From an uncultured Verrucomicrobiota bacterium (GTDB lineage Bacteria > Verrucomicrobiota > Kiritimatiellia > JAAZAB01): 64,000 nucleotides of DNA. The notes beneath the pieces were generated by a model, which was not told where the DNA came from, ran no database searches, and saw only the letters and a list, made by a program, of their open reading frames with translations. Location of the stretch: positions 1,754 to 65,753 of the forward strand of contig CAZYXU010000003.1 of assembly GCA_964650945.1 (NCBI GenBank). The letters run 5' to 3'. Each line of letters begins with the position of its first letter. Position 1 is the first letter of the stretch. This document shows, piece by piece, positions 1-64,000 of this stretch. Both the position numbers and the translations under genes were made by a program.

Positions 1-318
1 CGCAGGTGTAAGGCGACAACTTCCGGCAGCAGCAGGATATCGCAGTCCAGCATGAGCAGGTAGTCGCCGGCGGCCTGGCGGATGGCATTGTTGCGCGCCG
101 CCGCCAGCCGGTAACCCTGGTCCGGCTGCCAGACGTAGCGCACCGGGAAGGGCAGCCCGGCAAAGGCGGCTTGCATTTGCGCCGCATTTTCCGGGTTGGA
201 GCCGTCGTCCGCCACCACGGCTTCATCAACCAGCGCGCGGTTGCCGGCCAGCGCCTGGAGACAGGCCGCCAGCATGGCCGGCCGGTTATAAACGGTGATG
301 ATGGCGCTGGTTTTCACT
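1..318 (-). CDS. Family 2 glycosyltransferase (GT2), N-terminal part; the C-terminus lies beyond the window edge
   Basis: Reverse-strand translation from GTG at 318 gives VKTSAIITVYNRPAMLAACLQAL...VADDGS...QPDQGYRLAAARNNAI...LMLDCD. These are the canonical GT2 N-terminal motifs (TVYN, DDGS, DxD-like). Not in the ORF track because it runs off the window edge. Confidence 0.7.
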
Positions 319-373
319 TGAAAGAATCTCTGACTGCCGAACACTGAACACCGAACACTTTCCGGCAAGCGGC
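319..373. repeat. Short copy of the intergenic heptamer repeat family (…TCTGACTGCCGAACACTGAACACCGAACACT…)
   Basis: CCGAACACTGAACACCGAACACT is preceded by an AGAATCTCTGACT module. The same modules recur at 8800–9111, 11828–11960, 29300–29384, 35340–35410 and 40850–41160. Confidence 0.5.
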
Positions 374-2110
374 TTAACCCGCGGGTTTGCCCAGGTCCCA
401 CTGCCGCGGGGTGAGTTGTTTGGCGGTGGCGAACCGCCAGTTTTGGCCGGCGCATGTCAGGCTGGCCGTTTCGGGTTCGATCCGCAGCGCCAGCGGCGCG
501 CCGGGATGGCGGGCGTGCAGGCAATTGGCCAGCATCAGGGCTTTTTCCACGCCGTCGCCCCGGCCGAAATTCCAGACCTCGTCCGGCTGCGCCAGGCGGC
601 CGGGTTCGTCATAGATGGATGCGTCCGGCATGGCGGCCGCCTGCGCGGCAATGGCCGCGTCGGTCATTTTTTCCGTGGCCCCCAAAACCACCGGGTTGCG
701 TTCCAGGGCGGCCAGCAGAAACGGCCGGTCATCCGCCCGGTTCAAATCGCGGTAGGCGTAAAATGCCAGGTCCACGGCAGGATGATCGGGGCGGAGGACT
801 TGCAGCCGCGTCTGTAATTCCGCCCGGGTCATGTCCGGATGCAGTTCCAGGGGGGGGCGGGGCGGGGCGGGTTGCTTGGCGGCCAGGTCGGGCAGGCGCG
901 GGACCACGTGGCAGAACTTGATCAGGCTTTCGATGGCGACGGCGGCATTGAGGCAGTCCGAGGCAAAACGCCGGCGCAAATGATCCAGGTCGTCCGGGCG
1001 GTTAAAGTCGAATTTGCGGGCGCGCACAAAATCCTCCAGGTCGTTCAGGATGATGCGGCCCGGCAGCGGCTGGGGTTGAAACTCCTCCGTATCCATTTCC
1101 GCCAGCAGTCGGTCGCGGGTGGCGTCGGTCAGGCGCGCCGGGGAGTCTTGCTCGTAGATGAAGGCCCGGTCGAGGGCGATGTAATGATCCAGGCCGTGGA
1201 GCGGGCGGCGCAGTTGAAAGCATTTTTGAAATTCCCGGCTGTGCCGCAGGAAGTTGCCGAGAATTTCGACATTCAAGTCCGTGCGCAGAAAATCGCTCAG
1301 TCGGCCGGCGAAACGCGTGTAAGCCGCCGGCTCGATCGTGGCGGTCTGGAAGAGGGTGTGGATGTAACCGGTGGCGTGGGCCACGATGGTCACCCGCTCG
1401 TGTTCCAGGGCCCGGCGGGCCTGGGCGGAAAGCGCGCTGCCGTTGAACCACATGGTCTTGGTTACCAGCCGGCGGTTGTTGGTGAGAATGCCGTCATCCA
1501 AGTCCACGAAATTCTGGGAATGCAGCGGCGTGGCCAGCAGGAAGATGTTTTCCAGCGGGATGCGGCAGACGATGAACATGGCCGCGGCATACAGCACGGC
1601 CAGGGAGACGCATTCGCCCGCGCCGGTCTGGAAGCCTGGCCGGTGGCCAAAGGCGTCCATGGCCTCGACAGTCTCGGTCTTCCAGTAGGGGATCACGTCG
1701 CCATCATACTGGTCCAGCCCGAAGTGGGAGCGGATGTCGATGTCGAAGTAGTATTTATCGCCCTCGTAACCGAAGAGGGCGTTGGACTGGCGCAGGGCGT
1801 CGGGGTCCAGGAAATCGCGGAAACGCGCGATTTCGCGGGCCTTGGTGGTCAGGCCCCAGGTGTTCAGGTCCAGGTTGAAGGCATAATGGTCCATGATAAA
1901 CTGTTTGAGGCGCTGCAGCCGGCGCGCGGGCTTCAGGCGCGCCAGGTTTTTGAACCAGGGGTCATCCCGCCAGCGCCAGATGCGGGGCGACATGAGGTTG
2001 GCCAGCAGCAGGCTGTAAATCAGTTCGGGGAAGATGAAGACTTCCATGTCCGACAGCGTGATGGCTGACGACTGGCGCTGCAAATCATAGGCGGCGGTGG
2101 TTGTAGTCAT
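374..2110 (-). CDS. Hypothetical 578-aa protein, possibly with a transglutaminase-like Cys-His-Asp core
   Basis: Long ORF with a coding-like third-position GC skew. The segment GAGECVSLAVLYAAAMFIVCRIP...HSQNFVDLDDG resembles the G-x-C...GIP...H...D pattern of transglutaminase-like cysteine peptidase domains. The call is weak. It lies immediately upstream, on the same strand, of the GT2 gene. Confidence 0.45.
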   Translation of the reverse strand: MTTTTAAYDLQRQSSAITLSDMEVFIFPELIYSLLLANLMSPRIWRWRDDPWFKNLARLKPARRLQRLKQFIMDHYAFNLDLNTWGLTTKAREIARFRDFLDPDALRQSNALFGYEGDKYYFDIDIRSHFGLDQYDGDVIPYWKTETVEAMDAFGHRPGFQTGAGECVSLAVLYAAAMFIVCRIPLENIFLLATPLHSQNFVDLDDGILTNNRRLVTKTMWFNGSALSAQARRALEHERVTIVAHATGYIHTLFQTATIEPAAYTRFAGRLSDFLRTDLNVEILGNFLRHSREFQKCFQLRRPLHGLDHYIALDRAFIYEQDSPARLTDATRDRLLAEMDTEEFQPQPLPGRIILNDLEDFVRARKFDFNRPDDLDHLRRRFASDCLNAAVAIESLIKFCHVVPRLPDLAAKQPAPPRPPLELHPDMTRAELQTRLQVLRPDHPAVDLAFYAYRDLNRADDRPFLLAALERNPVVLGATEKMTDAAIAAQAAAMPDASIYDEPGRLAQPDEVWNFGRGDGVEKALMLANCLHARHPGAPLALRIEPETASLTCAGQNWRFATAKQLTPRQWDLGKPAG

Positions 2111-2158
2111 GCGGGTTCAGGGTGAATTTTCGAAGGCGCCAGGCGTCGGTGGCCGGCC

Positions 2159-3499
2159 TTAGCCGCCGCGCCCGGGCTCCCGGCGCCGGTCGAGTACGCG
2201 GCGGGCTTTGCCCAGCGAGCGCTCCAGGGTTTGGGGTTTGACCAGTTCCACGTTGACGTGGATGCCGGTGATGGAATAAATTTCGTGGGCAATGCCGCGG
2301 CGGAGCTTGTCCAGCGCCGCGAAGCTGTCGGTGAATTTTTCCGGACGCATTTCCACCCGCACGGTGATTTCATCCAGGTTCCCCGGGCGGTCCACCTCGA
2401 TCAGGTAATGCGGCGCCGTGCCGTCCACCCGGAGCAGGGCCTCCTCGATCTGCGACGGGAAGACGTTCACCCCGCGGATGATCAGCATGTCGTCGGAGCG
2501 GCCGATGATCCGGCCCATGCGCGTGCCGGTCCGCCCGCAGGCGCAGGGGGTGTCGTCGAGGCGGGTGATATCGCGGGTGCGGTAGCGCAACAGGGGCATG
2601 GCCTGCTTGGTCAGCGGGGTGATGACCAGTTCGCCCGCCGCGCCGGCCGGCACGGGCTCGAGGGTGTCGGGGTCCAGGCATTCCACCAGGAAATGATCCT
2701 CCTGGAGATGCATGCCGGCGCGCCGGCAGCATTCGCCGCTGACGCCGGGTCCCAGGACCTCGCTCAGGCCGTAATTGTTGAACGCCTGCAGGCCGAGTTC
2801 CATTTCGATCCGCCCGCGCATGTCTTCCGTCCAGGGTTCGCCGCCGAAATGGCCGTAACGCAGGCGCAGCGTGCGCGGGTCCAGCCCCTCCTGTACGGCC
2901 ACTTCGGCGATGTTCAGGGCGTAGCTGGGAGTGCAGATCAGCACGTCCGCCTGGAGGTCCGCCAGCAGCATCACCTGGCGCTGGGTGTTGCCGGCCGACA
3001 CCGGCAGCACGGCGGCGCCGACTTTTTCCACGCCGTAATGCAGGCCGAAGCCGCCGGTGAAAAGGCCGTAGCCGAAGGCGATATGCACCAGGTGTTCCGG
3101 GCGCAACCCGCCGGCCACCAGGAAACGGGCGCAGAGATTGGCCCAGTTGTCCAGATCCTCGGCGGTGTAGGCGACAATGGTCGGCTTGCCGGTAGTGCCC
3201 GAAGAGCCGTGCAGCCGCGCCAGTTTTTCGCGCGGCACGGCCAGCAGGCCGAAGGGGTAGGCGCGGCGCAAGTCTTCCTTGGTGGTGAATGGCAGGCGGC
3301 GCAGATCGTCCAGGGAACGCAGCGAGGCGGCGCTTACCCGGGCGGCGGCCAATGCGTCGCGGTAAAACGGCACCTGGCCGACGCGCGCCACGCAGTCGCG
3401 CAGCCGGCGCAATTGCAGTTCGCGCAACTGGCCGCGGGGCATGACTTCGTCCATGGACCACAGGCGGTTTTCAAAATTGTTATCCTGGGTGGCTGGCAT
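2159..3499 (-). CDS. paaK: Phenylacetate-CoA ligase (PaaK family, AMP-forming), paralog 1
   Basis: Motifs SSGTTGKPT (AMP-binding P-loop), YGLSE, and C-terminal GRSDDM..IRGVNVFPSQIE are typical of the PaaK/coenzyme F390 synthetase family. The start was moved to the internal Met (MPATQDNNF), which gives ~446 aa as expected for the family. Confidence 0.85.
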   Translation of the reverse strand: MPATQDNNFENRLWSMDEVMPRGQLRELQLRRLRDCVARVGQVPFYRDALAAARVSAASLRSLDDLRRLPFTTKEDLRRAYPFGLLAVPREKLARLHGSSGTTGKPTIVAYTAEDLDNWANLCARFLVAGGLRPEHLVHIAFGYGLFTGGFGLHYGVEKVGAAVLPVSAGNTQRQVMLLADLQADVLICTPSYALNIAEVAVQEGLDPRTLRLRYGHFGGEPWTEDMRGRIEMELGLQAFNNYGLSEVLGPGVSGECCRRAGMHLQEDHFLVECLDPDTLEPVPAGAAGELVITPLTKQAMPLLRYRTRDITRLDDTPCACGRTGTRMGRIIGRSDDMLIIRGVNVFPSQIEEALLRVDGTAPHYLIEVDRPGNLDEITVRVEMRPEKFTDSFAALDKLRRGIAHEIYSITGIHVNVELVKPQTLERSLGKARRVLDRRREPGRGG

Positions 3500-3512
3500 T
3501 ATGCGGTTCTTT

Positions 3513-3953
3513 TCAATGCGCGGACAGCCGGGCGAGTTCGGCGGAATCCAAAACCCCCACGCCGCCGTCGCGCAGGGCGTCCAGCGCAGCGTCCACATCC
3601 TCGAAGCGGAACACAATCACCGCCTTGTTGCCCCGGCCGAAGGCGAAGGCGTACATGTATTCGATGTTGATGCGGGCCTGGTCCAGCACCGCCACCACCT
3701 CCGCCAGCCCGCCCGGGCGGTCCGGCACTTCCAGGGCCAGCACTTCGGTCACCTTGACCACGCAACCGGCCTGCTCCAGCAAATCGCGCGCGCGCTCCCA
3801 TTCCCCGACCACCAGGCGCAGGATGCCGAACTGCTGGGTGTCGGCCAGGGCCATGGTAATGATATTTACCTTGGCGTCGGCCAGCGCCTTACAGGGGATG
3901 GAAAGTTGGCCGGGTTTGTTTTCCAGAAATACCGATAATTGCTTGATCTTCAT
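3513..3953 (-). CDS. ACT-domain protein (tandem ACT domains), the PaaK-associated type
   Basis: MKIKQLSVFLENKPGQL...EVLALEVPDRPGGLAEV shows two ACT-like beta-alpha-beta-beta-alpha-beta signatures. A strong RBS (AAAAGAGGGGG) sits 6 nt before ATG 3953. The gene lies between the two paaK paralogs. Confidence 0.75.
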   Translation of the reverse strand: MKIKQLSVFLENKPGQLSIPCKALADAKVNIITMALADTQQFGILRLVVGEWERARDLLEQAGCVVKVTEVLALEVPDRPGGLAEVVAVLDQARINIEYMYAFAFGRGNKAVIVFRFEDVDAALDALRDGGVGVLDSAELARLSAH

Positions 3954-4032
3954 CGCGCCCCCTCTTTTGGTTGCCATTCCGCCTTCCGCTTTTCCGTTTG
4001 CCGGCCGCCGCCACCCCCGGGTCCGGGCCGGC

Positions 4033-5361
4033 TCAACCGGCGCCGCGCTGGTCCAGCACGCGCTTGGCCTTGCCCTCGCTGCGCGGGATGGTGTGCGGCT
4101 CCACCAGCCGCACTTCCACCCGGATGTTCAAAACCTGTTCCAGCGCCTTGATCAGCTTGCGCCGCAGGGTTTCGAGCGCGCCGATGCGGTCGCTGAAAAT
4201 TTCCGGGGTGACCTCCACCTGGACCTCCATGCGGTCCAGCCCTTTTTCCCGCGTCAGCGCGATCTGGTAGTGCGGCAGTGTGCCGTCGAGCGTCAAGAGC
4301 GCCGTTTCGACCTGCGACGGGAAAACGTTGATGCCCCGGATGATGAACATGTCGTCGCTGCGGCGCGAGATGCGGCGGATGCGGCGGATGGTGCGGCCGC
4401 AGGCGCAGGTTTCGGGGATGATGGCGGTGATGTCGCGCGTGCGGTAGCGGATCATGGGCATCGCCTGCTTGCTCAAGGTGGTCAGCACCAGTTCGCCCTC
4501 CTGCCCGTCCGGCAGCGCCAGGCCGTTTTCGGGATCAACGATTTCCGGGTAGAAATGGTCTTCGAAAATGTGCAGGCCGTTGTGTTGCGCGCATTCGATG
4601 CCCACGCCGGGCCCGATGATTTCCGAAAGGCCGTAAATGTCATGCGCGCGGATGCCGGTCATGTTTTCAATGCGCTGGCGCATGGCTTCCGTCCAGGGCT
4701 CGGCGCCGAAGACGCCCACCCGCAGCGGCAGTTCGCGCAGCTTGACGCCCTGCTCCTCGGCGCGCTCCGCCAGGTGCAGGAAATAACTGGGCGTGCAGCA
4801 GATGGCCGTGACGCCGAAATCCTTGAGCACCATGATCTGGCGGTCGGTGTTACCGCCGGAAATGGGAATCACCGTGGCGCCCAGGGCCTCGGCGCCGTAA
4901 TGCGCGCCCAGGCCGCCGGTGAACAGGCCGTAGCCGTAGGCGTTTTGCACCACATCGCCTGCATGCAGTCCGCAGGCGGCGAAGGAACGCAGCATGACGC
5001 TGCTCCAGACCTCCACATCCGCGCGGGTATAGCCCACGACAATCGGCTTGCCGGTGGTGCCGCTGGAGGCGTGCAGGCGGACGATCTCCTGCATCGGGCT
5101 GGCAAACAGCCCGAACGGATAGTGATCCCGTAAATCCGTTTTCACCATGAACGGCAATTGCGCAATGTCAACCAGCGAACGCAAATCCGCCGGCGTCAGT
5201 TTGAGGGCCTGCAGGCGCTCCCGGAAGTGGGGGACATGCTGGTACGCCCGCTCCACGATCTGCCGCAGCCGGGCCAATTGCAGGTTACGCAATTGCGGGA
5301 TCGGCAGAAAATCGGGAGCGCTGGCCGGGTGGAATTTTTCCTCGCTGGAATGGATTTGCAT
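4033..5361 (-). CDS. paaK: Phenylacetate-CoA ligase (PaaK family), paralog 2
   Basis: SSGTTGKPIVVGYT, YGLSEIIGPGV and GRSDDMFIIRGINVFPSQVE motifs. It shares ~50% identity by eye with paralog 1. The start was moved to MQIHSSEEKF, which has an AAAGGA RBS. Confidence 0.85.
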   Translation of the reverse strand: MQIHSSEEKFHPASAPDFLPIPQLRNLQLARLRQIVERAYQHVPHFRERLQALKLTPADLRSLVDIAQLPFMVKTDLRDHYPFGLFASPMQEIVRLHASSGTTGKPIVVGYTRADVEVWSSVMLRSFAACGLHAGDVVQNAYGYGLFTGGLGAHYGAEALGATVIPISGGNTDRQIMVLKDFGVTAICCTPSYFLHLAERAEEQGVKLRELPLRVGVFGAEPWTEAMRQRIENMTGIRAHDIYGLSEIIGPGVGIECAQHNGLHIFEDHFYPEIVDPENGLALPDGQEGELVLTTLSKQAMPMIRYRTRDITAIIPETCACGRTIRRIRRISRRSDDMFIIRGINVFPSQVETALLTLDGTLPHYQIALTREKGLDRMEVQVEVTPEIFSDRIGALETLRRKLIKALEQVLNIRVEVRLVEPHTIPRSEGKAKRVLDQRGAG

Positions 5362-5525
5362 GCGCGCTGTCCTTTCGCCATACGGCGCCGCGGCGCCGCT
5401 TTTACGATGCCGGTTTGCCGCGCCGGCGGCAGAAATAACCGGATACGCGCCATTATAGCGCCGCCGCCCCAAAAATCCATTTTTTTATTCTTGGCGTCCG
5501 GTGATTTTTCAGGTATGTATACGGT

Positions 5526-6587
5526 ATGCAGGAAGTTAACCAGTTGAATCCGCCCCCGCTCCCGGAAGCACTGCCGGCCGCCCGCGCGCCGCGCCGCGCG
5601 GGCTGCTGGCTGGCGGTCATCCTGCTGGCGGTCCTGCTGCTGCTGAGCGCTTTTGCCAACCTGGCGTTGCTGCTGGGATTGTTTTTTGCCGGCGGACCGA
5701 TCGCCGACGGCTCGCCGGCCGCCGACGAATTCCCGGAATTCCAGGAAATCTGGTCCTATGGCGACGGCGACGTCAAGGCGGTCCGCCTGGCCTTGAACGG
5801 AGTCATCGCCCGGGAGGCCGACGGCGGTTTCTGGGATGAAGGCTTGGATCCCACGGCGGAGTTGCTGCTGCAAATCCGCGCCGCCCGCCAGGACGGCCAG
5901 GTGCGGGCCATCATCCTCGAAGTGGACTCCCCCGGCGGAGTGATGACGCCAACCGACGAGATTTACCGCGAATTGCAGGAATTCCGCGCCTCGGCGGACG
6001 ACCGCCGGGTGGTGGTGCTGGTCCGCGACCTGGCCGCTTCCGGGGCGTATTACATCGCCATGGCCTCGGACTGGATTGTCGCCGAGCCGACCGCCATCGT
6101 CGGCTCGATCGGCGTGATCATGCAAACCTTGAATTGGCAGGAACTGAGCGATAAAATCGGGATCCGCGACGTCACCATTACGGCCGGCGACAACAAGGAT
6201 TTGTTGAATCCGTTCAAGCCGGTGCAGCCGGAACATCTGGACGTCTTTCAGGAAATCCTCGATGAAATGCATGCGCGCTTTATCGCCATCGTCCAGCAAC
6301 GCCTGAAACTGGCGCCAGACGCGCTGGCGCAATTGACCGACGGCCGGGTTTTTTCCGCCAGCCTGGCCGCGGCCTCCGGCATGGTGGACCAGGTGGGTTA
6401 CTGGGAGGACGCGCTGGCCAAGGTCCATGAACTGCTGGGCACCGCGGCGGTGCGCGTGGTGCGCTATGAACAGCCGCGCGGCCTGGCCCGGTTTCTGGCC
6501 CGCTTATCCTTGCCGCTGCCCGCCATCAAATTGCCGGCGGCGCTGCGCGACCGGCATCCGCGCGTTTTGTATCTCTGGACGCCCTGA
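5526..6587 (+). CDS. sppA: Signal peptide peptidase SppA (protease IV, 36K type, S49 family)
   Basis: N-terminal TM anchor, then ...VRAIILEVDSPGG...DLAASGAYYIAMASDWIVAEPTAIVGSIGV... with the ClpP/crotonase-like S49 fold signature and catalytic Ser in the GS(G)AYY context. Confidence 0.8.
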   Translation: MQEVNQLNPPPLPEALPAARAPRRAGCWLAVILLAVLLLLSAFANLALLLGLFFAGGPIADGSPAADEFPEFQEIWSYGDGDVKAVRLALNGVIAREADGGFWDEGLDPTAELLLQIRAARQDGQVRAIILEVDSPGGVMTPTDEIYRELQEFRASADDRRVVVLVRDLAASGAYYIAMASDWIVAEPTAIVGSIGVIMQTLNWQELSDKIGIRDVTITAGDNKDLLNPFKPVQPEHLDVFQEILDEMHARFIAIVQQRLKLAPDALAQLTDGRVFSASLAAASGMVDQVGYWEDALAKVHELLGTAAVRVVRYEQPRGLARFLARLSLPLPAIKLPAALRDRHPRVLYLWTP

Positions 6588-6590
6588 GCC

Positions 6591-7328
6591 ATGATTGAAA
6601 TCATGCTGGCGGAGGTGTTTGTCAAGGCGGCGGTCTTGTGCCTGCTGCTCTACCTGTTCGCCCGCGGGGAAGCGGATTTCAATTTCCGCAAGGTGTCCAT
6701 GGTGACCGCCGGCCTGACGCTGGGCTCGCTCCTGCTGGAAGGTCTGCTCAAGGATCATCTGGGCGTGTTTGTCCTGCTCCCGATCGTCATCCTGACCGTG
6801 CTGATCCTGATGCAGTTCTGCTGGGTTACATGGTGGCAGGCGCTCCTCGTGGCCCTGCCGTTTGTCGGCGTCAGCCTGGGGATGTCGCTGGTGACGGCCG
6901 ACCTGACCGCCAGGTCCGGCGCGGCGTTCACCCGTTCCCTGACCCGCAGCGCCGTCACCCGTGATGATATTGAAGAATTAAAGAAAATGCACGCCGCCAA
7001 CACGGATTTATCGTTTCTGGAAGCGCCGGCCGCGGACGCCGCTCCCGCGGAGCTTCCGGCGGTCGCGCCGGTTGCGGCGCCGGCATCCGCGCCGCCGCCC
7101 GTAACCGTTTCCCGGTTGCCGCCGCCGGCGCGGCCTTCCAGCCGCAGTGGCGATTTCACGCTCAAGGGCATTTCCAAGGGGCCGCGCGGGCGCCTGGCCA
7201 TCATCAACCAGGTCATGCTGGGAGAGGGCGAAACGCTCGATGGGGCGCAGGTGCTGCGGATCGATCAGGACCGCGTGATTTTGCGCCGGGCGGATGAAAT
7301 TATCACGCTGCAAATGGGCGGGGATTAA
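6591..7328 (+). CDS. Hypothetical membrane protein (3–4 TM helices plus a Pro/Ala-rich linker and a small C-terminal domain)
   Basis: Only 4 nt separate its start from the sppA stop. It has hydrophobic helices, a PAPAS-rich linker, and a C-terminal GxLxGQxVLRIDQDRVILR-like beta motif. No confident family assignment. Confidence 0.5.
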   Translation: MIEIMLAEVFVKAAVLCLLLYLFARGEADFNFRKVSMVTAGLTLGSLLLEGLLKDHLGVFVLLPIVILTVLILMQFCWVTWWQALLVALPFVGVSLGMSLVTADLTARSGAAFTRSLTRSAVTRDDIEELKKMHAANTDLSFLEAPAADAAPAELPAVAPVAAPASAPPPVTVSRLPPPARPSSRSGDFTLKGISKGPRGRLAIINQVMLGEGETLDGAQVLRIDQDRVILRRADEIITLQMGGD

Positions 7329-7387
7329 CCGCCTGAATTTTGCTTGTCAATTCAATGCCAAGCTGCGCGCAGAATTCGGGCTCCGGC

Positions 7388-7912
7388 TTATTCGCCGTCA
7401 ACCGCCGCCGGGCCGCTGTCGCTGTCGCCGTTTTTTGCCCGGCGCTCCGGCCGCCGTTGCCGGCCGTTGCCGGCATGGCGTTTTTGCATGGCTTGGCGCA
7501 ACTGCTGCCAGCGCGCCTGTTGTTCCGGCGTCAGCACGCCGCGGATGGCCAGGCGCGCCTGGGTTTGTTGCCGGGTAATTTCCGCGTGGAGCTTGGCCAG
7601 GCGCTCGCCGGCGGCCATGATCGCCTGTTCATCCGCGTCCGCGTCCGCGAACAGGTTTTCCAACTCGCTTTTGGCTTGAACCCGCGCGTTGTGCAGCGCC
7701 ATCAGTTTTTCGCGGTTGGCCTGTGTCTGTTGCTGCAAGGCGGCGGCCTGCGTGGGGCTGAGCTCGAGCGCCTTGGTCAGATGCTGCAACCTGGGCCGGC
7801 TGGATTCGCCGGCGCCGTCGGCGGGCCGGGGTTCGCCGGCCCAAAGCTCCGCCGCCAGCATGCCGGCCGCGATGGCCGCTGTTACTTGAAGTTTGCCGCC
7901 TGGCATTTTCAT
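7388..7912 (-). CDS. Periplasmic LTXXQ-motif protein (CpxP/Spy family stress chaperone-like)
   Basis: Signal peptide MKMPGGKLQVTAAIAAGMLAA. Two LTxxQ-type motifs are present (LSPTQAAALQQ and LTPEQQARWQQL) in helical, Gln/Arg-rich sequence. A GGGAG RBS precedes ATG 7912. The longer ORF starting at 7945 is rejected. Confidence 0.6.
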   Translation of the reverse strand: MKMPGGKLQVTAAIAAGMLAAELWAGEPRPADGAGESSRPRLQHLTKALELSPTQAAALQQQTQANREKLMALHNARVQAKSELENLFADADADEQAIMAAGERLAKLHAEITRQQTQARLAIRGVLTPEQQARWQQLRQAMQKRHAGNGRQRRPERRAKNGDSDSGPAAVDGE

Positions 7913-7987
7913 AATTATGACTCCCGAGAATGAATCCTTCATCAAGGTTAACGTGATGCGGCTGGTTTTATTGCATCCGCAAATTCA

Positions 7988-8015
7988 TTGACACGCCCGG
8001 GCTGGTTGTTAGAAT
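7988..8015 (+). promoter_or_regulatory. Sigma70-like promoter candidate (TTGACA-16-TAGAAT) upstream of the GNAT gene
   Basis: TTGACAcgcccgggctggttgtTAGAAT read directly from the sequence. The spacing is appropriate, and it sits ~105 nt upstream of ATG 8122. Confidence 0.3.
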
Positions 8016-8121
8016 CATACCGGAAATCGGCGGCGGACGGCGCGACTCGCCGCGGACACCGGCGTCTGCCGGAATAAGCGCCCGGCCGTACAGGCGCAGG
8101 CGGCCGGCCACCTGGTTTGTT

Positions 8122-8799
8122 ATGATGGTTATCCGTCCATATCAGTCCGCCGACCGCCCGGCGGTGCGCCGGATTTGTTGCGATACCGCGGATGCCGGCC
8201 GGCCGGTGGAAGCGTTTTTCAGCGATCGGGAACTGTTTGCCGACCTGCTGACGCGCTATTATACCGATTTTGAGCCGCAATCGCTGTGGGTGGCGGCGCC
8301 GGCCGGCCGGGCCGCCGGCTATCTGGCCGGAACCATGGATACGCGCCGGGCGCAGCGGATCATGGCGCGCCGGGTCTGGCCGGCGGCCGTCGGGCGGGCG
8401 CTATGCCGGGGCGCGCTGGGGAATGTTGCGCTCTGGCGTCTGGCATGGCGGAACCGGCGCCTGCACGCGGGGGCGCAACGGGCGGCGATCGTGGATTTGC
8501 AGGCATACCCGGCGCACCTGCATGTCAATCTTGACGCGGCGGCGCGCGGATGCGGGGCGGGCCGCCGCTTGTTGGCGGCGTTTGTTGACCAGGCGCGCGG
8601 CGCCGGCGTCCCCGGGCTGCATGCCTGGGTGCGGGCGGACAATGCCGCCGGCTTGCGGTTTTTCGCGGCCGCGGGCTTCCAGGAGCTGGGCCGCTGCCCG
8701 CTGCTGCGGCGGGAGGACGGGAATTTGTTGTATACGGTGGGGCTTGGTCTGGAGTTAACGGAACGGAATTATGCGTTGCTTTCAAAAGCCAGCTTTTGA
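8122..8799 (+). CDS. GNAT-family N-acetyltransferase
   Basis: An acetyl-CoA binding-like region HVNLDAAARGCGAGRRLLAAFVDQARGAG (R/Q-x-x-G-x-G/A motif) with overall GNAT topology. Confidence 0.7.
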   Translation: MMVIRPYQSADRPAVRRICCDTADAGRPVEAFFSDRELFADLLTRYYTDFEPQSLWVAAPAGRAAGYLAGTMDTRRAQRIMARRVWPAAVGRALCRGALGNVALWRLAWRNRRLHAGAQRAAIVDLQAYPAHLHVNLDAAARGCGAGRRLLAAFVDQARGAGVPGLHAWVRADNAAGLRFFAAAGFQELGRCPLLRREDGNLLYTVGLGLELTERNYALLSKASF

Positions 8800-9111
8800 A
8801 AGCAGTGTTCGGGGTTCAGTGTTCGGTGGAATAAAACTTTATGGAGTTATTCAAATTCTGACTCTTGAATTCCGGACTGTTGTAGCGCCACGGCGTGGCG
8901 CACTCCGGTTCCAACCGAGGCGAGCGCTGGCATAGCAAATGCCGAACGCCGTTCGGCTACTACATCCCGGAACATCCGCATTATTTTACCAATAGACTTT
9001 TGAAACTGGTTCGGTTTTTTATAAGGGCAAATTGCATGAATCGCGTTTTTAGAAGGTTTTAAGGTTTACGACTTTAAGGTTTTACGGCTGAACACCGAAC
9101 ACTGAACACTT
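8800..9111. repeat. MITE-like non-coding element. It has inverted terminal heptamer arrays (GTGTTCRG / CYGAACAC) flanked by a direct TTTGAAAG repeat, and two internal perfect palindromes
   Basis: Left end: TTTTGAAAG|CAGTGTTCGGGGTTCAGTGTTCGG. Right end: CTGAACACCGAACACTGAACACT|TTTGAAAG. Internal palindromes: GCGCCACGGCGTGGCGC and GCCGAACGCCGTTCGGC. No ORF with coding character. It contains the TTCAAATTCTGACTCTTGAATTCC module shared with the other copies. Confidence 0.55.
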
Positions 9112-10560
9112 TTGAAAGAGACTCTTATGCAAACGATTAAAAAAATTTACGGTTGCTTGCAGTCGCTCGCTTTCTGCCTATGCCTGGCTCAGGCCGGTTG
9201 CCTGGCGCCGCCAAGTCCGCCGCCGGCCGGGGCCGGGGAGGCGCTTGACGCCGCCAGCGCCGGCCGTCCGCCGGCGCCGTTGCTTTTGAATGATGACGAC
9301 CGCATCATGGTGCTGGCGCCGCACCCGGATGACGAGTCGCTGGCCGCCGGCGGGCTGATCCAGCAGGCCTTGGCGCGCAAGCTGCCGGTGAAGGTGGTCT
9401 TTTTCACTTATGGCGACAATAACGAATTGTCGTTCATGCTGTATCGCAAACGCCCCGTGGTGGCGCCGTCGGAAGTGCGGCGCATGGGCGAGGTGCGCCA
9501 TGCCGAGGCCCTGCGCGCCGCCGCCGTCCTGGGACTGGCGCCCGCCGACCTGGTTTTCCTGGGCTATCCCGATTTCGGCACGCTGGATATCTGGGAGCGG
9601 CACTGGGGAGATGCGCCGGCATTTTGCAGCATGCTCACCCGCGTGCGCGCCGTGAGTTATCCCGACGCTTTCCGGCCCGGCGCCGCCTATCGCGGCGAGG
9701 AGATTTTAAGGGATTTGGAAACGCTGCTGCGGGATTTCCGGCCGACGGCCCTGCTGGTATCGCACCCCGCGGATTTCAATCCCGACCACCGGGCGCTCTA
9801 CGCCTTCACCCGCGTGGCGCTTTGGAACCTGGCGCCGGAAATTCAGCCGCGGCTGCTGCCGTTCCTGGTGCATTTCAAACAATGGCCGGCCCCGCGCGGC
9901 TATCATCCGGATGAGGGCATGACCCCGCCGCCGGATTTGCTGGCGCCGATCCAGTGGCAGACGCTTCCGCTGCCCGCCGGCGTGGCGGCGGAAAAACGCC
10001 GCGCCTTGCAGGCGCATGCCTCCCAGTATGCCTACAGCGCCAAATTCCTGGATGCGTTCGCGCGCCGCAACGAAATCTTCGGCAACCTGCCGCCGGTGCG
10101 CCTGCGGCGCGCCGCCGCGCCGGCCAGCCTGGATGCGGACGTGTCCGCGGATGAAATCCCCGAGGTTTTGACCGGGGATGAACGCGCGGAATTTGTCGGC
10201 ATCGAAAAATATTCCGCCGCGATCAGCAACGGCACGCTGTGCCTGACGCTGGACTTCCGCCGCCCCCTGACCGGCGTGGTCCAGGCGTCGGTGTTTTGCT
10301 GCGGGTACCGCGCCGATACCCCGTTCGACCGGATGCCGAAAATCCAGGTGCGCATCGGCGCCACCCGGTCGGAGTGTTTGGATGGCGGCCGGCCCCTGCC
10401 GCGCGGGGCGGTGGCGATCGAACGCCACCTGCGCCGGCTGGAGGTGAAAATCCCGCTGGCGGTCGCCGGCAATCCCGACCGGGCGCTGGTCTGCGCCCGG
10501 ACCTACCTGGAAGAATTGCCGCTGGACTGGGCCGCCTGGCGGGTGCTGGAGTTTCAATGA
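9112..10560 (+). CDS. Lipoprotein-anchored PIG-L/LmbE-family N-acetylglucosaminyl deacetylase with a C-terminal extension of unknown function
   Basis: Lipobox LAQAGC after a signal peptide. IMVLAPHPDDESLAAGG is the PIG-L zinc-binding HPDDE signature. A ~250-aa C-terminal domain has no recognised motif. Confidence 0.75.
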   Translation: MKETLMQTIKKIYGCLQSLAFCLCLAQAGCLAPPSPPPAGAGEALDAASAGRPPAPLLLNDDDRIMVLAPHPDDESLAAGGLIQQALARKLPVKVVFFTYGDNNELSFMLYRKRPVVAPSEVRRMGEVRHAEALRAAAVLGLAPADLVFLGYPDFGTLDIWERHWGDAPAFCSMLTRVRAVSYPDAFRPGAAYRGEEILRDLETLLRDFRPTALLVSHPADFNPDHRALYAFTRVALWNLAPEIQPRLLPFLVHFKQWPAPRGYHPDEGMTPPPDLLAPIQWQTLPLPAGVAAEKRRALQAHASQYAYSAKFLDAFARRNEIFGNLPPVRLRRAAAPASLDADVSADEIPEVLTGDERAEFVGIEKYSAAISNGTLCLTLDFRRPLTGVVQASVFCCGYRADTPFDRMPKIQVRIGATRSECLDGGRPLPRGAVAIERHLRRLEVKIPLAVAGNPDRALVCARTYLEELPLDWAAWRVLEFQ

Positions 10561-11819
10561 TGCATGCGATTGTTCTCTCCATCGGCGACGAGTTGGTCCT
10601 GGGCCAGGTGGCGGATACCAATGCCGGCTGGCTCAGCGCCCGGCTCGCGGAATGCGGCATCATGACCGTCTGGCACCAGGCCGTGCCGGATGACCGGGCG
10701 GCCATCGCCGCCGCGCTGCGCCGCGCGGCGGATGCGGCCGAATTGATTATCGTTTCCGGCGGATTGGGGCCGACCCCGGACGACCTGACCCGCCCCGCCC
10801 TGGCGGATGCCCTCGGGGCGCCCCTGGAATTACATGCGCCGGCGCGGGAGCAAATCGAACGGTTCTTCCGCGACCGCGGCTGGGTCATGTCGGAATCCAA
10901 TTTGACGCAAGCTATGCTGCCGCGCGGCGCGGAATCGCTGCCCAATCCGGCCGGCACCGCCCCGGGCATCTGCGCGCGGCTGGGGCCGGCGGACGTGTTT
11001 GTCGTGCCCGGCGTGCCGCGTGAAATGCGCGCGCTGTTTAATTTGCATATTGCGCCGCGCCTGCGCGCGCAATCCGGCCGGGTAATTCTGACCGCCCGGT
11101 TGGACACCTTCGGGTTGGGCGAATCGAAGGTGGCGGATAAGCTCGGGGACTTGATGCGCCGCGGCCGCAACCCCCTGGTGGGCACGACGGTCGCGGACGG
11201 CATTGTCACCGTGCGCGTGCGTGCGGATTTTCCGGATGCGGAGGCGGCGCGCGCCGCGCTTGACCGGACGGTCCGGGATGCGCGCCAATGCCTGGGGCCG
11301 GCGGTCTTCAGCGACGGCACAGTCTCCCTGGCGGAGGTGGTCGGCGATCTTTTGCGCCGCCGGCAATGGCGGTTGGCCGCGGCGGAAAGCTGCACCGGCG
11401 GCTTGCTGGGAAAAATGCTGACCGATGCCCCCGGCGCCAGCGATTTTTACCTGGGCGGCTGGGTGGTTTACGATAATGCCATGAAAACCAGCCAGTTGGG
11501 CGTGCCGGAATCCATGCTGCAAACCGCGGGCGCCGTCAGCGAGGCGGTGGTGCGGCATCTGGCCGAGGCGGCGCTCCAACGCGCCGGGGCGGATTGCGCC
11601 CTGGCCGTTTCCGGGATCGCCGGACCGGCCGGCGGCACGCCGGACAAGCCGGTGGGCACGATCTGGATCGCGCTGGGCGAGCGCTGCGGCGGCCGGATTG
11701 TCACGCAGGCGGAACGCTGGCTCTGGCCGGGCGAGCGCGCGCTGGTGCGCGACCGCGCGGCCAAAGCCGCCTTGAATATGCTGCGCTTGCGCCTGCTGGA
11801 AACTTGTCCGCCGCCATGA
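10557..11819 (+). CDS. cinA: CinA-family protein (competence/damage-inducible; NMN deamidase PncC-like C-terminal domain plus MocF-like N-terminal domain)
   Basis: MMHAIVLSIGDELVLGQVADTNAGWL (MoCF-biosynthesis-like N-terminus) and a C-terminal CinA domain (AAAESCTGGLLG). Its start ATG overlaps the previous gene's stop (ATGA), which indicates translational coupling. Confidence 0.85.
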   Translation: MMHAIVLSIGDELVLGQVADTNAGWLSARLAECGIMTVWHQAVPDDRAAIAAALRRAADAAELIIVSGGLGPTPDDLTRPALADALGAPLELHAPAREQIERFFRDRGWVMSESNLTQAMLPRGAESLPNPAGTAPGICARLGPADVFVVPGVPREMRALFNLHIAPRLRAQSGRVILTARLDTFGLGESKVADKLGDLMRRGRNPLVGTTVADGIVTVRVRADFPDAEAARAALDRTVRDARQCLGPAVFSDGTVSLAEVVGDLLRRRQWRLAAAESCTGGLLGKMLTDAPGASDFYLGGWVVYDNAMKTSQLGVPESMLQTAGAVSEAVVRHLAEAALQRAGADCALAVSGIAGPAGGTPDKPVGTIWIALGERCGGRIVTQAERWLWPGERALVRDRAAKAALNMLRLRLLETCPPP

Positions 11820-11827
11820 ATTTTGTC

Positions 11828-11960
11828 TGCTGAGTCTCTTTCAAAAGTGTTCAGTGTTCAGTGTTCGGCACCAGAGATTTTATAGTAACGCAACACATTG
11901 ATCTTGGCCGTTTGCAATTATTTTGAATTCTGACTTCTGAATCCTGAATTCATTCAAAAC
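11828..11960. repeat. Partial copy of the intergenic repeat family (GAGTCTCTTTCAAAAG–(TGTTCAG)3–…–TTGAATTCTGACTTCTGAATCCTGAATTC)
   Basis: The 20-mer GAGTCTCTTTCAAAAGTGTT is the exact reverse complement of the right end of the 8800–9111 element (AACACTTTTGAAAGAGACTC). It also shares the GAATTCAGA module. Confidence 0.5.
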
Positions 11961-12017
11961 GTGAGTTTTGAAATATGCTCTGATGCATGCTTTGCGATTA
12001 TTTGGCAGGCGATCAAA

Positions 12018-15000
12018 ATGCACAATGCCAAGTGGATTGGTTCAATCGGGTTGGCAGCGGGTTTATGGCTGACGCTGGGCTCGGGCTTAAGCCGCGCCCA
12101 GGCGCTGGTCATCCCCGCCGCCGGGCTCCGCGCCGGGGGCAACCCGCCGGGGATGATCGGCGGCCCCGGAACGCCCATCGTCGGCTGGGAGGAAATCGCG
12201 GGCTTGCCGCTCGGCGAGCAATTTCTGGGGGCGGGAGTCTTGAGCGGCGCGGTCTATGCCGTGGGCGGGATGAATGCGACTTATTCCGCCCCGCTCTATA
12301 CCAACGTCTTCCGGTATGACGGCGCCGCCTGGACGCCGGCGCCGGCGCTCCCCGGCGCCGCTTATACCCTGGCCGTGGCATGCTACAGCAATGCGCTGTA
12401 TACCCTGGGCGGCTTTGCCGGCTCCGGCACCCGTACGAATGTTTACAAGTTCGATGGCGCCGGCTGGTCCGAGGTGGCGGGGTTGCCGGCCGGCCGGGGC
12501 GCCGGCGCGGCCGCGGTCTGGAATGACGCCTTGTATTATATCGGCGGCCGCAATACCGCCGGCGCCGCCCAGACGAATGTTTACCGCTATAACGGCGCAA
12601 CCTGGAGCCAGGTGCGCGGCCTGCCCGCCCCGCGCGGCTGCCTGACCGCCAATGTCTGGAATGGCGCGCTGTATGCCGTCGGGGGCAGTGATGCGACGAA
12701 CGTTTACCAATACGACGGCACGAACTGGACGGAAACGGCGGGCTTGCCGGTCATCATGGGCTATGCGGCTTCCGGCGTCCTGGACGACGGGCTCCATGTT
12801 TTCGGCGGGGAGAGCGGCGCCGGGCAGACCAATGTGTATCGGTTTGACGGCACGAACTGGACGGCGGTTCCCGGCCTGCCCACCGCGCGCTTTGGCGTGG
12901 GCGGCGCCGTCCTCAGCAACGTCTTGTATTCCATCGGCGGGTTCGTCAGCGGTGTCTCCACCAATGTGTACCGCTCCGTGCTGACCGATTACCTGGGCGT
13001 GACGCCGTCCAACGGCGCCATGGCCGGCGGGTATGAAGTCGTGATCACCGGGACCAACCTCTCCGATGGCGCCGATGTCACCAATGTCACATTGTGCGGC
13101 GTCACCGCCGCGGTTGCCCGGGTGCATGGCGGCACCCAGATCGTGGCGATCGCCGGCGCCGGCCCGCCCGGTTTGGGCGACGTGCGCGTGTTTTCCGCAA
13201 GTTTTGGAGAATCGGTCCGCACCAATGCTTTTACATATATGGGCGCGGACATGCTCTGCCTGGGAACCAATGGCGCGGCTATCCCGAATGCGGCGCACGC
13301 CGCGGCGGAGAATGGGACGGATTTCGGCGAGCTGCCCTGGGGCGGCGCCCGCACGAATTATCTGGTGATCACTAACTCCGGCAACCAGGATTTGACGATC
13401 AACGGGATCGGCGTGCATGGCGCCGGGGCCGCTGCGTTCAAGGTTGTGTCGCCGCCGGCGCTGGTGCCGCCCGGCGGCGCATCGAATTTCGCGGCGGTGT
13501 TCGCGCCGCCCGGTCCGGGTGCGTATCCGGCAGCCTTCGGCATCGCCAATAATTCATCCAATCCCTTGTATGTGATCTACCTGGCGGGCGTAGGTGTAAA
13601 ACGTACGCAGACGTTATCGTTTTCAGCGGCAGATCACCTGGCGGTCACGGCTTCCGTGGCGTTGACGGCTTCGGCTTCATCCGGGTTGCCGGTAAGTTTT
13701 TCGGCGATGCCCCCCGGACGCATCACGGGCGGCAATATCCTCTCTTTCAACGGGACGGGCCAGGTGACTGTCGCGGCGGCGCAGGCCGGCAATGTCGATT
13801 GGCACGCCGCCGCGGCAACGCAAACAGTCCGGGTGACGCAGTATGGCCCATCCGCCGGCCGGCTGGCGGTGGAATTAACGCCGGCCGGCGGATCATGGAC
13901 CATGGTCAGCGCGCCGGCCGCGTATGTCGGGCCCTGGTCGGGAATCGGGCGCCTGGCTGCCATCCCGGCGCCGCCGGGCGGCTACCGCGTCGCCTGGGGC
14001 GCCCTGGCCGGTTATGCGCCGCCCCTGCCGCATTCCGGCGAACTGGCGCCGGGCAGCGCGTTGGTGTTCACGGGAATATACTTGCAGGTTACGGATGATC
14101 TGGCGCCGCCGCCGGGCGTGTCGGCGACGGCCGGAGTCTATACGAATTTGGTGCGGGTTTCCTGGCAGGGCGTGCCTGGCGCCGCGATTTATGAAATACG
14201 CCGCCACACCGCGAACGATCCGGCCCGCTCAAGCTGGCTGGCGGAAGTGCCGGCGGGCGCCGGAGCGCAAGCTGATGATCCCACGCCTGCAACTTATGCT
14301 TACGATGACTACGACGTTTTGCCCAACGTTTCCAGCTACTACTGGGTGCGGGCGAAAACGGCGGCGCGCATCAGCCGGTTCAGCCGGGCCGGCATGGGCT
14401 ATGCCCGGTTGGACCCCGGCGCCATGCAGGGCGTTTCAGACCTGGCGGCGGACGACCTGGTGTTTCTGCCGGTGAATCTCCAGCCCGATTCCGCCGCCGG
14501 CACAGTGTCGTTCCGACTGGCCAATTACGGGCCGGATGCCGTGAACGGCGCGGCGGTAGCGCTGGATTTCTACATGGGCGCGGCCGGCGGGGAGCTGCTG
14601 TGGATGGGCGGGGATCGCCGGAATTTCACGCTGGCGTCCGGCGCGGAAGAGTTGGTGGTGCTGGCCGCCGCCGCCCGGGGCGGCATAATCGCGCGCGGCG
14701 ATCTGCCGCATGATTCCCCGTTAACCGTGCGCGTGCGGGTGCGCCACCTGACCGCCCGGCGCGATCCCAATCCGCTGAATGACACGGCCGCCGCCGCCGG
14801 AACGGCGCGCATCCGCGCGGCCGGCGCGAGTTCCAGAGGACGCGGATTGACGGATTACGACGGCGACGGCAAGTCGGATTTGGCGGTGCTGAGCGCCGAT
14901 CGCAGCTTGTTCGTCTTCCTGGCGACCGGCGACCGGTTTGCGCAGATGCATTGGGAGGCTGGAGCCGCAGGCCCCGGTTTGTATCATGCGGCTCCCGGCG

Positions 15001-15701
15001 ATTACGACGGCGACGGCATCCTGGACCTGGGACTGTTCGATGAGGCGGCCGGAATATTTTATGTGCGCTATTCCAGCACGGGGATGGCCGCATCGGCAAC
15101 GCTGGGCGGGCCGGGTTGCCGCCCGGCCGTGGCGGATTACGACGGCGACGGCCGCAGCGATCCGGCCGTGTACCAGGCGGCGGAAGGTTATTGGACGGGT
15201 TGGTTGTCGGCGGAAAATTACTCGCAAAAGTATACCTATGCCGGCGGGCCGCGCTATGCGCCCGTGCCGGCGGATTACGATGGAGACGGGCTGGCCGATC
15301 CGGTGGCCTATTCCAGGGTCATCGGCGCCTGGGCGGGCCGGCTCTCCGGACTGGGATATCAGCCCGTCGCCTTGCTTTCCGGCGTGCCGGATGCGCAGGC
15401 CGTGCCGGGCGATTACGACGGGGACGGCCTGGCGGACCTGGCGCTATACCAGGCTGCCGGCGGACAATGGCTGGTGCGTCTCTCCAATCACGGCGCGTGG
15501 GATGTTTCCGCCGCGCTGGTCCTGGGCGGCCCCGGTTACGTTCCCGTGCCGGGCGATTACGACGGCGACGGTCTGTCCGATCCCGCGGTTTACAGCGCCG
15601 CGGCCGGCGGGGTTTGGCGGGGATTGTTGTCTGCGCAGGGATACGCTCCGGAAATTGAAGGCTATTTCGGCGGTATGGATTACGAGCCGATGTTTGAATA
15701 A
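12018..15701 (+). CDS. Large secreted protein: N-terminal Kelch-repeat beta-propeller, IPT/TIG domain, and C-terminal FG-GAP/VCBS-type (integrin-alpha-like) repeats
   Basis: Signal peptide MHNAKWIGSIGLAAGLWLTLGSGLSRAQA. Six or more Kelch-like repeats are present (…ALYxxGG…TNVYxYDGxxW…). The TIG-like segment is GGYEVVITGTNLSDGADVTNVTLCGV. Seven DYDGDG(K/R/L)SD…Y repeats sit near the C-terminus. The start was moved from 11961 to the Met preceding the signal peptide. Confidence 0.75.
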   Translation: MHNAKWIGSIGLAAGLWLTLGSGLSRAQALVIPAAGLRAGGNPPGMIGGPGTPIVGWEEIAGLPLGEQFLGAGVLSGAVYAVGGMNATYSAPLYTNVFRYDGAAWTPAPALPGAAYTLAVACYSNALYTLGGFAGSGTRTNVYKFDGAGWSEVAGLPAGRGAGAAAVWNDALYYIGGRNTAGAAQTNVYRYNGATWSQVRGLPAPRGCLTANVWNGALYAVGGSDATNVYQYDGTNWTETAGLPVIMGYAASGVLDDGLHVFGGESGAGQTNVYRFDGTNWTAVPGLPTARFGVGGAVLSNVLYSIGGFVSGVSTNVYRSVLTDYLGVTPSNGAMAGGYEVVITGTNLSDGADVTNVTLCGVTAAVARVHGGTQIVAIAGAGPPGLGDVRVFSASFGESVRTNAFTYMGADMLCLGTNGAAIPNAAHAAAENGTDFGELPWGGARTNYLVITNSGNQDLTINGIGVHGAGAAAFKVVSPPALVPPGGASNFAAVFAPPGPGAYPAAFGIANNSSNPLYVIYLAGVGVKRTQTLSFSAADHLAVTASVALTASASSGLPVSFSAMPPGRITGGNILSFNGTGQVTVAAAQAGNVDWHAAAATQTVRVTQYGPSAGRLAVELTPAGGSWTMVSAPAAYVGPWSGIGRLAAIPAPPGGYRVAWGALAGYAPPLPHSGELAPGSALVFTGIYLQVTDDLAPPPGVSATAGVYTNLVRVSWQGVPGAAIYEIRRHTANDPARSSWLAEVPAGAGAQADDPTPATYAYDDYDVLPNVSSYYWVRAKTAARISRFSRAGMGYARLDPGAMQGVSDLAADDLVFLPVNLQPDSAAGTVSFRLANYGPDAVNGAAVALDFYMGAAGGELLWMGGDRRNFTLASGAEELVVLAAAARGGIIARGDLPHDSPLTVRVRVRHLTARRDPNPLNDTAAAAGTARIRAAGASSRGRGLTDYDGDGKSDLAVLSADRSLFVFLATGDRFAQMHWEAGAAGPGLYHAAPGDYDGDGILDLGLFDEAAGIFYVRYSSTGMAASATLGGPGCRPAVADYDGDGRSDPAVYQAAEGYWTGWLSAENYSQKYTYAGGPRYAPVPADYDGDGLADPVAYSRVIGAWAGRLSGLGYQPVALLSGVPDAQAVPGDYDGDGLADLALYQAAGGQWLVRLSNHGAWDVSAALVLGGPGYVPVPGDYDGDGLSDPAVYSAAAGGVWRGLLSAQGYAPEIEGYFGGMDYEPMFE

Positions 15702-15828
15702 CCCCCATCGCCCGTCCAGGCGGGGCATGCCAAAGATAAATCTCCCTCGCCCTCGTACGCATATGTGCAACGAGAGGCGGAACGCCGCGCGGGGAGGAGC
15801 CGGGCCGGCTGATCTCCCGGCAGAGGAG

Positions 15829-16914
15829 CTAGCTCCGCAACGGCAATTGCACTTCCCGGCGGGTTTTCCACGACCGGTAAATGGCCAGGATCAATTCTAC
15901 GGCCCGGCGTGCCTCCGGGCCGGGCACCATGGGCTCGGTGTTCCGGCGGATGGCGCGGCAAAAATCCCGCACTTGCAGCGTATGCCCGTCGGACGACAGC
16001 GCGGTGTGGTCGCTGGCCAATTTGCCGTAGGCGTCTCCGCCGGTTTTCCGCCGGTTGAATTTTTCGCCGAGGTTGACCGGCTGCGGCTCGTGCTTGCCCT
16101 TGATCAGGCGGGCGGTCCAGCATTTGACCGGGCCGTCCCCCAGGATAATCGAGCCGCGTTCGCCGTGGATCATCGTTTTGCAGCCCATGCCGGGCACCAC
16201 GGAGGTGGTGCCGATGATATTGCCCAGGGCGCCGTTTTTGAAGCGGACGACGGAGACGGAGGTGTCCTCAACCTCAATCTGGCGCACCAGGCGGTCGGTG
16301 TAGGTGAAGACGCTCGCGGCATCGCCCATCAGCCAGAGCAGCAGGTCAATGCCATGCACGGCCTGGTTCATCAAGGCGCCGCCGCCGTCGAGTTTCCAGG
16401 TGCCGCGCCAGCCGGCGGAACGGAAATAGGCGGGGGACCGGTAGTATTTCTGGTGGCAGTCGCCCAGCACCAGCTTGCCCAGCAGGCCCCGCCGCAGCGC
16501 CTGCTTGGCGAGCAGGCTGTCGGTGTCGGTGCGTTTCTGGAAAATACAGCCCAGCTTGACGCCGGCCCGGTCGCAGGCTTCGATCATGCGGTCCATGCTG
16601 GCCAGCGTGATATCCAGGGGCTTTTCGCTGAGCACGTGCCGGCCGGCTTTGGCGGCGTCAATCGCGCCCTGGTGGTGCAGTCCGGAAGGCGTGCAGACGC
16701 TGACCGCCTGGATGCCGGGCTCCCGGCGCAGCATTTCACGGTGGCTGGTGTAGAAGCGGGCCTTGGATCCATGCTCGCGCAAAACCTTTTCGCGGCGCGG
16801 GTCAATATCGCAGACGGCAAGCAATTCCGCTTCCGGGGCGTTGTTGACGGCCTTGGCGTGATGCGGGCCGATGACCCCGTAACCGATGATTCCCCAGCCG
16901 ATTTTTCCGCTCAT
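15829..16914 (-). CDS. Gfo/Idh/MocA-family NAD(P)-dependent oxidoreductase
   Basis: N-terminal Rossmann motif GIIGYGVIGPHHAKA, the EKP motif (VLSEKPLDITL), and a C-terminal GFO_IDH_MocA_C-like domain. Confidence 0.85.
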   Translation of the reverse strand: MSGKIGWGIIGYGVIGPHHAKAVNNAPEAELLAVCDIDPRREKVLREHGSKARFYTSHREMLRREPGIQAVSVCTPSGLHHQGAIDAAKAGRHVLSEKPLDITLASMDRMIEACDRAGVKLGCIFQKRTDTDSLLAKQALRRGLLGKLVLGDCHQKYYRSPAYFRSAGWRGTWKLDGGGALMNQAVHGIDLLLWLMGDAASVFTYTDRLVRQIEVEDTSVSVVRFKNGALGNIIGTTSVVPGMGCKTMIHGERGSIILGDGPVKCWTARLIKGKHEPQPVNLGEKFNRRKTGGDAYGKLASDHTALSSDGHTLQVRDFCRAIRRNTEPMVPGPEARRAVELILAIYRSWKTRREVQLPLRS

Positions 16915-17139
16915 GATTTCCCTTGCATGTGTTGTGATTGCCTTAAATCAGCGGCGGCGGGCCGCGGCCGGGACGGCCCGGCGGTGGTTGCCGCTCAGGC
17001 CGTATTGTACCGCCAGCCGGCGCGGCATGTAATGCGACCAAAAATAGTTTAAAATCAGGATATTGTCAACATCCCAGAAATACTGTTTTTTTACTTGCAA
17101 AGCCGGGGGGGATTGCATACAGTATTGGCAGTATTTCCG

Positions 17140-17216
17140 GGGGGAGTAGCTCAATTGGTTAGAGTCCCAGACTGTCGATCTGGTTGTTGCGGGTTCGAGT
17201 CCCGTCTCTCCCGCCA
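17140..17216 (+). tRNA. tRNA-Asp (anticodon GUC)
   Basis: Cloverleaf folded by hand. Acceptor GGGGGAG/CTCTCCC, D-arm GCTC…GAGT, anticodon stem CCAGA/TCTGG with loop CTGTCGA (anticodon GTC), T-arm GCGGG-TTCGAGT-CCCGT, discriminator G, and an encoded CCA. Confidence 0.9.
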
Positions 17217-17377
17217 CGGATTGCCGGTCCGACACCCATGCGCCCGCCCCAGCGCGCACGGCATCCGCCGGCAGCAAATACGGCGCTGGCAGCCTTGGCG
17301 CGCGTCTTTGACCGGTCGGATTTTTCTGCTGCAAGCCAGGCTTGGCGCTGCGCCGGCAGGCTGGCGCCGGCATTCAT

Positions 17378-17453
17378 GGCGATGTAGCTCAGTTGGTAGA
17401 GCGGAGGACTCATAAGCCTTAGGTCCGGGGTTCGAATCCCCGCGTCGCCACCA
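17378..17453 (+). tRNA. tRNA-Met (anticodon CAU; elongator Met versus lysidine-modified Ile2 cannot be distinguished)
   Basis: Acceptor GGCGATG/CGTCGCC, D-arm GCTC-AGTTGGTA-GAGC, anticodon loop CTCATAA, T-arm CGGGG-TTCGAAT-CCCCG, and an encoded CCA. One A·G mismatch at 31·39 in the anticodon stem. Confidence 0.85.
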
Positions 17454-17478
17454 TATCGAATATGCTTGAGGTAGATTT

Positions 17479-18354
17479 GTGACCACCAAAGACAAGCCCG
17501 AATCCAACGGCAATAATCATCCCCTGATCAATCAGCTTGTGCAACTGCAGGAGCTGATTCTGGTGCATTCCGAGCAGGAAGCATCCATGTCCGATAAATA
17601 TACTTCGCAGTTGGACAGCTCCATCAATGCCTTGCGCGCTTCCCTGCCGGATGAAACCCAGCAGCTCTTTCAGAAAATCGAAAAACGCGATGTGCTGGCG
17701 ATCGTGCCGATTTCCAATAATGTCTGCTCGGGCTGCGGCCTCTCCCTGCCGGTCAGTTTGATTTATGCCGTGCGCGCGGGCGAAAAGCTCTTCCAGTGCC
17801 CCAATTGCGCGCGCATCCTGTATTATCCCGAGGTGCGCTCGCGGCGCATCAGCAAGAAGGCCGGCGGGCGCGCCATGCCGCGGCGCACCGGCATTGCCCG
17901 GTTCACCTCGCAGTCGCTGATGCTGCCGGAACTGCAATCCACGGAGCGCGACAAGGTCATCGAGGAAATGGCCATGCGCATGGAGTTGGAAGGCTTTGTG
18001 GATAACGGCGCCAAGCTGATTACCGCCGCCTTGGAACGCGAATCCATCATCAATACGGCCGTGGAGCATGGGCTGGCCTTCCCGCACGTGCGCGGGGTGG
18101 AAGGCGGCGGGTTGACCCTCGCGCTGGGAATCAACCGCAAGGGCGTGCGCTTCGATTCCGCCGGACGCGGCTTGACCCATATCGTCTTTTTTATCGTCAT
18201 CCCCACCGCCGCCAGCGTGTTTTACCTGCGGCTGTTGTCCGGCTTGACCCAGACCTTCTTCAAAAAAGACGCGCGCGAAAAATTGCTGGCCGCGCAAACC
18301 CCGGACGAATTATGGAGCGTGCTGGTGAAAACCACGCGCTACACCATCAAGTAG
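17479..18354 (+). CDS. Fusion protein: N-terminal coiled-coil plus C4 zinc-ribbon (COG1579-like), C-terminal PTS EIIA type-2 (EIIA-Ntr/PtsN-like) domain
   Basis: CSGCG…(19 aa)…CPNC zinc ribbon after a predicted helical segment. The C-terminus has GLAFPHVRGVEGGGLTLALGI…THIVFFIV, the PTS_EIIA_2 signature with the conserved phosphorylatable His in the (A/L)(I/F)PH context. Confidence 0.7.
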   Translation: MTTKDKPESNGNNHPLINQLVQLQELILVHSEQEASMSDKYTSQLDSSINALRASLPDETQQLFQKIEKRDVLAIVPISNNVCSGCGLSLPVSLIYAVRAGEKLFQCPNCARILYYPEVRSRRISKKAGGRAMPRRTGIARFTSQSLMLPELQSTERDKVIEEMAMRMELEGFVDNGAKLITAALERESIINTAVEHGLAFPHVRGVEGGGLTLALGINRKGVRFDSAGRGLTHIVFFIVIPTAASVFYLRLLSGLTQTFFKKDAREKLLAAQTPDELWSVLVKTTRYTIK

Positions 18355-18366
18355 CTTCCGCGCGGT

Positions 18367-18759
18367 TCAATCGAAGTAGATGTCCACCGTGTAGCTGTAG
18401 CTGTCGAACCAGCGCACGCGCATCACGGTGAGCTTGCCTTCCAGAATGTCCACGTCATCGCGATAGCTGCGGCTGCCGTGGCGTTCCTGGATGACCACGC
18501 GGTGCACCCCGGGATTCAGATCGTAAGCCTCGTAGTCATAGGTGCTCACCCGGTTGGATTCAATCCCGTTGATGAACACCTCCAGGCGGTCGCCGGTGTG
18601 GTTGTCCACGATCAGGCTTCCCAGGCCGGCCGGCGGCTTGTGGCTGAAGGAGTCGTCTTCGCAGCCGGCGGCCATGAAGGCCAGGGCGGCGGCGAGCATG
18701 GCCGCGGCGGCCTTTAAAATCCGGCCGGCGGCGGGTGGGGTGGCGCAGGTTTGCTTCAT
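18367..18759 (-). CDS. Small lipoprotein, hypothetical
   Basis: Signal peptide plus lipobox MAAGC. An AGGAG RBS lies 9 nt upstream of ATG 18759. The track's longer start (18804) would overlap trkA. Confidence 0.55.
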   Translation of the reverse strand: MKQTCATPPAAGRILKAAAAMLAAALAFMAAGCEDDSFSHKPPAGLGSLIVDNHTGDRLEVFINGIESNRVSTYDYEAYDLNPGVHRVVIQERHGSRSYRDDVDILEGKLTVMRVRWFDSYSYTVDIYFD

Positions 18760-18800
18760 ATGCGTGCTCCTGTCCGGGGTTGGCTGCCGTCCTCCCGCCG

Positions 18801-19472
18801 TCATGGCAGGTCTTTTTCAAGTTGGCGCAATTTTTCATCGGCGCCGAAAACCACCAGGGTATCGCCCAGTTCGATCATGTCGTCCGCGTTGGGGATGATG
18901 ATCGTCTCCTGGGCGCCATCCGGCTGGCGGGCGCGGCGCAATACCAGAATGGTGACGCCGAAATCATGGCGGATATTGGACTCGGCGATAGTCTTGCCGA
19001 TGAAACTCAACGGCGCGCTGATTTCCAGCACGCTGGCCCCGGCGGAAACCTCCATGTAATCCAGCACGGAAGGCGAAACCAGGGTGCGCGCCAGGCGGGT
19101 GGCCATGTCGCGGTCGGGGAAAATAATGCGGTCGGCGCCGACGCGTTTCAGCACCTTGCCGTGCACTTCGCCGGAAGCCTTGGCCACGACCCAGGGGATT
19201 TTCATCTCCTTCAAGGTGAGAGTGGCGAGAATGCTGCTTTCGAGGTCGGAACCGACGGCGACGACGGCAATGTCGCAATCCTGAAATCCGGCGGCTTCCA
19301 GGGCGCCTTCCTCGGTGGCGTCGCCTTCCATAGCCTTGGCCACGATGCCGGCCATGTCATCCACCACATCGCGGTCGCGGTCCAGCAGGATGACTTCCAC
19401 GCCCCGCTCCGCCAGCGCCGATGCCAGGCTTGCCCCAAAACGGCCGCCGCCAACAATGCCGATTCTTTTCAA
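18801..19472 (-). CDS. trkA: Trk system potassium uptake protein TrkA (single RCK/TrkA-N plus TrkA-C)
   Basis: GIVGGGRFGASLASALAERGVEVILLDRD Rossmann NAD-binding motif and a C-terminal TrkA_C domain. Confidence 0.85.
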   Translation of the reverse strand: MKRIGIVGGGRFGASLASALAERGVEVILLDRDRDVVDDMAGIVAKAMEGDATEEGALEAAGFQDCDIAVVAVGSDLESSILATLTLKEMKIPWVVAKASGEVHGKVLKRVGADRIIFPDRDMATRLARTLVSPSVLDYMEVSAGASVLEISAPLSFIGKTIAESNIRHDFGVTILVLRRARQPDGAQETIIIPNADDMIELGDTLVVFGADEKLRQLEKDLP

Positions 19473-19649
19473 ATTACACCTTTGCGTGCCGGTGGCCGCC
19501 GCGGCGGCGGCCGGATTTTTGCCGCATTATCGGGCTTTTGGACAATGATGGCCGGAACGGGCGCTGAAATCAAGTTAAAAGTCAGGTTAACCGCCGGCAT
19601 TCCCAGGCGGCTGCCCCCGGCCTGATCCGCCGCCGGCAACCTTGATCGC

Positions 19650-21026
19650 TTATCCCACCATGACATCCTCTTCCGGGTGGCGCACCAGGAAGCGGACGCT
19701 TTTGATGCTTACCAGCATGGCAATGGTGAGCGGGCCGGCGCGGCCGATGAACATGCAGCCGGCCATCAAAGCCAGGCCGGCGCGGGAGAGCAGGGGGATG
19801 ATGCCGGTGGAAAGACCGACGGTGCCGAAGGCCGAGACGGTGTCAAACATCAGAAAATCGGTGGAAAACACCCCCGTTTGGAGGCGGGCATGTTCGGTGA
19901 GCAGGAGCAGGCCGTAAAAACCGGTGAGGAGCAGGGCGCTGAGCATGAAAATCGCCAGGGCTTCCTTGGTGTTGCGGACGGACACGATCCGGTTCAACAA
20001 CACCGAGTCCCGGCGGCCGCGGATCATGGTCATGGTGGCGGCCAGCAGGACGGCGGCGGTAGTGGTTTTAATGCCGCCGGCGGTGGAACCGGGCGATCCG
20101 CCGATGAACATCAGGACCATGTTAAGGAAACGCGTGGCCGGCCGGACCTCCGCCAGTTCCACCAGGTTAAAACCGGCCGTGCGCGCCGTAATCGAATGAA
20201 AAATCGCATCCATGATTTTGTCCGGCCAGGGGAGCGCGGCCAGGCTCTGCCGCCACTCCAGCGCCGCGAAGCCCAGGGCGCCGCCTGCCAGGAGCAGCGC
20301 GGAGGAAAGCAAAACGATTTTGGTGTGCAGCATCAGATGGCCGCGTTGCAGGCGGTTGCGCCGCCAGAATTGGTAGAGGCTGATATCGTAAAGCGCTATA
20401 AATCCCAGGCCGCCGATGACAATCAGCGCCGCCATCACCGCCAGGATGACCGGATCCTGGCGATAATTCGTCAAACTGTCATGAAACAGGCTGAAGCCGG
20501 CGTTGCAGTAGGCGCTGACGGCGTGGAAAATACCGTTGAAAACGGCGCGCGGGATGGATTGCGCATGCGCGGCGTAAAAACGCCAGGCGAGCGCCGCCGC
20601 GCCGCCGCCTTCCAAAAGCAGCGTGAACTGGATGGACCGGCGCAAAAGCATTCTGAGATTGCGCGCTTCGTCCAGGCGCAGCACGTCCATCAACGCCAAC
20701 TCGCCCTGCATACTCATGTGCCGCCCGGCCAGACTCAGCAAAAAAGTGCCCAGCAACATGAATCCCATGCCGCCGGCCTGGATCAGGCACAGCAGGATGA
20801 TTTGGCCGAAGATGGTGTAATGTTCCGGGACGATCACCACGGCGTGGCCGGTGACGCAGACGGCGCTGGTGGCCATGAAGAAAGCCGTCAGCGGATCGGG
20901 CAGCGATATGCCGCGGTTGGCCCAGGGCAGCATCAGGCATAACGTGCCCAGCAAGATCGCCAGCCCCATGGCTTTGACCACAAACCATTGCGGCTTCGCT
21001 CTTTCTTCTTGCTTTATGGCAGGCAT
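19650..21026 (-). CDS. trkH: Trk/Ktr-family potassium transporter TrkH (membrane subunit)
   Basis: Multiple M1-P-M2 repeats with selectivity-filter-like GFS/GGS motifs (SAVCVTG, AYCNAGFSL, TARTAGFN, TVSAFGTVGLSTG). ATG at 21026 was chosen. The track start 21056 is a TTG. Confidence 0.85.
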   Translation of the reverse strand: MPAIKQEERAKPQWFVVKAMGLAILLGTLCLMLPWANRGISLPDPLTAFFMATSAVCVTGHAVVIVPEHYTIFGQIILLCLIQAGGMGFMLLGTFLLSLAGRHMSMQGELALMDVLRLDEARNLRMLLRRSIQFTLLLEGGGAAALAWRFYAAHAQSIPRAVFNGIFHAVSAYCNAGFSLFHDSLTNYRQDPVILAVMAALIVIGGLGFIALYDISLYQFWRRNRLQRGHLMLHTKIVLLSSALLLAGGALGFAALEWRQSLAALPWPDKIMDAIFHSITARTAGFNLVELAEVRPATRFLNMVLMFIGGSPGSTAGGIKTTTAAVLLAATMTMIRGRRDSVLLNRIVSVRNTKEALAIFMLSALLLTGFYGLLLLTEHARLQTGVFSTDFLMFDTVSAFGTVGLSTGIIPLLSRAGLALMAGCMFIGRAGPLTIAMLVSIKSVRFLVRHPEEDVMVG

Positions 21027-21075
21027 GCTTCCTATAGTATTGCCTTTGACAGCCAATAGTCAAGGTTATCCGGCG

Positions 21076-21831
21076 ATGTTGGAGGCGGTGCGCATAGTTC
21101 TAACCCGGCCGATTTACAGCGGCAATATCGGCGCAGTCTGCCGGGTGATGGCCAATATGGGGCTTTCCGACCTGGTGCTTGCGGGCGCCGGGATCGCCGA
21201 TCCGGTGGAGGCCCGCAAGATGGCCTGCGGAGCCCGGGATGTCCTGGAAGCCTGCCGCCAGGTCGGCGATCTGGCCGCCGCCGTGGCCGATTGCACGCTG
21301 GTGATCGGCGCAACCGCCCGGGAAGGCTTGTACCGCCAGCATTGCCGGACGCCGCGGGAATGGGCGCCGGAAATTCTGGCGGCGGCCCAATCCGGGCGCG
21401 TGGCGCTGGTGTTTGGCCCGGAGGACAATGGCCTGAACAACAACGAGATTGCGCTTTGCACACGGCTCATGCGCATTCCTTCGTCGCCGGCGTATGCGTC
21501 GTTGAACCTCTCGCACGCGGTGATGATTTGCGCCTATGAGCTGTTCGTGGCGGCCGGCGTGTTTACGCTGCCGGCGGAGAAATCGGTCGAGGCGCTGTCC
21601 GCCAAGAAAGAGCGGATGTTTGCTTTGTGGGAGCGGATGCTGTTGAAAATCGGTTTCATGGAGCCGGTGATGGCGGCCCACATGATGCAGGGGGTGCGGC
21701 GGATTTTTACCCGCGGGCGCCTGTCGGACGACGATGTGCGGATTTTAATGGGCATTGCCCGGCAGGTGGAATGGTATGCCGACAAACGCAAACAATCCCG
21801 GGCGGCTCACGGCGCGGCAGACGGCGCCTGA
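21076..21831 (+). CDS. SpoU/TrmH-class RNA 2'-O-methyltransferase (TrmJ-like)
   Basis: IVLTRPIYSGNIGAVCRVMANMG (SPOUT N-terminal motif), LVFGPEDNGL, and IPSSPAYASLNLSHAVMICAYE (SPOUT knot motifs). The ~90-aa C-terminal extension is typical of TrmJ. Confidence 0.8.
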   Translation: MLEAVRIVLTRPIYSGNIGAVCRVMANMGLSDLVLAGAGIADPVEARKMACGARDVLEACRQVGDLAAAVADCTLVIGATAREGLYRQHCRTPREWAPEILAAAQSGRVALVFGPEDNGLNNNEIALCTRLMRIPSSPAYASLNLSHAVMICAYELFVAAGVFTLPAEKSVEALSAKKERMFALWERMLLKIGFMEPVMAAHMMQGVRRIFTRGRLSDDDVRILMGIARQVEWYADKRKQSRAAHGAADGA

Positions 21832-21889
21832 AGCCGGCGCGCCGGCCGGCGCCGCCCGCCCGACACGCGCGGCGCCCCGGCGCCGGCGG

Positions 21890-22450
21890 ATGCTGTGGCT
21901 GGCGCTGCTGCTGTTGCTCGCGGGGGCGGCGGGCTGGCCGGTGGCGCGCCGGCTTTTGACTTGGGATAATTTCGGAGTGGTGGAGCCCGGCTGGATCTAC
22001 CGCAGCGGCCAATTACAGCCGTCCCAACTGGAAAAATTAATCGTCCGTTATCAAATTAAAACCATTATTAAAACCAATCTTCCCGAATTGCCGCTGCCCG
22101 CCATGGCGCGGGAACAAGCCGTCTGCGACCGGCATAATGTCAAGGTGGTGCGGTTGATCATGCCGGGCGATGGGCGCGGCGAATTTACGCAATACGACCA
22201 GGCGCTGACGTGGTTGCGCGACCGCCGGAATCTGCCGGCGCTGATCACCTGCGCGCGCGGCACCCACCGCACCGGCGCCGTTGTCGCCGCTTACCGGGTG
22301 CTGCTCCAGCACTGGCCGGTCCGCGCGGCGCTGGCGGAAATGGAACGCTACCGGTTTGACCCCGGCGGGCAGTACGGCGGCGGCGGGGAACATCCATTGC
22401 TGGCGCATTTGCGCGCCTATTTTAAGGAGCGGACCGCCCATGAACAATAA
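21890..22450 (+). CDS. Cys-based protein tyrosine/dual-specificity phosphatase-like protein with an N-terminal membrane anchor
   Basis: CX5R P-loop ITCARGTHRTG read directly. An N-terminal hydrophobic segment MLWLALLLLLAGAAGW is present. The alternative start at 21755 would overlap trmJ. Confidence 0.65.
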   Translation: MLWLALLLLLAGAAGWPVARRLLTWDNFGVVEPGWIYRSGQLQPSQLEKLIVRYQIKTIIKTNLPELPLPAMAREQAVCDRHNVKVVRLIMPGDGRGEFTQYDQALTWLRDRRNLPALITCARGTHRTGAVVAAYRVLLQHWPVRAALAEMERYRFDPGGQYGGGGEHPLLAHLRAYFKERTAHEQ

Positions 22451-23072
22451 ACCGCGGCTCGGAGTTTTCGGCGGCACTTTCAACCCGGTGCACCTGGGGC
22501 ACTTGATCGCCGCCCAGGATGCCGCCGACGCCTTTGACCTGGCGCGGGTATTGTTTGTTCCCTGCGATCGCCCGCCGCATAAGCCGGCCCACCAGTTGGC
22601 GCCCGCCGCGCACCGGGCGGCCATGCTCGAGGCGGCGCTGGAAGGCAGCCTGTTTTTTGAAGTCTGCGATCTGGAAGTCCGCCGCGGCGGCACCAACTAT
22701 TCCATTGACACCATCCGGGAATTGACCCGGCGCCACCCGGAGCATGAACTGTGCTTTATCATCGGCGCCGATACGCTGCTGGAATTGCACGCCTGGAAAT
22801 CCATCGGCGAATTGCTGGAGCTGTGCACTTTCCTCACGCTGGCCCGGCCGGGATATGCCGTGACGCCGGCGCTGGCGGACCGGTTGCAATTGCCGGCGCC
22901 CTGGCCGGAGAAACTCCTGGCCAACCTGGCCACGGGCCACCAGGTGGACATCTCCGCTTCCGACATCCGTTACCGCGTGGCGGAAGGCCTGCGGATCACC
23001 TACCTCACACCCCCGGCGGTGGAAATGTACATCGCGGAGCATCGTTTGTATGACAATCAAAACTGCCGATGA
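22440..23072 (+). CDS. nadD: Nicotinate-nucleotide adenylyltransferase NadD
   Basis: GVFGGTFNPVHLGH (the (H/T)xGH nucleotidyltransferase motif), and SASDIR (the ISSTxxR-like motif). The conserved nadD–rsfS neighbourhood is present. Confidence 0.85.
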   Translation: MNNKPRLGVFGGTFNPVHLGHLIAAQDAADAFDLARVLFVPCDRPPHKPAHQLAPAAHRAAMLEAALEGSLFFEVCDLEVRRGGTNYSIDTIRELTRRHPEHELCFIIGADTLLELHAWKSIGELLELCTFLTLARPGYAVTPALADRLQLPAPWPEKLLANLATGHQVDISASDIRYRVAEGLRITYLTPPAVEMYIAEHRLYDNQNCR

Positions 23073-23460
23073 AAATTCCGGCGCCCGCGCCCTGCTGGAC
23101 TGGATCGCGGACGCGTTAGTGGAAAAACAAGGGCGCGAGATCATGGCCTTTGACGCGCGCAACCTTGCGGGCGTGACGGATTATTACCTGCTGGTCTCCG
23201 CGCTTTCCGCCCCGCACGTCAAGGCGTTGTTCAATGCCGTCCGGCTGGCGTTGAAGGCGCGCGGGGTGGCGTGCTACCGCAAGTCCGGCACGCCGGAGAG
23301 CGGTTGGATTGTCGCCGATTACCTGGACGTGGTGCTGCACATTTTCAACCGGGAAACGCGCGGCTATTATGCCCTGGAAGAATTATGGGCGGATGTTCCG
23401 CGGGTGGAGCTCAAATCAGCAGCCCCTCCAGCAGCATCAACTCCAGCTCCAACGGGCTGA
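23050..23460 (+). CDS. rsfS: Ribosome silencing factor RsfS (Iojap family)
   Basis: ALVEKQGREIMAFDARNLAGVTDYYLLVSALSAPHVKAL…WIVADYLDVVLHIF, the Iojap/DUF143 core. It lies directly downstream of nadD with an overlap. Confidence 0.8.
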   Translation: MTIKTADENSGARALLDWIADALVEKQGREIMAFDARNLAGVTDYYLLVSALSAPHVKALFNAVRLALKARGVACYRKSGTPESGWIVADYLDVVLHIFNRETRGYYALEELWADVPRVELKSAAPPAASTPAPTG

Positions 23461-23926
23461 CCGTTCCGGTCAGCTCGTGCGCGCGCCGGATTTCCACTAC
23501 GCTTTCCGTCAGGATCGTTTCAAGCAGCGGGTCGTCGTCCGCCGTCACGGCCGGCGCGGCCGCCAGGCCGGGCGGCGCCGGCGCGGCCGGCCGGTTGCCG
23601 TGCAGCAGCAGCCAGCCGGCGCCCGCGAGCAACACCGCCAGGATGGCGGCGGCTTGCAGCAGGCGCGGCCGCCAAAACACCGCGGCCTGGGCGGGCGCGG
23701 CGGCCGGCCGATGCGCGCGGATCATGGCCTGAATGCCGGCGATGGTAGCCGGAGCCGGCTGCGCGGCAGCCGGCTGATGGAGCCGGCTGATTTCAGCCAG
23801 ATTGCGCTGGAAACCCCGGCAGTCTCCGCAAGCCTGGAGATGTCGTTCCAGGCGGCGCCGGCGCCATCTGCCCAATTCGCCGCTGGCTTCCAGCAAAATT
23901 AATTTCTGCCAGGTTTGACATTGCAT
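23411..23926 (-). CDS. Membrane-anchored zinc-binding (ZAS-type, HxxxCxxC) anti-sigma factor
   Basis: HLQACGDCR zinc-finger motif near the N-terminus, followed by a TM segment LLQAAAILAVLLAGAGWLLL. An AGGAG RBS lies 7 nt before ATG 23926. It is immediately downstream of the ECF sigma gene. Confidence 0.6.
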   Translation of the reverse strand: MQCQTWQKLILLEASGELGRWRRRRLERHLQACGDCRGFQRNLAEISRLHQPAAAQPAPATIAGIQAMIRAHRPAAAPAQAAVFWRPRLLQAAAILAVLLAGAGWLLLHGNRPAAPAPPGLAAAPAVTADDDPLLETILTESVVEIRRAHELTGTVSPLELELMLLEGLLI

Positions 23927-24043
23927 GGCCTGCTCCTGTTTTTCGATTGCGTGTTGATATCGCCGGCCCGGCATGGCGGCCAGGGGCCTGGCCGCCCTAC
24001 CCATGGAAACGCCCTTGCGCTCGTCCCCGGCATCCGGCAGAGG

Positions 24044-24613
24044 TTAATCGTCAAGTTTTAAGGTGCTCCTTAATTTTACCAGCGCGTACTGCATGCGCGC
24101 CAGGGCGGTGTTGATGGATACCCCCTGGACGGCGGCGATTTCCTTAAAAGACAGCCCGCCGTCCAGACGCAATTGGAAAACCTCGCGCTGTTCCGCCGGC
24201 AGGGCGCGCGCGGCCTCTTCCAGGCGGGCGCGCAAATCACGGTCCGCCACGCGGAAGTCCGGTCCCGGCGCGGCGTCCGGCAGGATGTCCTGCAGCGTGC
24301 CGCCGGCTTCGTTCGGCCGGTCCAGGCTGGCGATGTCGCGCCAGGCCCGCCGGCGGTCAATCATCAGGTTGCGGGCGATCCGGAACAGCCACGCGGAGAA
24401 ACATTGGTCATGATAGCGGTCGATGTTTTTCACGATCCGCAGCCAGGTTTCCTGGTAGATATCCTCGGCTTCCTGACGGCTGGCAGTCGCCTTGCAGATA
24501 AAGCCGAACAGCCGTTGCTGGTAACGCTCCACAAGTTCCTCCATCGCCTCCGGGGCGCCGCGGCGGTAGCGCTGAATCAGCTGAAAATCAGTTTGATGGC
24601 TGGGGCCGCTCAT
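24044..24613 (-). CDS. ECF-subfamily RNA polymerase sigma-70 factor
   Basis: Region 2 (YQETWLRIVKNIDRY…WLFRIARNLMIDRRR) and region 4 HTH (REVFQLRLDGGLSFKEIAAVQGVSINTALARMQYALVKLR). Confidence 0.85.
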   Translation of the reverse strand: MSGPSHQTDFQLIQRYRRGAPEAMEELVERYQQRLFGFICKATASRQEAEDIYQETWLRIVKNIDRYHDQCFSAWLFRIARNLMIDRRRAWRDIASLDRPNEAGGTLQDILPDAAPGPDFRVADRDLRARLEEAARALPAEQREVFQLRLDGGLSFKEIAAVQGVSINTALARMQYALVKLRSTLKLDD

Positions 24614-24620
24614 GCCTTGT

Positions 24621-24646
24621 CACGCTCCCTAAGAGGTAAACGTTCC
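24621..24646 (-). promoter_or_regulatory. Candidate ECF-type autoregulated promoter (GGAAC-N17-CGTG) immediately upstream of the ECF sigma gene
   Basis: Reverse strand reads GGAACgtttacctcttagggagCGTGacaaggcATG. The GGAAC -35 and CGT -10 core are typical of ECF promoters. The very short leader implies the annotated start may be slightly misplaced, or the mRNA is near-leaderless. Confidence 0.3.
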
Positions 24647-24695
24647 ATCTGGAGTTTTATTGTTTGCGGCGGCGCCGCGCTCCGGCGCGCCGGCC

Positions 24696-25397
24696 TTATC
24701 CGCCGGCCAGGTTCCGCGCGGCTTGCCAGGCCCCCCCGGCGGCCTGCCGGATGGCGGTCCAGACGGTCTGGGCGTCCAGGGCCAGTTGCCTGGTCCAGAC
24801 GGGCAGGGGCGCGCCTGAAAGCAGCGCGGTCAACAGCAACAATCCGAGGAGATTGCCGCAAAAAATCAAGCTGTAGGGGAAAATCCACCCGTAACCGCGC
24901 AGGTCGCTCTGGCGGCGGAAAAGCGCGTGCAACGTGAAGGTGTAATGGAAGCCCAGGCTGGCGCCGATCGCGCCCAGCCAGATCCAGCGCCCGGCGTCCG
25001 GGCCCCGGAACCAGGAGTAAATCCAGTAGGCCAGCAAAATCAGGACGGTGTAGAACGGGAAAAAATACGGCGCCAGGGCCACCAGGAAATTATGTTCGGA
25101 AAGTTTGACATAGCCGCCGGCGCGGGAAACGCGCAGGCCGCACAGCCGGGCGCCCATGGCCGCGCCCCACAAGGCATGCGTCATTTCATGGGCCAGGACG
25201 TAAATCCGCGCCGGCGCCGGGAGCAGCAGCGCCACTACCAGCCAGAGGCTGAATCCGCCGGCCAGCGCCAGGATGGCGCACGGGCCGCTGCCATCCGGCA
25301 CGGACCACCAGTTCCCCAGCAGGATGCACCAGGCGCGGGCGATGACCGCCGCCGCCGGCAGCAGCCAGACTCCCAGCAATGAATATAACCAGCGCAT
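24696..25397 (-). CDS. Polytopic membrane protein with an HExxH zinc-metalloprotease motif, a possible small intramembrane (site-2-like) protease
   Basis: HEMTHAL is embedded at the edge of a hydrophobic helix, with 6 or more predicted TM segments. It is co-directional with and adjacent to the ECF sigma / anti-sigma pair. Confidence 0.45.
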   Translation of the reverse strand: MRWLYSLLGVWLLPAAAVIARAWCILLGNWWSVPDGSGPCAILALAGGFSLWLVVALLLPAPARIYVLAHEMTHALWGAAMGARLCGLRVSRAGGYVKLSEHNFLVALAPYFFPFYTVLILLAYWIYSWFRGPDAGRWIWLGAIGASLGFHYTFTLHALFRRQSDLRGYGWIFPYSLIFCGNLLGLLLLTALLSGAPLPVWTRQLALDAQTVWTAIRQAAGGAWQAARNLAGG

Positions 25398-25416
25398 GGA
25401 TTTTGGGCCGCGGGCT

Positions 25417-25959
25417 TTAACCGCCTTCTGCGTAATCCAGCCCCGCATGCAAGGCGCGCAGGTTCACCGCCAGCAAGTCCGCCTGGCCGGCGCCGGCAAA
25501 GTTTTTGCGGATGGCTTGCTCCAGATCCGCGGTTTTAAACAAAGGCTTGTGCCGCAGGAACGCCCCCAGCATCACCAGGTTGGCGGCGCGCGGGTTGCCG
25601 GCCTTGTCGGCCAGGGCGCTGGCAGGGATGGCGATCAGCGTCTGGCCCGGCCGGGCGGCGACATGACAGAGCGAGCTGTTGATCAGCGCCAGGCCGCTGG
25701 GAGCCAGCCGGTTCAGGACTTCCGTTGCCCCGTGTTGATTCATCAGGATCAGAATGTCGGCGCGCTCGGCGCAAGGCGAGGCGATTTCACGGGCCGACAG
25801 GATGACCTCGCAATGCGAGGCGCCGCCGCGGACTTCGGCGCCGTAGGCCGGGAAAAACGTCACGTGCGGCACCTGGCCGGCGGCCACGCGGGCGATTAAT
25901 TTGCCCAGCAGGATGATGCCCTGCCCGCCGGCGCCGGCAATGATGATGCGCTCAAGCAT
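25417..25959 (-). CDS. 2-oxoacid:ferredoxin oxidoreductase, gamma subunit
   Basis: IIIAGAGGQGIILLGKLIARVA (POR/KOR gamma N-terminal glycine-rich motif). Fourth gene of a delta-alpha-beta-gamma set. Confidence 0.85.
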   Translation of the reverse strand: MLERIIIAGAGGQGIILLGKLIARVAAGQVPHVTFFPAYGAEVRGGASHCEVILSAREIASPCAERADILILMNQHGATEVLNRLAPSGLALINSSLCHVAARPGQTLIAIPASALADKAGNPRAANLVMLGAFLRHKPLFKTADLEQAIRKNFAGAGQADLLAVNLRALHAGLDYAEGG

Positions 25960-26719
25960 TTTGCACGACTCCCTCCTGGCGGAACACGCGCGCGGGAAAG
26001 GCGGCGCGCATTTTGTCGCGGACGAAACGCAGCGAATCGGCGGCGGACCGCCGGAAATAAGTCGGGCAGGGCGAGAGGATTTCGACGAAACTGTAGCCCT
26101 TGCCCTGGATTTGGGCGGTGAAGGCGGTGGTGAGGGCTTTTTGCATCTGCATCACCCCGCGCACGCCGTCCAGCGCCACGCGCTCGATGTAATAGGGGGC
26201 TTCCAGGGTATTCAGCAGTTCGCACATGCGCAGGTGATGGCCCATGGTGGCCGGATCGCGGCCGACGGGACAGGTGGCGGTCGTCTGGCCGGGCAGGGTG
26301 GTGGGGGCCATCTGCCCGCCGGTCATGCCATAGACGGTGTTGTTGACGAAGATGACGGTGATGTTTTCGCCGCGGTTGGCGGCATGCACGGTTTCCGTCA
26401 GCCCGATGGCGGCCAGGTCGCCGTCGCCCTGGTAGGAAAACACGATGCGGTCGGGCAGGGCGCGCTTGATGCCGGTGGCGACGGCGGCGGCGCGGCCGTG
26501 CGCCGCTTCGGAGATGTCGCAACGCAGGTAAAAATAGGCGAAGACGGCGCACCCCACCGGCGCAACGCCGACCGTGCGTTCGCGGATGCCCAGGTTGTCC
26601 AGCACCTGCGCCAGGCATTTGTGCGCGAAACTATGGCCGCAGCCGGCGCAATAATGCATCGGTTTGGCCGTCAGCGCGCCGGGCCGTCCGTAGAGGATTT
26701 TTTTTGAATTTTTATGCAT
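25952..26719 (-). CDS. 2-oxoacid:ferredoxin oxidoreductase, beta subunit (TPP-binding)
   Basis: CAGCGH (Cys cluster), GDGDLAAIG (TPP-binding GDG motif), and VIFVNNTVYGMTGGQ. Start taken at MHKNSKK. Confidence 0.85.
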   Translation of the reverse strand: MHKNSKKILYGRPGALTAKPMHYCAGCGHSFAHKCLAQVLDNLGIRERTVGVAPVGCAVFAYFYLRCDISEAAHGRAAAVATGIKRALPDRIVFSYQGDGDLAAIGLTETVHAANRGENITVIFVNNTVYGMTGGQMAPTTLPGQTTATCPVGRDPATMGHHLRMCELLNTLEAPYYIERVALDGVRGVMQMQKALTTAFTAQIQGKGYSFVEILSPCPTYFRRSAADSLRFVRDKMRAAFPARVFRQEGVVQNA

Positions 26720-26729
26720 GCTTACCGCT

Positions 26730-27827
<1,098 letters not shown>

Positions 27828-28062
27828 TTTGTTCGATTTCTATGGCCGCATCCGGACAGATAATGGCGCATTGCCGGCAGCCGATGCAGGTCCCGCCATG
27901 GATGAATTGCGCCACCGGCTGCCCCTGTTGGTTGTAGGCGTGGGCCAGGCTCAGCGACTTGCGGGGGCAAACCTCGATGCATAATCCGCAACCCTTGCAA
28001 TAAATTTTGCTGATGGTGACTTTAAAGGCCATGCCGGCAACCGTAAATTCAAAAGACCCGAT

Positions 28063-28090
28063 TGACTTTATCTAAAACATCCGGATAATC
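28063..28090 (+). promoter_or_regulatory. Sigma70-like promoter candidate (TTGACT-17-ATAATC) for serC, with a ~130-nt leader
   Basis: Read directly: TTGACTttatctaaaacatccggATAATC, with spacing 17. Confidence 0.35.
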
Positions 28091-28223
28091 ATGGCATTGC
28101 CGCGGTAAATTGTCCAGAAATTTCGGCGCGGAGTTTGGTCTTGTGTTTTTTTGCGGAAATCAATACGATTTCCCGACGCACGCTACTTGGCGTGTTCACC
28201 CGACTAAGCATGGAGGAAAAGTC

Positions 28224-29300
28224 ATGGCGCGTATTTTTAATTTTAACGCCGGTCCCGCCACCCTGCCCCTGGAAGTCCTGGAAGAGGCCCAACGCGATTT
28301 GCTGGATTTTCAGGGCACCGGCATGTCGCTGATCGAGAGCAGTCACCGCGGCAAGGCTTACGATGCCGTCCATGCCGAGGCCGTCGCCAATTACCGCCAA
28401 CTGTTGCATTGCCCCGAAGATTATGCCGTGCTGTTCCTCCCCGGCGGCGCCAGCATGCAGTTTGCCATGCTGCCGCTGAACCTCCTGCCGGCCGGCCAGA
28501 CCGCCGATTACATTAATTCGGGCGCCTGGGCGTCGAAAGCGATCAAGGAAGCCAAGCTGGTCGGGAAGGTCAACATCGCCGCCGACACCGGCAAGGCCCA
28601 GCCCGCGCGCCTGCCGGCGGCGGGCGAATTGCAACTGACGCCGGGCGCCGCCTATGTGCATCTGACGTCCAACGAAACCATTGCCGGCACGCAATGGAAA
28701 ACCTTTCCGCAAACCGCCGCGCCGTTGGTGGCGGACATGTCGTCCGACATCCTTTCCCGGCCGTTCGACATCCGGCAATTCGGCATGATTTACGCCGGCG
28801 CCCAGAAAAACATCGGCCCGTCCGGCATCGCCCTGGTGGCGCTGCGCAAGGATCTGGCGGCGCGCGCGCCGGCCAACCTCCCGGTGATGCTGCGCTATCA
28901 GACCCATATCGAGGAAAATTCGCTTTACAACACCCCGCCCACCTTCAGCATCTACCTGATGATGCTGGTGTCGCGCTGGCTGCTGAAAAACGGCCCGGAG
29001 ACGGTTTACCGCCGCAATCGCGAAAAGGCGGATAAGATTTATGCCGCCATCGACGCCACGGAGTTTTACCGCGGGACGGCCGTCCGGGAGTTTCGCTCGG
29101 ACATGAACATTACCTTCCGTTTGCCCAGCGAGCCGCTGGAGGAGCAGTTCGTCAAGGAAGCCTCCCGGCAGGGCATGTCCGGACTGAAGGGACATCGGTC
29201 GGTAGGCGGCGTCCGGGCTTCGGTTTACAATGCCCTGCCCATGGAAGGCGCCCAGGCGCTGGCGGACTTCATGCGCGAATTTGCGCGCAAAAACGGGTAA
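28224..29300 (+). CDS. serC: Phosphoserine aminotransferase SerC
   Basis: MARIFNFNAGPATLP N-terminus, the PLP-lysine region GMIYAGAQKNIGPSGIALV, and overall class-V aminotransferase architecture. Confidence 0.9.
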   Translation: MARIFNFNAGPATLPLEVLEEAQRDLLDFQGTGMSLIESSHRGKAYDAVHAEAVANYRQLLHCPEDYAVLFLPGGASMQFAMLPLNLLPAGQTADYINSGAWASKAIKEAKLVGKVNIAADTGKAQPARLPAAGELQLTPGAAYVHLTSNETIAGTQWKTFPQTAAPLVADMSSDILSRPFDIRQFGMIYAGAQKNIGPSGIALVALRKDLAARAPANLPVMLRYQTHIEENSLYNTPPTFSIYLMMLVSRWLLKNGPETVYRRNREKADKIYAAIDATEFYRGTAVREFRSDMNITFRLPSEPLEEQFVKEASRQGMSGLKGHRSVGGVRASVYNALPMEGAQALADFMREFARKNG

Positions 29301-29384
29301 ACACCGGAACCAATTTCAAAACTCGCGTTTTAAAGGAATTCAGAATTCAGGCGTCAGAATTCAGAATAAAACGGAGCGATATAA
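29300..29384. repeat. Copy of the GAATTCAGAAT module of the intergenic repeat family (GAATTCAGAATTCAGGCGTCAGAATTCAGAAT)
   Basis: It is the reverse complement of the TTGAATTCTGACTTCTGAATCCTGAATTC module at 11925–11955 and 8850–8880. It is preceded by TTTCAAAAC. Confidence 0.4.
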
Positions 29385-29998
29385 TGCGCAGCGTGCCATA
29401 TTCACATCTCGCGGGCATAGCGCTGCTGGCTGGCGCGGCGGCTTTCCTGGCCGGCTGCGCCACCACCAAGGCCGTGCGCGAAACGCGGCCGGTGGAATAC
29501 GTGGTGATGGTCCGCGCCGACCTTCCCTGGCAGAACAGCGGCATTACGGTGCGCGAGGGCGAGGTGCTGCATTGCCTGGCGGAGGGCAAGTGGAGCGATG
29601 ATTTTGGCGTTTACGGCCCGGCGGGCGATCCGGAACACCCGCGCGATAATTTCGGCGTGAATGCCCCGGGGAACGGTTTGCTGTTGCGCCTCAGCGGGCA
29701 GACCAACCGGGTCTATTTTATCGGCGCCCAGGCCGATATAGTGGCCGAGCGCTCCGGGCATGTTTACCTGCGGGGCAATGCCGCCCTCGCGCCGGGCGCC
29801 CGGGGACAGCTCAAGGTCACCCTCATGCCCGCCCCGGATGCCGACGGCGACGGCCTGTCGGATTACGAGGAAATCCAGCTCTGGCGCACCGATCCGCGCC
29901 GGCGCGATAGCAACGGCGCCGGGTTCGGCGACGCCGCCATCGTCAGCGACCGGCGCAGCCGCCCCGGCGGCGGCGTCTTGAAGCCCGCGGTCAATTGA
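29384..29998 (+). CDS. Lipoprotein, hypothetical, with a C-terminal thrombospondin-type-3-like Ca-binding motif
   Basis: Lipobox LAGC. DADGDGLSDYEE matches the DxDxDGxxDxxE calcium-binding loop. Confidence 0.5.
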   Translation: MRSVPYSHLAGIALLAGAAAFLAGCATTKAVRETRPVEYVVMVRADLPWQNSGITVREGEVLHCLAEGKWSDDFGVYGPAGDPEHPRDNFGVNAPGNGLLLRLSGQTNRVYFIGAQADIVAERSGHVYLRGNAALAPGARGQLKVTLMPAPDADGDGLSDYEEIQLWRTDPRRRDSNGAGFGDAAIVSDRRSRPGGGVLKPAVN

Positions 29999-30115
29999 TT
30001 GCGTCCCGCGGCTGCCGCCGCCCTGTAAAACCAGCCGGCCTTTGATTTAATTTGCAATTGCCGGGCGTGCCGTGCTAACATGTCCACTCTTTTACACGCA
30101 ACTGTTGGAGGGGAA

Positions 30116-31183
30116 ATGAAGAAAACCTATAAAATCGCGGTATTGCCCGGCGATGGCACCGGCACGGAAGTGGTCAACGAAGGCGTCAAGGTCTTGAAAG
30201 CCGCTGCCGCCCGCTTCAATTTCGGACTGGATTTGCATGCTTACGATCTGGGCGGCGCGCGTTACCTGGCTACCGGCGAGACCGTACCGGATTCCGTGCT
30301 GGCGGAATTGCGCAAGTATGACGCGATTTTCCTGGGAGCCATCGGCCATCCGGACGTCAAACCCGGCATCCTGGAAAAGGGCATCCTGCTCCGCCTGCGT
30401 TTCGAACTCGATCAATACATCAACCTGCGCCCGGTAAAGTTGTATCCCGGCGTGGATTCCCCTTTGAAAAACAAGGGGCCGGCGGAAATCGATTACGTGG
30501 TCGTGCGCGAAAACACCGGCGGGTTGTACACCGGCGTGGGCGGCATCTCGATGAAGGGCACGCCCCAGGAAGTGGCGGTGCAAAACATGGTCTATTCCCG
30601 GTTCCAGGTGGACCGCTGCCTCAAGTATGCCTTTGAATACGCCCGGCGGCGCAACAAGCGCAAAACCCTCGCCCTGTGCGGCAAGACCAATGTTTTGACC
30701 TACGTGTTCGACCTGTGGGAACGGGCCTTCCATGAAATGGGAGCAAGCGATTTCAGCGATATCAAGCGCGAGTATTTCCACGTGGACGCCACCTGCATGT
30801 GGATGGTGAAGAATCCGGAGTGGTTCGATGTGATTGTCACCGAAAACATGTTCGGCGACATCATTACCGACTTGGGCGCCATCACCCAGGGCGGCATGGG
30901 CATTGCCGCCGGCGGCAACATCAATCCCGAGGGGGTGAGCATGTTCGAGCCCATCGGCGGGTCCGCGCCCAAATATACCGGCCAAAACGTCATCAACCCG
31001 CTGGCGGCGATTTGCGCCGGCGCCATGATGCTGGCCGAATTGGGCGAAATGGACGCGAGCCAGGCGATCGAAAAGTCGGTGATGCAGGTCACCGCCCATA
31101 AAATCAAAAACCTGGGCGCCGGTAAAATGGGGTATTCCACCACCCAGGTGGGCGACATGGTGGCACAGGGCGTGGCGGGTTAG
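30116..31183 (+). CDS. Isocitrate/isopropylmalate dehydrogenase-family enzyme (3-isopropylmalate or tartrate dehydrogenase-like)
   Basis: IAVLPGDGTGTEV, NLRP, and the GSAPKYTGQNVINPLAAI (family signature NLxGDxxSDxxA-like region). Substrate is not assignable. Start moved to MKKTYKIAVL, which has a GGAGGGG RBS. Confidence 0.8.
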   Translation: MKKTYKIAVLPGDGTGTEVVNEGVKVLKAAAARFNFGLDLHAYDLGGARYLATGETVPDSVLAELRKYDAIFLGAIGHPDVKPGILEKGILLRLRFELDQYINLRPVKLYPGVDSPLKNKGPAEIDYVVVRENTGGLYTGVGGISMKGTPQEVAVQNMVYSRFQVDRCLKYAFEYARRRNKRKTLALCGKTNVLTYVFDLWERAFHEMGASDFSDIKREYFHVDATCMWMVKNPEWFDVIVTENMFGDIITDLGAITQGGMGIAAGGNINPEGVSMFEPIGGSAPKYTGQNVINPLAAICAGAMMLAELGEMDASQAIEKSVMQVTAHKIKNLGAGKMGYSTTQVGDMVAQGVAG

Positions 31184-31195
31184 GATGGGTGCAAG

Positions 31196-32203
31196 ATGAA
31201 ACAATATCGTGTAGGCGTGGTCGGTATCGGCGCGGTCGGGACGGAGATGGTGCGGGTGCTGCGGCAGCGTAAATTTCCGGCCGCCGAAATCCGGATCATC
31301 GCGCGGACCGCGCGCACCGAGGTGATTGACGGCGAAAACTACTCCGTGGCGGCCGCCGCGCCCGACGCTTTCGACGGGTTGGATTTCGCTTTCTTTGCCG
31401 GGACGGAAGGCGCCAAGGGCGCCTCGCAGCAGTTTGGCTGGCCGGCGGTGGAAAAGGGCGTGGTGGTGATCGACAATGGCGACGATTACCGCATGGACTC
31501 CCGCGTGCCGCTGGTGATCCCGGAGATCAATGCCGCGGCCCTGGCCAAGCACCAGGGGTTGATCGCCAATCCGAATTGCAGCACCATCATTGCGTTGATG
31601 GCGGTGGCCCCGTTGTACCGCGCCGCCCGTGTCCGCCGCTTCATCGCCAGCACTTACCAGGCGGTTTCCGGCACCGGCCGGCAGGCGCTGGAGGAATTGG
31701 AGCAGCAAGCCCGGGATTATGCCGCCGGCCAGCCCTTGCGGCATGCGGTCTATCCGCACCAGATCGCCTTCAACCTGATTCCCAAGATCGGCGGGGTCAA
31801 GCCGGGCTGCGCCGGGCAGACCAGCGAAGAAGTCAAAATGCTCAACGAGAGCCGCAAAATCCTGGGCGACAAGAAATTGCGCGTCAGCGCCACCTGTGTG
31901 CGCGTGCCGGTGATGAACGGCCACTGCGAGGCCTTGAACCTGGAGTTTGACCGCCCGATGGAACCGGAGGAGGCGCGGGAAATCCTGTCCAAAGCGCCGG
32001 GCGTGGTCCTGGCGGATGATTTGGAGCGCGACGATTACCCCATGCCCATCCGGGCGGCGGGCCAGGATAATGTCCTCGTCGGCCGCATCCGGCGCGACGA
32101 CAGCGTGAAAAACGGGTTGGCCCTGTTTGTCTCCGGCGACAACATCCGCAAGGGCGCCGCGACCAATGCCGTGCAGATTGCCGAGCAACTGATCCAGCCG
32201 TGA
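31196..32203 (+). CDS. asd: Aspartate-semialdehyde dehydrogenase
   Basis: VGVVGIGAVGTEM Rossmann motif, the NPNCSTI active-site Cys motif, and a C-terminal dimerisation domain. Confidence 0.9.
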   Translation: MKQYRVGVVGIGAVGTEMVRVLRQRKFPAAEIRIIARTARTEVIDGENYSVAAAAPDAFDGLDFAFFAGTEGAKGASQQFGWPAVEKGVVVIDNGDDYRMDSRVPLVIPEINAAALAKHQGLIANPNCSTIIALMAVAPLYRAARVRRFIASTYQAVSGTGRQALEELEQQARDYAAGQPLRHAVYPHQIAFNLIPKIGGVKPGCAGQTSEEVKMLNESRKILGDKKLRVSATCVRVPVMNGHCEALNLEFDRPMEPEEAREILSKAPGVVLADDLERDDYPMPIRAAGQDNVLVGRIRRDDSVKNGLALFVSGDNIRKGAATNAVQIAEQLIQP

Positions 32204-32207
32204 CGGG

Positions 32208-32375
32208 TTATTCGGTGAAAATGGGCAACGCCGGGGCGCCTTCCCAGTTCTGCGGGGTGTTCCACGGCATGGAATTGTCCGAGGTGTCGGTGGTGGCGCA
32301 GCCGCCCAGCAATCCCGCCGCCAGCAGCAACAAGATGGCGCATACCAGGCGGGCGTTGTCTTGCAGGACTTGCAT
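32208..32375 (-). CDS. Small (55 aa) lipoprotein, not in the ORF track
   Basis: Reverse strand: MQVLQDNARLVCAILLLLAAGLLGGCATTDTSDNSMPWNTPQNWEGAPALPIFTE*. It has a signal peptide and an LGGC lipobox. It fills the gap between asd and the next reverse-strand gene. Confidence 0.45.
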   Translation of the reverse strand: MQVLQDNARLVCAILLLLAAGLLGGCATTDTSDNSMPWNTPQNWEGAPALPIFTE

Positions 32376-32377
32376 GT

Positions 32378-33256
32378 TTATAACATGATGTTGTCGCCCT
32401 CGCGCGGCGCGAGTTTCTGCCAGTCAACCAGGATTTCGGCGATGGCCATGTTTTCCACCACGCTTTCCACGCGCACCTTGCCCACCAGTTGATCGGCCCG
32501 GTGAACCAGGAATTCCAGCTTGGGGGCGATGGGCGTCATGTTATCCTTGTCGAATCCCAGCACCACGAAATTCCATTCGGGATTGGCGAAGAGCACCACC
32601 CCCAACTGGCCCTGGGACAACTGGGCCTTGCTGGCCTCGGGGTTGGCGCGCGCTTCCAGGTCGGTCACCTTCTGTTGCAGCCCGGCGATTTGATCCTGGA
32701 GACTGCGCTTCTGGATTTCCAGGTCGTCAATCGCCACTTTCAGCGTGTCCACGCGTCCGTTCAACTCTTTTTCGGAGCGCTCCATGGCGCGGATCGTGTT
32801 GTCGCGCTCGGCCACGGAGGCTTGCAGCCCGGTAATGCTTTCATCGCGCTCCTGAATGGTGGTGCGCGCGCCGGCCAGGTCGCTTTTCGTGGCGCGCAGG
32901 TCTTCCGTGGTCTGCGCCAGCGTATCCTTGGTCTCCCCCAGGACGCGGCGGGTATCGTTCAGGCGCGCCAACTGGTTCTGGGCGGCGACCGTGAGCTGGC
33001 TGAGCGGGGCGTCCATGGGGGCGGGGCCGCCGGCGGGATTTTTAAAGGCTTTGAGCTGGTCCTCGGCGATCACGACAAATGCCGGATTGTCATCGCTTTG
33101 CTCAACGGTGGCGGCAATCTGCCGCACGGCGGTTTCCAGTTTCTGGGTGCGGCCCTTCAGCTCCTCGCGCTGCGGAAACAGGCGGATGCCGAACCATAAC
33201 GCGGCCGCGCTGGCCAGCAACAACAAGATCAATACGAGTTTTAAAAAGGTTTGCAT
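32378..33256 (-). CDS. Single-pass membrane coiled-coil protein, hypothetical
   Basis: N-terminal TM FLKLVLILLLLASAAALWF and a long heptad-like region rich in L/E/Q/R. GGAGG RBS before ATG 33256. Confidence 0.5.
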   Translation of the reverse strand: MQTFLKLVLILLLLASAAALWFGIRLFPQREELKGRTQKLETAVRQIAATVEQSDDNPAFVVIAEDQLKAFKNPAGGPAPMDAPLSQLTVAAQNQLARLNDTRRVLGETKDTLAQTTEDLRATKSDLAGARTTIQERDESITGLQASVAERDNTIRAMERSEKELNGRVDTLKVAIDDLEIQKRSLQDQIAGLQQKVTDLEARANPEASKAQLSQGQLGVVLFANPEWNFVVLGFDKDNMTPIAPKLEFLVHRADQLVGKVRVESVVENMAIAEILVDWQKLAPREGDNIML

Positions 33257-33409
33257 AAATTCCACGCCTCCGTCCCGGTCCATGGACCCCCATCCAACTG
33301 GCATTCACATTGTATCAACTTGCGGCCGGGATACAACGATTATTTTACGCACAGGAAAAATTTGTCCGGCGGCTGGCGCTCGCCTCCCGGGGCCGCGCAA
33401 AACCGCCCG

Positions 33410-35335
33410 TCAATCCGGACGTTCCACGATCCGGATGGACTTGATGCGCACGTCGCCCTGGCCGGTATAATATACCCGCGGTTCGATGCTGAAAAAATCG
33501 TCCGCCTCGAAATCCAGTGCCTGCGCGCCTTGCGCGCCGGCCGGGACCGTGCGTTCGGCCAGCACCCGGCGGCCGCTGTCGGCGCTGACATCCAGCACCG
33601 CCGGCGGGCCGCCGCCGCCGGCTTCCATTTCGAAGAGCGCGGTGAAGCGGCCGGGGAAAACGTACCGGTAGTTGCCGAAAACCAGCTTGCCCTTGCGGTC
33701 GCGGCCGGCGCGGGCCACGCGCTCTGTCGGGGCGTCATCCGCGGCCCGGACGTCCGTGCCGGTCTGCCGGTGCGCCCGGGCCGGGCTGATGGACACCGCG
33801 TAGGGTTCGTTGCGGTCCATGGGCCGCAACTCCGGCGGGGCGCCGCCGGCCAGCCGGAACGGCCGGCGGTTTTTAAAATAACGGACTGCCGCCACTTCGG
33901 CGCCATCCGCGGCCAGCATGACCAGCGGCGCGCTGTTCAAGCCGTGCGGGTTGGCGGTGGCGAAGTCCAGGGGGTGATCGCCCTGCCAGCCTTGGTTGAC
34001 CATGAACACCAGCGCATCCGCCGGCGCGCGCGCAATCGTCGCCAGCAATGCCCGGCGCGGTTCGATCGTTTCCCGCAAAGCGTGCGCCGCCTTCAAACTG
34101 AAACGGACCGGTCCGGCCAGCACCGCCAACGCCAGCGCCAGGACGGTCCAGCGGCGGATGGCCGGGGTCCGGGCCGACATACCCCACAACCGGCCGGCGC
34201 CCGCGGCCGCGCCGGCGATAATGAACGGCAGGATTTCGAAATAATACCCCGGCCCGGTTTCGTGCGGGCCGCGATGGAAAAAGAAAAGATAACCCGCCGG
34301 CACGGCGATCACCGGGCCGGCCAGGATCAGCCAGCGGCTTCGCGGCCGGCCGGCCAGCAGCAGGCCGGCCCATAAGAGCAATCCGCCCGGGAATCCCCAG
34401 AGCCAGCCATCCGCCAGACGCAGGTTGTTTTGTAATATCTTCCATCCCTTGGCCAGGGTGTGCAGGCCGTAATGGCGCTGGCCGAAACCCAGCGCCTCCA
34501 GCGGCTCGTAATACAGGTAGGTCATCTTGAACGGGTTGCCCAGGATAAGGTGATTGTAAAACAGCAGGGCCGCCGCGCCGGCCGCGGCGCCGCCGGCAAA
34601 TAATGCCGCCCCGCGCAAGGTGCGCTCGTCGCGCCGGACAGCCAGCGTCCACAGCGCGTCCACCCCGAACGGCAGCGCCATCAGCAGCGCCGTATAAGTG
34701 CGGTTGACGCATAAAAATCCCCAGGCCAGCCCGGCCAGCAAGGCCGCGCCGGGCCGGCCGGACCGCCGCCACCAGAGGTGGCAAACCAGCAGGCCGGCGA
34801 CCGCGAGAAGTCCGCTGGTATGACTGAGCAGCGTGGCAAAGGTGAATAAAAACCAGGGGCTGATCAACAACAGGACTCCGGCAAACATTCCGGCGGTTGC
34901 CGGGGCGCCGGCTGCGGCCGGGGTGCCGGCTGCGGCCGGGGTGCCGGCTGCGGCCGGGGCGGCGGCCAGGGCGGCGGCCAGGGCGATGAGCAACAGCGCC
35001 AGGCCGGCGCCAAAAAACACGCTGAAGTAAGGACTGCCCGCCCAGGCCCCGGGCAGCAGGAACAAAGCATGGCCGGGCGGGTAGCGGGAAACCCAGCCGG
35101 TTGCGCGCTCCATGATATTCATCTTATGGGAGAGCAGGGGCGCGAAGGGGGGGCAGGGCCGGCTGAACCCGCCTTCCAGAAAAGTGTTGACCTGGAAAAT
35201 ATAACTCTGCTCGTCGGTGGTCAGGGGTGTGCGGCATAGAACGCGGTTGGCGAGTTGCTGGACAACGATCCCGGCCGCCGCGGCCAGGGCCAGGAGCGCC
35301 AGTCCGCAAATGATTTTTTTTAGTTGCGGATTCAA
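33410..35335 (-). CDS. ArnT/PMT-like (GT39/GT83, PMT_2-type) polyprenyl-phosphate-sugar-dependent glycosyltransferase with a C-terminal soluble domain
   Basis: First periplasmic loop TTDEQSYIFQVNTFLEGG matches the DE(x)Y…L catalytic motif of ArnT/PMT enzymes. About 11 TM helices. Contains a perfect 18-bp ×3 tandem repeat (AAAGTP). Confidence 0.7.
   Translation of the reverse strand: MNPQLKKIICGLALLALAAAAGIVVQQLANRVLCRTPLTTDEQSYIFQVNTFLEGGFSRPCPPFAPLLSHKMNIMERATGWVSRYPPGHALFLLPGAWAGSPYFSVFFGAGLALLLIALAAALAAAPAAAGTPAAAGTPAAAGAPATAGMFAGVLLLISPWFLFTFATLLSHTSGLLAVAGLLVCHLWWRRSGRPGAALLAGLAWGFLCVNRTYTALLMALPFGVDALWTLAVRRDERTLRGAALFAGGAAAGAAALLFYNHLILGNPFKMTYLYYEPLEALGFGQRHYGLHTLAKGWKILQNNLRLADGWLWGFPGGLLLWAGLLLAGRPRSRWLILAGPVIAVPAGYLFFFHRGPHETGPGYYFEILPFIIAGAAAGAGRLWGMSARTPAIRRWTVLALALAVLAGPVRFSLKAAHALRETIEPRRALLATIARAPADALVFMVNQGWQGDHPLDFATANPHGLNSAPLVMLAADGAEVAAVRYFKNRRPFRLAGGAPPELRPMDRNEPYAVSISPARAHRQTGTDVRAADDAPTERVARAGRDRKGKLVFGNYRYVFPGRFTALFEMEAGGGGPPAVLDVSADSGRRVLAERTVPAGAQGAQALDFEADDFFSIEPRVYYTGQGDVRIKSIRIVERPD
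34900..34960. repeat. In-frame 18-bp tandem repeat (GGGGTGCCGGCTGCGGCC, ~3.5 copies) inside the GT39-like gene
   Basis: Read directly. It encodes (P)AAAGT repeats in a predicted loop. Confidence 0.6.
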
Positions 35336-35339
35336 AGCC

Positions 35340-35410
35340 GATCGTTATCCTGCCTGTTGAATTCTGCCCCCGAATACTGCCCCCCGCGAACACTGACCAC
35401 CGAACACTCC
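35340..35410. repeat. Degenerate copy of the intergenic repeat family (TTGAATTCTGCC…CGAACACTGACCACCGAACACT)
   Basis: Both modules are present between two reverse-strand genes. Confidence 0.4.
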
Positions 35411-35416
35411 GCCGAG

Positions 35417-37210
35417 TCATGCCCCCTTCAGCCACCCCCGCCCGCAATACCAGCGCGCGGTTTCCACCAGGCCGTCGGCATCGGGATGGCGCGGCTGATA
35501 GCCCAGGCGCTCGCGCAGTTTGGCGGTGTTGAACGAGCGGTCCTTGGTGAAAAACGCCAGCCGGCGCCGGTGGATCGGCGGCTCGATCCCCAACCGCCGG
35601 CAAACCGCCTCGCAGAGATCGGCGGCCCAGAAGAACGGCGCCGCGGGCAGGCGGATCACCCGCAGGTTGCGGCCCAGTGCCCGCGCCACGATCCGCGCCA
35701 TCCGCTCCAGGGTGATGCATTCGGGATTGCCGCAGATGAAGACTTCGCCCAGGGCCGCCGGATGGGTGGCGGCCAGGACGATGACATTGGTCAGGTCGTC
35801 CACATGGATCAGGTGGTAAAGCCCGGGGCTGTGGCCGAGCATGATCATCCACGGCCGCGCCGCCATCCGGAAGAATTTCAGCAGGCGGGTGTCGCCCGGG
35901 CCGTAAATGGCCGCCGGACGGATGACGGTGAAGGGCAGGTTGTTGGCGCGGGCAAAATCAATCAGCCAGGTTTCCGCCTCCGCCTTGGTGCGCTGGTAAA
36001 TGTCGCCGGGATGCATGGGCGTGGTTTCATCCGCCGGGGGATGTTCGATGTGGCCCAGGACGCCCACGGTGGAGACATGGATGAAACGCTGGAAGCCGGG
36101 ATTGCGCAGCGCGGCCCGGGCCAGTAGTTGGGTGCTGGTGACATGCACCCTGGTGTACATTTCATCCTGGTAGCGTGCTTCGCGGAAGGCGGCCGCCACA
36201 TGGAAGATGTAGCTTACATCCCGGGCGGCGGCTTCCACCACCGCCGGATCATAGACGTCGCCGCGGAACCACGTGATGGGCAAGTCGCGGAATTGTTCAA
36301 GATTGGACGAGGCGCGGGCGATGGCCCGTACAGCCAGGCCGGCATTGACCAGCTTGCGGGTCAGCACCGCGCCGGTAAACCCCGTGGCGCCGGTTACGAG
36401 CACGGAGGCGCCCGCGGGTATGGCGCAGGGCGGCGAAGCCTTGCTGAAGAGCGGTGTAAAAACCTTTTCGGCATTCCGCTCCATGTGGAGAATTATCGGG
36501 GAGCCGAAAAGGCGGGTCAAACCGATGCTCCCCGGCAGCCATTCCAGGGCCCGGGAAAGCCCGCGGCATTGCAAAATACGGTGCAGCACCATCGGCCAGA
36601 AAAACTGGCCGGCGCGGCGGCGCGGGCGGAATGCGGCGCGGGCAAAGGCGGCGGCGATTTCCGCGTGGCGGAACAGCCGGAAAGTGCGGGTGTTGCCCTC
36701 CAGCTTGCGCTTGGCGGGAAACAGCCACTCGGCCAGGCAGTTCAGGCTCTGGCTGGTAGGGTAGTCCACCACCGCCGCGGTTTGCGCCACCCGGCATAAT
36801 TCTGCAATCAGCGCCGGCCAGCGCTCCCCGCAATGCATCAGCAGCCGCACGCACACCACCGCCGCGAATTCGCGGTCGGCGAAAGGCAGCGCCAGGGGGT
36901 CGGCCCGCAGAAATTCGCATTGCCCGGCGCGCACGAGTCCGTCTATCCGCCGGCGGCAGGATGGATCGCTGCCGGTAACGGTCACCCGGTATCCCGCCCG
37001 GACGAGCGCCCCGGCCAGTTGGCCGTGGCCGCCGCCCACCTCCAGCACGGCGCTGCCGCGCGGGAGGGAAGCCAGGCATTTTAAGACCAGGCGTTCCTGG
37101 ACCTGGAGCATCCAGGCGCCGCTGGGGCCGGCGAACCGCGCGGCATAGCCGTCCGAGGCGGTTTCAATGTCGGCGTCAAGGCGGGGCGGATTGGTTTGAG
37201 TGGCGTCCAT
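35417..37210 (-). CDS. Bifunctional fusion: class-I SAM-dependent methyltransferase (N-terminal) plus NAD-dependent epimerase/dehydratase SDR (C-terminal)
   Basis: VLEVGGGHGQLAGALVRAGYRVTVTGSDPS (MTase motif I). VLVTGATGFTGAVLTRKL (SDR TGxxGxxG) and YQRTKAEAE (YxxxK catalytic dyad). No stop codon between the two domains. Start ATG at 37210 (MDATQTNPP). The upstream part of the track ORF is rejected. Confidence 0.7.
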   Translation of the reverse strand: MDATQTNPPRLDADIETASDGYAARFAGPSGAWMLQVQERLVLKCLASLPRGSAVLEVGGGHGQLAGALVRAGYRVTVTGSDPSCRRRIDGLVRAGQCEFLRADPLALPFADREFAAVVCVRLLMHCGERWPALIAELCRVAQTAAVVDYPTSQSLNCLAEWLFPAKRKLEGNTRTFRLFRHAEIAAAFARAAFRPRRRAGQFFWPMVLHRILQCRGLSRALEWLPGSIGLTRLFGSPIILHMERNAEKVFTPLFSKASPPCAIPAGASVLVTGATGFTGAVLTRKLVNAGLAVRAIARASSNLEQFRDLPITWFRGDVYDPAVVEAAARDVSYIFHVAAAFREARYQDEMYTRVHVTSTQLLARAALRNPGFQRFIHVSTVGVLGHIEHPPADETTPMHPGDIYQRTKAEAETWLIDFARANNLPFTVIRPAAIYGPGDTRLLKFFRMAARPWMIMLGHSPGLYHLIHVDDLTNVIVLAATHPAALGEVFICGNPECITLERMARIVARALGRNLRVIRLPAAPFFWAADLCEAVCRRLGIEPPIHRRRLAFFTKDRSFNTAKLRERLGYQPRHPDADGLVETARWYCGRGWLKGA

Positions 37211-37215
37211 AAAGG

Positions 37216-38292
37216 TCACAAGGCATCCAGTAACTGGCGCACTTCCGCGGCCAGGTCGCGGGCCGCTTCCCGCCGCATGCGGGCGCGCTGCGCAGCCAGG
37301 ACGGTCTGGCGCAACGGCTCGTCCGTCAGGACGCGGTGCATCAAGGCCGCCAGTTCGGGCGCCGATAAATCCGCGTATAGCACGCCGGCGCCGTCCAGCG
37401 CTTCGGGCATGCCGCCGGCACGGCGCGCCAGCACCGGCACGTCGGCATGCATGGCTTCCAGCAGCGGCAGGCAGTAGCCCTCGTGGGCGCTGGGGCAGAC
37501 ATACAGGTCCGCCACCCGGTAATAGGCCGCCAGGCCGGCGGCGGCGGCAAAGCCTTCGAAGCAGACGTTCGGCAGGTCCAGGTCTCCCGCCAGCATGCGC
37601 AGCATGGTGCAATAGCGCGGAGCGCTGCGGTTGGATCCGACAAGCAACAGGCGGCTGAACGGGTTCAGCGCCTTGTGATACCAGGCGAAGGCCTGGATCA
37701 AATCTTCCACGCGCTTGTTGGGGGCGATCCGGCCCACGAAGAGGATGTTTTTCAGCCGGTTGCGCGGCCCGGAGAATTTCCGCATGATCAACGGCTCCGG
37801 GGCGGCATCCAGGGGGGCGGGGTCGAAAATCAACGGCAACACCCGCACGTTTGCAATGCCCAGCGCCGCCAATTCGGCGGCATTGAACCGGGATACCGTC
37901 CACACCGCCGCCGCGCCGCGCGCCGTTGCCGGCAGCCGCGCGCGCGCCTCCTCCAGGCGCGCGCGGAGGCCGTCGTCATAGCCGTCAAAATAATCGGCCG
38001 GCGTGATGTTGTGGTAAACCAGGATGCGGGCGGCGGGGCTGGCGAGGAAAACCTCCGCCGCCGGCGAGGCGATGCCGTAGTGGTGCAGGCAGATATCCTC
38101 CGGCGCGCCGCGGTATTCCGCCAGCGGCCGGCAATCCGCGCGTAAAGACGGCGAAACGCAGCGCATGTCGGCGTAAATCTCCGCGGGATGGCCCCCGTCC
38201 CGGAAAATCCTGCGCAGACAGACGGCCATGTGCGAAATGGCGTCGCCATCGGCATACCCGGCCAGTAACTGGTCAATGCGTTTTTTTTGCAT
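37216..38292 (-). CDS. GT4-family (glycosyl transferase group 1) glycosyltransferase
   Basis: EGYCLPLLEAMHADVPVLA (EX7E motif) and a C-terminal GT-B Rossmann domain. Its stop is 3 nt from the next gene's start. Confidence 0.75.
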   Translation of the reverse strand: MQKKRIDQLLAGYADGDAISHMAVCLRRIFRDGGHPAEIYADMRCVSPSLRADCRPLAEYRGAPEDICLHHYGIASPAAEVFLASPAARILVYHNITPADYFDGYDDGLRARLEEARARLPATARGAAAVWTVSRFNAAELAALGIANVRVLPLIFDPAPLDAAPEPLIMRKFSGPRNRLKNILFVGRIAPNKRVEDLIQAFAWYHKALNPFSRLLLVGSNRSAPRYCTMLRMLAGDLDLPNVCFEGFAAAAGLAAYYRVADLYVCPSAHEGYCLPLLEAMHADVPVLARRAGGMPEALDGAGVLYADLSAPELAALMHRVLTDEPLRQTVLAAQRARMRREAARDLAAEVRQLLDAL

Positions 38293-38315
38293 GTTATGTT
38301 GTTTGACGCTTTGAA

Positions 38316-38759
38316 CTAACGCCGGTCCGCTGCCAGGCGCTGTTCCAGTTTTTCCACCCGCGCGCGCAACTCGTCCGTCTCCCGGCAACGCAACTGCCAT
38401 TCGTTTTCCAGCGCCTGGGTGAACAGGCCGTTGATCAGGTTCTGTCGGAACGCGATCCGGTCGTGCTGGTAGCGCAGCAGCTTCCAGAGCAGGCGTTTGA
38501 CGCGCTGTAAACACCCGCCGGCCGCGCCCGGCCGGCGGGGGATTTCAAAATCCAGCGTATCCACGGCGTCCCGGTAGCGCAGCAGCCGCAGAAAATTCGC
38601 GTGGTACCCGGCGTCGGAGTCCGCGCCGGCCAGGGCCGGCGCGCCGATTTCCGGGGAAACCGCGCTGGGTTGCCGGCGGCTGCGCCGCAGGCAGTCAGCC
38701 GCCTGGCGCACCTGTTCCGCCAGGTCCGGGCGGTCCTGTCCGGCAACGCTGATAGCCAT
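38316..38759 (-). CDS. Hypothetical protein, helical / coiled-coil
   Basis: GGGAGG RBS 10 nt before ATG 38759. Its start lies 2 nt after the stop of the DUF368 gene. Confidence 0.45.
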   Translation of the reverse strand: MAISVAGQDRPDLAEQVRQAADCLRRSRRQPSAVSPEIGAPALAGADSDAGYHANFLRLLRYRDAVDTLDFEIPRRPGAAGGCLQRVKRLLWKLLRYQHDRIAFRQNLINGLFTQALENEWQLRCRETDELRARVEKLEQRLAADRR

Positions 38760-38761
38760 GT

Positions 38762-39736
38762 TCAATGCCTCCCGATGCGGGCGCATAAACGCACAAACGG
38801 ATTCTTGCGCGTTTGCGCATGATCCAGGGCGCTGATGAGGATGAAGCCCAGCAGGCAGAGCGCGAGCGCCTCCCAGAAGACGGCGCCCGTAAAATCCGGC
38901 ATGACGTTGATTTCACGGATGGGGACGGCCTGCCCGTGCCGGTCAACGATGGTTTCGAGCACTTCCTTGAACGGCCAGATTTTACGCAGCGAGCCCAGCA
39001 TGAATCCCGTCAACAGCGCGATCGTGGCCTGGTGGTAATGGCGCAGGAGCCAGCTCAGGAAGCGGACGAACCCGATGATGCCCGCCGCGATGCCCGCCGC
39101 CACCGGCAACAATCCCAGGATGTCCAGGGTTTTGATCTGCTCCAGGACGTAATTGTATTGCCCCATGATCAGCAGGATGAACGAGCCGGAAATGCCGGGC
39201 AGGATCATCGCGATCACCGCCACCACGCCGCTGGCGAATAAAATCAAGGGGGTATGCGGCATTTCCCGCGGCACCATCCCGATCAAGATCCAGGCCAGGA
39301 CCGTGCCCAGCAGGAGCGCTGCAAGCGTGCCGACCCCCCAGCGCAGTTCGACGCTGATGGAAACGATGGAGGCCAGGATCAGGCCGAAGAAAAAAGCATA
39401 CAACAAGACGGTTTGATACGTCAGCAGCCAACTGATCAGGCCGGCCAGGGCAAAGATTGCCAGCGCCAGGCCGGCGCCCAGCGGCAGCAGGAACCGCCAG
39501 GGCACATGGTCGAGCGCCGCGCGGAACCGGCCGCGCAACAGTAATTGCGCCAAACGCAGGTCGAAAGTCTTGATGGCATCGAGCAATTCCTCGTAAATGC
39601 CCATGATGAACGCCATTGTGCCGCCGGAGACGCCCGGGATGACATTGGCCGCGCCGGTCACCAGGCCGGCAAAAACCAGGTAAGCGTAATTTTTCCAGGT
39701 CCGCGCGCGTTTCCGTTCCGGTTCCAACTGGCTCAT
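38762..39736 (-). CDS. DUF368-family membrane protein (PopT-type candidate undecaprenyl-phosphate translocase)
   Basis: Internally duplicated signature IPGVSGGTMAF … LPGISGSFILL within ~8 TM helices, the hallmark of DUF368. Confidence 0.75.
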   Translation of the reverse strand: MSQLEPERKRARTWKNYAYLVFAGLVTGAANVIPGVSGGTMAFIMGIYEELLDAIKTFDLRLAQLLLRGRFRAALDHVPWRFLLPLGAGLALAIFALAGLISWLLTYQTVLLYAFFFGLILASIVSISVELRWGVGTLAALLLGTVLAWILIGMVPREMPHTPLILFASGVVAVIAMILPGISGSFILLIMGQYNYVLEQIKTLDILGLLPVAAGIAAGIIGFVRFLSWLLRHYHQATIALLTGFMLGSLRKIWPFKEVLETIVDRHGQAVPIREINVMPDFTGAVFWEALALCLLGFILISALDHAQTRKNPFVRLCARIGRH

Positions 39737-40054
39737 AATGTATAATTCATCCTTTTAATGTTTTCAACATGCCGGCGGCAGTTTATAATGTCTTCCATGC
39801 AAACGCAAAACAAAATCATCGGCCGGCCCCGCCGGCCACGGCTGCGTCATGCTTGCGGCTCACCAGGGACGGTTCGCCCCACCAAAGGCAAATATGGCCA
39901 AAATGGTGGGGCGAGGCGCCCCGGCCGAGCCGTCTTTTCCGAGTTTGACGCAGCCCTGCCGCGCCGGCCGGCGGCGTGCCATGCCGCGCGTCTCTACACC
40001 GCCCCGACCACGGCGCTCCTGTGCCAGACATTGCTGGCGGCGGAAAACACCGCC

Positions 40055-40825
40055 GTGACCCTGCCGTCCAAGGGCGCGCGCTGGGCGCGCCTGACGGTGT
40101 TTTGCCCGTCGCCCGCGGCGGCGCGCCGGCTGGCGGCCCGGCTGCGCGGCTGGCTGGACGGCCTGCCGGGACCGGCCGGGCGCGTGCAGTGCGTCCGCCT
40201 GCCGGCGGCCGATTGGCGGGAAAACTGGAAACGCTTTTTTCCGGCGCGCCGGGTGTCGCCGCGGCTGGTGGTCCGGCCGCCCTGGCGCAGTTTTCCGGCG
40301 CGGCCGGGCGATTGTGTGATCGAATTGAATCCGGGCTTGAGTTTCGGCACCGGCCTGCATCCCACGACGCGCGGCTGTCTGCGCCTGCTGGACGAATTTG
40401 ACGCCGCCGCGCCGGGCGGCTCTTTTCTGGATATCGGCTGCGGATCGGGCATCCTGGCGATTGCCGCCGCGCGCCTGGGTTGCCGGCCGGTGCTGGCGCT
40501 GGATCATGACCCGCAGGCCGTGCGCGCCGCCCGGCAAAACCGCCAGGCCAACGGGCTGGACCGCCGGATTGTCATCCGGCGGGCCGATGTCCGGCGGTTG
40601 GACAACTTCCCGGCCTGCGATCTGGTGGCCGCCAACCTGCTGGCGGGATTGCTGATTGAAGCCGCCCCGCAAATCAGCCGCCTGGCGGCGCGGCATTTGA
40701 TTGTTGCCGGGATTTTACGCCCGCAATACGCCGCGGTGCGCCGCGCCTACCAGCGGCAGGGATTCCGCGAAATCCGCGCCATCCCCGATGGCGAATGGCA
40801 GACCGGCGGATTCGTCCGCCGGTAG
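40055..40825 (+). CDS. prmA: Ribosomal protein L11 methyltransferase PrmA (short, Thermus-like form)
   Basis: DWRENWKRFF (the conserved W-x-x-x-W motif), ELNPGLSFGTGLHPTTRGCL and FLDIGCGSGILAIAA (SAM motif I). The start is uncertain. GTG 40055 gives 256 aa. The track ORF from 39758 begins with an Arg-rich, non-coding-like N-terminus. Confidence 0.65.
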   Translation: MTLPSKGARWARLTVFCPSPAAARRLAARLRGWLDGLPGPAGRVQCVRLPAADWRENWKRFFPARRVSPRLVVRPPWRSFPARPGDCVIELNPGLSFGTGLHPTTRGCLRLLDEFDAAAPGGSFLDIGCGSGILAIAAARLGCRPVLALDHDPQAVRAARQNRQANGLDRRIVIRRADVRRLDNFPACDLVAANLLAGLLIEAAPQISRLAARHLIVAGILRPQYAAVRRAYQRQGFREIRAIPDGEWQTGGFVRR

Positions 40826-40849
40826 GGGAAATTTGTTTTGCGCCAGGCC

Positions 40850-41160
40850 GGCAAAAATGACATAATTACCGAACCCCGAACCACCGAACCACTGAACCCC
40901 GAACCACCGAACCACTGAACCCCGAACCACCGAACCACTGAACCCCGAACCACCGAACCACTGAACCCTGAACCACGAACCACTGAACCCTGAACCCTGA
41001 ACCCCGAACCCCGAACACCGAACCCCGAACCCCGAACCACCGAACCCCGAACCACTGAACCACCGAACCCCTAAAACCGAACCCCGAACACCGAACACTG
41101 AACACCGAACACTGAACCCCGAACACTGAACCCCGAACCCCGAACCACCGAACACTGAAC
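40850..41160. repeat. ~310-bp degenerate microsatellite of ~39 tandem CYGAACM(C) heptamer/octamer units (VNTR-like)
   Basis: Read directly: ccgaaccccgaaccaccgaaccactgaaccccgaacc…gaacactgaacacg. Same unit as the TIR heptamers of the 8800–9111 element. It lies between prmA and mlaE. Confidence 0.9.
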
Positions 41161-41188
41161 ACGTTGTCGAGAGATTGGATTAAGACGC

Positions 41189-42331
41189 ATGCCTGCATCA
41201 GGGCCCAATCCGGATATGATTGACTGCCGGCGCATGCCGGACGGGACGCTGGCGGTGCGGCTCGCCGGCCCTTGGTTATGCGCGGCCGGCCTGCCGGCCG
41301 TCGAACCCGTCCGCCGGGCGCTGGCGGCGGGCGGCGCGCGGCGGGTGGTTTTGGATGGCGCGGCCATCGCCAGGTGGGATAGCGCCCTGCTGGTTTTTAC
41401 GCGCGCGGTGATCGGGCTCGGCCGGATGGCGGGCGCGCCCGTGGAAATCCAAAATATGCCCCGGGGCGCCGCGGAACTGCTGCGCCTCGCGGAGGCCGTG
41501 CCCGCCGGCGCCGGCTTGCGCCCGGGGCCGGAACGCGTTGCCTGGCTGGCGCGGGTGGGGCAATCGGCCGTCCGGTTTTGGACTGACAGCCGGGCGACCC
41601 TGGCCTTTCTGGGCGAATCGGTGATGGTTTTTGGACGGCTGCTGCGCGGGCGCATCCGGTGGCGGCGCCGGGATTTCTGGGTGGTGGTCCAGGATTGCGG
41701 GCCGGCGGCGCTGCCGATTGTCACGGTCATCAGCCTGCTGGTCGGCACCATCCTGGCTTTCCTGGGCGCGCTGCAACTCAAGCTGTTTGGCGCCGAAATT
41801 TACATCGCCGACCTGGTGGGCGTGGGCATGGTGCGCGAAATGGGCTCGCTGATGACGGGCATCATCATGGCCGGCCGCACCGGGGCCGCCTTTGCCGCGC
41901 ATCTGGGCACGATGCAGGTCAACGAGGAGATTGACGCGCTGCGGACCATGGGGTTTGATCCGATGGAATTTCTGGTGCTGCCGCGGGAATTGGCGCTGAT
42001 CCTGATGATGCCGCTGCTGGCGACTTACGCGAATTTCGTCGGCATCCTCGGCGGGGCGCTGGCGGGGGTGCTGCTGTTTGACCTGACTTTTGCGCAGTAT
42101 TACACGCAGACGGTTAACGCCGTGACCATCCCGGCCGTGGCGTCGGGCGTGATCAAGAGCTCCGTCTATGGCGTCCTGATCGCCTTTTCAGGCTGCATGC
42201 AAGGCATGTTTTGCGGCCGCAGCGCCTCCGCCGTGGGCGCGGCGACGACGGCGGCGGTGGTCAATGCGATCGTTTACATCATTGTGGCCGACGCGGTGAT
42301 TTCCGTGATCTACACCCTGGTGGGATTTTAA
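41189..42331 (+). CDS. mlaE: MlaE-family ABC transporter permease with an N-terminal STAS (anti-sigma-antagonist-like) domain
   Basis: The N-terminal ~110 aa is STAS-like (VVLDGAAIARWDSALLVF). The C-terminal has MlaE/YrbE permease TM helices and the EIDALRTMG motif. Confidence 0.8.
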   Translation: MPASGPNPDMIDCRRMPDGTLAVRLAGPWLCAAGLPAVEPVRRALAAGGARRVVLDGAAIARWDSALLVFTRAVIGLGRMAGAPVEIQNMPRGAAELLRLAEAVPAGAGLRPGPERVAWLARVGQSAVRFWTDSRATLAFLGESVMVFGRLLRGRIRWRRRDFWVVVQDCGPAALPIVTVISLLVGTILAFLGALQLKLFGAEIYIADLVGVGMVREMGSLMTGIIMAGRTGAAFAAHLGTMQVNEEIDALRTMGFDPMEFLVLPRELALILMMPLLATYANFVGILGGALAGVLLFDLTFAQYYTQTVNAVTIPAVASGVIKSSVYGVLIAFSGCMQGMFCGRSASAVGAATTAAVVNAIVYIIVADAVISVIYTLVGF

Positions 42332-42332
42332 C

Positions 42333-43091
42333 ATGGGCGACGCCGGCATTCAGATTGAAGTGCAGGGGCTGACGATGGCCTACGGCAGCCGGGTAATCCA
42401 GCGCGGCATGGATTTCACCGTCAAGCGGGGCGAGGTGTTCGTGGTCATGGGCGGCAGCGGCTGCGGCAAAAGCACCCTGCTGCGCCATATGGTGGGATTG
42501 CAGCCGCCGGCCGCCGGCCGGATTTTATACGACGGCGCCAGTTTCTGGGATGCGGATGAAGCGCAGCGCAGCGCCATCCTGCGCCGGATCGGCATCCTCT
42601 ACCAGGGCGGCGCGTTGTGGAGTTCGCTGACCCTGGCCGAGAATATCGCCGTGCCGCTGGAAGCCTATACCCGGCTGACCCCGGCGCAAATCCGCGAACT
42701 CGCCGCGTACAAACTGGCGCTGGTGGGGCTGGCCGGATTTGAAGATTATTACCCGTCGGAAATCAGCGGCGGCATGCGCAAACGCGCCGGCCTGGCGCGC
42801 GCCATGGCCCTGGACCCCGAAATCCTGTTTTGCGACGAGCCTTCGGCCGGGCTCGACCCGGTCAGCGCGCGGCTGCTGGACGATCTGATCCTGGAGTTGC
42901 GCGCGAGCCTGGGCGCGACCTTCGTGGTGGTGACGCACGAACTGGCCAGCATTTTCGCCATCGGCGGCGACGGCGTATTTTTGGACGCGGAGACCATGTC
43001 AATCATCGCCCGGGGCGCGCCGCGCGTCCTGCTGGATTCCTGCCCGGAAGCCAAGGTGCAGAAATTCCTGCGCCGGGGACCGGCGGCGTGA
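42333..43091 (+). CDS. mlaF: MlaF-type ABC transporter ATP-binding protein
   Basis: Walker A GGSGCGKST, ABC signature ISGGMRKRAGLARAMA, and Walker B ILFCDEPSAGLD. Confidence 0.85.
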   Translation: MGDAGIQIEVQGLTMAYGSRVIQRGMDFTVKRGEVFVVMGGSGCGKSTLLRHMVGLQPPAAGRILYDGASFWDADEAQRSAILRRIGILYQGGALWSSLTLAENIAVPLEAYTRLTPAQIRELAAYKLALVGLAGFEDYYPSEISGGMRKRAGLARAMALDPEILFCDEPSAGLDPVSARLLDDLILELRASLGATFVVVTHELASIFAIGGDGVFLDAETMSIIARGAPRVLLDSCPEAKVQKFLRRGPAA

Positions 43092-43119
43092 GCGGGCTGC
43101 ATTTCAAGGAGCGCACAAT

Positions 43120-44073
43120 ATGATCAAGCAACCCAACCCGGCCCTTATCGGCGCTTTTGTGCTGGGGGCGGCGGCGCTGGCGGTCATCGGGCTGCTGCTT
43201 TTCGGCGGCGGCCGGTTTTTCGACCAGACGTTCGATTGCGTCATGTATTTCGACGAAACCATTGACGGCCTGGAGGCCGGCGCGCCGGTGGATTTTCAGG
43301 GCGTGCGCATCGGCACGGTCAAGGAAGTGCGGCTGGTCTTCGACCTCGGCCGGGAAAGCCGGGTGAACCGCCCCGTGATCATGCGCATCGAGAATAGCCG
43401 GATCACCACCACCGGCGACCGCCAGGGGTTGCCGGCGGAAGCGGTGCTGGAACACCTGGTGCGGGAATCCGGGCTGCGCGCGCAACTGGCCATGCAAAGC
43501 ATCCTGACCGGCAAATTGAAGGTCGAACTGGGGTTTCATCCCGGCACGCCCGTGGCGCGGAAGGCCTTGCATCCCTCCGTCTGGGAGATGCCGACGATCG
43601 TGTCGCCGCTGCAGCGCCTCAGCGATGAAGTGGCGCGGATGCCGCTGGCCGACATCGTTTCCGAGACCCACAAGATCATCAAGGGCCTGGCCGAGATTGT
43701 CAACTCGACGGATACCCGGAATACCATGCGCAATCTTAACGACACCCTGGCCAAGCTGCAAACCGTGCTCGGCCGGATGGATGATGAAATCGGGCCGCTG
43801 TTCCAGAAATCCGGCGGCGCCATGGATGCGGCCGGCGCCTCGTTGCGCTCCATGCAGACGGTGCTGGGCAAGCTGGAACAGCAGCTTGATCCGTTGTTGC
43901 AGTCGCTGCAGGCCTCCGCGGACAATGCCAACCGCCTGCTGGACGACCAGTCGCCGTGGCGGTATGAAATGCAGCGCCTGGCCAGGGAATTGTCCGAGAC
44001 CAGCCGGTCGGTGCGCTGGCTGGCCGACTACCTGGAACGGCATCCCGAGGCTTTGTTGCGCGGCAAGCATTAA
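43120..44073 (+). CDS. mlaD: MlaD/MCE-domain protein
   Basis: N-terminal TM, then MCE domain (GLEAGAPVDFQGVRIGTVKEVRL), then a long C-terminal helical region. Confidence 0.8.
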   Translation: MIKQPNPALIGAFVLGAAALAVIGLLLFGGGRFFDQTFDCVMYFDETIDGLEAGAPVDFQGVRIGTVKEVRLVFDLGRESRVNRPVIMRIENSRITTTGDRQGLPAEAVLEHLVRESGLRAQLAMQSILTGKLKVELGFHPGTPVARKALHPSVWEMPTIVSPLQRLSDEVARMPLADIVSETHKIIKGLAEIVNSTDTRNTMRNLNDTLAKLQTVLGRMDDEIGPLFQKSGGAMDAAGASLRSMQTVLGKLEQQLDPLLQSLQASADNANRLLDDQSPWRYEMQRLARELSETSRSVRWLADYLERHPEALLRGKH

Positions 44074-44115
44074 AACCAATGCCGGATTAGATCGAACTGA
44101 CGATGGGAGGAGTAT

Positions 44116-44754
44116 ATGCTGATTTCGAACGTTACACGCTGGCTGCCGTCCGCCTTCATGGCGGCCGGATGCGTCTGGCTTGCCGGTTGCGCCACCAGCC
44201 GCGAGCCGCAATATTTTTTGCTGTCAGACGGCGCCCCGCCGCCCGCTGCCGGCGTCATGCATTTGCCGGAGCCGGCGCGCGTCATCCAGCTTTCGCCCAT
44301 CCGGCTGCCGGCCTATCTCGATCGGCCCCAGATTGTCACCCGGCCGGCGCCATGGCAGATTCAAACCAGCGATTTCCACCGGTGGGGGATGCCGCTCGAC
44401 GGCGCGGTGACGGATCTCCTGGCCGCCGTGCTGGCGGGAGCATTGCCCGCGGCGGCGGTGGCAACCGCGCCGCCGCCCGCCGCCCCGCCCGCCGGCCGCC
44501 GCCCCGCGGCCTGCCGGGTGCGGGTGGAGATTGACCGCCTGGACGGCGCCCTGGGCGGCGAGGTTGTCCTGGCGGCGCGCTGGACGGTGACGGCGGAACC
44601 GGGGGCGCCGGGGGCTGAGGCGCCGGCGCTGCGGCGCGCGGCGCATTGCCGCCAGCCGACGTCCGGCCCGGGTTATGACGCCTACGTCCAGGCCATCGGT
44701 GCGGCGGTGGCGCGGTTGGGCCAAGAGCTTGCCGCCAGTCTCAGTGAGCCTTAA
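44116..44754 (+). CDS. ABC-transport auxiliary lipoprotein (PqiC/YmbA-like, DUF330)
   Basis: Lipobox LAGC. Its position directly after mlaEFD is typical of PqiC-like components. Its sequence is Pro/Ala-rich with low motif content. Confidence 0.55.
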   Translation: MLISNVTRWLPSAFMAAGCVWLAGCATSREPQYFLLSDGAPPPAAGVMHLPEPARVIQLSPIRLPAYLDRPQIVTRPAPWQIQTSDFHRWGMPLDGAVTDLLAAVLAGALPAAAVATAPPPAAPPAGRRPAACRVRVEIDRLDGALGGEVVLAARWTVTAEPGAPGAEAPALRRAAHCRQPTSGPGYDAYVQAIGAAVARLGQELAASLSEP

Positions 44755-47144
44755 AGCTTGAACCTGATCCGGAAAACCGTGCCGGCCGCGCGGTCCACCT
44801 CAATGGCGCCCTGAAGCTGCTTTTGCGCCAGCATGCTCACCAGCCGCAAGCCGAGGGTGGGGCTGGCGCTCCAGTCCATGCCGGCGGGCAAACCACATCC
44901 GTTGTCGGCGACGGTCAGCAGGCATTCCCCGTTGGCTTGCGCGGCTTGCACCTTGATGACCGGCGGCGGGGCGCCGGGTGGGCGCGCGGCGCCGGCCGGG
45001 AAAGCGTGCTTGAAGGCGTTGGTGACCAGTTCGTTGACTATCAGCCCGCAGGGCACGGCGGTATCCAGGCTGACCGTAATCTCCCCCGCATCCACCAGGA
45101 TTTGCACGCCGTCGCGGATGGCAAAGGATTCCCGCAACGACGCCGCCAGGCTTTGGAAATATTCCTGCAACTTGATTTTGCTCAAGTTTTCGGATTGATA
45201 CAGCATTTCATGCAGGATGGCGATGGCGCGGATGCGGCGGCCCAGTTCCGGCAGCAGGGCGGCGTCCGGCAGCCGGCCCGGCGCGTGTTGCTGTAAATTA
45301 ATCAGCCCGACAATCACCGCCAGGTTGTTTTTAACGCGGTGATGCACTTCGCGCAGCAGCACCTCTTTCTCCGCCAGCAGCTCCTTCAGAATCCGGGCGT
45401 TTTCCCGCAGGGCGAGTTCCTGCTTCTTGGGCGCGGTGATATCCCAGAAAAATGCGGCAAAACGGTTTTGCCCGACCTGGCAGGCGCTCACCTGGTAATG
45501 GCGCTGGGACGGTTCGAAAAATATCTCGAAGGCGGCGGGTTCGCCGGTGAGCGCCACCTTGCCGTAGGTGGCGATCAGGTGGGTCTTTTCAATCCCGGGG
45601 TGGATTTGGGTAACGCGTTTGCCCAGCACATCCTTGAGCTTCAACCCCGTATGCGTTTCAAAGGCCGGGTTGGCCTTCAGGAAAATGTAATCCGCCGGGC
45701 GCCCTTGCGCGTCCAGGACGATTTCGTGGATGGCAATGGCCGAGAGGGAGTTGGTGAATAATTCGCGGAGTTGCCGCTCGCTGTCCCGCAATTCCCTTTC
45801 CAGGCGGTATTGCGCGGTGATGTCGCGGAACACCAGCACGACGCCGAAGATATCGCCGTTGGCGTCCTGAATCGGGGCGGCGCTGTCGGCAATTTGATAT
45901 TCGGCGCCATGCCGGCCGATGAGGGTGGTGTGATTGGCCAGGCCGACAATCTTGCCGTCCTTCAGCACTTTGGCCACGGGGTCGGGCATGGCCGCGCGGG
46001 TCTGGGCGTTGACGATTTTAATGATTTCCCCCAATGGTCGCCCTTCGGCCTCCGCCAGCGTCCAGCCGGTGAGGCGCTGGGCCACCAGGTTCATGCGCGC
46101 AACCTGTCCGGCGGCGTTGGTGGCGATGACCGCGTCCCCGATGGATTCCAGCGTGATCCGCAGGTGTTCCTCGCGGTGATGCAGGGCCTGCTCCGCCGCC
46201 TGGCGCTGCGTCAGTTCGACGCGCAGGCCGGCCGTGGCCGCCGCGATGCGGCGGCGCAGGGTATGCGCCCAGGCCAGGATGGCCAGCAGCAGCAGGCCGA
46301 TGGGCGCGAGAAAAATCAGCAGGTAGCGGGCCGCTTCGCCGATCGCGCCGCGGCGGGTGTAGCCGCCGAACCACCGGTCGTGGATTTGCTGGTAACGCCC
46401 GCTGGCGCGCAGCAGCAGCAGACCCTCGTCCAGCCGGGCCAGCAGGCTTTCACCGCCCTTGCGGCCGGCAAAACAATAATCGGTCTGATGGATGGCCGGA
46501 CCCGCCGGACGCAGGCCGTCCAAGCCATGCTTGTTGATCAGGTACAGCGCCGGCAATTTGGCCAGCAGCGCGCAATCGTGCCGGCCGTCCGCCAGCAGGC
46601 GCAGCGCGTCAATCGGATCGTTGACGGCGATGATATTCAGCGACAGGCTTTGCCCCAGCAGAAAATCGTGCATGATGTCGCCCTGCTGGACAATCACCTC
46701 GCGGCCTTTCAGGTCTTCAAGGCCCTTGATGGGTGAATCGCGGCGGGTGAAAATCGCGTGGGCCACGCTGATGAACGGGGCGGAAAAAATGAATTTCCGG
46801 CTGCGTTCGGCGGAATAATACATGCCGATCATCACGTCGGCCTCGCCGTCTTCCAGGCGGCGGAGCGCCGCGGTCCACGTGTCCAGCCGGATGCTGGGGC
46901 GGATATCCATCACCTCACAGACTTCGCGAAACAAGTCCACGTTGAAGCCGGTGGGCTGGCCCTGGTCGTCCAAAAATTCGTAGGGCGGGTAATTGTGGTC
47001 GCTGGCCGCGCGGATGTTTTCCGCGGCGTCCGCGCGGGCCGCCAGGGCCAGCAGCGCCATCCCGGCGATGGCCCGCCAAAGCGGCGGGCGCCCCCGGCGG
47101 GCATGGCGGATAGTCCGGTCGGTATTGAACTTTACCAGACGCAT
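44751..47144 (-). CDS. Sensor histidine kinase: periplasmic type-3 solute-binding domain, TM, 2–3 PAS domains, and HisKA_2/HWE-type kinase core
   Basis: N-terminal signal/TM then an SBP_bac_3-like region (RPSIRLDTWTAALRRLEDGEADVMIGMYYSAER). PAS segments follow. The H-box is VHHRVKNNLAVIVGLINLQ, and there is a C-terminal HATPase (TNAFKHAFP…DNGCGLP). Confidence 0.8.
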   Translation of the reverse strand: MRLVKFNTDRTIRHARRGRPPLWRAIAGMALLALAARADAAENIRAASDHNYPPYEFLDDQGQPTGFNVDLFREVCEVMDIRPSIRLDTWTAALRRLEDGEADVMIGMYYSAERSRKFIFSAPFISVAHAIFTRRDSPIKGLEDLKGREVIVQQGDIMHDFLLGQSLSLNIIAVNDPIDALRLLADGRHDCALLAKLPALYLINKHGLDGLRPAGPAIHQTDYCFAGRKGGESLLARLDEGLLLLRASGRYQQIHDRWFGGYTRRGAIGEAARYLLIFLAPIGLLLLAILAWAHTLRRRIAAATAGLRVELTQRQAAEQALHHREEHLRITLESIGDAVIATNAAGQVARMNLVAQRLTGWTLAEAEGRPLGEIIKIVNAQTRAAMPDPVAKVLKDGKIVGLANHTTLIGRHGAEYQIADSAAPIQDANGDIFGVVLVFRDITAQYRLERELRDSERQLRELFTNSLSAIAIHEIVLDAQGRPADYIFLKANPAFETHTGLKLKDVLGKRVTQIHPGIEKTHLIATYGKVALTGEPAAFEIFFEPSQRHYQVSACQVGQNRFAAFFWDITAPKKQELALRENARILKELLAEKEVLLREVHHRVKNNLAVIVGLINLQQHAPGRLPDAALLPELGRRIRAIAILHEMLYQSENLSKIKLQEYFQSLAASLRESFAIRDGVQILVDAGEITVSLDTAVPCGLIVNELVTNAFKHAFPAGAARPPGAPPPVIKVQAAQANGECLLTVADNGCGLPAGMDWSASPTLGLRLVSMLAQKQLQGAIEVDRAAGTVFRIRFKL

Positions 47145-47254
47145 GGGCTTAACCTTGTGAGTTTAAGGAGCCAGTCCGCGCCTAATCAAACCGTACTGCA
47201 TACCGAAGGATAATGCCGGAAGGGAACGGTGTCAAATGCAAAATCCGCCGTGGA

Positions 47255-48592
47255 TCAGCCGGCTTTGCCGGCCGGGCGGATGTAACCCCATTCCACCAGG
47301 CGTTGATAGGCATGCTGGGCCTGCTCGCCTTCCGAGGCCTGCTGCAGAAATTCCTGGTAGCAGCGGGCGGCTTCGGCCTTGCGCCCCATGTTTTCCAGGG
47401 CGAATCCGCGGAAAAACGAATTTAACGGGTTGCCGGGGAGCAGGCTGTTATAACGGGTGAAATTTTCCAGGGCCGCGGCGTACCGGCGGTTGCCCAGACA
47501 GGCCAGGCCGGCAATGTGCCAGGCCTGGGCTTCGCGCGGATAAATTTGACGCGCTTCCTCGGCCAGCGACTGGGCATCGGCGGGACGTTGCTGCGCCAGG
47601 CGGCATTTGGCCAGCATCAGCAAGGCGGTGTAATCGCCCGGGGCCAGGCGCCGGGCGGCTTCCAGTTGCGGCGCGGCCTGGTCGGGTTTGCCTTGGGCCA
47701 GCGCGAGGTCGCCGTTCTGCATCATTTGAATGGCTTCCTTTTGCGCGCGGATGGCGGCGGTCAGGTCGAGATAACGCTCGCGGTTTTCCGGCTGCGCCCG
47801 CCGGTCGCGGTATTGGGCTTCCACCAGTTCCGACGCGGTCCGGTAGCGTTCCTCGCTCATCGGGTGGGTGGCGAACATGAGTTCAATCAGGCCGGGCTTG
47901 CTCTTGGAGAGTTGGCGCAGGAGGTCCATCAGGGCGATGCAGCCGTTGGGATTGTAGCCCGCGCGCGTCATGTATTCCAGCCCCAGGGCGTCGGCCTGGC
48001 GCTCGTCATCCCGGCTGTAGCGCGCCAGCCACGCGCCGCCGGCCACCATGCCGACGCCGGCGGCGATGTTGGCGTATTCCTCGTGCTGGGATTGCACGTA
48101 GGTGTTGACGCCCGCCATCACCATCCCGGCCAGCATGCTGCGGGTGAGGTTGCTGCCCGTATGGCGGGAGCAGACGTGGCCGATCTCATGGCCCAGCACG
48201 GCCGCCAGCTCGTCCTCGCTCTCCATGGCCAGCAGCATGCCGCGCGTGACCGCCATGGTGCCGGCCGGAAATGTGTAGGCGTTGACGTAGGTGGCATTGA
48301 CCCCCTGGCAGGCGTAGGGCCGGCCGGGGCGGTGGGAATGCGCGGCCAGTTTTTTGCAGACTTGCGCCAGATAAGCGTTCAGGGCGGCATCCTGGCTGAT
48401 GCCGTAATCGGCCGAGAATTGGTGCGGAGCGTTTTGCCGGTCAATGTCAATTTCGCCGGATTCGGACAACAGCATCAGTTGCTTGCGGCCGGTGACGGGG
48501 TTGGTGGCGCAGCCGGCGCAGAACCCGGCCAGGGCGCCGGCAGAGACGGCGATAAAATCGCGGCGGCCGATTGTTTTTGGACGCAACAACAT
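47255..48592 (-). CDS. BepA-like M48-family zinc metalloprotease with C-terminal TPR repeats, a Tat-signal lipoprotein
   Basis: GHEIGH (HExxH). N-terminal RRDFIAVSAGALAGFCAGCA is a twin-arginine motif plus lipobox. Three or more TPR-like repeats are C-terminal. GGGGGAAAAG RBS before ATG 48592. Confidence 0.8.
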   Translation of the reverse strand: MLLRPKTIGRRDFIAVSAGALAGFCAGCATNPVTGRKQLMLLSESGEIDIDRQNAPHQFSADYGISQDAALNAYLAQVCKKLAAHSHRPGRPYACQGVNATYVNAYTFPAGTMAVTRGMLLAMESEDELAAVLGHEIGHVCSRHTGSNLTRSMLAGMVMAGVNTYVQSQHEEYANIAAGVGMVAGGAWLARYSRDDERQADALGLEYMTRAGYNPNGCIALMDLLRQLSKSKPGLIELMFATHPMSEERYRTASELVEAQYRDRRAQPENRERYLDLTAAIRAQKEAIQMMQNGDLALAQGKPDQAAPQLEAARRLAPGDYTALLMLAKCRLAQQRPADAQSLAEEARQIYPREAQAWHIAGLACLGNRRYAAALENFTRYNSLLPGNPLNSFFRGFALENMGRKAEAARCYQEFLQQASEGEQAQHAYQRLVEWGYIRPAGKAG

Positions 48593-48656
48593 CTTGGCTT
48601 TTCCCCCGCGTTCTGCTAAATTCAGACGACATACCCATAGCACAATTGCCGCTTGA

Positions 48657-50009
48657 ATGCAAACCGCTTTTAACATCCTGGTCATCGAGGACGATCCCGA
48701 CGGCCGGCAGTCGGTCACCGATGCGCTGGAGTCCGCCGGGCACCAGGTTGCCGCCGCCGCCGCCGGCGCCGCCGGCCTGGCCGCGCTCGCCGCCGGCCGG
48801 TTTGACCTGGTCCTTTCGGATGTGCGCCTGCCGGATTTGGACGGGCTGGAGGTGCTCGCGCGCATCCGCCAGCGCGATGCGGCCATCCCGGTGCTGCTGA
48901 TGACGGCCTACGGCTCGGTGGCCACCGCCGTTGCCGCCCTGCAGGCGGGCGCGTATGACTACATTCTGAAACCGCTGGACCTGGCGGATTTGCAGGCCAA
49001 GGTGGCGCGGGCGGGGGAGACCGTCCGCCTGCGCGCGGAAGTCGGCCGGCTGCAGGCGGCCTTGTCCGCCCGCAATGGTGCGCGGCCGCTGGTGTTCGCC
49101 TCCGACCGGATGCGGGCGGTATTGGAACGGGTGCGGGCCGTGGCCTCCACGCGGGCGACGGTTTTGATTGTCGGCGAAAGCGGGGTGGGCAAGGAGTTGA
49201 TCGCGCGCGAATTGCACTTTGGCGGCGCGCGCGCGGCCGCGCCCTTCGTGGCGGTCAATTGCGGCGCGCTGTCGGAGTCGCTGCTGGAGTCGGAATTGTT
49301 CGGCCATGAAAAGGGCGCCTTCACCGGGGCGGCGGAACGGCATCCCGGGGCGTTTGAGCGCGCGCAGGACGGCACGTTGTTCCTGGATGAAATCGGCATC
49401 GCGCCCCCGCGCGTGCAGGAGCGCCTCTTGCGGGTGCTGGAGGAAAAGGAAATCACGCGGCTGGGCGGCCGGCAGACCGTGCCGCTGGATGTGCGGATTA
49501 TCGCGGCTTCCAACCAGGATTTGCACGTGCTGGCGGCGGAGCGGCAATTCCGGCGCGACCTGCTCTACCGCTTGCAGGTGGTGACCATTGCCGTGCCCCC
49601 CTTGCGGGAGCGGCCGGCGGACGTGCGGCCGCTGGCCGACCATTTCATCGCCATGGCCTGCGCGGAGCATGGCCGGCATCTCGAGGGCGCGGCGCCGGAT
49701 TATTACGCGCGGCTGGAGCAATACGCCTGGCCGGGCAACGTCCGCGAATTAAAACATGCGGTGGAGGCTTCCGTGCTGATGGCCGCGACCCCGCGGCTGA
49801 CGGGCGCCGACCTGCAACTGGGCGCCGCCGCGCCGCCGGCCGCGGCGCCCCCCATTCCCCCCGGCCTGACGCTGGCGGAAATCGAGCGCGTGGCATTGTT
49901 GCAGGCCCTGCGACGGCACCAGGGCAGCCGCGTGGCGGCGGCGGCGGAATTAGGGGTCGCCGTCCGCACGATCCAGCGAAAAATCCGGGACTACGCCCTG
50001 CCGTTTTAG
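48657..50009 (+). CDS. Sigma-54-dependent response regulator (NtrC family: receiver plus AAA+ sigma54-activation plus Fis-type HTH)
   Basis: Receiver (ILVIEDDPDG…DLVLSDVRLPDLDG), Walker A GESGVGKE, GAFTGA motif (EKGAFTGAAER), and a C-terminal HTH. Confidence 0.85.
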   Translation: MQTAFNILVIEDDPDGRQSVTDALESAGHQVAAAAAGAAGLAALAAGRFDLVLSDVRLPDLDGLEVLARIRQRDAAIPVLLMTAYGSVATAVAALQAGAYDYILKPLDLADLQAKVARAGETVRLRAEVGRLQAALSARNGARPLVFASDRMRAVLERVRAVASTRATVLIVGESGVGKELIARELHFGGARAAAPFVAVNCGALSESLLESELFGHEKGAFTGAAERHPGAFERAQDGTLFLDEIGIAPPRVQERLLRVLEEKEITRLGGRQTVPLDVRIIAASNQDLHVLAAERQFRRDLLYRLQVVTIAVPPLRERPADVRPLADHFIAMACAEHGRHLEGAAPDYYARLEQYAWPGNVRELKHAVEASVLMAATPRLTGADLQLGAAAPPAAAPPIPPGLTLAEIERVALLQALRRHQGSRVAAAAELGVAVRTIQRKIRDYALPF

Positions 50010-50566
50010 GAAAGATGCTGCCAGAGGATGCGCGCGCCGATGCCGATCAGGACCAGCCCGCCGGCGATTTCAATCTTGTTTTCGAAGCAATGCCCGAACC
50101 GCTCGCCGATGAACACCCCGGCCAGCGACATGGCGAAGGTGATGGCGCCGATCACCAGCGCCGGCGCGATAATCGCCACCCGCAGCATGGAGAGGCTGAA
50201 CCCGACCGCCAGGGCGTCAATACTGGTGGCCACCGCGAGCGTCAGCAGCAACTGCATACCCAGCGGCCGGTGGCGGTGTTCGGCCTTTTCCAGCGCGAAC
50301 GCTTCGTAAATCATTTTTCCGCCGATGAACGTCAACAAGCCGAAGGCGATCCAGTGGTCCACGGCGGCGACCGCATCCCGCACGCCGCGCCCGCCGAGCC
50401 AGCCCAGGATGGGCATGAGCATCTGGGCCAGGCCGAAACAGGCGGCGATGCGCAGGGCATAGCCGATGCGCAGGGTCCGCCGGACGGCGCAGCCGCTGGC
50501 GATGGCGACGGCGAAAGCATCCAGGGACAAGCCCAGGGAGATGGCGATGAGTTCGAAAACCTTCAT
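50006..50566 (-). CDS. mntP: Manganese efflux pump MntP
   Basis: Duplicated DUF204 halves with LSLDAFAVAIASG and TSIDALAVGFSLS motifs. Confidence 0.85.
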   Translation of the reverse strand: MKVFELIAISLGLSLDAFAVAIASGCAVRRTLRIGYALRIAACFGLAQMLMPILGWLGGRGVRDAVAAVDHWIAFGLLTFIGGKMIYEAFALEKAEHRHRPLGMQLLLTLAVATSIDALAVGFSLSMLRVAIIAPALVIGAITFAMSLAGVFIGERFGHCFENKIEIAGGLVLIGIGARILWQHLS

Positions 50567-51945
50567 GTGTGTTGTTCGATGAATTCCCGCACGCTGGCGG
50601 GCGCGGCGGGGCGGACGGTGCGCCGCTGCGGCAATTGCGCCAGGCCGTCCAGCGCGGGATGGCGCGCCAGATCGCGCCCGGTGGCCTGGCGGATGGCGGC
50701 GCCGAACTTGGCGGGGTGGGCGGTGGCCAGGCAGATCATCGGCTCGTCCGGATGCAAAAATTGTTGCGCGACATGCACGCCCGCGGCCGTGTGCGGATCG
50801 AGCAGGTAACCGTGGCGCGCGTGGCAGGCGCGGATGGCGGCAAGCGTGGCGGCGGTGTCCGCCGACCCGGCGCAGAACAGCGGATCGATCGCGCCGTCCG
50901 GGCCGGCCGGCAATTCCAGCCGGCCGGTTTGGGCGAAGGTTTGCATCCGCCGCCGCAGCGCGCCGGCATCGCCGTTCAGCCGGTAGTAAAGATAACGTTC
51001 GAAATTGCTGGCCACCTGGATGTCCATGGACGGGCTGATGGTGGCCTGAACCGCGCCGCGCTGGTACACGCCGGTCTGGAAGAAGCGCGCGAGAATGGCG
51101 TTTTCATTGGTCGCCAGGATGAGCCGGCGGATGGGCAGCCCCATGCGCCCGGCGATGTAGCCGGCGAAGATGTCGCCGAAATTACCCGTGGGCACGGCAA
51201 ACCGGACGCCGGCGCAGCCGGTTTCGTCCATCACCCGGAAGGCGGCGTAAAAGTAATAGACCACCTGGGCCAGGATGCGCGCCCAGTTGATGGAGTTGAC
51301 CGCGCCCAGGCAGCGGCGGTCGCGGAACGGCAGGTCGCCCAGCAGCGTCTTGACGATCTGCTGGCAATCGTCAAACGTCCCCTGCAGCGCCAGCGTAAAA
51401 ACATTGGCATCCGGCACGGTGATCATCTGGAGTTCCTGCGACGGGCTGACCCGGCCGTCCGGGTAGAGGACGAAGATGCGGATGCGTTCGCGGCCCTTGA
51501 CGCCGTGGACCGCCGCGCTCCCGGTGTCGCCGCTGGTGGCGGCGATGATGTTCAATTGGCCCCCGGTGCCTTGCAGGAGATACTCGAAGAGGCCGCCGAG
51601 GAATTGCAATGCCAGATCCTTGAAGGCCAGGGTGGGGCCGTGGAACAACTCCAGCAGATGCAGCTCGCCCAGCCGCCGGACCGGCGTGATTTCCGGGTGG
51701 GTGAAGGCGGCGCACGCGGTGTGCACCAGCCGGCGCAGGTCCGCCGCCGGCAGGTCGGTGTAAAGCCGCATGATTTCGCAGGCCAGTTCCGGGTAGGGCA
51801 ACGCGCGCCAGGCCGGCAGATGTTGGCGGACATCGGGGATGGATTCCGGCAGGAACAGGCCGCCATCGCGGGCCAGGCCGGCGAGCACGGCCCCGGAAAA
51901 GTCGGCGGCATCGCCGCCGCGGGTACTGATGTAGCGCATAATCAC
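50563..51945 (-). CDS. thrC: Threonine synthase ThrC (long form)
   Basis: MRYISTRGG N-terminus and PLP-lysine region FKDLALQF. The GTG start overlaps the stop of the upstream kinase gene (GTGA). Confidence 0.85.
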   Translation of the reverse strand: MIMRYISTRGGDAADFSGAVLAGLARDGGLFLPESIPDVRQHLPAWRALPYPELACEIMRLYTDLPAADLRRLVHTACAAFTHPEITPVRRLGELHLLELFHGPTLAFKDLALQFLGGLFEYLLQGTGGQLNIIAATSGDTGSAAVHGVKGRERIRIFVLYPDGRVSPSQELQMITVPDANVFTLALQGTFDDCQQIVKTLLGDLPFRDRRCLGAVNSINWARILAQVVYYFYAAFRVMDETGCAGVRFAVPTGNFGDIFAGYIAGRMGLPIRRLILATNENAILARFFQTGVYQRGAVQATISPSMDIQVASNFERYLYYRLNGDAGALRRRMQTFAQTGRLELPAGPDGAIDPLFCAGSADTAATLAAIRACHARHGYLLDPHTAAGVHVAQQFLHPDEPMICLATAHPAKFGAAIRQATGRDLARHPALDGLAQLPQRRTVRPAAPASVREFIEQHT

Positions 51946-54900
51946 TCCCAGTTTTGACGGCCGTGATGCGGCCGCCAGGGCAGGCCGTTGACCGCGGCCA
52001 GGGCGGGCATCTGGCGCAGAATTTCCGCGAAAACACGGTCGGTGTCCCGCTGGTGGCGGAAGGGCTGGTAATCCAGCCAGATTTCCTCGATGGGCGCGTG
52101 TTGCAGGGGGGAAAGGTCTTTAATGGCGGTCTGCTTGATGTTCAAGGTGCGCAATGGCATGCCGCGCAGCGCCAGGATGTTCTTGATTTCCGTCCCGCTG
52201 ATGTCCAGGTGTTTCAACGGCATGCCGTGAATCTGCGTCAGATCGTTGACCTTGGTGGCGGCCAGATCGAGCCGCTCGAGGGGCATGTTCGCCAGGGGGC
52301 GCAAGTCCCAGACTGCCGTCTCGCGCACGTCCAGCGCGCTCAACGGCATGCCCGCCAGCGGGGCCAGGTCGCGGATCAGGGTGCGGGCGGCCCGCAAATC
52401 CGTCAGGGGCTTGCCGCGCAGCACGCCGAGGTCGGCGATTTCGGTCTGGGTCAGGTTCAGTTCCCGCAAAGGCATCGCGCGCAGCGGGGCGAGATCCCGC
52501 AGCTTGACGTAGCTCAAGTCGAGCGCTGTCAGGCGCAGGTCGGCCAGCGGCCCGATGTCGGTCACGTCGGTTTGCGTCAGGCTCAGCCGGGTCAGCGACA
52601 GCATGCCGGTGATGGGCTCCAGATCCTTGACGCGGGTGTGCCCCAGATAGAGGGTTTGCAGGGGCAGGTTGCGCAGCGGTTCCAGGTCGTCCAATGGCGC
52701 CAGAATGACGGCGTCCGACCGGTCGGCCGGCCGCTTGCCGCCGGCGATCAGTTCCCGCAGGGTGGTCAGTTGCGCCAGCGGTTGCAGGGTCCGTAAATTG
52801 GCAGAGATGATTTCCAGGCGGACAGGCTGGCCCTGCGGGTCGGTTTGACAGACGATTTCACTTTCCCGCAAGCCGGGATTGTGATTGAGCAGGCTGTTTT
52901 TCAGGTAACCAGGCGTATCGCGTCCGCCGCCGTTTTCCGCCTCCCGCCCGGCGCCGGCGTCGCTCCCGGCGGCCGCGCCGGCGGCGGCCGCGGCCGGATG
53001 GGATTCCGCGGCTTTCCATAGCGGCTCGGCCTGCCTGACGCAATCGGTGCCGGCATAACGGGTCTGGAACATAGCGGCGGCCTGGCGCAGGAATTGCGCC
53101 TCCAGCGGCGATAATTTGCGCTGTTTCAACAGGGCGGCAAGCTGGGCGGACTGGGGCGGCGGATCGTCGAGTTTGATCTGGACGCGCCCCAGGATGAGGG
53201 CCAGTTCCATCCAGGCGGCCTGTTCCTGCTGACGGTGGCGCTGCTGCGCCACGGCGGCGTTCAAGGCCGGCCCCAGCAACTCGCCGGCGCCTTCAAAGGC
53301 GCGTTCGGCCGCGTCAAAATTATTTTCCCGCATGGCCAGCATGCCCCGCAGCAGGGCCGTCTCGGGTGTGGCGGACGTCCCCAGCCGCTCCTGCTTTTCG
53401 ATGAGAGTCAGATCGGCCAGGCGCAGTTGCTGGGGTTGAATGGCATAACCGCCGCCGACAGGGCTGATTTTTTCGGCCAGGATGACGCCGTCGGCCACCT
53501 CCCGGACGGTAAGTTTTTCCACGCCCCGCGTCAGGCGGAGGTCGAGCGTCTGGCCCTTTTGAGGAAGAAAAGACGCAAGCAGGCGCCGGTCCAGTTCCGC
53601 GGCCGCCTGGCAGATTGACGCCAACTCGCGCAGTTGCGGACGGCGGTCCGCCAGTTGATTGTCGGCGCCGGCCGCCTGCAGGCGCTCCAGGATGGGGTCG
53701 AAGTTTTCCGTGAGCACGGCGGCGGTGACCTCGTCGAGGATTTGCTGCCATTGGCGGTCCAGCTCCTGCTGGCGCGATTGCTTGGCCGTCAGGTGTTCCG
53801 CGGCGCGGGCTTGCCATGTTTCGGCGCGGGCTCGGCGCTGCTGGGCGGTTTCGGCAGCCAATTCGCCGGCATAGCCGGATAAAAGCGCGGCTGCCTCCGC
53901 GTAATGCTGGCGCGCGGCCAGTTGTCCGGCCTGGTCGTTCAAGGTCTGCATGATCCGGTTGATGGCCCGATTCTTGGCCTGGCGCACTTTCTGGACTTCA
54001 TCCAGCGCCAGGGCGGCGTAGCGTGTGCCCCGGGTATCGGCGGCCACCTGCTCGAATTTACGGATGGCCTGGTTGTATTGCCCGGGATTTTCCGTCAGCC
54101 ACTGCAAGGTGTTGTCATACAGTTCGCGCGCCAGCTTTTCGCGTTCGTCGTCCGGGGCGGCGGGCGTGGTGGCGGCGGGCGGCGGCGCCGCCGGGGCGGC
54201 CCCTTGCGCGGCGGCCGCGCTTGCCGCGGCGCGGTCCGGCGCGCGCCAGCGGCGCAGGACCAGGCCGGCCAGCGCCAGGACGGCCAGGACCAGGATGGCG
54301 GCGATGATTTTCTCGAATTGCATCCGGCGGTTGACGATGCGGGGGCTGGGGATCGGGGCCGCGGCGCGCGCGCGGGGCCGCGGATGCGGCGATGTCGCCA
54401 GCCAGTAACCTTGCAGGTAACGCCTTTCCGGCAGACCGTCGGTGCGCTGGGTGTCTTCCTGGTCGAGCAGCCGGTAGATGTCCCGCAGGTGCTGGGCGCG
54501 CAATTGACAGCGCCGGACGGTGCTGGCCTTCGCCTGGCGGAAATCTCCCAGCGGCAGTTTTTCCGATCGGACTTGGATGATATCCTGGATGACCGCCCCC
54601 CAGTCCGCCTGGCGGTCGGCGGGGTCCTTATACATCATCTTTTCTATCAGGCAGGCGGAGCCGGTGGCAATCGCGGGGTGGATTTCCTGGGGATCGGGGA
54701 TGGTGTCCGTGATCTGGCGGTCCATGATTTCATGGGGCGGCAGCGACTCGAAAGGCATCTTGCCGGTCAGGCAGTGGTACAAGGTGGCGCCCAGGGCGTA
54801 AATATCGGTGCGGCAATCCAGGCTGCTGTCGCCGCGGGCCTGTTCGGGGGCGATGTAATTCGGGGTGCCGAAAATGGAGCCGGTCTCGCCGCTGTCGGCC

Positions 54901-55388
54901 ACGGAGCGGATGCTTTTGGCCAGTCCCAGGTCGGCGACCTTGATCGAGCCGTCGCTGTCAATGATGATGTTGTCGGGCTTGACGTCGCAATGGATGATGC
55001 GATCGTGTTCCCACGCGTATTTCAAGGCATCGGACACGCTTTGGGCGATGAGCAGGGCGTTTTCCTGGGAAATCCGCTGCTTGCGCCGGATCCAGTGGGC
55101 CACGCTGTAGCCGGAAACGAATTCCATGACAAAATAATAAATGCCGTCATCCGTTTTGCCGAAGTCATACACCTGGACGATGTTGGGATGCTTGAGGCTG
55201 GCGGTGATGCGGGCTTCGCTGATGAACTTGTCGATGTCGCCCGGCTCGCGCGCGAGGTTGGGCGGAAGGGTTTTTAAAGCCACAATGCGCTCGAGCGAGA
55301 TCTGGCGCGCCTTGTAAACTGTGCTCATGCCGCCGCGCGGCAGGATTTCGAGGATTTCAAACCCGGTGAATTTAGGCGCGTCGTCCAT
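51942..55388 (-). CDS. Ser/Thr protein kinase (Hanks-type) plus TM plus helical/TPR-like region plus C-terminal leucine-rich-repeat (LRR) domain
   Basis: Kinase subdomains: GGMSTVYKARQ (Gly loop), ALK (VAIK-like), HCDVKPDNIII (catalytic loop), DLGLA (DFG-like), and GTPNYIAPE (APE). TM helix IIAAILVLAVLALAGLVL at ~aa 375. The C-terminus has ~12 LxxLxLxxTxIxDLxPL repeats. Confidence 0.8.
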   Translation of the reverse strand: MDDAPKFTGFEILEILPRGGMSTVYKARQISLERIVALKTLPPNLAREPGDIDKFISEARITASLKHPNIVQVYDFGKTDDGIYYFVMEFVSGYSVAHWIRRKQRISQENALLIAQSVSDALKYAWEHDRIIHCDVKPDNIIIDSDGSIKVADLGLAKSIRSVADSGETGSIFGTPNYIAPEQARGDSSLDCRTDIYALGATLYHCLTGKMPFESLPPHEIMDRQITDTIPDPQEIHPAIATGSACLIEKMMYKDPADRQADWGAVIQDIIQVRSEKLPLGDFRQAKASTVRRCQLRAQHLRDIYRLLDQEDTQRTDGLPERRYLQGYWLATSPHPRPRARAAAPIPSPRIVNRRMQFEKIIAAILVLAVLALAGLVLRRWRAPDRAAASAAAAQGAAPAAPPPAATTPAAPDDEREKLARELYDNTLQWLTENPGQYNQAIRKFEQVAADTRGTRYAALALDEVQKVRQAKNRAINRIMQTLNDQAGQLAARQHYAEAAALLSGYAGELAAETAQQRRARAETWQARAAEHLTAKQSRQQELDRQWQQILDEVTAAVLTENFDPILERLQAAGADNQLADRRPQLRELASICQAAAELDRRLLASFLPQKGQTLDLRLTRGVEKLTVREVADGVILAEKISPVGGGYAIQPQQLRLADLTLIEKQERLGTSATPETALLRGMLAMRENNFDAAERAFEGAGELLGPALNAAVAQQRHRQQEQAAWMELALILGRVQIKLDDPPPQSAQLAALLKQRKLSPLEAQFLRQAAAMFQTRYAGTDCVRQAEPLWKAAESHPAAAAAGAAAGSDAGAGREAENGGGRDTPGYLKNSLLNHNPGLRESEIVCQTDPQGQPVRLEIISANLRTLQPLAQLTTLRELIAGGKRPADRSDAVILAPLDDLEPLRNLPLQTLYLGHTRVKDLEPITGMLSLTRLSLTQTDVTDIGPLADLRLTALDLSYVKLRDLAPLRAMPLRELNLTQTEIADLGVLRGKPLTDLRAARTLIRDLAPLAGMPLSALDVRETAVWDLRPLANMPLERLDLAATKVNDLTQIHGMPLKHLDISGTEIKNILALRGMPLRTLNIKQTAIKDLSPLQHAPIEEIWLDYQPFRHQRDTDRVFAEILRQMPALAAVNGLPWRPHHGRQNWE

Positions 55389-55436
55389 GCTGGGCTGGTG
55401 CCGGATTGGCGGAAGTGTTTGACAGATCAATATGTT

Positions 55437-55467
55437 TTTGATTCATTGTGTGGGTAGCATTATAAAT
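55437..55467 (+). promoter_or_regulatory. Sigma70-like promoter candidate (TTGATT-17-TATAAA)
   Basis: Read directly in an AT-rich patch: TTGATTcattgtgtgggtagcatTATAAAt. It is oriented toward the small ORF and the AstE-family gene. Confidence 0.35.
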
Positions 55468-55530
55468 GCCATGCACAACAGGGTCAATTTATTTAAACGC
55501 CGGTCTGCCCGGCGGCGGCGCGGGCAGGCG

Positions 55531-55656
55531 ATGGTGGAATACGCCGTGGTGGCCGGCATGCTGGTGGCCGTCTGGTTCATGCTGACGCTGTTTTTACGCG
55601 TGTTCGGCGAATACGGCGCGCGGATTCTGGATATGGTCGCCGCGGATTATCCGTGA
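55531..55656 (+). CDS. Possible small hydrophobic peptide (41 aa), very tentative
   Basis: MVEYAVVAGMLVAVWFMLTLFLRVFGEYGARILDMVAADYP, one predicted TM helix downstream of the promoter candidate. No RBS was verified. Confidence 0.25.
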   Translation: MVEYAVVAGMLVAVWFMLTLFLRVFGEYGARILDMVAADYP

Positions 55657-55702
55657 GCCGGGCGGAAGACTGCATTCAAAGGCTGCCTTGACCGGGGGAA
55701 AT

Positions 55703-56791
55703 ATGACAAAAAAAATCGTCCAACCGCCAACCATCACCATCCGGCGCCGGCCGGGCAAACATAAATCTTTTTTGGAAACGGGGCATTACGTCCAGTCGGT
55801 CAAGGTGCGTTTGCCCGTCCTGACCGTTACCGGCGCGCGGCCCGGCCCGTTGGCGGTGATCATGGCCGGCCAGCATGGCCGGGAATTGAACGGGGTGGCG
55901 GCGATCGAGCGGGTTTTCAACGAACTGGACCCGCAGTCCCTCAAGGGGACGGTGGTTTTCCTGCCAGTCTTGAACCCGCTGGCCGTCCTCACCCGGCGCC
56001 AGGATTATCCCGTCGAGGAATTCCGCTACCGCCGCATGGGACTGAACATGCTGACGCCCCGGCCGGCGGGGCCGGACCGCAATTACAACATGGATTTATG
56101 CTGGTTGGAGCGGCCCACGGCCGACAGCTATGTTTTTGCCGTCACCGGGGCGGTTTGGCAGACCTGGCTGCGGCATGCCGACTGGAGCATTGACCTGCAT
56201 GGCTGGTCGGACGCCTTTACCCCGCTGGCATGGAGCATGCGCCCCTATGCCGGTTTCCTGCGCAATTTCGGCTTGCCCTGGCACCAATTGCGCGCGCCGC
56301 GGTTGAACGACCCGGATGCGGGCATGACATTGACCCGCACTTATGCGGCCGGCATTCCCCATATTGTCGCGGAACTGCCCCCGCAGAATATTATTGACCC
56401 GGTGAGCATGGCCTATGGCCGCCGGGGCATCCTGAACAGCCTGAAATTCACCGGCATGCTTGCCGGCCGGCCGGAATTGCCGCCGCTGCAATATGAACTG
56501 CGGCAGGGCGACAAGGATGCCGTCATCGTGACGGGGGCGGAAGGCCTGCTGATCGGCGAAATCCCCACCGGCGCCTGGGCGCGCAAGGGGCAGCTTGTAG
56601 CGCGGGTCTTTTCGCTGGAAACCTTTGAGACGGTCTGGAGTTTCACCGCGCCCTTTGACGGCCTGGTGTTTTCCAGCGGGCGTGGCTTGTGGGGCGAGGA
56701 TATCCGCGAGCAGGCGGTGGTCTACCCGCGGATGCGTGTGGGAATGATGCGCAAGGTGGCGCAGGTGATCCGTAATCGAGGAGCAAAATAA
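55703..56791 (+). CDS. Succinylglutamate desuccinylase / aspartoacylase (AstE/AspA) family zinc hydrolase
   Basis: GPLAVIMAGQHGRELNGVAAI (Zn-binding His/Glu region of the M14-like AstE_AspA fold) and later DLHG. Its size (~360 aa) fits the family. Confidence 0.7.
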   Translation: MTKKIVQPPTITIRRRPGKHKSFLETGHYVQSVKVRLPVLTVTGARPGPLAVIMAGQHGRELNGVAAIERVFNELDPQSLKGTVVFLPVLNPLAVLTRRQDYPVEEFRYRRMGLNMLTPRPAGPDRNYNMDLCWLERPTADSYVFAVTGAVWQTWLRHADWSIDLHGWSDAFTPLAWSMRPYAGFLRNFGLPWHQLRAPRLNDPDAGMTLTRTYAAGIPHIVAELPPQNIIDPVSMAYGRRGILNSLKFTGMLAGRPELPPLQYELRQGDKDAVIVTGAEGLLIGEIPTGAWARKGQLVARVFSLETFETVWSFTAPFDGLVFSSGRGLWGEDIREQAVVYPRMRVGMMRKVAQVIRNRGAK

Positions 56792-56792
56792 A

Positions 56793-57824
56793 ATGCAAGC
56801 CAGGCATTCGGCTTACCGGGCGGCGGGCGTGGATATCGAAAATAAAATGCGCGCCTTGCGCGCCGTGAAACGGCTGGTCAGCGCCACGCGCACCCCGGGG
56901 GTCTTGAGCGAAATCGGCTCTTTCGGCGGCATGTTTGCCGCGCCGGGCCGCGACCAGGTGCTGCTGGCCAGCACCGACGGCGTGGGCACCAAGTTGAAGG
57001 TGGCCGGGCTGGCCGGCCGGCATGGCACGGTCGGCCAGGATCTGGTTAACCATTGCGTGAACGACATCCTCGTCCATGGCGCCGTCCCGTTGTTCTTCCT
57101 GGATTATTTCGGCGTGGCCGGCTTCAACGGCCGGGTTTTCCAGGCCGTGATGCGCGGACTCTGCCGCGCCTGCCGCGCGAATGGCTGCGCCCTGCTGGGC
57201 GGCGAGACCGCGGAAATGCCGGGATTGTATCCGCCCGGCGAATACGACCTGGTCGGCACCATCGTCGGCGCCGTGGACCGGAAACAATTGATCACCGGCG
57301 CCCACATCCGCCCCGGCGATGTGCTTTTGGGATTGCCGTCTTCCGGCCTGCATACCAACGGTTTTTCCCTGGCGCGGCGCATTATTTTCGAGACCGCCGG
57401 CTTGCGGCCGGGGGACCGGCTGCCGGGAACCGGGCGGCGGGTGGCGGACGTGTTGTTGAGCGTCCACCGCAGTTATTTGAAGCCGGTGCAGGCCTTGCGG
57501 CGTTCCGTGCGCGTGCTGGGGATGGCCCATATCACCGGCGGCGGGTTTGTGGATAACGTTCCGCGCATGCTGCCGGCGGATACGGACGCGGTGATTGACT
57601 GCCGCGCCTGGCGCGTGCCGGCGGTTTTCCGGTTTTTACAGGAACGCGGCGCCGTGGAAACGGAGGAGATGTACCGCGTTTTCAACATGGGCATCGGCAT
57701 GGCGATCGCGATCCGGGCGGCCGACCTGGCGGCGGCGCGCCGGACGCTGGCCGCCCACGGGGCGCCGGCCAAGGTGATCGGGCGGGTGGAAAAAGGTTCC
57801 CGCAAAGCGCGCCTGCGCTTTTAA
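56793..57824 (+). CDS. purM: Phosphoribosylformylglycinamidine cyclo-ligase (AIR synthetase) PurM
   Basis: YRAAGVDIE…GGFGGMF…LVASTDGVGTK…HCVNDILVHGA, the classical PurM motifs. Confidence 0.9.
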   Translation: MQARHSAYRAAGVDIENKMRALRAVKRLVSATRTPGVLSEIGSFGGMFAAPGRDQVLLASTDGVGTKLKVAGLAGRHGTVGQDLVNHCVNDILVHGAVPLFFLDYFGVAGFNGRVFQAVMRGLCRACRANGCALLGGETAEMPGLYPPGEYDLVGTIVGAVDRKQLITGAHIRPGDVLLGLPSSGLHTNGFSLARRIIFETAGLRPGDRLPGTGRRVADVLLSVHRSYLKPVQALRRSVRVLGMAHITGGGFVDNVPRMLPADTDAVIDCRAWRVPAVFRFLQERGAVETEEMYRVFNMGIGMAIAIRAADLAAARRTLAAHGAPAKVIGRVEKGSRKARLRF

Positions 57825-57863
57825 CGGCGGCGCCTGATGCGATTTTGCCGTTGCCGCCGCCGT
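57806..57863. terminator. Two stem-loops between convergent genes (AAAGCGC-gcct-GCGCTTTT overlapping the purM stop, and ACGGCGGCG…CGCCGCCGT). A candidate bidirectional terminator
   Basis: Inverted repeats read directly. The first is followed by TTTT. Confidence 0.4.
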
Positions 57864-58981
57864 CAGGGTTTTTCGCCGAGGTAAATGACCGCGGCCATGC
57901 CCTTTTCCGGCTGGCAGACGATGCGGTCGTGCCGGACGGCGATGATGCGCTGGGCCTTGGCCCGGGCCAGCCCCTGGCCGGCGGCCAGGTGCAGGCTGTA
58001 GGAGAGTTTTTCCCCGGGCGCCAGCGCCACCACGGCTTCCGGATCATCCCAATACCGGGCATCCAGTTCGCGCGAGACGCCGACTTCCAGCAGGTAATCG
58101 CCGTCCCGCCGCAGCACGCAATAGTAAGGCGAGGGCTGGAAACGCGGGCCGATTTTGATTTCCGAGGCTTGAAAGACCACAAAATTTTCAGTCCGGTCGT
58201 TGCCCACCACCAGCCAGTTGGCGGGAATGAAGGCGTAGGCGAAATCGCCGCGTTTCTCCCCGGGCGCTTTCGGGGCGAACGTGTCCATCCCGGGTATCGG
58301 CCAGGCGGTCCAACTGTGCGGGGTGACGCCGGCGGCCGTCAGGGCCGGCCATTGGAAGTCGCTGATCCAGCAGCGCTCGGCGGGCGCCCAGATGTAGTCG
58401 CCTTCCCGGTAGGCGCCTTCCGGCGCCAGCCGGGCATGGGCCACGAACATCAGGCGCGCCGGATGTTCGCCGGTGTTTTCAATCAGAAAATCGGTCTGCA
58501 GGCGGCTGCTGCCCTCCGTCCCGGTGACGGTGGCGCTGAATCCCAGGCGCGCCGGCGCGCCGGACAGCGGGTCGTTGTAGGCAATCGCGGTACGGGCGAC
58601 CAGGGTGGCCAGACCGTCCTTGACGGCGGCGGAGGTCTCCCAGACCGCCGTGTTCAAGTAGCCCTTGGAAGCCAGGCGGTCCGGGATGCCGCCCACGCAG
58701 GGCAGGCAAAGCTGGATGCCGTCGCGGCTGCGGAAACTGGCGGCCACGTCGGGCTTGCGCACCAGGATGTTTTTGCCGGACGGTTTGTATTCGTAGTAAA
58801 GCGGAAACATGGCCTGGGCGGGCGCGAACACCGCTTGGTAATAGGCGTTTTCCAGGTGATACAACTTGGCGCCGGCTTCCTCCGTCTCCGTGAGCTTGAT
58901 GCGCGCGGCGCCGCCGGGCGTTGCGCCGGCTGCCAAACCGATTCCCATAAGACATAATCCTTGTAATAGATTTTGACGCAT
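57863..58981 (-). CDS. Secreted hypothetical protein (signal peptide, ~370 aa)
   Basis: N-terminal MRQNLLQGLCLMGIGLAAGATPGGAA signal peptide. Trp/Tyr-rich, beta-rich composition. No confident motif. Confidence 0.5.
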   Translation of the reverse strand: MRQNLLQGLCLMGIGLAAGATPGGAARIKLTETEEAGAKLYHLENAYYQAVFAPAQAMFPLYYEYKPSGKNILVRKPDVAASFRSRDGIQLCLPCVGGIPDRLASKGYLNTAVWETSAAVKDGLATLVARTAIAYNDPLSGAPARLGFSATVTGTEGSSRLQTDFLIENTGEHPARLMFVAHARLAPEGAYREGDYIWAPAERCWISDFQWPALTAAGVTPHSWTAWPIPGMDTFAPKAPGEKRGDFAYAFIPANWLVVGNDRTENFVVFQASEIKIGPRFQPSPYYCVLRRDGDYLLEVGVSRELDARYWDDPEAVVALAPGEKLSYSLHLAAGQGLARAKAQRIIAVRHDRIVCQPEKGMAAVIYLGEKP

Positions 58982-59286
58982 AGCTTGTCCTTTGTCGGCC
59001 CGGACCTCCCGGGAATAAATCGTCTTTCATTGTAAACATCCGGCATGATTTTTCAATGGTATAATTTTTGCGCGGATTGGGACGCCGGCCCGGCGGGTGG
59101 GCGGACTTGCCGGCCGCCGCCGGTGGGAAGCGCGGCTTGCCCTGCGCAATCCTGTCGAGCATGATCAAGGGTTAAGTGTAAACATCTCGATTTTATCACG
59201 TTGCCATTTTCCAGGGATTTATTTATAGTCCGATAAGCGACATTGGATAATGCAATACCTGAACGACTTCTTCCAACGAGGCGCCC

Positions 59287-59844
59287 ATGACAGCGGGCTT
59301 TATTCCTAGACACGGCGGCTACCAAGACTTGCTCTCCTACCGAAAGTCGCTGATCGTCTATGACGCGACGGTGCGGTTCTGCGAGCGGTTCCTGAATCGG
59401 CGCGACCGCACGATCGACCAGATGGTGCAGGCCGCGCGGTCCGGCAAGCAGAACATTGTCGAGGGCAGCATGGCTTCCGGAACCTCCAAGGAGACCGAGA
59501 TCAAGCTGATGAACGTCGCCCGCGCGAGTCTCGAAGAACTGCTCGAAGACTACCGCGACTATCTGCGCGTGGGCGGCCACCCCCTGTGGGACAAGGGCTC
59601 CAAGGAGGCGCTCTTTGTGCGCAAACTGGGCAGACAAGCAAATGAGTCCTATGAGACTTATAGGACCTATATCGACACCCGCCCGGCCGAGGTGGTCGCC
59701 AATATCCTCGTGTGCCTAATCCACCAGACCAACTATTTGCTGGACCAGCAGATCAGGCAACTGGAACAGGCCTTCCTGCAAGAGGGCGGACTGCGCGAAC
59801 GCATGACCCGCGCCCGGATCGAGGCCCGTAGTCGTACGATGTAA
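59287..59844 (+). CDS. Hypothetical protein, predicted helical (four-helix-bundle-like), in a compositionally atypical AT-rich islet
   Basis: GC content of the gene (~56%) and flanks (~42–50%) is far below the window average. It uses rare codons (AGA, CTA, ATA). The protein is helical with no catalytic motif. Confidence 0.5.
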   Translation: MTAGFIPRHGGYQDLLSYRKSLIVYDATVRFCERFLNRRDRTIDQMVQAARSGKQNIVEGSMASGTSKETEIKLMNVARASLEELLEDYRDYLRVGGHPLWDKGSKEALFVRKLGRQANESYETYRTYIDTRPAEVVANILVCLIHQTNYLLDQQIRQLEQAFLQEGGLRERMTRARIEARSRTM

Positions 59845-60048
59845 GCTGCTTTTATCCGGACGTTCACCGACGCGGAAGACCAGGCGCTCCGCGCCATGAA
59901 GCAACGCTGGAAAACCGAGTTTGAAACTGGTCCATGGTAAAATTTACTGGCATCCGCCGGCAGACTTGTTATGTTACCCGCGGAATTGAGCCGCCCGGGT
60001 CCGGCGGCGTGGGATTGGATTTGGCACAGGCTGCGGGAGGATAAAAAT

Positions 60049-60555
60049 ATGCCGGCGCGTAAACAAAAAAAAGCCGCCATCCGGATTCGTCCGGCGGGCT
60101 TCGGCGACGCGGGGGAAATCTACCGCATCATCAAGGAGCATCCGCGCGAAGTCCTGGCGCGTTCGGTGAGCGACATCGTCCAGAATATCGACCGGTTCCT
60201 GGTGGCGGAAACCGGCGGGCGGATTGCCGGCACGGCCTCCTGGCAGATTCTCCCGGAAATCGGCCGCGCGGCGGAGCCTTCGATCGAAATCAAATCCGTG
60301 GCCGTATCCCGCGAATTTCAGCGCCGCGGGGTGGGGGATAAACTGGTGCGGGCGGTCATCCGCCATGTGCGCGCCTATCGCCCGGCGCAATTGGTGGTGT
60401 TGACGTTTTCGCCGGAATATTTCCGCCGGTTCGGCTTCCGTGAGACGCCCAAGGAAAAATTGATGCACAAGCTCTACATGGGTTGCGTCAACTGCACCAA
60501 GTATGACTCGCCCTTCACCTGCCCGGAAGTCGCCATGACCATCGGCTTGCGCTAG
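60049..60555 (+). CDS. GNAT-family acetyltransferase with a C-terminal Cys-rich tail
   Basis: VAVSREFQRRGVGDKLV (acetyl-CoA-binding Q/R-x-x-G-x-G/A motif). GGAGG RBS 9 nt before ATG 60049. The tail is CVNCTKYDSPFTCPE. Confidence 0.7.
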   Translation: MPARKQKKAAIRIRPAGFGDAGEIYRIIKEHPREVLARSVSDIVQNIDRFLVAETGGRIAGTASWQILPEIGRAAEPSIEIKSVAVSREFQRRGVGDKLVRAVIRHVRAYRPAQLVVLTFSPEYFRRFGFRETPKEKLMHKLYMGCVNCTKYDSPFTCPEVAMTIGLR

Positions 60556-63500
60556 CCGCCCAGGCGGCGCAGTTGCTCGCCGGCGGGCTTGGCGGCCGGA
60601 TATTTGGCGTAATTGTCCACGACGCGCTTGTACATCTCCTTGGCCTTGTTGACGTCGCCCACCAGTTCGCAGGCGCGGCCAAGCTGCCAGTAGGCTTCGG
60701 AGACGTATTCGGGGTAGGCTTCGAAGAGCACCGTTACCTTGGTCAGGTTTTCGGAAGCCACCTTGACGATCCCCTGCCAGGTTTGGTCGCCGGCGCGTTT
60801 CAGGCGTTCCGCCCGGGCCAGTTGGCAGCGCGCCACGCCCAGGGAGGCCGCCAGGCGCGCTTCACCCGTTTCCTCGTTGAAGACTTCCGTGAATTTTTGT
60901 TCGGCGGCTTCGTAATCCTCTTTGATTTCCAGGATGGCGGCCAGCTTCACCCGGCCCTGTTTGCCGGGCTTGAACCACGGGAATTCCTCCAGGACTTTTT
61001 TAAAGTTGGCCTCGGCTTCCCCGTAATTTTTCTCCAGGTACTTGATGTCGGCCAGGCCGAACCAGGCCGGCGCCTGGGCGATTTGGTCTTCGGGGAAGTC
61101 CGCGATAATCTTGTTGTAAATCTTTTCGGCTTCGGCCAGGTTGCCGGCATCTTTCAGGGCGCCGGCGTAGTCGGAAAGCATGGACGGGGAGAGCCGCACT
61201 TCCGGCTGGATGGCCAGCGATTCCTTGAAGGCTTCCAGCGCCTTAGTCTCCTCGCGGTTTTTCATGCAGTAACTGCCGTAGCTGAAAGACAACTGCGCCT
61301 GCAGGTCGGCATTGTCCTTGTGCCGGCCGCGGGCTTCCTGGAAATAGGCGGCGGCCTCCTCGGACGTCATCTGCTTGCTGCGCACCAGTTCGAAGATGCT
61401 GGCGGCGATGCCCGGGATGGCTTCCAGGGCCTTGTCCGAAGCGGGATATTGCGCGAGCAGGTCCTCGAATTTGCGCGCGGCGGCCAGGCGGGTTTCGCGG
61501 TACGCCTTGCGCTGCTCCTCGGGCAGGACGGTCGGCACGCCCATCTTCTCGGCCTTCTCGTTGAGCGCCTGGCCGGCAAACAGGAGACATTCCGGCGCGC
61601 GGTCGGAGTTGGGATTGGATTCCAGCGCCTTGCCGAAGTTGGCGACGGCGTCATCGAATGCGCCGTCTTTTTTGGCGATGAAACCGAGCCAGAAATAGGC
61701 GTCGGTGGCAATCGGCCGGTCGGGGAACAATTGCAGGATTTCGCGCATGACGGCGGCCATCTCTTCGAACTGCTCCTTCTCGAAGTGCATCACGCCGATC
61801 TGGAACATGGCGGTTGGCGCGGTTTCGTGCTCCGGATGGTCCTTGGCCACCTGGCGCAGCACGGCCTGGGCTTCGTCAAACCGGCCGGTGCTGTTGAGGG
61901 CCATACCCAGTTGATACATGGCGTACGGGCGCAGTTGGCTGTCCTTCTGCTGCTCGATAAACTGCTGGAAATGCTTGATGGCGTCATCGGTTTTTTTCAA
62001 ATTCACCAGCAGGGCGCCCTTTTGGTAGGCAACCTCGTCCACGTTGGCGTAATGCTCCGTTTTCTCGGGGAAACGCTTGAGCAGGTCGGTCAGGGTGGCC
62101 AGTCCGGCTTCGCCTTCATTCAGCGCGGCTTGGCTCATGCCTTTGTAGTACAAAGATGTGGGCAGGTACTTGCCCTCGGGGAATTTGGCGGCATATTGAT
62201 CCGCGGTGGTCTGGACGTCGGCGAAACGGCCCAGCATGTATTCGGCGGTGCATTTCAAATAGAGGGCTTCCTCGAAGGTTTTCGAGGCCGGATAGTCTTC
62301 CACGCTGCGGGTAAGCTGGGCGAGGGCCGGTTCCAGGTCGCCTTGCATGAGGAAGAGCTGGCCGACGGCCAGGTTGACGTTTTCCGCGATGGGGTCCATG
62401 CCGAAGGATTGCTGGAAGGCGGTGAATTCGCGCGCGGCGTCCGCGGCCTGGCGTTCTTCGATGAAGGCGTTGATCAGCAGCAGATTGGCTTGCATTTTCT
62501 GGAGGTCCTGCGTGAAATTCATCAGGTGGCGGCAGATGATGCGCACCTCGTCGAAATGCTTCATGCGGTAAAAAGCTTCGCTGATGCGCAGGTAGGCGGC
62601 GATCATCCGGTCGGGGCTTTCGTTGACGGTGGCGAGCTGGGCGCCGAGGCGGCTCAATTCCGCCTTGGTCAGGGCGGTGTCCTCCTGCTTGGCCATCTGG
62701 GCGGCGAGTTTGGATTGCAGTTCATCGAGCGACTTGCGCAGGCTTTGCTGCACCTCGGCCTTGGCGCGCACTTCCCGGAAATACTGGATGGCTTCCAGAT
62801 ACAAGCCGGCGGAAAACCAGGTTTCCGCCAGCGCGAAGGTGCTGTCATTGGCCATGGCCAGGTTGCCTTGCTGCTTGGCCAACTGGTTGAAAATCTCGCG
62901 GGCTTTGTCCATGAAGGGCTTGGCCTCGTCCCGTTTGCCCTCCTTGATGCGGGCCAGGCCCTGCTGGCTGAAGACGCTGGCCAGCAGATAGTAGGCGTCA
63001 ATCGCGGTGGGGGAAGTCCGATGATTGGCGATCACGCCTTTCAGGTCGGTTTCAGCCTTGTCCATCTGTCCGTCCAGGTAGTAGGCGTAGGCGCGGCCGT
63101 AAAGCGATTGAGGGATGTAGGCGCTTTTGGGAAAATCAACCTGGAAGCGGCTGTGCAGCTTCAGGGATTCCGCGATGTTTTTTTTGCGGTCGGCCGAACC
63201 GTCCGGCTGGGTGTCGGCGAGGCGGGCGTGGCATTCGGCCATCAGGAAGATGGATTGCTGCTTGATCCCTTCGCTCGGCGCGCGGGCGCCGGAAAGGTCC
63301 AGGAAGAGCGGGATGGCCTTGTCGAACGCGCCCACCAGGTAGTAGGCCCAGCCCAGCTCGAATTTGATGGACATGATGTTTTCATAAGTCATGCCGGTGG
63401 CCACGATCTTTTCGTAGACGCGGATGGCTTCGGGATAACGGCCGGCATTCATGGCCTCCTCGCCGGCGACGGCCATCTCGTCGAACGACTGCGCGGGGGC

Positions 63501-63569
63501 GGACAGGACGGCCAGGGTGGCCAACATGCTCAAGGTGACGGTCAAGGCGCGGTTTTTTTTATCGCTCAT
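60552..63569 (-). CDS. Secreted tetratricopeptide-repeat (TPR) protein, 1005 aa
   Basis: Signal peptide MSDKKNRALTVTLSMLATLAVLSAPAQS. More than 20 TPR-like 34-aa repeats (W/Y-x-x-G…A-x-x-x-F…P) run throughout. Confidence 0.8.
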   Translation of the reverse strand: MSDKKNRALTVTLSMLATLAVLSAPAQSFDEMAVAGEEAMNAGRYPEAIRVYEKIVATGMTYENIMSIKFELGWAYYLVGAFDKAIPLFLDLSGARAPSEGIKQQSIFLMAECHARLADTQPDGSADRKKNIAESLKLHSRFQVDFPKSAYIPQSLYGRAYAYYLDGQMDKAETDLKGVIANHRTSPTAIDAYYLLASVFSQQGLARIKEGKRDEAKPFMDKAREIFNQLAKQQGNLAMANDSTFALAETWFSAGLYLEAIQYFREVRAKAEVQQSLRKSLDELQSKLAAQMAKQEDTALTKAELSRLGAQLATVNESPDRMIAAYLRISEAFYRMKHFDEVRIICRHLMNFTQDLQKMQANLLLINAFIEERQAADAAREFTAFQQSFGMDPIAENVNLAVGQLFLMQGDLEPALAQLTRSVEDYPASKTFEEALYLKCTAEYMLGRFADVQTTADQYAAKFPEGKYLPTSLYYKGMSQAALNEGEAGLATLTDLLKRFPEKTEHYANVDEVAYQKGALLVNLKKTDDAIKHFQQFIEQQKDSQLRPYAMYQLGMALNSTGRFDEAQAVLRQVAKDHPEHETAPTAMFQIGVMHFEKEQFEEMAAVMREILQLFPDRPIATDAYFWLGFIAKKDGAFDDAVANFGKALESNPNSDRAPECLLFAGQALNEKAEKMGVPTVLPEEQRKAYRETRLAAARKFEDLLAQYPASDKALEAIPGIAASIFELVRSKQMTSEEAAAYFQEARGRHKDNADLQAQLSFSYGSYCMKNREETKALEAFKESLAIQPEVRLSPSMLSDYAGALKDAGNLAEAEKIYNKIIADFPEDQIAQAPAWFGLADIKYLEKNYGEAEANFKKVLEEFPWFKPGKQGRVKLAAILEIKEDYEAAEQKFTEVFNEETGEARLAASLGVARCQLARAERLKRAGDQTWQGIVKVASENLTKVTVLFEAYPEYVSEAYWQLGRACELVGDVNKAKEMYKRVVDNYAKYPAAKPAGEQLRRLGG

Positions 63570-63734
63570 GGTTGCGGTCCTCCATTGGATGGGTCTGTTA
63601 TTGCCTGTTATTAATACACATTTTTGCGCGCAGCGCGAGATTTTTTTTCAACCGCATTTTTTTCTGTTTGACAGATAGTCGTATCTGGATTACGTTAAGC
63701 ATCAGGAATTTTCAATTTCCGGAGAATGCAAGCC

Positions 63735-64000
63735 ATGCCAACGACCATGCGGCGCATTGTTTTCCGACCGGGCTGGGCCGCCGGCCTGGCGGCGGCCGTC
63801 TGGCTTGCCGCCGGGGCGCTGGCGTCGCGGGCCGAGGATGTGGTGATCACCCGCCAGCAGACTTACCGCGGCACGGTCAAGTCGGTCACCAGCGACGGCA
63901 TCCAGTTCGAGCTGCCGGGGAAGGGCGTGATCACCATTCCCCGCGCGGCGGTGACCCAGATGCGGGTGGCCGAGCCGCCGGGCATCGCGCGCGGCATTGC
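63735..64000 (+). CDS. Secreted hypothetical protein, 5' part only. The window ends inside the gene
   Basis: ATG 63735, signal peptide MPTTMRRIVFRPGWAAGLAAAVWLAAGALASRA. Confidence 0.4.
   Translation, partial: MPTTMRRIVFRPGWAAGLAAAVWLAAGALASRAEDVVITRQQTYRGTVKSVTSDGIQFELPGKGVITIPRAAVTQMRVAEPPGIARGI

Follow-up and report, generated by a model that had tools for sequence, protein, structure and literature searches.

What occupies the 312-bp non-coding gap between the GNAT and PIG-L genes, and does it represent one mobile element or several? An earlier note on the 64,000-nucleotide stretch of DNA analyzed here (the window) described the gap as a single MITE-like element at 8800–9111. All the sequence features listed for the gap are present, far above chance, and need only small coordinate corrections. 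Their arrangement, however, points to a different composition. The gap is probably made of two inverted partial copies of a repeat family and a REP-like hairpin pair rather than a single miniature transposon.

Architecture of the repeat family

The family was defined from copies in the window, the related genome L124, and metagenome contigs, and is present in at least two species as well as in these contigs. Its unit is non-coding, approximately 170 nt long, and has dyad symmetry. A palindrome (H1) is followed by a TCAG-type heptamer array, an AT-rich spacer of approximately 40 nt, an inverted CTGA-type array, and a second palindrome (H2). H1 is GAGTTGCTTTCAAAAG-N4-CTTTTGAAAGC and H2 is TTTCAAAACGTGAGTTTTGAAATTGGCTC; both element ends are short AT-rich palindromes with the stem TTTCAAAAS / STTTTGAAA. 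The arrays, which the earlier note took for the termini, are internal and adjoin these palindromes. They comprise 3–5 heptamers that read NNNTCAG inward. Each end is an inverted copy of the other, with GAGTTGCTTTCAAAAG agreeing with the reverse complement of the right end, GAGCCAATTTCAAAAC, at 11/16 positions, and the next 30 nt inward (the heptamer arrays) are inverted too.

Family profile comparisons are based on alignment A3, which contains nine copies. The profile search recovered the window copies and found one extra full copy outside the seed (L131 6264–6431, E = 2e-44). The window holds one full and three partial copies, and five full copies are distributed across L124, L129, L131, and L132 along with truncated and solo-H1 copies, for a total of about a dozen. 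The H1 pattern occurs in seven metagenome contigs and is absent from all 117 loci of other phyla searched; a canonical copy had zero matches in a plasmid collection. Given the 65–84% identity among full copies, the family has had no recent burst. The idea that the elements are better conserved overall than coding DNA was rejected (65–84% versus approximately 80%), and H1 alone stands out. A Kiritimatiellia metagenome-assembled genome (L093) carries a similar array-spacer-array unit, and distant homologues of the flanking proteins bear the source names Kiritimatiellae, Kiritimatiellota, or Omnitrophica.

L129 1495–1664 folds into three hairpins (−40.3 kcal/mol, z = −9.0). As single-stranded DNA, a canonical copy forms H1, a long central hairpin in which the arrays are paired, and H2. 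Folded alone, four of five H1/H2 hairpins are more stable than expected (z from −2.7 to −4.9), and the degenerate H2 of copy E3 is not (z = −0.2). The H1 of the spacer (8773–8804) forms a 12-bp DNA hairpin (z = −4.8), and in copy E1 the complementarity of the arrays is lost (z = −0.7).

Repeat modules also occur elsewhere in the window:

322–361, plus strand: family fragment, AATCTCTG..TG followed by three YGAACAC units (nhmmer E = 0.057, array only)
11826–11982, plus strand: full-length copy E1, with half of H1, three GTGTTCR units, a 57-nt spacer, four GAATTCT units, and H2 (nhmmer E = 4.5e-37)
29305–29371, minus strand: partial copy E3, a GAATTCA array and H2, filling the spacer between SerC and the next gene (nhmmer profile positions 110–176, E = 2.8e-16)
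35379–35408, plus strand: degenerate YGAACAC array
40869–41162, plus strand: array of 39 CCGAACC / CYGAACA units with a 23-nt super-period, filling the PrmA–MlaE spacer (TRF score 299–368)

All five additional sites named in the earlier note carry modules, but not all of them the same ones. YGAACAC/GTGTTCR arrays lie at 337–358, 11846–11868, 35379–35408 (degenerate), and 40869–41162, and the fragment at 322–361 is 92% identical over 37 nt, inverted, to 11844–11879. The site at 29302–29369 has only the other module (GAATTCA heptamers and a hairpin), with an inverted match to 11918–11985 (82% over 68 nt). TRF detects period-7 arrays at 339–359, 8803–8828, 9088–9110, 11846–11866, 11920–11951, 29336–29367, and 40869–41153, and these head-to-tail heptanucleotide repeats are intergenic and exceed the length expected by chance. 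GTGTTCRG, which had been called a heptamer, is one letter longer than the heptamer, its last letter being the first base of the following unit; the inverted arrays built from it are real and their period is 7. It occurs 24 times in the window versus 2.8 ± 1.5 times in shuffles, and 24 was reached in 0 of 100 shuffles. TTTCAAAAS occurs seven times versus 0.9 expected, each time within a repeat site. The proposal of a recurring, lineage-restricted family of small intergenic non-coding repeats with dyad symmetry, MITE/REP-like in a broad sense, is borne out by this dispersed small unit in several copies.

Composition of the GNAT–PIG-L spacer

The spacer and its borders contain the following features:

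8755–8799, plus strand: derived GNAT 3′ tail, 13 extra codons (TERNYALLSKASF) to a TGA inside H1 (protein alignment)
8771–8876, plus strand: left partial copy, with H1, a GTGTTCR array, a shortened spacer, and an ATTCTGA-type array (8854–8880); H2 is missing
8773–8804, no strand: terminal palindrome H1 (GCGTTGCTTTCAAAAG CC AG CTTTTGAAAGCA), with 13-nt perfect arms at 8777–8789 and 8792–8804, including the left TTTGAAAG
8803–8828, plus strand: heptamer array of the TCAG/GTGTTCR type, 3.7 units (CAGTGTT CGGGGTT CAGTGTT CGGTG)
8870–8972, no strand: REP/REPIN-like doublet of GTAGCGCCACGGCGTGGCGC (8882–8901, plus) and GTAGCCGAACGGCGTTCGGC (8941–8960, minus) within an outer imperfect stem
8990–9015, plus strand: tentatively, a displaced 3′ half of H2 and the right terminus of the left copy (GACTTTTGAAACTGGTTCGG)
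9053–9087, plus strand: octamer array AAGGTTTT, approximately four units (TRF)
9078–9128, minus strand: right partial copy, inverted, with the half-palindrome GAGTCTCTTTCAAAAG (9109–9124) and a GTGTTCR array
9088–9110, plus strand: heptamer array of the CTGA/YGAACAC type, 3.3 units (CTGAACA CCGAACA CTGAACA CT)

The region 8773–9124 does not align to the family as one element. It gives separate profile matches on opposite strands, 8771–8876 (plus) and 9078–9128 (minus), arranged tail to tail. The left copy, which is also in A3, matches profile positions 6–142 (E = 2.8e-13), and the right copy matches positions 4–72 (E = 1.7e-3) and ends 2 nt ahead of the PIG-L start codon (9127). The right copy also resembles the left end of E1. 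An exact 20-mer had been reported as shared in inverted orientation with 11828–11960; the match is real and extends to 38 nt at 95% identity (9087–9124 versus 11832–11869). The array at 8803–8828 is identical, inverted, to 41103–41128. Units of the octamer array (AAAACCTT) also lie 3′ of H2 in L124 (1345–1375). The 150 nt between the two partial copies have a second copy in none of the sequences searched, and a search with the interior (8875–9040) of the window and all 130+ loci returned a single match, a 35-nt GTAG-hairpin relative in L120.

TTTGAAAG occurs at 8795–8802 and 9111–9118, and had been read as a target-site duplication. It is instead an arm of the conserved terminal palindrome: over 30 nt (8776–8805), H1 is identical at 29/30 positions to L124 1183–1212, a genome whose coding DNA is approximately 80% identical to that of the window species and whose ordinary spacers are unalignable. 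Two further stretches might be remnants of H2. One, 8990–9015, agrees with L129 1646–1664 at 17/19 positions, a match that is non-significant alone (E = 3.3), and has weak similarity to 29298–29344. The other is a degenerate H2 at approximately 9027–9056, visible only in A3.

The perfect palindromes noted inside the gap are confirmed at 8885–8901 and 8941–8957. They had been assigned to the same element as the arrays, but belong to a GTAG-tagged REP-like repeat that is distinct from the heptamer-array family. Each hairpin consists of GTAG and a 7-bp GC stem, and the two are paired in inverted orientation as in a REPIN, which applies to the central part of the spacer only. The doublet forms an inverted repeat (8870–8896 / 8946–8972) with an outer stem at 8870–8884 / 8958–8972, and the enclosing stretch (8860–8985) folds with z = −3.1. 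A scan for GTAG plus a hairpin found only two such sites in the 64 kb (8882–8960 and approximately 23970–24000) and a few more in L120, including related units at 1000–1025.

Even at E ≤ 10, Rfam gave no match in 8700–9200, nor any in L124, L129, L131, and L132; the Rfam scan of the window returned two tRNAs only. Scans around both elements found no sigma-70-like promoter, and terminator-like sites were no commoner than in shuffles. The whole spacer as one structured RNA (z = −5.5) was given no weight, as this value arises from the inverted arrays by construction.

The left copy also alters the GNAT gene. The earlier note had placed the GNAT stop codon in the left 8-mer, and the TGA (8797–8799) does lie within TTTGAAAG. 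It lies there because the ancestral stop was lost and 13 extra codons are read into the repeat. The 13-residue extension is unique to the window protein; 6/6 relatives, including a 96% identical strain, end in SVGMARxL. An exact look-up of the window GNAT protein found no record, because the repeat-derived tail is unique.

Insertion at gene junctions and alternative explanations

Comparison with related genomes shows what are evidently insertions of family members at gene junctions during the divergence of close strains and species. Where the window has the 157-nt E1, the sister strain L119, whose coding DNA is 97.5% identical, has CTTA. Insertion of E1 appears simpler than a deletion in L119 because the outgroup L120 lacks E1 as well. 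At the E3 locus, the outgroup spacers measure only 10 nt (L134) and 4 nt (L135), and E3 is present, approximately 9% diverged, in the 99% strain L133. Empty sites in relatives, proposed as a check in the earlier note, thus identify at least two members (E1 and E3) as insertions relative to sister strains or outgroups.

The most satisfactory explanation, and a likely one, is that the spacer is a nest of repeats, consisting of two partial copies of a mobile family of approximately 170 nt and a GTAG hairpin pair. A trans-acting enzyme, encoded at another locus, would recognize the terminal hairpins and mobilize the copies. A HUH/tyrosine transposase specific for single strands, like those of IS200/IS605 or RAYT, is the favored candidate; alternatively, a DDE transposase might use the inverted ends GAG....TTTCAAAA. 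The arrays would then lengthen, shorten, and drift via replication slippage. Insertion beside stop or start codons would remodel the ends and 5′ leaders of genes, as with the GNAT tail, extended here, and the PIG-L start, 2 nt from an element end. Both transposition chemistries are hypothetical, because no target motif is common to the flanks of the six full copies and 4-bp direct repeats flank only 2/6 (AACC and AGTT, in L124), with none at E1, whose empty site could be compared directly. On the left, the 5-nt flanks are CGTAA, CAACC, TAGTT, GGTAG, AGCCT, TTGCT, and CTGCT, and the right flanks are as varied; a target specificity of the IS200/IS605 type (a conserved 4–5-nt target 5′ of the left end) was rejected on this basis. 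Neither a scan of 14 proteins nor the precomputed Pfam lists for related loci revealed a transposase domain.

A single MITE at 8803–9110, with the arrays as terminal inverted repeats and TTTGAAAG as an 8-bp target duplication, is extremely unlikely. The arrays are inverted and, depending on register, 86–100% complementary; TTTGAAAG abuts both, and the fold of the whole spacer pairs them at the z = −5.5 given above. However, TTTGAAAG and seven further flanking bases recur beside the arrays at 11832–11847, within the DNA missing from the sister strain, and TTTGAAAG is a palindrome arm conserved in another species. Moreover, the interior has no second copy, and the left half, with a second array of its own, matches the family independently of the right half. 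Larger repeats with inverted array pairs do occur in other phyla, including two copies in L047, but the similarity of these copies reaches beyond their arrays.

It is also very unlikely that nothing here is mobile, and that slippage made the heptanucleotide repeats, gene conversion or recombination spread them among spacers, and deletions account for the strain differences. Such an origin would suit the 39-unit array, which lacks H1 and H2, the orthologous spacers at site A and GNAT–PIG-L, which carry arrays in three species with differing flanking sequence, and the (GAACACY)n arrays found in >117 genomes of many phyla. In many bacterial genomes, long simple repeats are most often heptanucleotide repeats (Mrazek, 2007, as summarized in PMC4679880). 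Yet slippage cannot make the non-repetitive 57-nt spacer and hairpins that arrived in E1 together with its arrays, or E3, whose 67 nt occupy a spacer that measures 4–10 nt in outgroups, and the full architecture reappears in different species and in metagenomes, at loci unrelated to one another. Somewhat less improbable, but still unlikely, is that the repeats owe their retention chiefly to a cis-acting signal function at operon junctions, with mobility as a means of delivery only. The arrays would be putative sites for S1, Csp, or a CsrA-like single-strand binder that sets translation, and the hairpins putative RNA processing, stabilizing, or terminating structures. Element ends lie 0–12 nt from start codons in several cases (PIG-L at 2 nt, L124 at approximately 16021, L130, and L131), E1 and E3 directly follow stop codons inside gene strings, and H1 is strongly conserved between species. 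A similar role has been proposed for Beggiatoaceae TAACTGA arrays just upstream of start codons (PMC4679880). Against such a role, the elements occur in both orientations relative to flanking genes, sister strains and outgroups lack them at the same junctions, and the scans found neither sigma-70-like promoters nor an excess of terminator-like sites.

The reading as a repeat nest corrects the annotation of the spacer, in which two or more repeat families are stacked. The repeats rewrote the 3′ end of GNAT and make up the entire 5′ leader of the PIG-L/CinA operon; therefore, expression of GNAT and PIG-L/CinA is likely strain-variable. They also account for the breaks of this lineage's short-read contigs at gene junctions: L001 and L119 terminate within arrays, as expected for multi-copy repeats.

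Array polarity and relation to known systems

Inverted array pairs extend well beyond this lineage and have a fixed polarity. Array pairs were scored with strict pattern tests, an earlier detector having been too permissive in GC-rich coding DNA. At 19 loci from about a dozen lineages, including Planctomycetota, Verrucomicrobiota, Lentisphaeria, Chloroflexota, Bacteroidota, Desulfobacterota, and Gammaproteobacteria, 21 pairs read 5′-(GTGTTCR)n ... (YGAACAC)n-3′ and 0 the reverse. The window and the canonical Kiritimatiellia-type element share this array polarity. A fixed polarity in an otherwise strand-symmetric structure points to shared machinery or a shared mode of making. A sequence-specific machinery may recognize NNNTCAG arrays inward from the end, or the arrays may have a common production route, such as fold-back copying of a G/T-rich single strand. 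A rather doubtful conjecture holds that the arrays are not slippage accidents but the functional core of hairpin-forming elements that constitute a widespread, undescribed class. If true, one mechanism would link these elements with the Beggiatoa and cyanobacterial TAACTGA arrays and the cyanobacterial STRR repeats. Heptanucleotide repeats have been without a mechanism since their first description, and the polarity rule is simple to test on complete genomes.

REPs are short extragenic palindromes, often in inverted pairs that fold into larger hairpins (Bertels and Rainey, 2011, PMC3116915; Di Nocera et al., 2013, PMC3733652). REPs and REPINs are non-coding, lie between co-directional genes, and are presumed to depend for their movement on a single-copy tyrosine transposase acting in trans (PMC3116915; PMC3733652). 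The hairpins at 8882–8901 and 8941–8960 resemble them in their GTAG tag and inverted pairing. In contrast, H1 and H2 are AT-rich palindromes of approximately 30 nt that carry GAGTT or no tag, not GTAG/CGTC, and the family unit of approximately 170 nt includes two heptamer arrays, which REPINs lack.

BrickBuilt of Porphyromonas gingivalis is a bacterial MITE with internal tandem repeats (Klein et al., 2015, PMC4596501). Like the present family, it is small, non-coding, and strictly intergenic, has inverted ends around tandem repeats, and exists in variable and truncated forms. Further shared traits of the BrickBuilt type are presence or absence between strains and a location near gene starts with the ability to change expression. 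However, BrickBuilt has a one-direction 23-nt unit, whereas here two 7-nt arrays are inverted and each end is itself palindromic. The Correia/NEMIS elements of Neisseria are MITEs with a consistent TA target-site duplication; among the full copies here, no consistent duplication was found. PATEs derived from IS200/IS605 have sub-terminal hairpins at both ends, no inverted ends, and insert 3′ of a fixed 4–5-nt target. The present family is likewise a small non-coding unit with hairpins of similar stem at both ends and apparently no obligatory duplication, but its flanks have no common motif and its two ends are mutually inverted.

The arrays themselves belong to the bacterial heptanucleotide repeats, a class already described but still unexplained. 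TAACTGA heptamer repeats are described in Beggiatoaceae, cyanobacteria, and Bacteroidetes (MacGregor, 2015, PMC4679880), with 169 direct sets and one inverted set in a Beggiatoa-type genome (PMC4679880). Slippage was proposed as the source of long heptanucleotide repeats (Mrazek, 2007, as summarized in PMC4679880). A literature search for the array sequence returned only an unrelated earthworm microsatellite paper. The cyanobacterial STRR repeats have the units CCCCAGT, TTGGTCA, and CAACAGT. The likeness lies in the period of 7, the intergenic location after stops or before starts, the 2–40 units, often of mixed types within one array, strain specificity, a tendency to break assemblies, the unexplained function, and the CTGA/TCAG core (TAACTGA versus ACACTGA here). 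The arrays here are not part of the TAACTGA network itself, as their units are CAGTGTT/CGGTGTT, GAATTCT, and CCGAACC and the CTGA core alone is common. They also occur in both orientations, as often after stops as before starts. Heptanucleotide repeats have been described as free-standing direct arrays, but here they sit in inverted pairs within a larger unit with terminal palindromes. This defined architecture and the empty sites give them a concrete context, as parts of what appear to be mobile units rather than free-standing microsatellites.

Anatomy of the repeat family

The family is a ~170-nt repeat in which a palindrome (H1), a heptamer array, an AT-rich spacer, an inverted heptamer array and a second palindrome (H2) follow one another. 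Alignment of nine copies gives the consensus GAGTTGCTTTCAAAAG-TCAG-CTTTTGAAAGC, four to five CAGTATT or CAGTAGT units, ~40 nt of AT-rich DNA, four ATTCTGA units and TTTCAAAACGTGAGTTTTGAAATTGGCTC. A profile seeded with five of these copies recovers a sixth, unseeded full copy at locus L131 (E = 2e-44). In the window, it matches 11827-11982 over its full length (E = 4.5e-37; copy E1) and 29305-29371 as a right-hand partial copy (E = 2.8e-16). As single-stranded DNA, a canonical copy forms three hairpins (H1, array-array pairing and H2; -40.3 kcal/mol, z = -9.0); the array pairing is lost in E1 (z = -0.7). Family modules also occur at two other loci of a relative, L124 (GCA_964463985.1), whose PIG-L/CinA DNA is ~81% identical. 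One of these loci includes TTGCTTTCAAAAGTCAGCTTTTGAAAGCAG, which agrees with window 8776-8805 in 29 of 30 nt. When metagenome contigs were scanned for the L124 palindrome, seven carried further full, truncated or solo-palindrome copies.

The GNAT|PIG-L spacer

Two family copies arranged tail to tail make up the region at 8800-9111. The earlier note had described it as a single MITE-like element with the heptamer arrays as termini. Its observation is confirmed: all quoted sequences are present in the window, each site that the note named has a period-7 array in Tandem Repeats Finder, and the window contains 24 copies of GTGTTCRG where 2.8 would be expected. The MITE/REP-like reading holds for a mobile family but not for the anatomy. 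The profile finds two partial copies on opposite strands, one left-to-middle (8771-8876, + strand, E = 2.8e-13) and one left-end (9078-9128, - strand, E = 1.7e-3), and the arrays are internal to H1 and H2 in the consensus.

Features of the spacer and its flanking genes (window coordinates, strand where assigned)
8122-8799, +: GNAT acetyltransferase gene, 5' of the repeat region
8803-8828: heptamer array CAGTGTT CGGGGTT CAGTGTT CGGTG
8882-8901, +: 20-nt unit GTAGCGCCACGGCGTGGCGC, between the two family copies
8885-8901 and 8941-8957: two perfect 17-nt palindromes
8941-8960, -: 20-nt unit GTAGCCGAACGGCGTTCGGC, between the two family copies
9088-9110: inverted counterpart array CTGAACA CCGAACA CTGAACA CT
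9127-10560, +: PIG-L deacetylase gene, 3' of the repeat region
10557-11819, +: CinA gene, after PIG-L

The left copy includes H1 in full and the GTGTTCR array, and beyond a shortened spacer it has an ATTCTGA-type array of its own (8854-8880). In the right copy, H1 is of the half subtype, as at the left end of E1, and is followed by AAGGTTTT octamers, which come after H2 in L124. The arrays at 8803-8828 and 9088-9110 are 86-100% complementary, and TTTGAAAG, previously proposed as a target-site duplication, adjoins both. That proposal was rejected. In a window-wide repeat search, 9087-9124 is 95% complementary to 11832-11869 over 38 nt; therefore, the similarity runs 15 nt past the array, through TTTTGAAAGAGACTC, and includes the motif. 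Because this sequence travels with the array, it is not duplicated target DNA. At 8777-8804, the motif forms a perfect 13-bp palindrome, and every one of the seven TTTCAAAAS sites in the window falls in a spacer that carries repeats.

The two 17-nt palindromes, formerly assigned to the same element, belong to a second, GTAG-tagged family. Their 20-nt units are mutually inverted and enclosed by an outer stem, as in GTAG-tagged REP pairs or REPINs (PMC3733652, PMC3116915). The outgroup L120 has a related unit (1000-1025) within an unrelated spacer, and the remainder of the centre between the two copies has no match in the window or the comparison loci. A palindrome of a second GTAG-tagged, REP-like type, GTAGGGCGGCCAG-N5-CTGGCCGCC, is found once in the window (23966-24002, - strand) and recurs in tandem in L120, as 2.5 units of 38 nt (1068-1165).

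The GNAT gene has lost its ancestral stop, so its stop codon now falls within H1; the window protein continues 13 residues past ...SVGMARxL, where the proteins of six relatives end, one of them a 96% identical strain. In L123 (1083-1860; GNAT 96% identical), the gene has kept the ancestral stop, and an N6/N4 DNA methylase gene begins 21 nt downstream, in place of the repeats and PIG-L. This arrangement is a strain-specific insertion or rearrangement, and the GNAT junction thus varies in several ways. The GNAT|PIG-L spacer of L122 (5657-6000; PIG-L 58% identical) is likewise long (343 nt) and contains an unrelated 23-mer, GGGCGAGCGTCCCCGCGAGCCGC, twice.

Empty sites and mobility

The search for empty sites in related strains, which the earlier note had called for, found them at two positions. 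In L119 (PIG-L 97% identical, coding DNA 97.5% identical), CTTA replaces window 11826-11982 (157 nt) on a contig continuous across the CinA|FG-GAP spacer, and this spacer is short and without E1 in L120. Within the E1 block, GAGTCTCTTTCAAAAG and three GTGTTCR units are separated by 57 nt of unique, AT-rich sequence from four GAATTCT units and the hairpin TTCAAAACGTGAGTTTTGAA. Similarly, the 83-nt spacer after SerC (29301-29383), with a GAATTCA array and hairpin TTCAAAACGTGAGTTTTGAA, is only 10 and 4 nt in two outgroup genomes; a 99% strain carries the element, ~9% diverged. Both differences are gains of composite, partly non-repetitive DNA, and slippage was rejected as their source on this ground. 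Replication slippage would account for the drift of unit number and sequence inside arrays.

Dispersed and truncated copies, dyad symmetry, terminal palindromes, and strain- and species-specific insertions characterize the family, and H1 is conserved between species whose ordinary spacers have ceased to align. The copies would be mobilised in trans. A hairpin at each end would fit a HUH/tyrosine transposase specific for single strands, but the element flanks contain no fixed target. Inverted ends of the form GAG....TTTCAAAA would fit a DDE enzyme, but only two of six copies have flanking 4-bp duplications, and none is present at the single junction with a known empty site. We therefore commit only to a non-autonomous mobile element. 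The elements may serve as regulatory cassettes, since some of their ends are within 0-12 nt of start codons at several genes. Promoter and terminator scans were negative.

The repeats systematically break assemblies of this lineage. The window PIG-L protein has an exact match in a 2767-bp Logan contig, both ends of which lie inside the arrays flanking PIG-L and CinA. Short-read contigs break off inside arrays (L001 at both ends, L119 at its start), and a run of N in L124 (11841-11950) falls precisely in the CinA|FG-GAP spacer, the site of E1 in the window. Downstream of E1, 11961-15701 encodes a Kelch/FG-GAP/TIG repeat protein of 1246 residues, and its gene contains internal repeats of ~140 nt; two tRNA genes lie at 17140-17213 and 17378-17450.

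Related species carry another dispersed ~75-nt repeat, GGGTTGCCAGAGGTTGAATCAGGTTCAACGGTTGTTTGAGGTTGG, preceded by GTGTTCAG-type heptamers (L120 2088-2150, 9858-9925; L121 178-245, 7966-8030; L124 1036-1140, 9036-9120). It occupies two syntenic spacers that are both repeat-bearing in the window; thus, orthologous spacers are repeat nests, though the repeats differ by species.

Heptamer arrays in other lineages and known systems

H1 and H2 are lineage-specific. Beyond the window, they were detected in L124 and metagenome contigs alone; the 117 loci of other phyla among the array matches listed contain neither. The heptamer itself is not restricted in this way, because the (GAACACY)3 array (exact GAACACYGAACACYGAACAC) is carried by more than 117 genomes from widely differing phyla among the matches listed: Verrucomicrobiota, Planctomycetota, Lentisphaerota, Kiritimatiellia, Bacteroidota, Chloroflexota, Acidobacteriota, Actinomycetota, some Proteobacteria and one archaeal MAG. 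These arrays (L002-L118) often adjoin other CTGA-core heptamers (CTGACCA, CTGAAAA, CTGAATA, CTGCCAA), and L093 (4575-4790) has an array-spacer-array core without H1 and H2.

The polarity of inverted pairs is the part most worth pursuing. Among the matches listed from L002-L118, about a dozen distant lineages, pairs within 300 nt have GTGTTCR 5' and YGAACAC 3' in 21 of 21 cases (19 loci), or 32 to 4 with a looser detector. Spacers are 6 to 153 nt (for example L008 728-817; L035 6645-6698; L047 1859-2048 and 3213-3410; L077 7275-7350), and the window pair and canonical element follow the same polarity. Since loci were chosen irrespective of strand and an inverted pair is identical from both strands, no trivial cause is apparent. 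At one planctomycete locus, the likeness of two inverted-pair units continues past the arrays, which points to arrays sitting inside larger repeats. In the window, a 294-nt array of 39 CCGAACC/CCGAACCA/CTGAACC units (40869-41162; Tandem Repeats Finder, 40869-41153), with a 23-nt super-period (7+8+8) and CYGAACA units at its 3' end, occupies the entire spacer from a PrmA-like methyltransferase gene to an MlaE permease gene.

A literature search found no description of the H1-array-spacer-array-H2 architecture. Heptanucleotide repeats are already known to be abundant in bacteria, and TAACTGA arrays adjoin start codons in Beggiatoaceae, cyanobacteria and Bacteroidetes, where their function is unknown (PMC4679880). 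A MITE with an internal minisatellite has also been described (PMC4596501).

Follow-up and report, generated by a model that had tools for sequence, protein, structure and literature searches.

What does a protein do that joins a small zinc-binding module to a PTS EIIA domain, and is it tied to the potassium transporter genes encoded beside it? These questions are raised by one locus in a 64-kb stretch of DNA from an uncultured Verrucomicrobiota bacterium, here called the window (Table 1). The ORF that encodes the fusion is a genuine gene. A Shine-Dalgarno-like GAGG motif lies ~8 nt 5' of its GTG start, the homologues of its product are 290-297 aa long and cover 100% of the 291-aa protein, and all 120 of the best homologues have the same architecture. 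The AlphaFold model has a pLDDT of 88.5 and a pTM of 0.82. Judged from its sequence, the product appears to be a cytoplasmic two-part signalling protein, composed of an EIIA switch and a small zinc-binding module. Its role is most likely regulation rather than sugar uptake, and the regulated process is possibly potassium transport. Our search for the family matched at least 533 species genomes, most of them MAGs of Kiritimatiellia and Lentisphaeria; its only annotation is "PTS sugar transporter subunit IIA" (PGAP and JGI names).

Table 1. Features of the fusion gene locus and of the sigma-54 activator gene in the window.
Feature	Coordinates	Strand	Evidence
tRNA-Asp (GTC)	17140..17216	+	ARAGORN; Rfam tRNA 66 bits
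tRNA-Met (CAT)	17378..17453	+	ARAGORN; Rfam 70 bits
Fusion gene (mini-CdsZ/FlgZ module + EIIA(Ntr-like) domain)	17479..18354	+	ORF, 291 aa, GTG start
N-terminal helical region, aa 14-70	17518..17688	+	DSSP on AlphaFold model; conservation
C4 zinc ribbon, aa 75-115 (Cys83, Cys86, Cys107, Cys110)	17701..17823	+	Pfam Zn_ribbon_9
Basic linker, aa 116-137, RSRRISKKAGGRAMPRR	17824..17889	+	Low model confidence; variable in alignment A1
EIIA type-2 domain, aa 138-291	17890..18351	+	Pfam, PDB profile, Foldseek
Small lipoprotein-like ORF, 145 aa by longest ORF	18367..18804	-	ORF call
trkA/ktrA-like gene, 223 aa, single RCK unit	18801..19472	-	Pfam TrkA_N 96 bits + TrkA_C 47 bits
trkH-family K+ transporter membrane subunit, 468 aa by longest ORF	19650..21056	-	Pfam TrkH 197 bits
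NtrC-family sigma-54 activator, GAFTGA motif	48657-50009	+	ORF, motif

In the HMM searches proposed by the preliminary description, Pfam PTS_EIIA_2 and Zn_ribbon_9 both matched the protein above their cut-offs. The PTS_EIIA_2 (PF00359) match spans aa 148-282 and model positions 8-141 of 144, with 75.8 bits against a cut-off of 27. The top PDB profile and Foldseek matches of the domain were the PtsN structures 2A0J, 1A6J, 3URR and 4GQX (target-normalised TM 0.81-0.86, rmsd ~2.2 Å), and comparison of the AlphaFold model with these four and 1A3A gave target-normalised TM scores of 0.76-0.86, identifying the EIIA-Mtl/Ntr fold. His203, encoded at 18085-18087 within GLAFPHVRG, aligns with the phospho-acceptor of E. 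coli PtsN (His73) and EIIA-Mtl (His65). Invariant in 81 species-level orthologues are not only His203, R187, E188 and R205 but the phospho-site signature RE...T...AFPHxRG as a whole (alignment A1). In this alignment, Phe replaces the phospho-acceptor His in P0128, a representative of one 50% cluster. The His that had been called phosphorylatable is present and conserved across the 81 orthologues. The domain had also been called complete, which holds for the PF00359 match but not for the second active-site His (E. coli PtsN His120, EIIA-Mtl His111). This is replaced by Tyr249, and Tyr is found there in 81/81 orthologues and also in the circularly permuted forms described below.

PtsN (EIIA-Ntr) of Proteobacteria and the fusion EIIA domain have in common the fold, the position of the phospho-His, an RE..ST..G.A.PH motif and the absence of sugar-transport partners nearby. 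However, they are only 16-25% identical, E. coli PtsN keeps His120, and PtsN has no counterpart of the ~125-aa N-terminal Zn-ribbon module. PtsN is classically encoded in the rpoN operon or rpoN-hpf-ptsN-npr cluster, whereas the fusion gene lies outside any such cluster. The PtsN equivalogs were not reached (TIGR01419, 40.4 vs 138.7 bits; NF008145, 24.8 vs 221 bits), and the domain stayed under every NCBIfam equivalog cut-off, its best match being the fruA IIA subfamily (63 vs 103.5 bits). EIIA_2 also serves as an attached switch in PRD-type regulators, where its partner is a DNA- or RNA-binding regulator. Among the database relatives of the domain we found Na_H_Exchanger proteins that carry two fused EIIA_2 domains, where EIIA_2 is likewise an attached regulatory switch; the partner there is a transporter, whereas here it is a soluble Zn-ribbon module.

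That module matched Zn_ribbon_9 (PF02591) at aa 82-114 with 43.6 bits (cut-off 29.1). Its four Cys, arranged as two CxxC pairs, are invariant in the 81 orthologues and, together with the four invariant EIIA residues, argue for a working phospho-site and Zn site. Three short helices precede the ribbon in the AlphaFold model, which is a confident one (aa 14-36, 42-55 and 58-70), and this region has a conserved LxQLQEL motif and an invariant Q24 (A1; 81 orthologues). The preliminary description had proposed an HP0958-like coiled coil plus C4 ribbon. Profile searches against the PDB bore out the homology to HP0958 (E 2.6e-12), with CT398 (CdsZ) even closer (E 1.8e-15) and MSMEG_4306 also matched (E 8.5e-06). 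The ribbon stood, but the coiled coil did not, as the short helices form no ~150-aa hairpin. The COG1579/DUF164 proteins CT398 (4ILO), HP0958 (FlgZ, 3NA7) and MSMEG_4306 (5Y05) share the PF02591 C4 ribbon and flanking helices with the fusion protein. In contrast, they have a ~150-aa antiparallel coiled coil, where the fusion protein has ~57 aa of helices before the ribbon, and their ribbon is C-terminal rather than internal and followed by a 176-aa extension. Helices and ribbon aligned to CT398 residues 159-253 only, Foldseek matched the ribbon module to 4ILO over 76 columns (rmsd 1.7 Å, 33% identity), and the CdsZ equivalog model gave 37.5 bits, below its cut-off of 275. Mean pLDDT of the blocks in the linker is 57-87, with the minimum at aa 121-130. 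In other lineages the modules occur in a circularly permuted order (EIIA, helices, Zn ribbon). When permuted, the window protein aligned end to end with P0190 over 273 columns (26% identity, E 3e-33). That such a permuted protein exists supports a coupling of the Zn-ribbon and EIIA modules.

Next to the fusion gene, one operon encodes a Trk/Ktr system, consisting of an RCK subunit (TrkA_N plus TrkA_C) and a TrkH/KtrB membrane subunit. The single-RCK subunit is KtrA-sized, compared with 458 aa for E. coli TrkA, and NCBIfam TrkA models match it over half their length only. trkH has an alternative start at ATG 21026 and scored 310 bits against TIGR00933, slightly under the cut-off of 331. A regulatory link to K+ uptake had been proposed from a head-to-head layout of the EIIA-containing gene and a trkH-trkA operon. 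Instead, trkH-trkA lie downstream on the opposite strand, tail to tail with the fusion gene, and the 145-aa ORF lies in between. Since the genes are convergent, a shared operon is impossible. Conservation of the adjacency was partial: trkAH lie beside the fusion gene, convergently, in 18/25 informative close-relative genomes and are absent in the other 7, and the adjacency is absent in 52/54 loci from more distant species. Loci L072 and L081, a separate clade in a different tree group, have trkH-trkA-fusion co-directionally with a gap of 94 bp. In the close clade, trkAH sit within an extended stretch of conserved gene order (small ORF-trkA-trkH-spoU-nadD-rsfS), suggesting that much of the adjacency there is inherited gene order. 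The invariant neighbour in this clade is tRNA-Met, not trkAH; it lies directly upstream of the fusion gene in 23/23 informative loci of the clade with at least 66% identity, and in L053. The proposed link keeps some support from the close-clade adjacency and from the recurrence of cation-transport contexts; its geometry was wrong, and shared ancestry explains much of the adjacency in the close clade.

These contexts extend beyond trkAH. In L098, a gene for an RCK K+ channel lies 1.6 kb upstream of a 38%-identical orthologue. Where trkAH are missing, the usual neighbour is a divergent gene for a free EIIA, found at most 250 bp from the fusion gene in 21/54 distant loci; a gene for a CPA2 cation/proton antiporter frequently comes next (9 loci). 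This free paralogue keeps both active-site His, scores 104-110 bits with the fruA-IIA model and 67-81 bits with the PtsN model, and is a better PtsN counterpart than the fusion protein. By a rough, post hoc estimate, cation-transport neighbours occur in ~4/20 independent contexts against ~0.5 expected. That the fusion protein is linked to the homeostasis of monovalent cations is plausible, though unproven. The neighbourhoods match the reported PtsN targets TrkA, YcgO and KdpD (PMC13104625, PMC11808508), to which unphosphorylated PtsN binds in E. coli (review PMC13104625). For Kiritimatiella glycovorans, which belongs to the same phylum-level lineage as the fusion gene host, a rudimentary PTS with a regulatory role has been proposed independently (Spring et al. 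2016, PMC5148204). [quoted passage not shown]

The window had been said to hold no other PTS component, and we indeed found no HPr, EI, HprK or RpoN signatures in it (six-frame translation scanned with phmmer and for motifs; Pfam on 22 proteins). HPr-family genes are present in three fetched loci (L085, L088 and L091); in L085, an HPr::AMPK1_CBM fusion gene 1.5 kb from the Zn-ribbon::EIIA fusion gene is the only HPr found in the 87 loci scanned (L001-L087). EIIB and EIIC families were absent from the Pfam-annotated genes of L001-L007 and L088-L098.

The best explanation, to which we give about an even chance, is that the fusion is a signalling protein of a sugar-independent, PTS-Ntr-like cascade of Kiritimatiellia and Lentisphaeria with Trk/RCK targets. 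We infer that a phosphoryl group would pass from PEP via Enzyme I to a carrier of the HPr/NPr type, with its gene at another genomic site, and from this carrier to His203. Loss of the second His and the absence of an EIIB/EIIC partner nearby suggest that the EIIA domain may be a terminal acceptor, like PtsN, with its phosphorylation state altering partner binding rather than being passed on. The second-His loss fits this role, since no phospho-acceptor has been identified among the targets of PtsN, which works by partner binding (review PMC13104625). The truncated CdsZ/FlgZ-type unit of three helices and C4 ribbon could then provide a second, permanently attached surface for protein or RNA. 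By analogy with E. coli PtsN, the best-supported candidate targets would be RCK-domain transport systems for monovalent cations, in the window the neighbouring TrkA-TrkH.

A possible but rather doubtful reading is that the protein is a CdsZ/FlgZ under PEP/PTS control, its ribbon binding sigma-54, RNA polymerase or RNA, its EIIA domain acting as an on/off sensor and the Trk adjacency being inherited order. The N-terminal module is homologous to HP0958 and to CT398, the latter from the PVC group, and COG1579/DUF164 proteins (FlgZ, CdsZ) are reported to bind or stabilise RpoN and to bind FliH/CdsL or mRNA. Accumulation of RpoN depends on the ribbon cysteines of HP0958 (PMC3372290), a protein that also binds flaA mRNA (PMC5947703). 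The basic linker after the ribbon and the invariable tRNA-Met linkage in the close clade would also suit this reading, Pereira et al. having seen tRNA-Met beside flgZ homologues. The organism uses sigma-54, as the activator reported at 48657 is of the NtrC family with a GAFTGA motif. In L088, a permuted-form gene lies 3 kb upstream of rpoN-hpf-HPr on the same strand, with ptsN absent from its canonical position. However, this is the only such neighbourhood and the only sign of a sigma-54 link; L093, L094 and L095 do not show it, and all 87 loci scanned (L001-L087) lack an RpoN box within 10 kb. COG1579 proteins are common also in bacteria without RpoN (PMC3372290, PMC5947703). The long N-terminal coiled coil of CT398, described as the RpoN-binding part in a passage of PMC5947703 citing Barta 2015, is truncated in the fusion protein, which weakens the sigma-54 argument. 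The preliminary description had seen two sigma-54-associated modules joined in one polypeptide; with the coiled coil missing, the activator 30 kb off and no RpoN box nearby, the link is weak. This reading also leaves the recurring cation-transporter neighbours unexplained.

Two further readings concern the EIIA domain. It is improbable that the domain is a degenerate fold outside any phosphorelay, binding proteins or ligands constitutively, with a structural or binding His. The invariable Tyr in orthologues and permuted forms, the missed NCBIfam EIIA/PtsN cut-offs and the lack of a PTS partner in the window would agree with it, and there are EIIA-like folds that take no part in phosphotransfer, such as the cytoplasmic domains of anion exchangers, which are among the Foldseek matches. 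Against it stand the wholly invariant phospho-site signature, the free EIIA with both His and the HPr-family genes of related genomes, and the precedent of PtsN, under which loss of the second His is accommodated. Scarcely credible is a IIA subunit of a fructose/mannitol-type sugar-transporting PTS, as the database names and the top NCBIfam match would have it. That match falls short of its cut-off, no EIIB or EIIC gene occurs in the annotated neighbourhoods (L001-L007 and L088-L098), the closest solved structures are PtsN proteins, and the second His, which EIIA-Mtl needs for transfer to EIIB, is missing. The Kiritimatiella PTS is moreover described as rudimentary and regulatory only (PMC5148204).

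The flanking genes have features of their own. tRNA-Met lies 25 bp 5' of the fusion gene and has the same orientation. The gap offers no evident space for a second promoter, and the two are probably co-transcribed. The 145-aa ORF gave no match in Pfam and NCBIfam searches and has a lipobox-like ...FMAAGC, as read from the sequence only. It is the last gene of the trk strand, and its stop codon and that of the fusion gene are 12 bp apart. Most loci of the close clade have a homologue next to the fusion gene, among them L014, L015, L018, L022 and L031, which lack trkAH. L009, L010 and L023, the closest relatives, also have tRNA-Asp upstream.

We read the fusion protein as a probable EIIA-Ntr-like regulator whose partner module is new and strictly conserved; a permuted sibling family also exists. 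In Pfam it matched Zn_ribbon_9 over aa 82-114 (43.6 bits) and PTS_EIIA_2 over aa 148-282 (75.8 bits), both above the gathering thresholds, confirming the fusion of a zinc ribbon to an EIIA domain noted in the preliminary description. An AlphaFold model built from a 31-sequence alignment was confident (pLDDT 88.5, pTM 0.82). It placed helices at aa 14-36, 42-55 and 58-70 and a zinc ribbon at aa 75-115, followed by a basic, low-confidence linker (aa 116-137) and an alpha/beta EIIA domain extending to the C-terminus. When a family profile was compared with the PDB, the C-terminal half matched PtsN (EIIA-Ntr) structures (2A0J, 4GQX, 3URR and 1A6J; E 6e-16 to 3e-11), while the N-terminal half matched the COG1579 proteins CT398/CdsZ (residues 159-253, E 1.8e-15), HP0958/FlgZ (E 2.6e-12) and MSMEG_4306 (E 8.5e-06). 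Foldseek ranked PtsN structures at the top (TM 0.81-0.86, normalised to the target) and aligned CT398 over 76 columns with an rmsd of 1.7 Å and 33% identity. Together, the profile matches and the CT398 alignment indicate that the modelled N-terminal module is a truncated COG1579 unit, comprising the ribbon and flanking helices without the long coiled-coil hairpin. The protein was assigned to no NCBIfam equivalog, scoring 63 bits with the fruA-IIA model (cut-off 103.5), 40 bits with the PtsN model TIGR01419 (cut-off 139) and 37.5 bits with the CdsZ model (cut-off 275). In databases the fusion proteins are named sugar-transporter IIA subunits, an annotation that is almost certainly misleading, and the domain combination was mentioned in none of the papers found by full-text literature search.

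A word-indexed search returned 2,874 relatives at E <= 1e-5, with the two-domain architecture common to the best 120 of them. An exhaustive search of 50%-identity representatives gave 44 matches at E <= 1e-30, about 30 of which were full-length (270-297 aa) with identity down to 33%. A scan of species-representative genomes, built on a 9-sequence alignment (A2), found at least 533 encoded relatives; the scan patterns sit in the EIIA domain, and some of the 533 may be EIIA-only. The best 80 of these were labelled Kiritimatiellia/Kiritimatiellae, Lentisphaerae/Victivallales or Verrucomicrobiota MAGs, and one distant family member was binned as Thermodesulfobacteriota. The N-terminal 127 aa returned a single partial protein from a 5.8-billion-protein collection. 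Across 81 orthologues, Q24, C83, C86, C107, C110, R112, R187, E188, H203, R205, Y249 and W279 were invariant. Alignment with E. coli PtsN placed His203 at the phospho-acceptor His; the phosphorylatable His reported earlier for the EIIA domain is strictly conserved. The position of the second conserved His of PtsN, His120, is occupied by Tyr249, whereas this His is kept in the free EIIA paralogues of related loci. In EIIA-Mtl the second His is required for transfer to EIIB and not for accepting phosphate from HPr; if this role holds here, Tyr249 fits a terminal acceptor.

Representatives matching the fusion query in two stretches (P0188, P0190 and P0233) had the opposite domain order, with EIIA_2 first, then helices and Zn_ribbon_9. 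Moving the N-terminal 130 residues of the window protein behind its EIIA domain made it collinear with P0190 (273 aligned columns at 26% identity with 4 gaps, E 3e-33). The second-His position is Tyr in the permuted proteins also. The existence of the two-module unit in both orders argues that the EIIA and zinc-ribbon modules function together. Their covalent joining, in both orders, within a large and strictly conserved family provides a concrete, testable hypothesis of module cooperation. P0273-P0275 are further permuted relatives, and permuted genes were found at loci L088, L090 and L093-L095. At L088, in an AT-rich genome, the permuted gene lies 3 kb 5' of rpoN-hpf-HPr on the same strand, and the usual ptsN site between hpf and HPr contained none of the ORFs listed (minimum 50 aa). 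This rpoN-proximal context did not recur in L090/L095 or L093/L094.

Features of the window discussed in the text
Feature	Position	Strand	Remarks
Secreted-looking protein	11961-15701	+	1,246 aa
tRNA-Asp	17140-17216	+	ARAGORN
tRNA-Met (CAT)	17378-17453	+	ARAGORN
Fusion gene	17479-18354	+	291-aa ORF, GTG start
Small ORF	18367-18804	-	145 aa, lipoprotein-like
trkA-like ORF	18801-19472	-	223 aa
trkH ORF	19650-21056	-	468 aa
Sensor kinase	44751-47144	-	SBP_bac_3 + PAS + HisKA_2
M48 peptidase	47255-48886	-	TPR repeats
Sigma-54 response regulator	48657-50009	+	NtrC family

Pfam and NCBIfam identified the two trk products as a single-RCK TrkA/KtrA-like subunit (TrkA_N + TrkA_C) and a TrkH-family subunit. 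The fusion gene had been described as head-to-head with trkH-trkA, which is incorrect: the genes are convergent, tail to tail, and the immediate 3' neighbour of the fusion gene is not trkA but the small ORF, with 12 bp between the two stops. A GAGG motif ~8 nt upstream speaks for the GTG start, as do homologues of 290-297 aa that span the entire fusion protein. The small ORF had no family match in Pfam or NCBIfam and carries a lipobox-like FMAAGC, as read from the sequence only; its longest reading has a 4-bp overlap with the trkA stop. Its homologues stay beside the fusion gene even in relatives without trkAH (L014, L015, L018, L022 and L031). Scanning 16800-21400 for sigma-70 promoters and terminators revealed nothing decisive for the fusion gene, and Rfam detected the two tRNAs only, with no riboswitch close to trkH. 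The genome of origin is of Kiritimatiellia type; the nearest species-genome loci, at 93% amino-acid identity, were from Kiritimatiellia MAGs of an anaerobic membrane bioreactor.

Neighbourhoods were compared for 80 species-genome loci (L008-L087), each taken with as much as 10 kb on either side if its contig reached that far; the methods were tblastn, ARAGORN, phmmer and neighbour-ORF clustering. In a neighbour-joining tree, the fusion proteins fell into three groups. Group III, the window's clade (26 loci, at least 66% identity), carried the block small ORF-trkA-trkH-spoU-nadD-rsfS, convergent with the fusion gene, in 18 of 25 informative loci; L014, L015, L018, L022, L028, L031 and L033 lacked trkAH, but several of them retain the small ORF or spoU. 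A tRNA-Met gene stood directly 5' of the fusion gene in all 23 informative Group III loci. The distance was 2-290 bp, on the same strand, in the informative close-clade loci (L009-L033 set) and in L053; the gap of 25 bp in the window suggests a tRNA-mRNA co-transcript. In other clades, tRNA-Phe or tRNA-Ser genes occur within ~1.2 kb 5' of the fusion gene on either strand. Since tRNA genes are common rearrangement boundaries, an RNA-related function deduced from the tRNA-Met linkage was set aside and the linkage is retained as an observation. Pereira et al. (2011) drew tRNA-Met beside flgZ homologues of several phyla.

Group I (50-60% identity) is marked by a free EIIA_2 gene (~150-165 aa), divergent from and 40-250 bp 5' of the fusion gene, which was present in 21 of the 54 more distant loci (L034-L087); its product scored 104-110 bits with the fruA-IIA model and 67-81 bits with the PtsN model. 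In nine loci a gene for a Na_H_Exchanger of 557 aa, a CPA2 (Kef-like) family member, followed the free EIIA_2 gene on its own strand. Examples are L055 (7572-9759) and L063 (7702-9833); the C-terminal ~130 aa of the antiporter had no family match, and the pairing recalls the E. coli PtsN-YcgO interaction. On the 3' side of the Group I fusion genes there was usually a prepilin-like gene together with one for a Ser/Thr kinase. Group II was mixed: in L072 and L081, trkH-trkA-fusion occupied one strand with a 94-bp gap, and in L085 an HPr::AMPK1_CBM fusion gene lay 1.5 kb 5' of the fusion gene. The latter (7827-8516, minus strand) encodes 229 aa, joining HPr to an AMPK1_CBM/CBM48 glycogen-binding module in an unusual PTS carrier architecture, and adjoins a KaiC-like ATPase gene. 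At the more divergent locus L098 (38% identity), a gene for an RCK-domain K+ channel lay 1.6 kb 5' of the fusion gene. There the same-strand order before the orthologue is RCK K+ channel, cNMP-binding protein, hypA and cobW/hypB-like genes (coordinates of note 5185-8861 and 13638-14804), with cdaA, which encodes c-di-AMP synthase, 5 kb 3'. The neighbourhoods of L096 and L097 contained nothing relevant.

On the most economical reading, the fusion protein would be a terminal acceptor of a regulatory PTS and would carry a second binding module of its own. Support for phospho-signalling comes from the invariant signature of the phospho-site and from the HPr genes and free EIIA in related genomes. 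PTS-Ntr is widespread, with outputs known mainly from a few Proteobacteria. In E. coli, PtsN binds TrkA, YcgO and KdpD (PMC13104625, PMC11808508), and an independent study proposes a rudimentary regulatory PTS for Kiritimatiella (PMC5148204), in agreement with the phospho-signalling step. Na_H_Exchanger::EIIA_2 fusions occur among the relatives of the fusion protein; these, the recurring neighbourhoods and the E. coli precedent point to a possible output in cation homeostasis. The preliminary description is partly confirmed in its observation and partly supported in its interpretation. Some exchangers (P0169, at L091 3136-5856; P0172; P0244) carry two tandem EIIA_2 domains and reach 906 aa, and at L091 an HPr gene lies 2 kb 3' of the exchanger::EIIA_2 gene.

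If the K+ link reflects inherited synteny alone, what remains is a domain architecture of uncultured bacteria that is so far unannotated. The claimed trkAH adjacency stands in most of the close relatives, but the genes are convergent within a long syntenic block and the adjacency has been lost repeatedly. Overall, cation-transport genes recurred in ~4 of ~20 independent contexts against ~0.5 expected (assuming that a genome has some 10-15 of these genes and that each context offers six neighbouring positions), a post-hoc, back-of-envelope estimate and not a test. The occurrence of Trk in two arrangements, the RCK K+ channel, the CPA2 antiporter beside the paralogous free EIIA and the exchanger::EIIA fusions suggest that the PVC superphylum shares the connection of EIIA to K+/cation transport known from E. 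coli. Going by gene order alone, we speculate that the two sides of the divergent pair, the free EIIA with its CPA2 exchanger and the fusion gene with Trk, might reciprocally control K+ efflux and uptake. A sigma-54 link, suggested earlier on the grounds that both modules are sigma-54/nitrogen-PTS-associated, is more novel than the regulatory-PTS and cation reading and is weakly supported. The RpoN connection of the COG1579 family comes from full-length proteins; according to PMC5947703, citing Barta 2015, the RpoN-binding part of CT398 is the long coiled coil, which the fusion protein, unlike CT398, lacks. Bacteria that lack RpoN have COG1579 proteins as well (PMC3372290, PMC5947703). Among the forward-order loci scanned (zinc ribbon first), none had rpoN close to the fusion gene, and the sigma-54 promoter consensus TGGCAC-N5-TTGCW had zero matches in the window. 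The sigma-54-dependent activator cited in favour of this link is real and NtrC-type, but 30 kb away. We consider it improbable that the fusion in both orders is a 'Rosetta stone' marking EIIA-Ntr and FlgZ/CdsZ zinc-ribbon proteins as general physical partners. If it were, the regulatory PTS, according to its phosphorylation state, would act on sigma-54, RNA polymerase or an RNA by way of the zinc-ribbon module. This would help to explain the location of ptsN in the rpoN operon and would give COG1579, a widespread and unexplained family, a function; in a recent comparative study the molecular mechanism of the family is still described as "mysterious" (PMC8469502).

Several large ORFs of the window of a size expected for EI or RpoN (374-2110, 2159-3616, 10239-11819 and others) are neither. 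The M48 peptidase ORF was rejected as the activator, which is the plus-strand ORF overlapping its 5' end. By longest ORFs this overlap is ~230 bp, so that one of the two starts probably lies further downstream. The secreted-looking protein encoded 5' of the tRNAs, judged by eye from its translation, contains repeated 'NVYRYDG'-type (Kelch-like) units and has 'DYDGDG' (FG-GAP/VCBS-like) repeats at its C-terminus.

Follow-up and report, generated by a model that had tools for sequence, protein, structure and literature searches.

The five genes lie co-directionally on the minus strand within positions 33410–39736 of the window, the 64-kb stretch of DNA analyzed here, which derives from the MAG of an uncultured Kiritimatiellia bacterium (Table 1). 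All five were found where the original prediction had placed them. Homologues of all five occur elsewhere, and they are therefore real genes and not chance ORFs. Gaps of 2–6 nt had been claimed for three junctions, but only two are this short, DUF368/hyp (2 nt) and GT4/MT::SDR (5 nt); hyp/GT4 measures 23 nt and MT::SDR/GT-C 81 nt. The latter spacer is the sole long gap within the block, measures 50–81 nt with little conservation in relatives, and gave no match in an Rfam search. Housekeeping synteny flanks the block (prmA ... asd, leuB).

Table 1 Features of the five-gene locus (positions in the window).
Feature	Position	Strand	Details
DUF368 / PopT-family polyprenyl-phosphate translocase homologue	38762..39736	(-)	324 aa; PF04018 275 bits
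Small hypothetical (hyp), GT4 partner	38316..38759	(-)	147 aa; small N-terminal part + one long helix
GT4 glycosyltransferase, GT-B, retaining-type	37216..38292	(-)	358 aa; PF00534 83 bits
Methyltransferase::extended-SDR fusion (MT::SDR)	35417..37210	(-)	597 aa; Pfam + NCBIfam
Class I SAM methyltransferase domain	36629..37093	(-)	aa 40–194 of MT::SDR; PF13649, PF08241, PF13489
Extended SDR domain	35435..36403	(-)	aa 270–592 of MT::SDR; PF01370, PF01073
MT::SDR/GT-C spacer, 81 nt	35336..35416	(-)	13-nt direct repeat inside
Divergent ArnT/PMT_2-like GT-C-fold glycosyltransferase	33410..35335	(-)	641 aa, TTG start; AlphaFold model + hhalign
D41-E42 codons, GT-C protein	35210..35215	(-)	acidic pair directly after TM1, predicted first extracytoplasmic loop
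C-terminal beta-sandwich domain, CBM-like, GT-C protein	33413..34018	(-)	aa 440–641; model + Foldseek
In-frame tandem repeat, GT-C gene	34899..34966	(-)	18 nt x 3.8, encodes (AAAGTP)n; TRF

The DUF368 protein matches PF04018 over its full length (cut-off 26 bits) and aligns across 293 residues with the Vibrio-type NCBIfam model. Its scores against NF052564 (281 bits) and NF052563 (99 bits) reach neither equivalog cut-off of 400 bits. These matches support the predicted membership of the PopT family, and PopT/DUF368 has been demonstrated to be an Und-P translocase (PMC9876793; preprint 10.1101/2022.02.03.479048). The proposed link between polyprenyl-phosphate translocase genes and adjoining GT-C glycosylation genes also has precedent: DUF368 genes cluster with those of the archaeal GT-C AglB, and UptA with YkcB/YkcC (Roney & Rudner preprint 10.1101/2022.02.03.479048). 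Homologues in L003 and L005 are 70–80% identical. The gene is absent from the equivalent position in L001, where the gap between prmA and hyp is just 43 nt.

The hyp protein matched nothing in Pfam, NCBIfam or PADLOC. Its ORF reaches an upstream ATG at 38786, and judging from the sequence the true start is probably M10 (ATG at 38759), 8 nt upstream of which lies a Shine-Dalgarno GGGAGG. In the AF2 model (pLDDT 88.7) residues 79–146 form a single 68-residue helix. At the 50% level its family comprises 220 representatives; these measure about 140–160 aa throughout, with the motif LWKLLRYQHDRxxFxQNLIN. GT4 lies directly downstream in every locus checked, and hyp and GT4 are a stable pair, with a Rosetta-stone fusion into one protein in homologue P0376. 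The pair occurs without MT::SDR, DUF368 or GT-C in L100, comes after bamA-skp-lpxD in L101, and has a methyltransferase recurring beside it (window clade, L022, L101, L019). The GT4 also matches PF13692 (82 bits), and direct reading gives its predicted EX7E motif as E271-GYCLPLL-E279, so that this assignment is borne out. Relatives at ≥56% identity fill more than 120 clusters in Kiritimatiellia, Verrucomicrobia and Lentisphaerae; the best NCBIfam match is GlcNAc-phosphatidylglycerol synthase, followed by lipid and small-molecule GT4s, all far under cut-off. A role of the GT4 in loading Und-P, as originally proposed, is without family precedent, and the same genes are adjoined in relatives by a GT2 that carries a TM domain at its C-terminus.

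The two halves of the fusion protein are recognized by the Pfam models Methyltransf_25/11/23 (aa 40–194) and Epimerase/3beta-HSD (aa 270–517; PF01370 119 bits, PF01073 86 bits). The methyltransferase carries motif I, VGGGHG, at aa 58 and reaches the cut-off of no NCBIfam model; its profile matches solved methyltransferases over the Rossmann core only, headed by phosphoethanolamine N-methyltransferases, MitM and a glucose O-methyltransferase. The SDR motifs, read directly, are TGATGFTG at 273, S380-T381 and Y405-QRT-K409. Its best solved relative is 3wj7, a "putative oxidoreductase" (127 bits), and its best models are HpnA, OleD, 3beta-HSD and SdmB. HpnA, the best NCBIfam model, aligns over 2–324 of its 327 positions, but at 151 bits against a cut-off of 367.65; the SDR is therefore a paralogue, and its identity as HpnA is ruled out. 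With all best matches under cut-off, the models assign a substrate to neither half. The label "epimerase/dehydratase" derives from Pfam only, and the dehydratase/decarboxylase residues S-T-D/S-E read S-T-V-G in the window protein. The predicted fusion is real, but not unusual in its clade: it is found in at least 30 clusters, with homologues in Kiritimatiellia at 62–96% identity. Standalone SDR homologues (53–74% identity) are spread across PVC bacteria, unfused methyltransferase and SDR genes lie side by side in L013, L015, L016 and at least 11 metagenome loci, and more than 20 loci have the two either next to each other or fused. They are a second stable, Rosetta-stone pair, common as adjacent genes in PVC bacteria and fused in the window protein.

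The GT-C protein gave no Pfam or NCBIfam match even at E ≤ 10. Its AF2 model (pLDDT 88.1, pTM 0.87) has a GT-C fold, with ArnT (5ezm/5f15), STT3, ALG9, EmbB, PglB, AftA and Pmt4 as top Foldseek matches, and hhalign relates it to PMT_2 proteins with a probability of 99.9% (E 2e-34). The predicted ArnT/PMT-like character is thus upheld by model and profile comparison, and the label GT39 applies at the fold and profile-profile level only. The predicted "DE...Y" motif is confirmed, with no variation at D41, E42 or Y45 among 18 sequences, and the profile comparison aligns D41-E42 onto the D-E of PMT_2 proteins. TM1 corresponds to helix 3–32 of the model. Residues 440–641 are all-beta and resemble CBM4, CBM6 and CBM35 modules (Foldseek E 1e-3 to 8e-3); two further proteins encoded in the L017 cluster have this domain too, with about 30% identity. 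The tandem repeat (TRF score 115, 94% matches) encodes part of a loop between helices 103–125 and 144–157, and all 17 homologues lack this insertion; the segment has a pLDDT of about 55. The TTG-AAx start is kept in four genomes. Only 17 full-length homologues were found, compared to more than 1000 matches each for GT4 and SDR, and GT-C, with 64–69% against about 84%, is less well conserved than the genes beside it; it is 61–69% identical in relatives where GT4, MT::SDR and cc308 are about 77–84% identical. Distant homologues lie in glycan clusters with GT2(+TM), PF03706, UbiA, GT4 and methyltransferase genes. L019 has a hyp-like gene with a split GT4 and a methyltransferase after it, 6 kb away from a distant GT-C homologue.

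The order DUF368-hyp-GT4-MT::SDR-GT-C, with its 2-nt and 5-nt junctions, is kept in the nearest MAGs, and the MT::SDR-GT-C adjacency is common to five MAGs (window, L001, L003, L004, L009). Co-conservation of the whole block nevertheless fails: in two close relatives, DUF368 is absent from the bin297 locus and GT-C from the SBF912 locus, unrelated genes take the place of GT-C in L005/L006, and neither DUF368 nor this GT-C is present in 80 metagenome loci with the SDR. The predicted glycan context is recovered on a wider scale. Over 84 loci the neighbors of SDR relatives are surface-glycan genes: GT4 (31), PF03706 (18), hexapeptide acyltransferase (18), GT2 (12), pyruvyl transferase (9) and a long PMT_2 GT-C with a lectin-like domain (6). 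Carbamoyl transferase genes also occur there, and genes of PF03706, GDSL lipases and deacetylases are often found as neighbors.

In the block, two conserved gene pairs are loosely combined with two optional genes, which falls short of a complete pathway. In a scan of 45 candidate ORFs across the 64 kb, none encoded a polyprenyl-phosphate glycosyltransferase of the GT2 type, a priming phosphoglycosyltransferase, a flippase for lipid-linked sugars or a nucleotide-sugar enzyme, which leaves the "self-contained pathway" originally proposed unsupported. That interpretation is supported in part: the GT-C, the PopT family and the glycan context stand, while self-containment, co-conservation and GT4 loading do not.

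The five genes probably contribute to the attachment of a modified sugar to the cell envelope. More specifically, we consider it an evenly balanced proposition that this chromosomal locus is part of a polyprenyl-phosphate-dependent envelope glycan/glycolipid modification system built from separable modules, for which we infer donor, acceptor, step order and topology. The first module would be a cytoplasmic glycosyltransferase unit of GT4 and its obligatory long-helix partner, and the second a tailoring unit that joins, in one protein, a SAM methyltransferase and an extended, NAD(P)-dependent SDR. The third would be the lineage-restricted, very divergent ArnT/PMT_2-like GT-C, with the D41-E42 loop and CBM-like domain predicted to be periplasmic, and the fourth the DUF368/PopT-family polyprenyl-phosphate translocase. 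On a lipid-linked intermediate, the cytoplasmic enzymes may attach a sugar and modify it, by methylation and by keto-reduction or epimerization. After flipping, GT-C would move the sugar off its polyprenyl-phosphate carrier and onto an acceptor glycan of the envelope, perhaps recognized by its beta-sandwich domain, and DUF368 would then bring back the freed carrier. Carrier loading and flipping would have to be encoded outside the locus. We favor this reading because of the GT-C fold (ArnT/STT3/PglB/Emb/Pmt4) with its CBM-like C-terminus, the PMT_2 profile homology with aligned DE and invariant D41/E42/Y45, the PF04018 membership of DUF368 in an Und-P translocase family that clusters with AglB, the gene order and paired genes, and the surface-glycan genes around SDR relatives and distant GT-C homologues, including L019. 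The missing carrier GT2, priming transferase, flippase and nucleotide-sugar enzyme count against it, as do the variable presence of DUF368 and GT-C, the rarity and lower conservation of GT-C with its 81-nt spacer, and the lack of an assignable substrate for SDR and methyltransferase.

Several of these points fit a somewhat doubtful but possible alternative, in which the five genes are juxtaposed with independent functions. DUF368 would recycle Und-P generally, for peptidoglycan, hyp-GT4 and MT::SDR would be conserved housekeeping genes of the envelope, and GT-C would be an accessory gene inserted between MT::SDR and a conserved coiled-coil gene, so that the five would not make up a single pathway. 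The loss of DUF368 in L001 and replacement of GT-C in L005/L006, the unequal conservation, the spacer, the solitary hyp-GT4 pair in L100, the 0 of 80 metagenome SDR loci with DUF368 or this GT-C, and the housekeeping flanks all agree with this. The tight junctions and single strand, the MT::SDR-GT-C adjacency in five MAGs, the glycan and GT-C genes repeatedly surrounding SDR relatives, and the hyp-like, GT4 and methyltransferase genes of L019 argue the other way. It is rather unlikely that the hyp-GT4, methyltransferase and SDR core instead synthesizes or modifies a membrane glycolipid or phospholipid head group and not a polyprenyl-linked sugar, with GT4 glycosylating diacylglycerol or phospholipid, methyltransferase and SDR modifying the head group, PF03706 (MprF-like) proteins elsewhere flipping the product, and GT-C unrelated or later-acting. 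The best GT4 match, the phosphoethanolamine and phosphatidylethanolamine N-methyltransferases among the best solved methyltransferase relatives, the lipid-associated SDR models, the nearby PF03706, GDSL lipase and deacetylase genes and the L101 location would suit it, but the lipid-type matches are all weak and confined to generic fold cores, the same neighborhoods hold GT2, pyruvyl transferase, carbamoyl transferase and PMT_2 genes typical of polysaccharide loci, and the window has no linked acyltransferase or phospholipid synthase. Very improbable is an arrangement resembling what we take to be that of WbdD/WbdA in E. coli O8/O9a (ABC-transporter-dependent O-antigen), with a coiled-coil "ruler" holding a GT4 polymerase and a methyltransferase capping the chain end: the long helix of hyp, its obligatory, once fused, pairing with GT4 and the recurring methyltransferase are reminiscent of it, but neither a Wzm/Wzt ABC transporter nor WecA is encoded nearby, the GT4 is single-domain, a kinase domain is absent, and hyp matches WbdD in neither sequence nor fold.

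Among known systems, HpnA (hopanoid-associated "sugar epimerase", TIGR03466) has the curated model with the highest score for the SDR, aligned end to end but below cut-off, and the window has no hopanoid genes; to our knowledge the function of HpnA itself is not established. The DUF368 protein resembles the Und-P translocases PopT and VCA0040 by its full-length PF04018 match but scores under both equivalog cut-offs, and its gene is dispensable at this locus in one close relative. The mycobacterial decaprenyl-phosphate arabinose route (UbiA DPPR synthase, DprE1 FAD oxidase, DprE2 SDR, GT-C Emb/Aft) may offer a parallel, as a lead. There, too, an SDR gene adjoins a GT-C; Emb and AftA are among the GT-C fold matches, UbiA genes adjoin distant GT-C homologues, and SDR relatives adjoin an FAD oxidoreductase in 13 loci. 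However, the window SDR is of the extended and DprE2 of the classical type, the FAD enzyme is GlpD-like and not VAO-like, and the window has neither UbiA nor an FAD enzyme. In three-component systems (GtrA/GtrB/GtrC; B. subtilis YkcC GT2, YngA GtrA, YkcB GT39 and UptA) a GT-C likewise adjoins a polyprenyl-phosphate translocase gene, but the carrier-charging GT2 and GtrA-type flippase are absent from the window locus, which instead has the GT4 with its helical partner and MT::SDR. The Arn system of lipid A aminoarabinose (PmrHFIJKLM; ArnA, ArnB, ArnC, ArnD, ArnE/F, ArnT) differs in that the N-terminus of the window fusion is a methyltransferase and that of ArnA a formyltransferase. The window SDR lacks the S-T-S-E decarboxylase residues and matched UXS weakly, with ArnA not present among the 60 matches listed; the window has no ArnB, ArnC, ArnD or ArnE/F, and its GT-C fails the Pfam PMT/PMT_2 models and has a CBM-like domain absent from ArnT. 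Nevertheless, the MT::SDR layout is comparable to two-domain ArnA with its C-terminal extended SDR, ArnT is the best structural match of GT-C, both share the logic of a polyprenyl-phosphate carrier that needs recycling, and in one relative (L007) a PF01522 deacetylase, a GT2 and a flippase-like gene adjoin MT::SDR.

The DUF368, hyp (a small 147-aa protein), GT4, methyltransferase–SDR fusion (MT::SDR) and GT-C genes at 33410-39736 are co-directional and all lie on the minus strand, as originally predicted, in DNA of ~65% G+C. The junction gaps along the block are 2, 23, 5 and 81 nt; only two junctions are thus very tight, where three of 2-6 nt had been claimed. The local gene order is prmA, DUF368 - hyp - GT4 - MT::SDR - GT-C - coiled-coil gene, asd - leuB, with Mla genes on the far side of prmA. 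A scan for sigma-70 promoters and terminators found about as many as in shuffled sequence and does not define transcription units; promoter-like sites were slightly more numerous than there, and none is placed to define an operon. An Rfam scan of 32000-41500 returned nothing meaningful. The spacer before GT-C holds a 13-nt direct repeat, which lacks conservation among relatives and any match in Rfam. At 355 aa, the divergent prmA ORF is ~55 aa longer than its homologues (297-300 aa) and is separated from DUF368 by a 21-nt gap, so that the real prmA start and a shared promoter region are uncertain. The product of a gene 105 nt downstream of GT-C combines a coiled coil with a membrane helix at its N-terminus, has no Pfam match and is 80-84% identical in four relatives. 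Since it stays in place even in relatives without GT-C, it is probably not a member of the cluster.

Positions of the block, of its surroundings and of related features in the compared loci (L numbers)
Feature	Position	Strand	Remarks
DUF368	38762-39736	-	full-length PF04018 match
hyp	most plausible start ATG 38759	-	2 nt past DUF368 stop; GGGAGG 8 nt upstream
GT4	37216-38292	-	PF00534, EX7E
MT::SDR, 597 aa	35417-37210	-	class I SAM methyltransferase + extended SDR
GT-C, 641 aa	33410-35335	-	TTG start (35333-35335)
18-nt repeat inside GT-C gene	34899-34966		3.8 units, 94% matches
13-nt direct repeat	35359-35384		GGGGGCAGTATTC / GGGGGCAGAATTC on coding strand, within 81-nt spacer
Coiled-coil protein, 308 aa	32378-33304	-	
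prmA ORF	39758-40825	+	first ATG 21 nt (39737-39757) from DUF368 start
Disrupted MT::SDR	L003:3463-5097		
~860-aa membrane family	L001:16263-18845, L022:4762-7374, L015:1198-3741, L017:11866-17064		
UbiA-family and PF03706 genes	L002:13829-14863, L017:8218-9159		beside distant GT-C homologues
Proteins with GT-C-type beta-sandwich	L017:1-1013, L017:4811-7096, L017:10001-11866		~30% identity
bamA-skp-lpxD to GT2	L101:1692-11234		Kiritimatiellia-like contig

The GT-C protein has no Pfam match at E ≤ 10, PMT (PF02366) and PMT_2 (PF13231) included, and no NCBIfam match at E ≤ 1. A search of 5.8 billion proteins yielded only 17 full-length relatives, none of which carries a precomputed Pfam domain, and the family profile found only noise among PDB sequences (E about 1). 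NCBI calls one relative 'glycosyltransferase family 39', and PF13231 is present in a few of the weak matches. An AlphaFold model built on the family alignment (pLDDT 88.1, pTM 0.87) has ArnT (5ezm, 5f15), STT3, ALG9, EmbA/B/C, PglB, AftA and Pmt4 as its best PDB matches in Foldseek, with an E-value of 7e-6 to ArnT 5ezm and TM-scores of 0.4-0.5 for the matches. The model shows the GT-C fold, with an N-terminal multi-helix membrane domain superimposable on ArnT, PMT or STT3. In an alignment of 18 sequences D41, E42 and Y45, just past the first helix, are invariant, as are S83-R84-Y85, H89, H172, R212, Y214 and E367. D41-E42 sit 9 residues after helix 3-32 in the model, and the protein thus has a conserved acidic D-E motif in the predicted first extracytoplasmic loop. 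Alignment by hhalign to PMT_2-bearing proteins gave 99.9% probability (E 2e-34, 346 columns) with the D-E motifs aligned, in a test that is partly circular, as weak matches of the query supplied four of the eight templates. Together, the model, the Foldseek matches and the profile-profile match indicate that the label 'ArnT/PMT-like polytopic glycosyltransferase' was correct as to fold and superfamily. Residues ~440-641 match the beta-sandwiches of CBM4, CBM6 and CBM35 in Foldseek. The protein is a rare divergent branch missed by curated models, with a lectin-like domain predicted to be periplasmic. Its beta-sandwich recurs in three proteins of the L017 cluster, a locus with a distant GT-C homologue, which suggests a common glycan-binding module. 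Translated, the 18-nt repeat inside the gene reads (AAAGTP)n; it falls within a loop predicted to connect two membrane helices, and none of the 17 homologues has this insertion. The TTG start (TTG-AAx, 'MN...') is shared by four genomes (the window, L001, L003 and L009), and such a conserved non-ATG start may mean low translation.

The GT4 was correctly recognised as such: it matches PF00534 at 83.4 bits (gathering score 26.4) and has the EX7E motif in its C-terminal domain (E271-GYCLPLL-E279). More than 120 clusters at ≥56% identity occur in Kiritimatiellia, Verrucomicrobia and Lentisphaerae. Directly 5' of the GT4 gene, often with stop/start overlap, stands hyp in every locus examined, including distant loci that have no MT::SDR, DUF368 or GT-C, and in the single homologous protein P0376 the two are fused. 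The hyp protein has no match in Pfam (E ≤ 10), NCBIfam (E ≤ 1) or PADLOC, nor does its model in Foldseek below E = 2. Its family comprises 220 representatives at the 50% level, nearly all of ~140-160 aa; they share LWKLLRYQHDRxxFxQNLIN as a motif, after which comes a long helix. P0410 (1312 aa), in which this motif is partially matched ten times, was set aside as a repeat protein. On the distant contig L101, a standalone MT, 56% identical to the MT domain of the fusion, stands divergently beside hyp-GT4 with no SDR nearby. There the gene order runs from bamA-skp-lpxD through a PF03706 fusion protein and hyp-GT4 to a GT2 with a TM tail, which hints at a link of hyp-GT4 to outer-membrane lipid or LPS biogenesis.

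The MT::SDR protein consists of an MT domain (aa 40-194) and an SDR domain (aa 270-592). The former matches PF13649 (45.8 bits) and PF08241 (40.6 bits) above their cut-offs and has VGGGHG as motif I at aa 58. Its profile matched only the generic Rossmann core in the PDB and NCBIfam, with no NCBIfam model reaching its cut-off, and no substrate class is therefore assignable. The SDR domain matches PF01370 at 118.9 bits, with TGATGFTG at 273, S380/T381 and Y405-QRT-K409, of which Y405 and K409 are invariant among 21 fusions. The proposed epimerase/dehydratase assignment thus stands as far as an extended SDR is concerned, and fails for the dehydratase residues: positions 380-383 read S-T-V-G, not the S-T-D-E or S-T-S-E that supplies the acid/base residues of sugar 4,6-dehydratases or decarboxylases such as RmlB and ArnA/UXS. 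An invariant Arg follows the second strand (A-R299-ASS), a position that general SDR rules relate to NADP(H) use. Judged by R299 and S-T-V-G, an NADP(H)-dependent reductase would fit at least as well as an epimerase. The best curated model is HpnA (TIGR03466), at 151 bits against a cut-off of 367.65; with less than half the required score and no hopanoid genes in the vicinity, membership in this hopanoid family was rejected. The closest solved relative, 3wj7, is an uncharacterised 'putative oxidoreductase', and the literature found on 3WJ7 and Gox2253 did not make its function clearer. The fusion had been called unusual, yet it occurs in ~30 clusters, mainly in Kiritimatiellia, and Lentisphaerae, Verrucomicrobia and other MAGs encode MT and SDR next to each other as two genes in different frames, an arrangement of at least 11 metagenome loci as well as L013, L015 and L016. 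Standalone SDR relatives number in the hundreds at 62-74% identity. MT::SDR is a lineage-specific joining of a widespread gene pair and no oddity of one genome.

Neighbour counts for 84 loci holding SDR reveal GT4 of another subfamily (31 loci), PF03706 flippase-like proteins and hexapeptide acyltransferases (18 each), GlpD-like FAD oxidoreductases (13), GT2 (12), GDSL lipases (11), pyruvyl transferases (9), and, in six loci each, a membrane protein of ~860 aa with no Pfam match and long PMT_2 GT-C proteins bearing an F5/8-type C lectin domain. Other glycan clusters contain distant GT-C homologues, at 36-39% identity. In L002, tandem paralogues stand beside UbiA, GDSL, PF03706 and a large PMT protein. 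The L017 homologue is accompanied by two GT2 genes, one of them with a TM tail, as well as PF03706, UbiA and a methyltransferase, and further by the ~860-aa protein in two copies, one GT4 and an asparagine synthase. Next to the L019 homologue lies a small, divergent GT2; 6 kb off there is a hyp-like gene together with a split GT4 and a methyltransferase. Such neighbourhoods place every component in envelope glycan or glycolipid biosynthesis, and across loci MT/SDR, the hyp/GT4 pair and GT-C enzymes appear repeatedly, if modestly, linked. Members of the ~860-aa family are 36-49% identical and adjoin GT2, MT/SDR genes and hyp-GT4, with the two tandem copies near a distant GT-C homologue; the family may be another unrecognised envelope glycan enzyme. 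The GT2 of L001 and its 860-aa neighbour have no counterpart in the window. The UbiA-family prenyltransferase and PF03706 genes beside the distant GT-C homologues, together with the GlpD-like FAD neighbours of SDR, are reminiscent of the mycobacterial decaprenyl-phosphate arabinose route.

The DUF368 protein belongs to the PopT family, as proposed: residues 28-270 cover positions 2-245 of 246 in PF04018, at 275.4 bits (gathering score 26). Against NF052564 and NF052563, the NCBIfam polyprenyl-phosphate transporter models of characterised PopT and Vibrio VCA0040, it scores 281.3 and 99.3 bits, both below the 400-bit equivalog cut-offs. The original prediction went further, to a self-contained pathway in which a sugar is made, loaded onto Und-P and transferred, and the carrier recycled. 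When 45 candidate ORFs from across the 64 kb were scanned with Pfam, no GT2 (Glycos_transf_2; ArnC/GtrB-like), no priming phosphoglycosyltransferase, no lipid-linked sugar flippase (GtrA, ArnE/F, PF03706) and no nucleotide-sugar enzyme turned up, and to our knowledge no GT4 enzyme charges polyprenyl phosphate. The first two steps therefore need more than this locus. In other genomes PF03706 and GtrA genes lie near the homologous genes, which in relatives are also accompanied by a GT2 carrying a C-terminal TM domain. Our leading reading, at about even odds, is that the locus encodes one portion of a carrier-dependent modification of envelope glycans. In it, the cytoplasmic GT4, its helical partner and MT::SDR would attach a residue to a lipid-linked intermediate and tailor it there, and the divergent GT-C would transfer it to an acceptor outside the cytoplasmic membrane via D41/E42, guided by the CBM-like domain. 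The carrier would be returned by DUF368, and the charging GT2 and the flippase would be encoded elsewhere.

The main rival, which we regard as somewhat less probable, is that independent envelope functions stand side by side by synteny. Relatives of the window genes come from Kiritimatiellia MAGs, and the five genes were not found to be co-conserved as a block. The closest full-block relative, L003, keeps all five, with MT::SDR apparently disrupted: its frame matches aa 1-471 and 559-597 only, the source's gene caller put opposite-strand genes there, and the break is either a deletion or pseudogene or an assembly error. DUF368 is missing from L001 (bin297), where prmA and hyp are only 43 nt apart. 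In L005 and L006 (SBF912) DUF368-hyp-GT4-MT::SDR is kept and ~6 kb of unrelated genes occupy the GT-C position, while in L004 and L009 GT-C directly follows MT::SDR at the contig edge. Identities among these genomes are 61-69% for GT-C and ~77-84% for GT4, MT::SDR and the coiled-coil gene. All 80 metagenome loci holding SDR lack both DUF368 and the window-type GT-C. Thus the block order holds in a narrow clade only, and both end genes are dispensable there. A second rival, in which the conserved core would modify the head groups of membrane lipids, we think improbable, and a WbdD/WbdA-like chain-length system is remote. A defence system, prompted by PF20706 'GT4-conflict', was rejected because PADLOC, run on all six proteins, returned nothing beyond coiled-coil noise and a weak MT match.

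The interest of the locus is in three uncharacterised families and not in a complete novel pathway. These are a GT-C transferase branch that escapes the current models of Pfam and NCBIfam, a small, widespread helical protein that partners a conserved GT4, with the natural fusion as evidence of acting together, and an MT and SDR pair kept across PVC bacteria in surface-glycan clusters (53-74% identity in the SDR part). Kiritimatiellia are, as far as we know, mostly uncultured and little studied in their envelope chemistry. It is conceivable, if on balance unlikely, that they share with related PVC bacteria an envelope glycoconjugate system not yet described. Such a system would combine a GT4 with an obligatory long-helix partner from an unnamed ~150-aa family, an MT/SDR pair tailoring carrier-linked sugars, very divergent GT-C transferases with lectin-like domains and, elsewhere, the unnamed ~860-aa membrane protein family; it would make a methylated surface glycan or glycolipid that no cultured organism is known to have. 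If the pieces do not act together, these are ordinary envelope genes side by side; if they do, the ArnT/Gtr-type carrier-dependent scheme is extended to a new enzyme set. A polyprenyl-phosphate translocase near carrier-dependent glycosylation of the ArnT/Gtr type has a published precedent (Roney & Rudner, 10.1101/2022.02.03.479048). With a homologue of such a translocase nearby, the window locus would, judging by its genes, be a variant of that arrangement.
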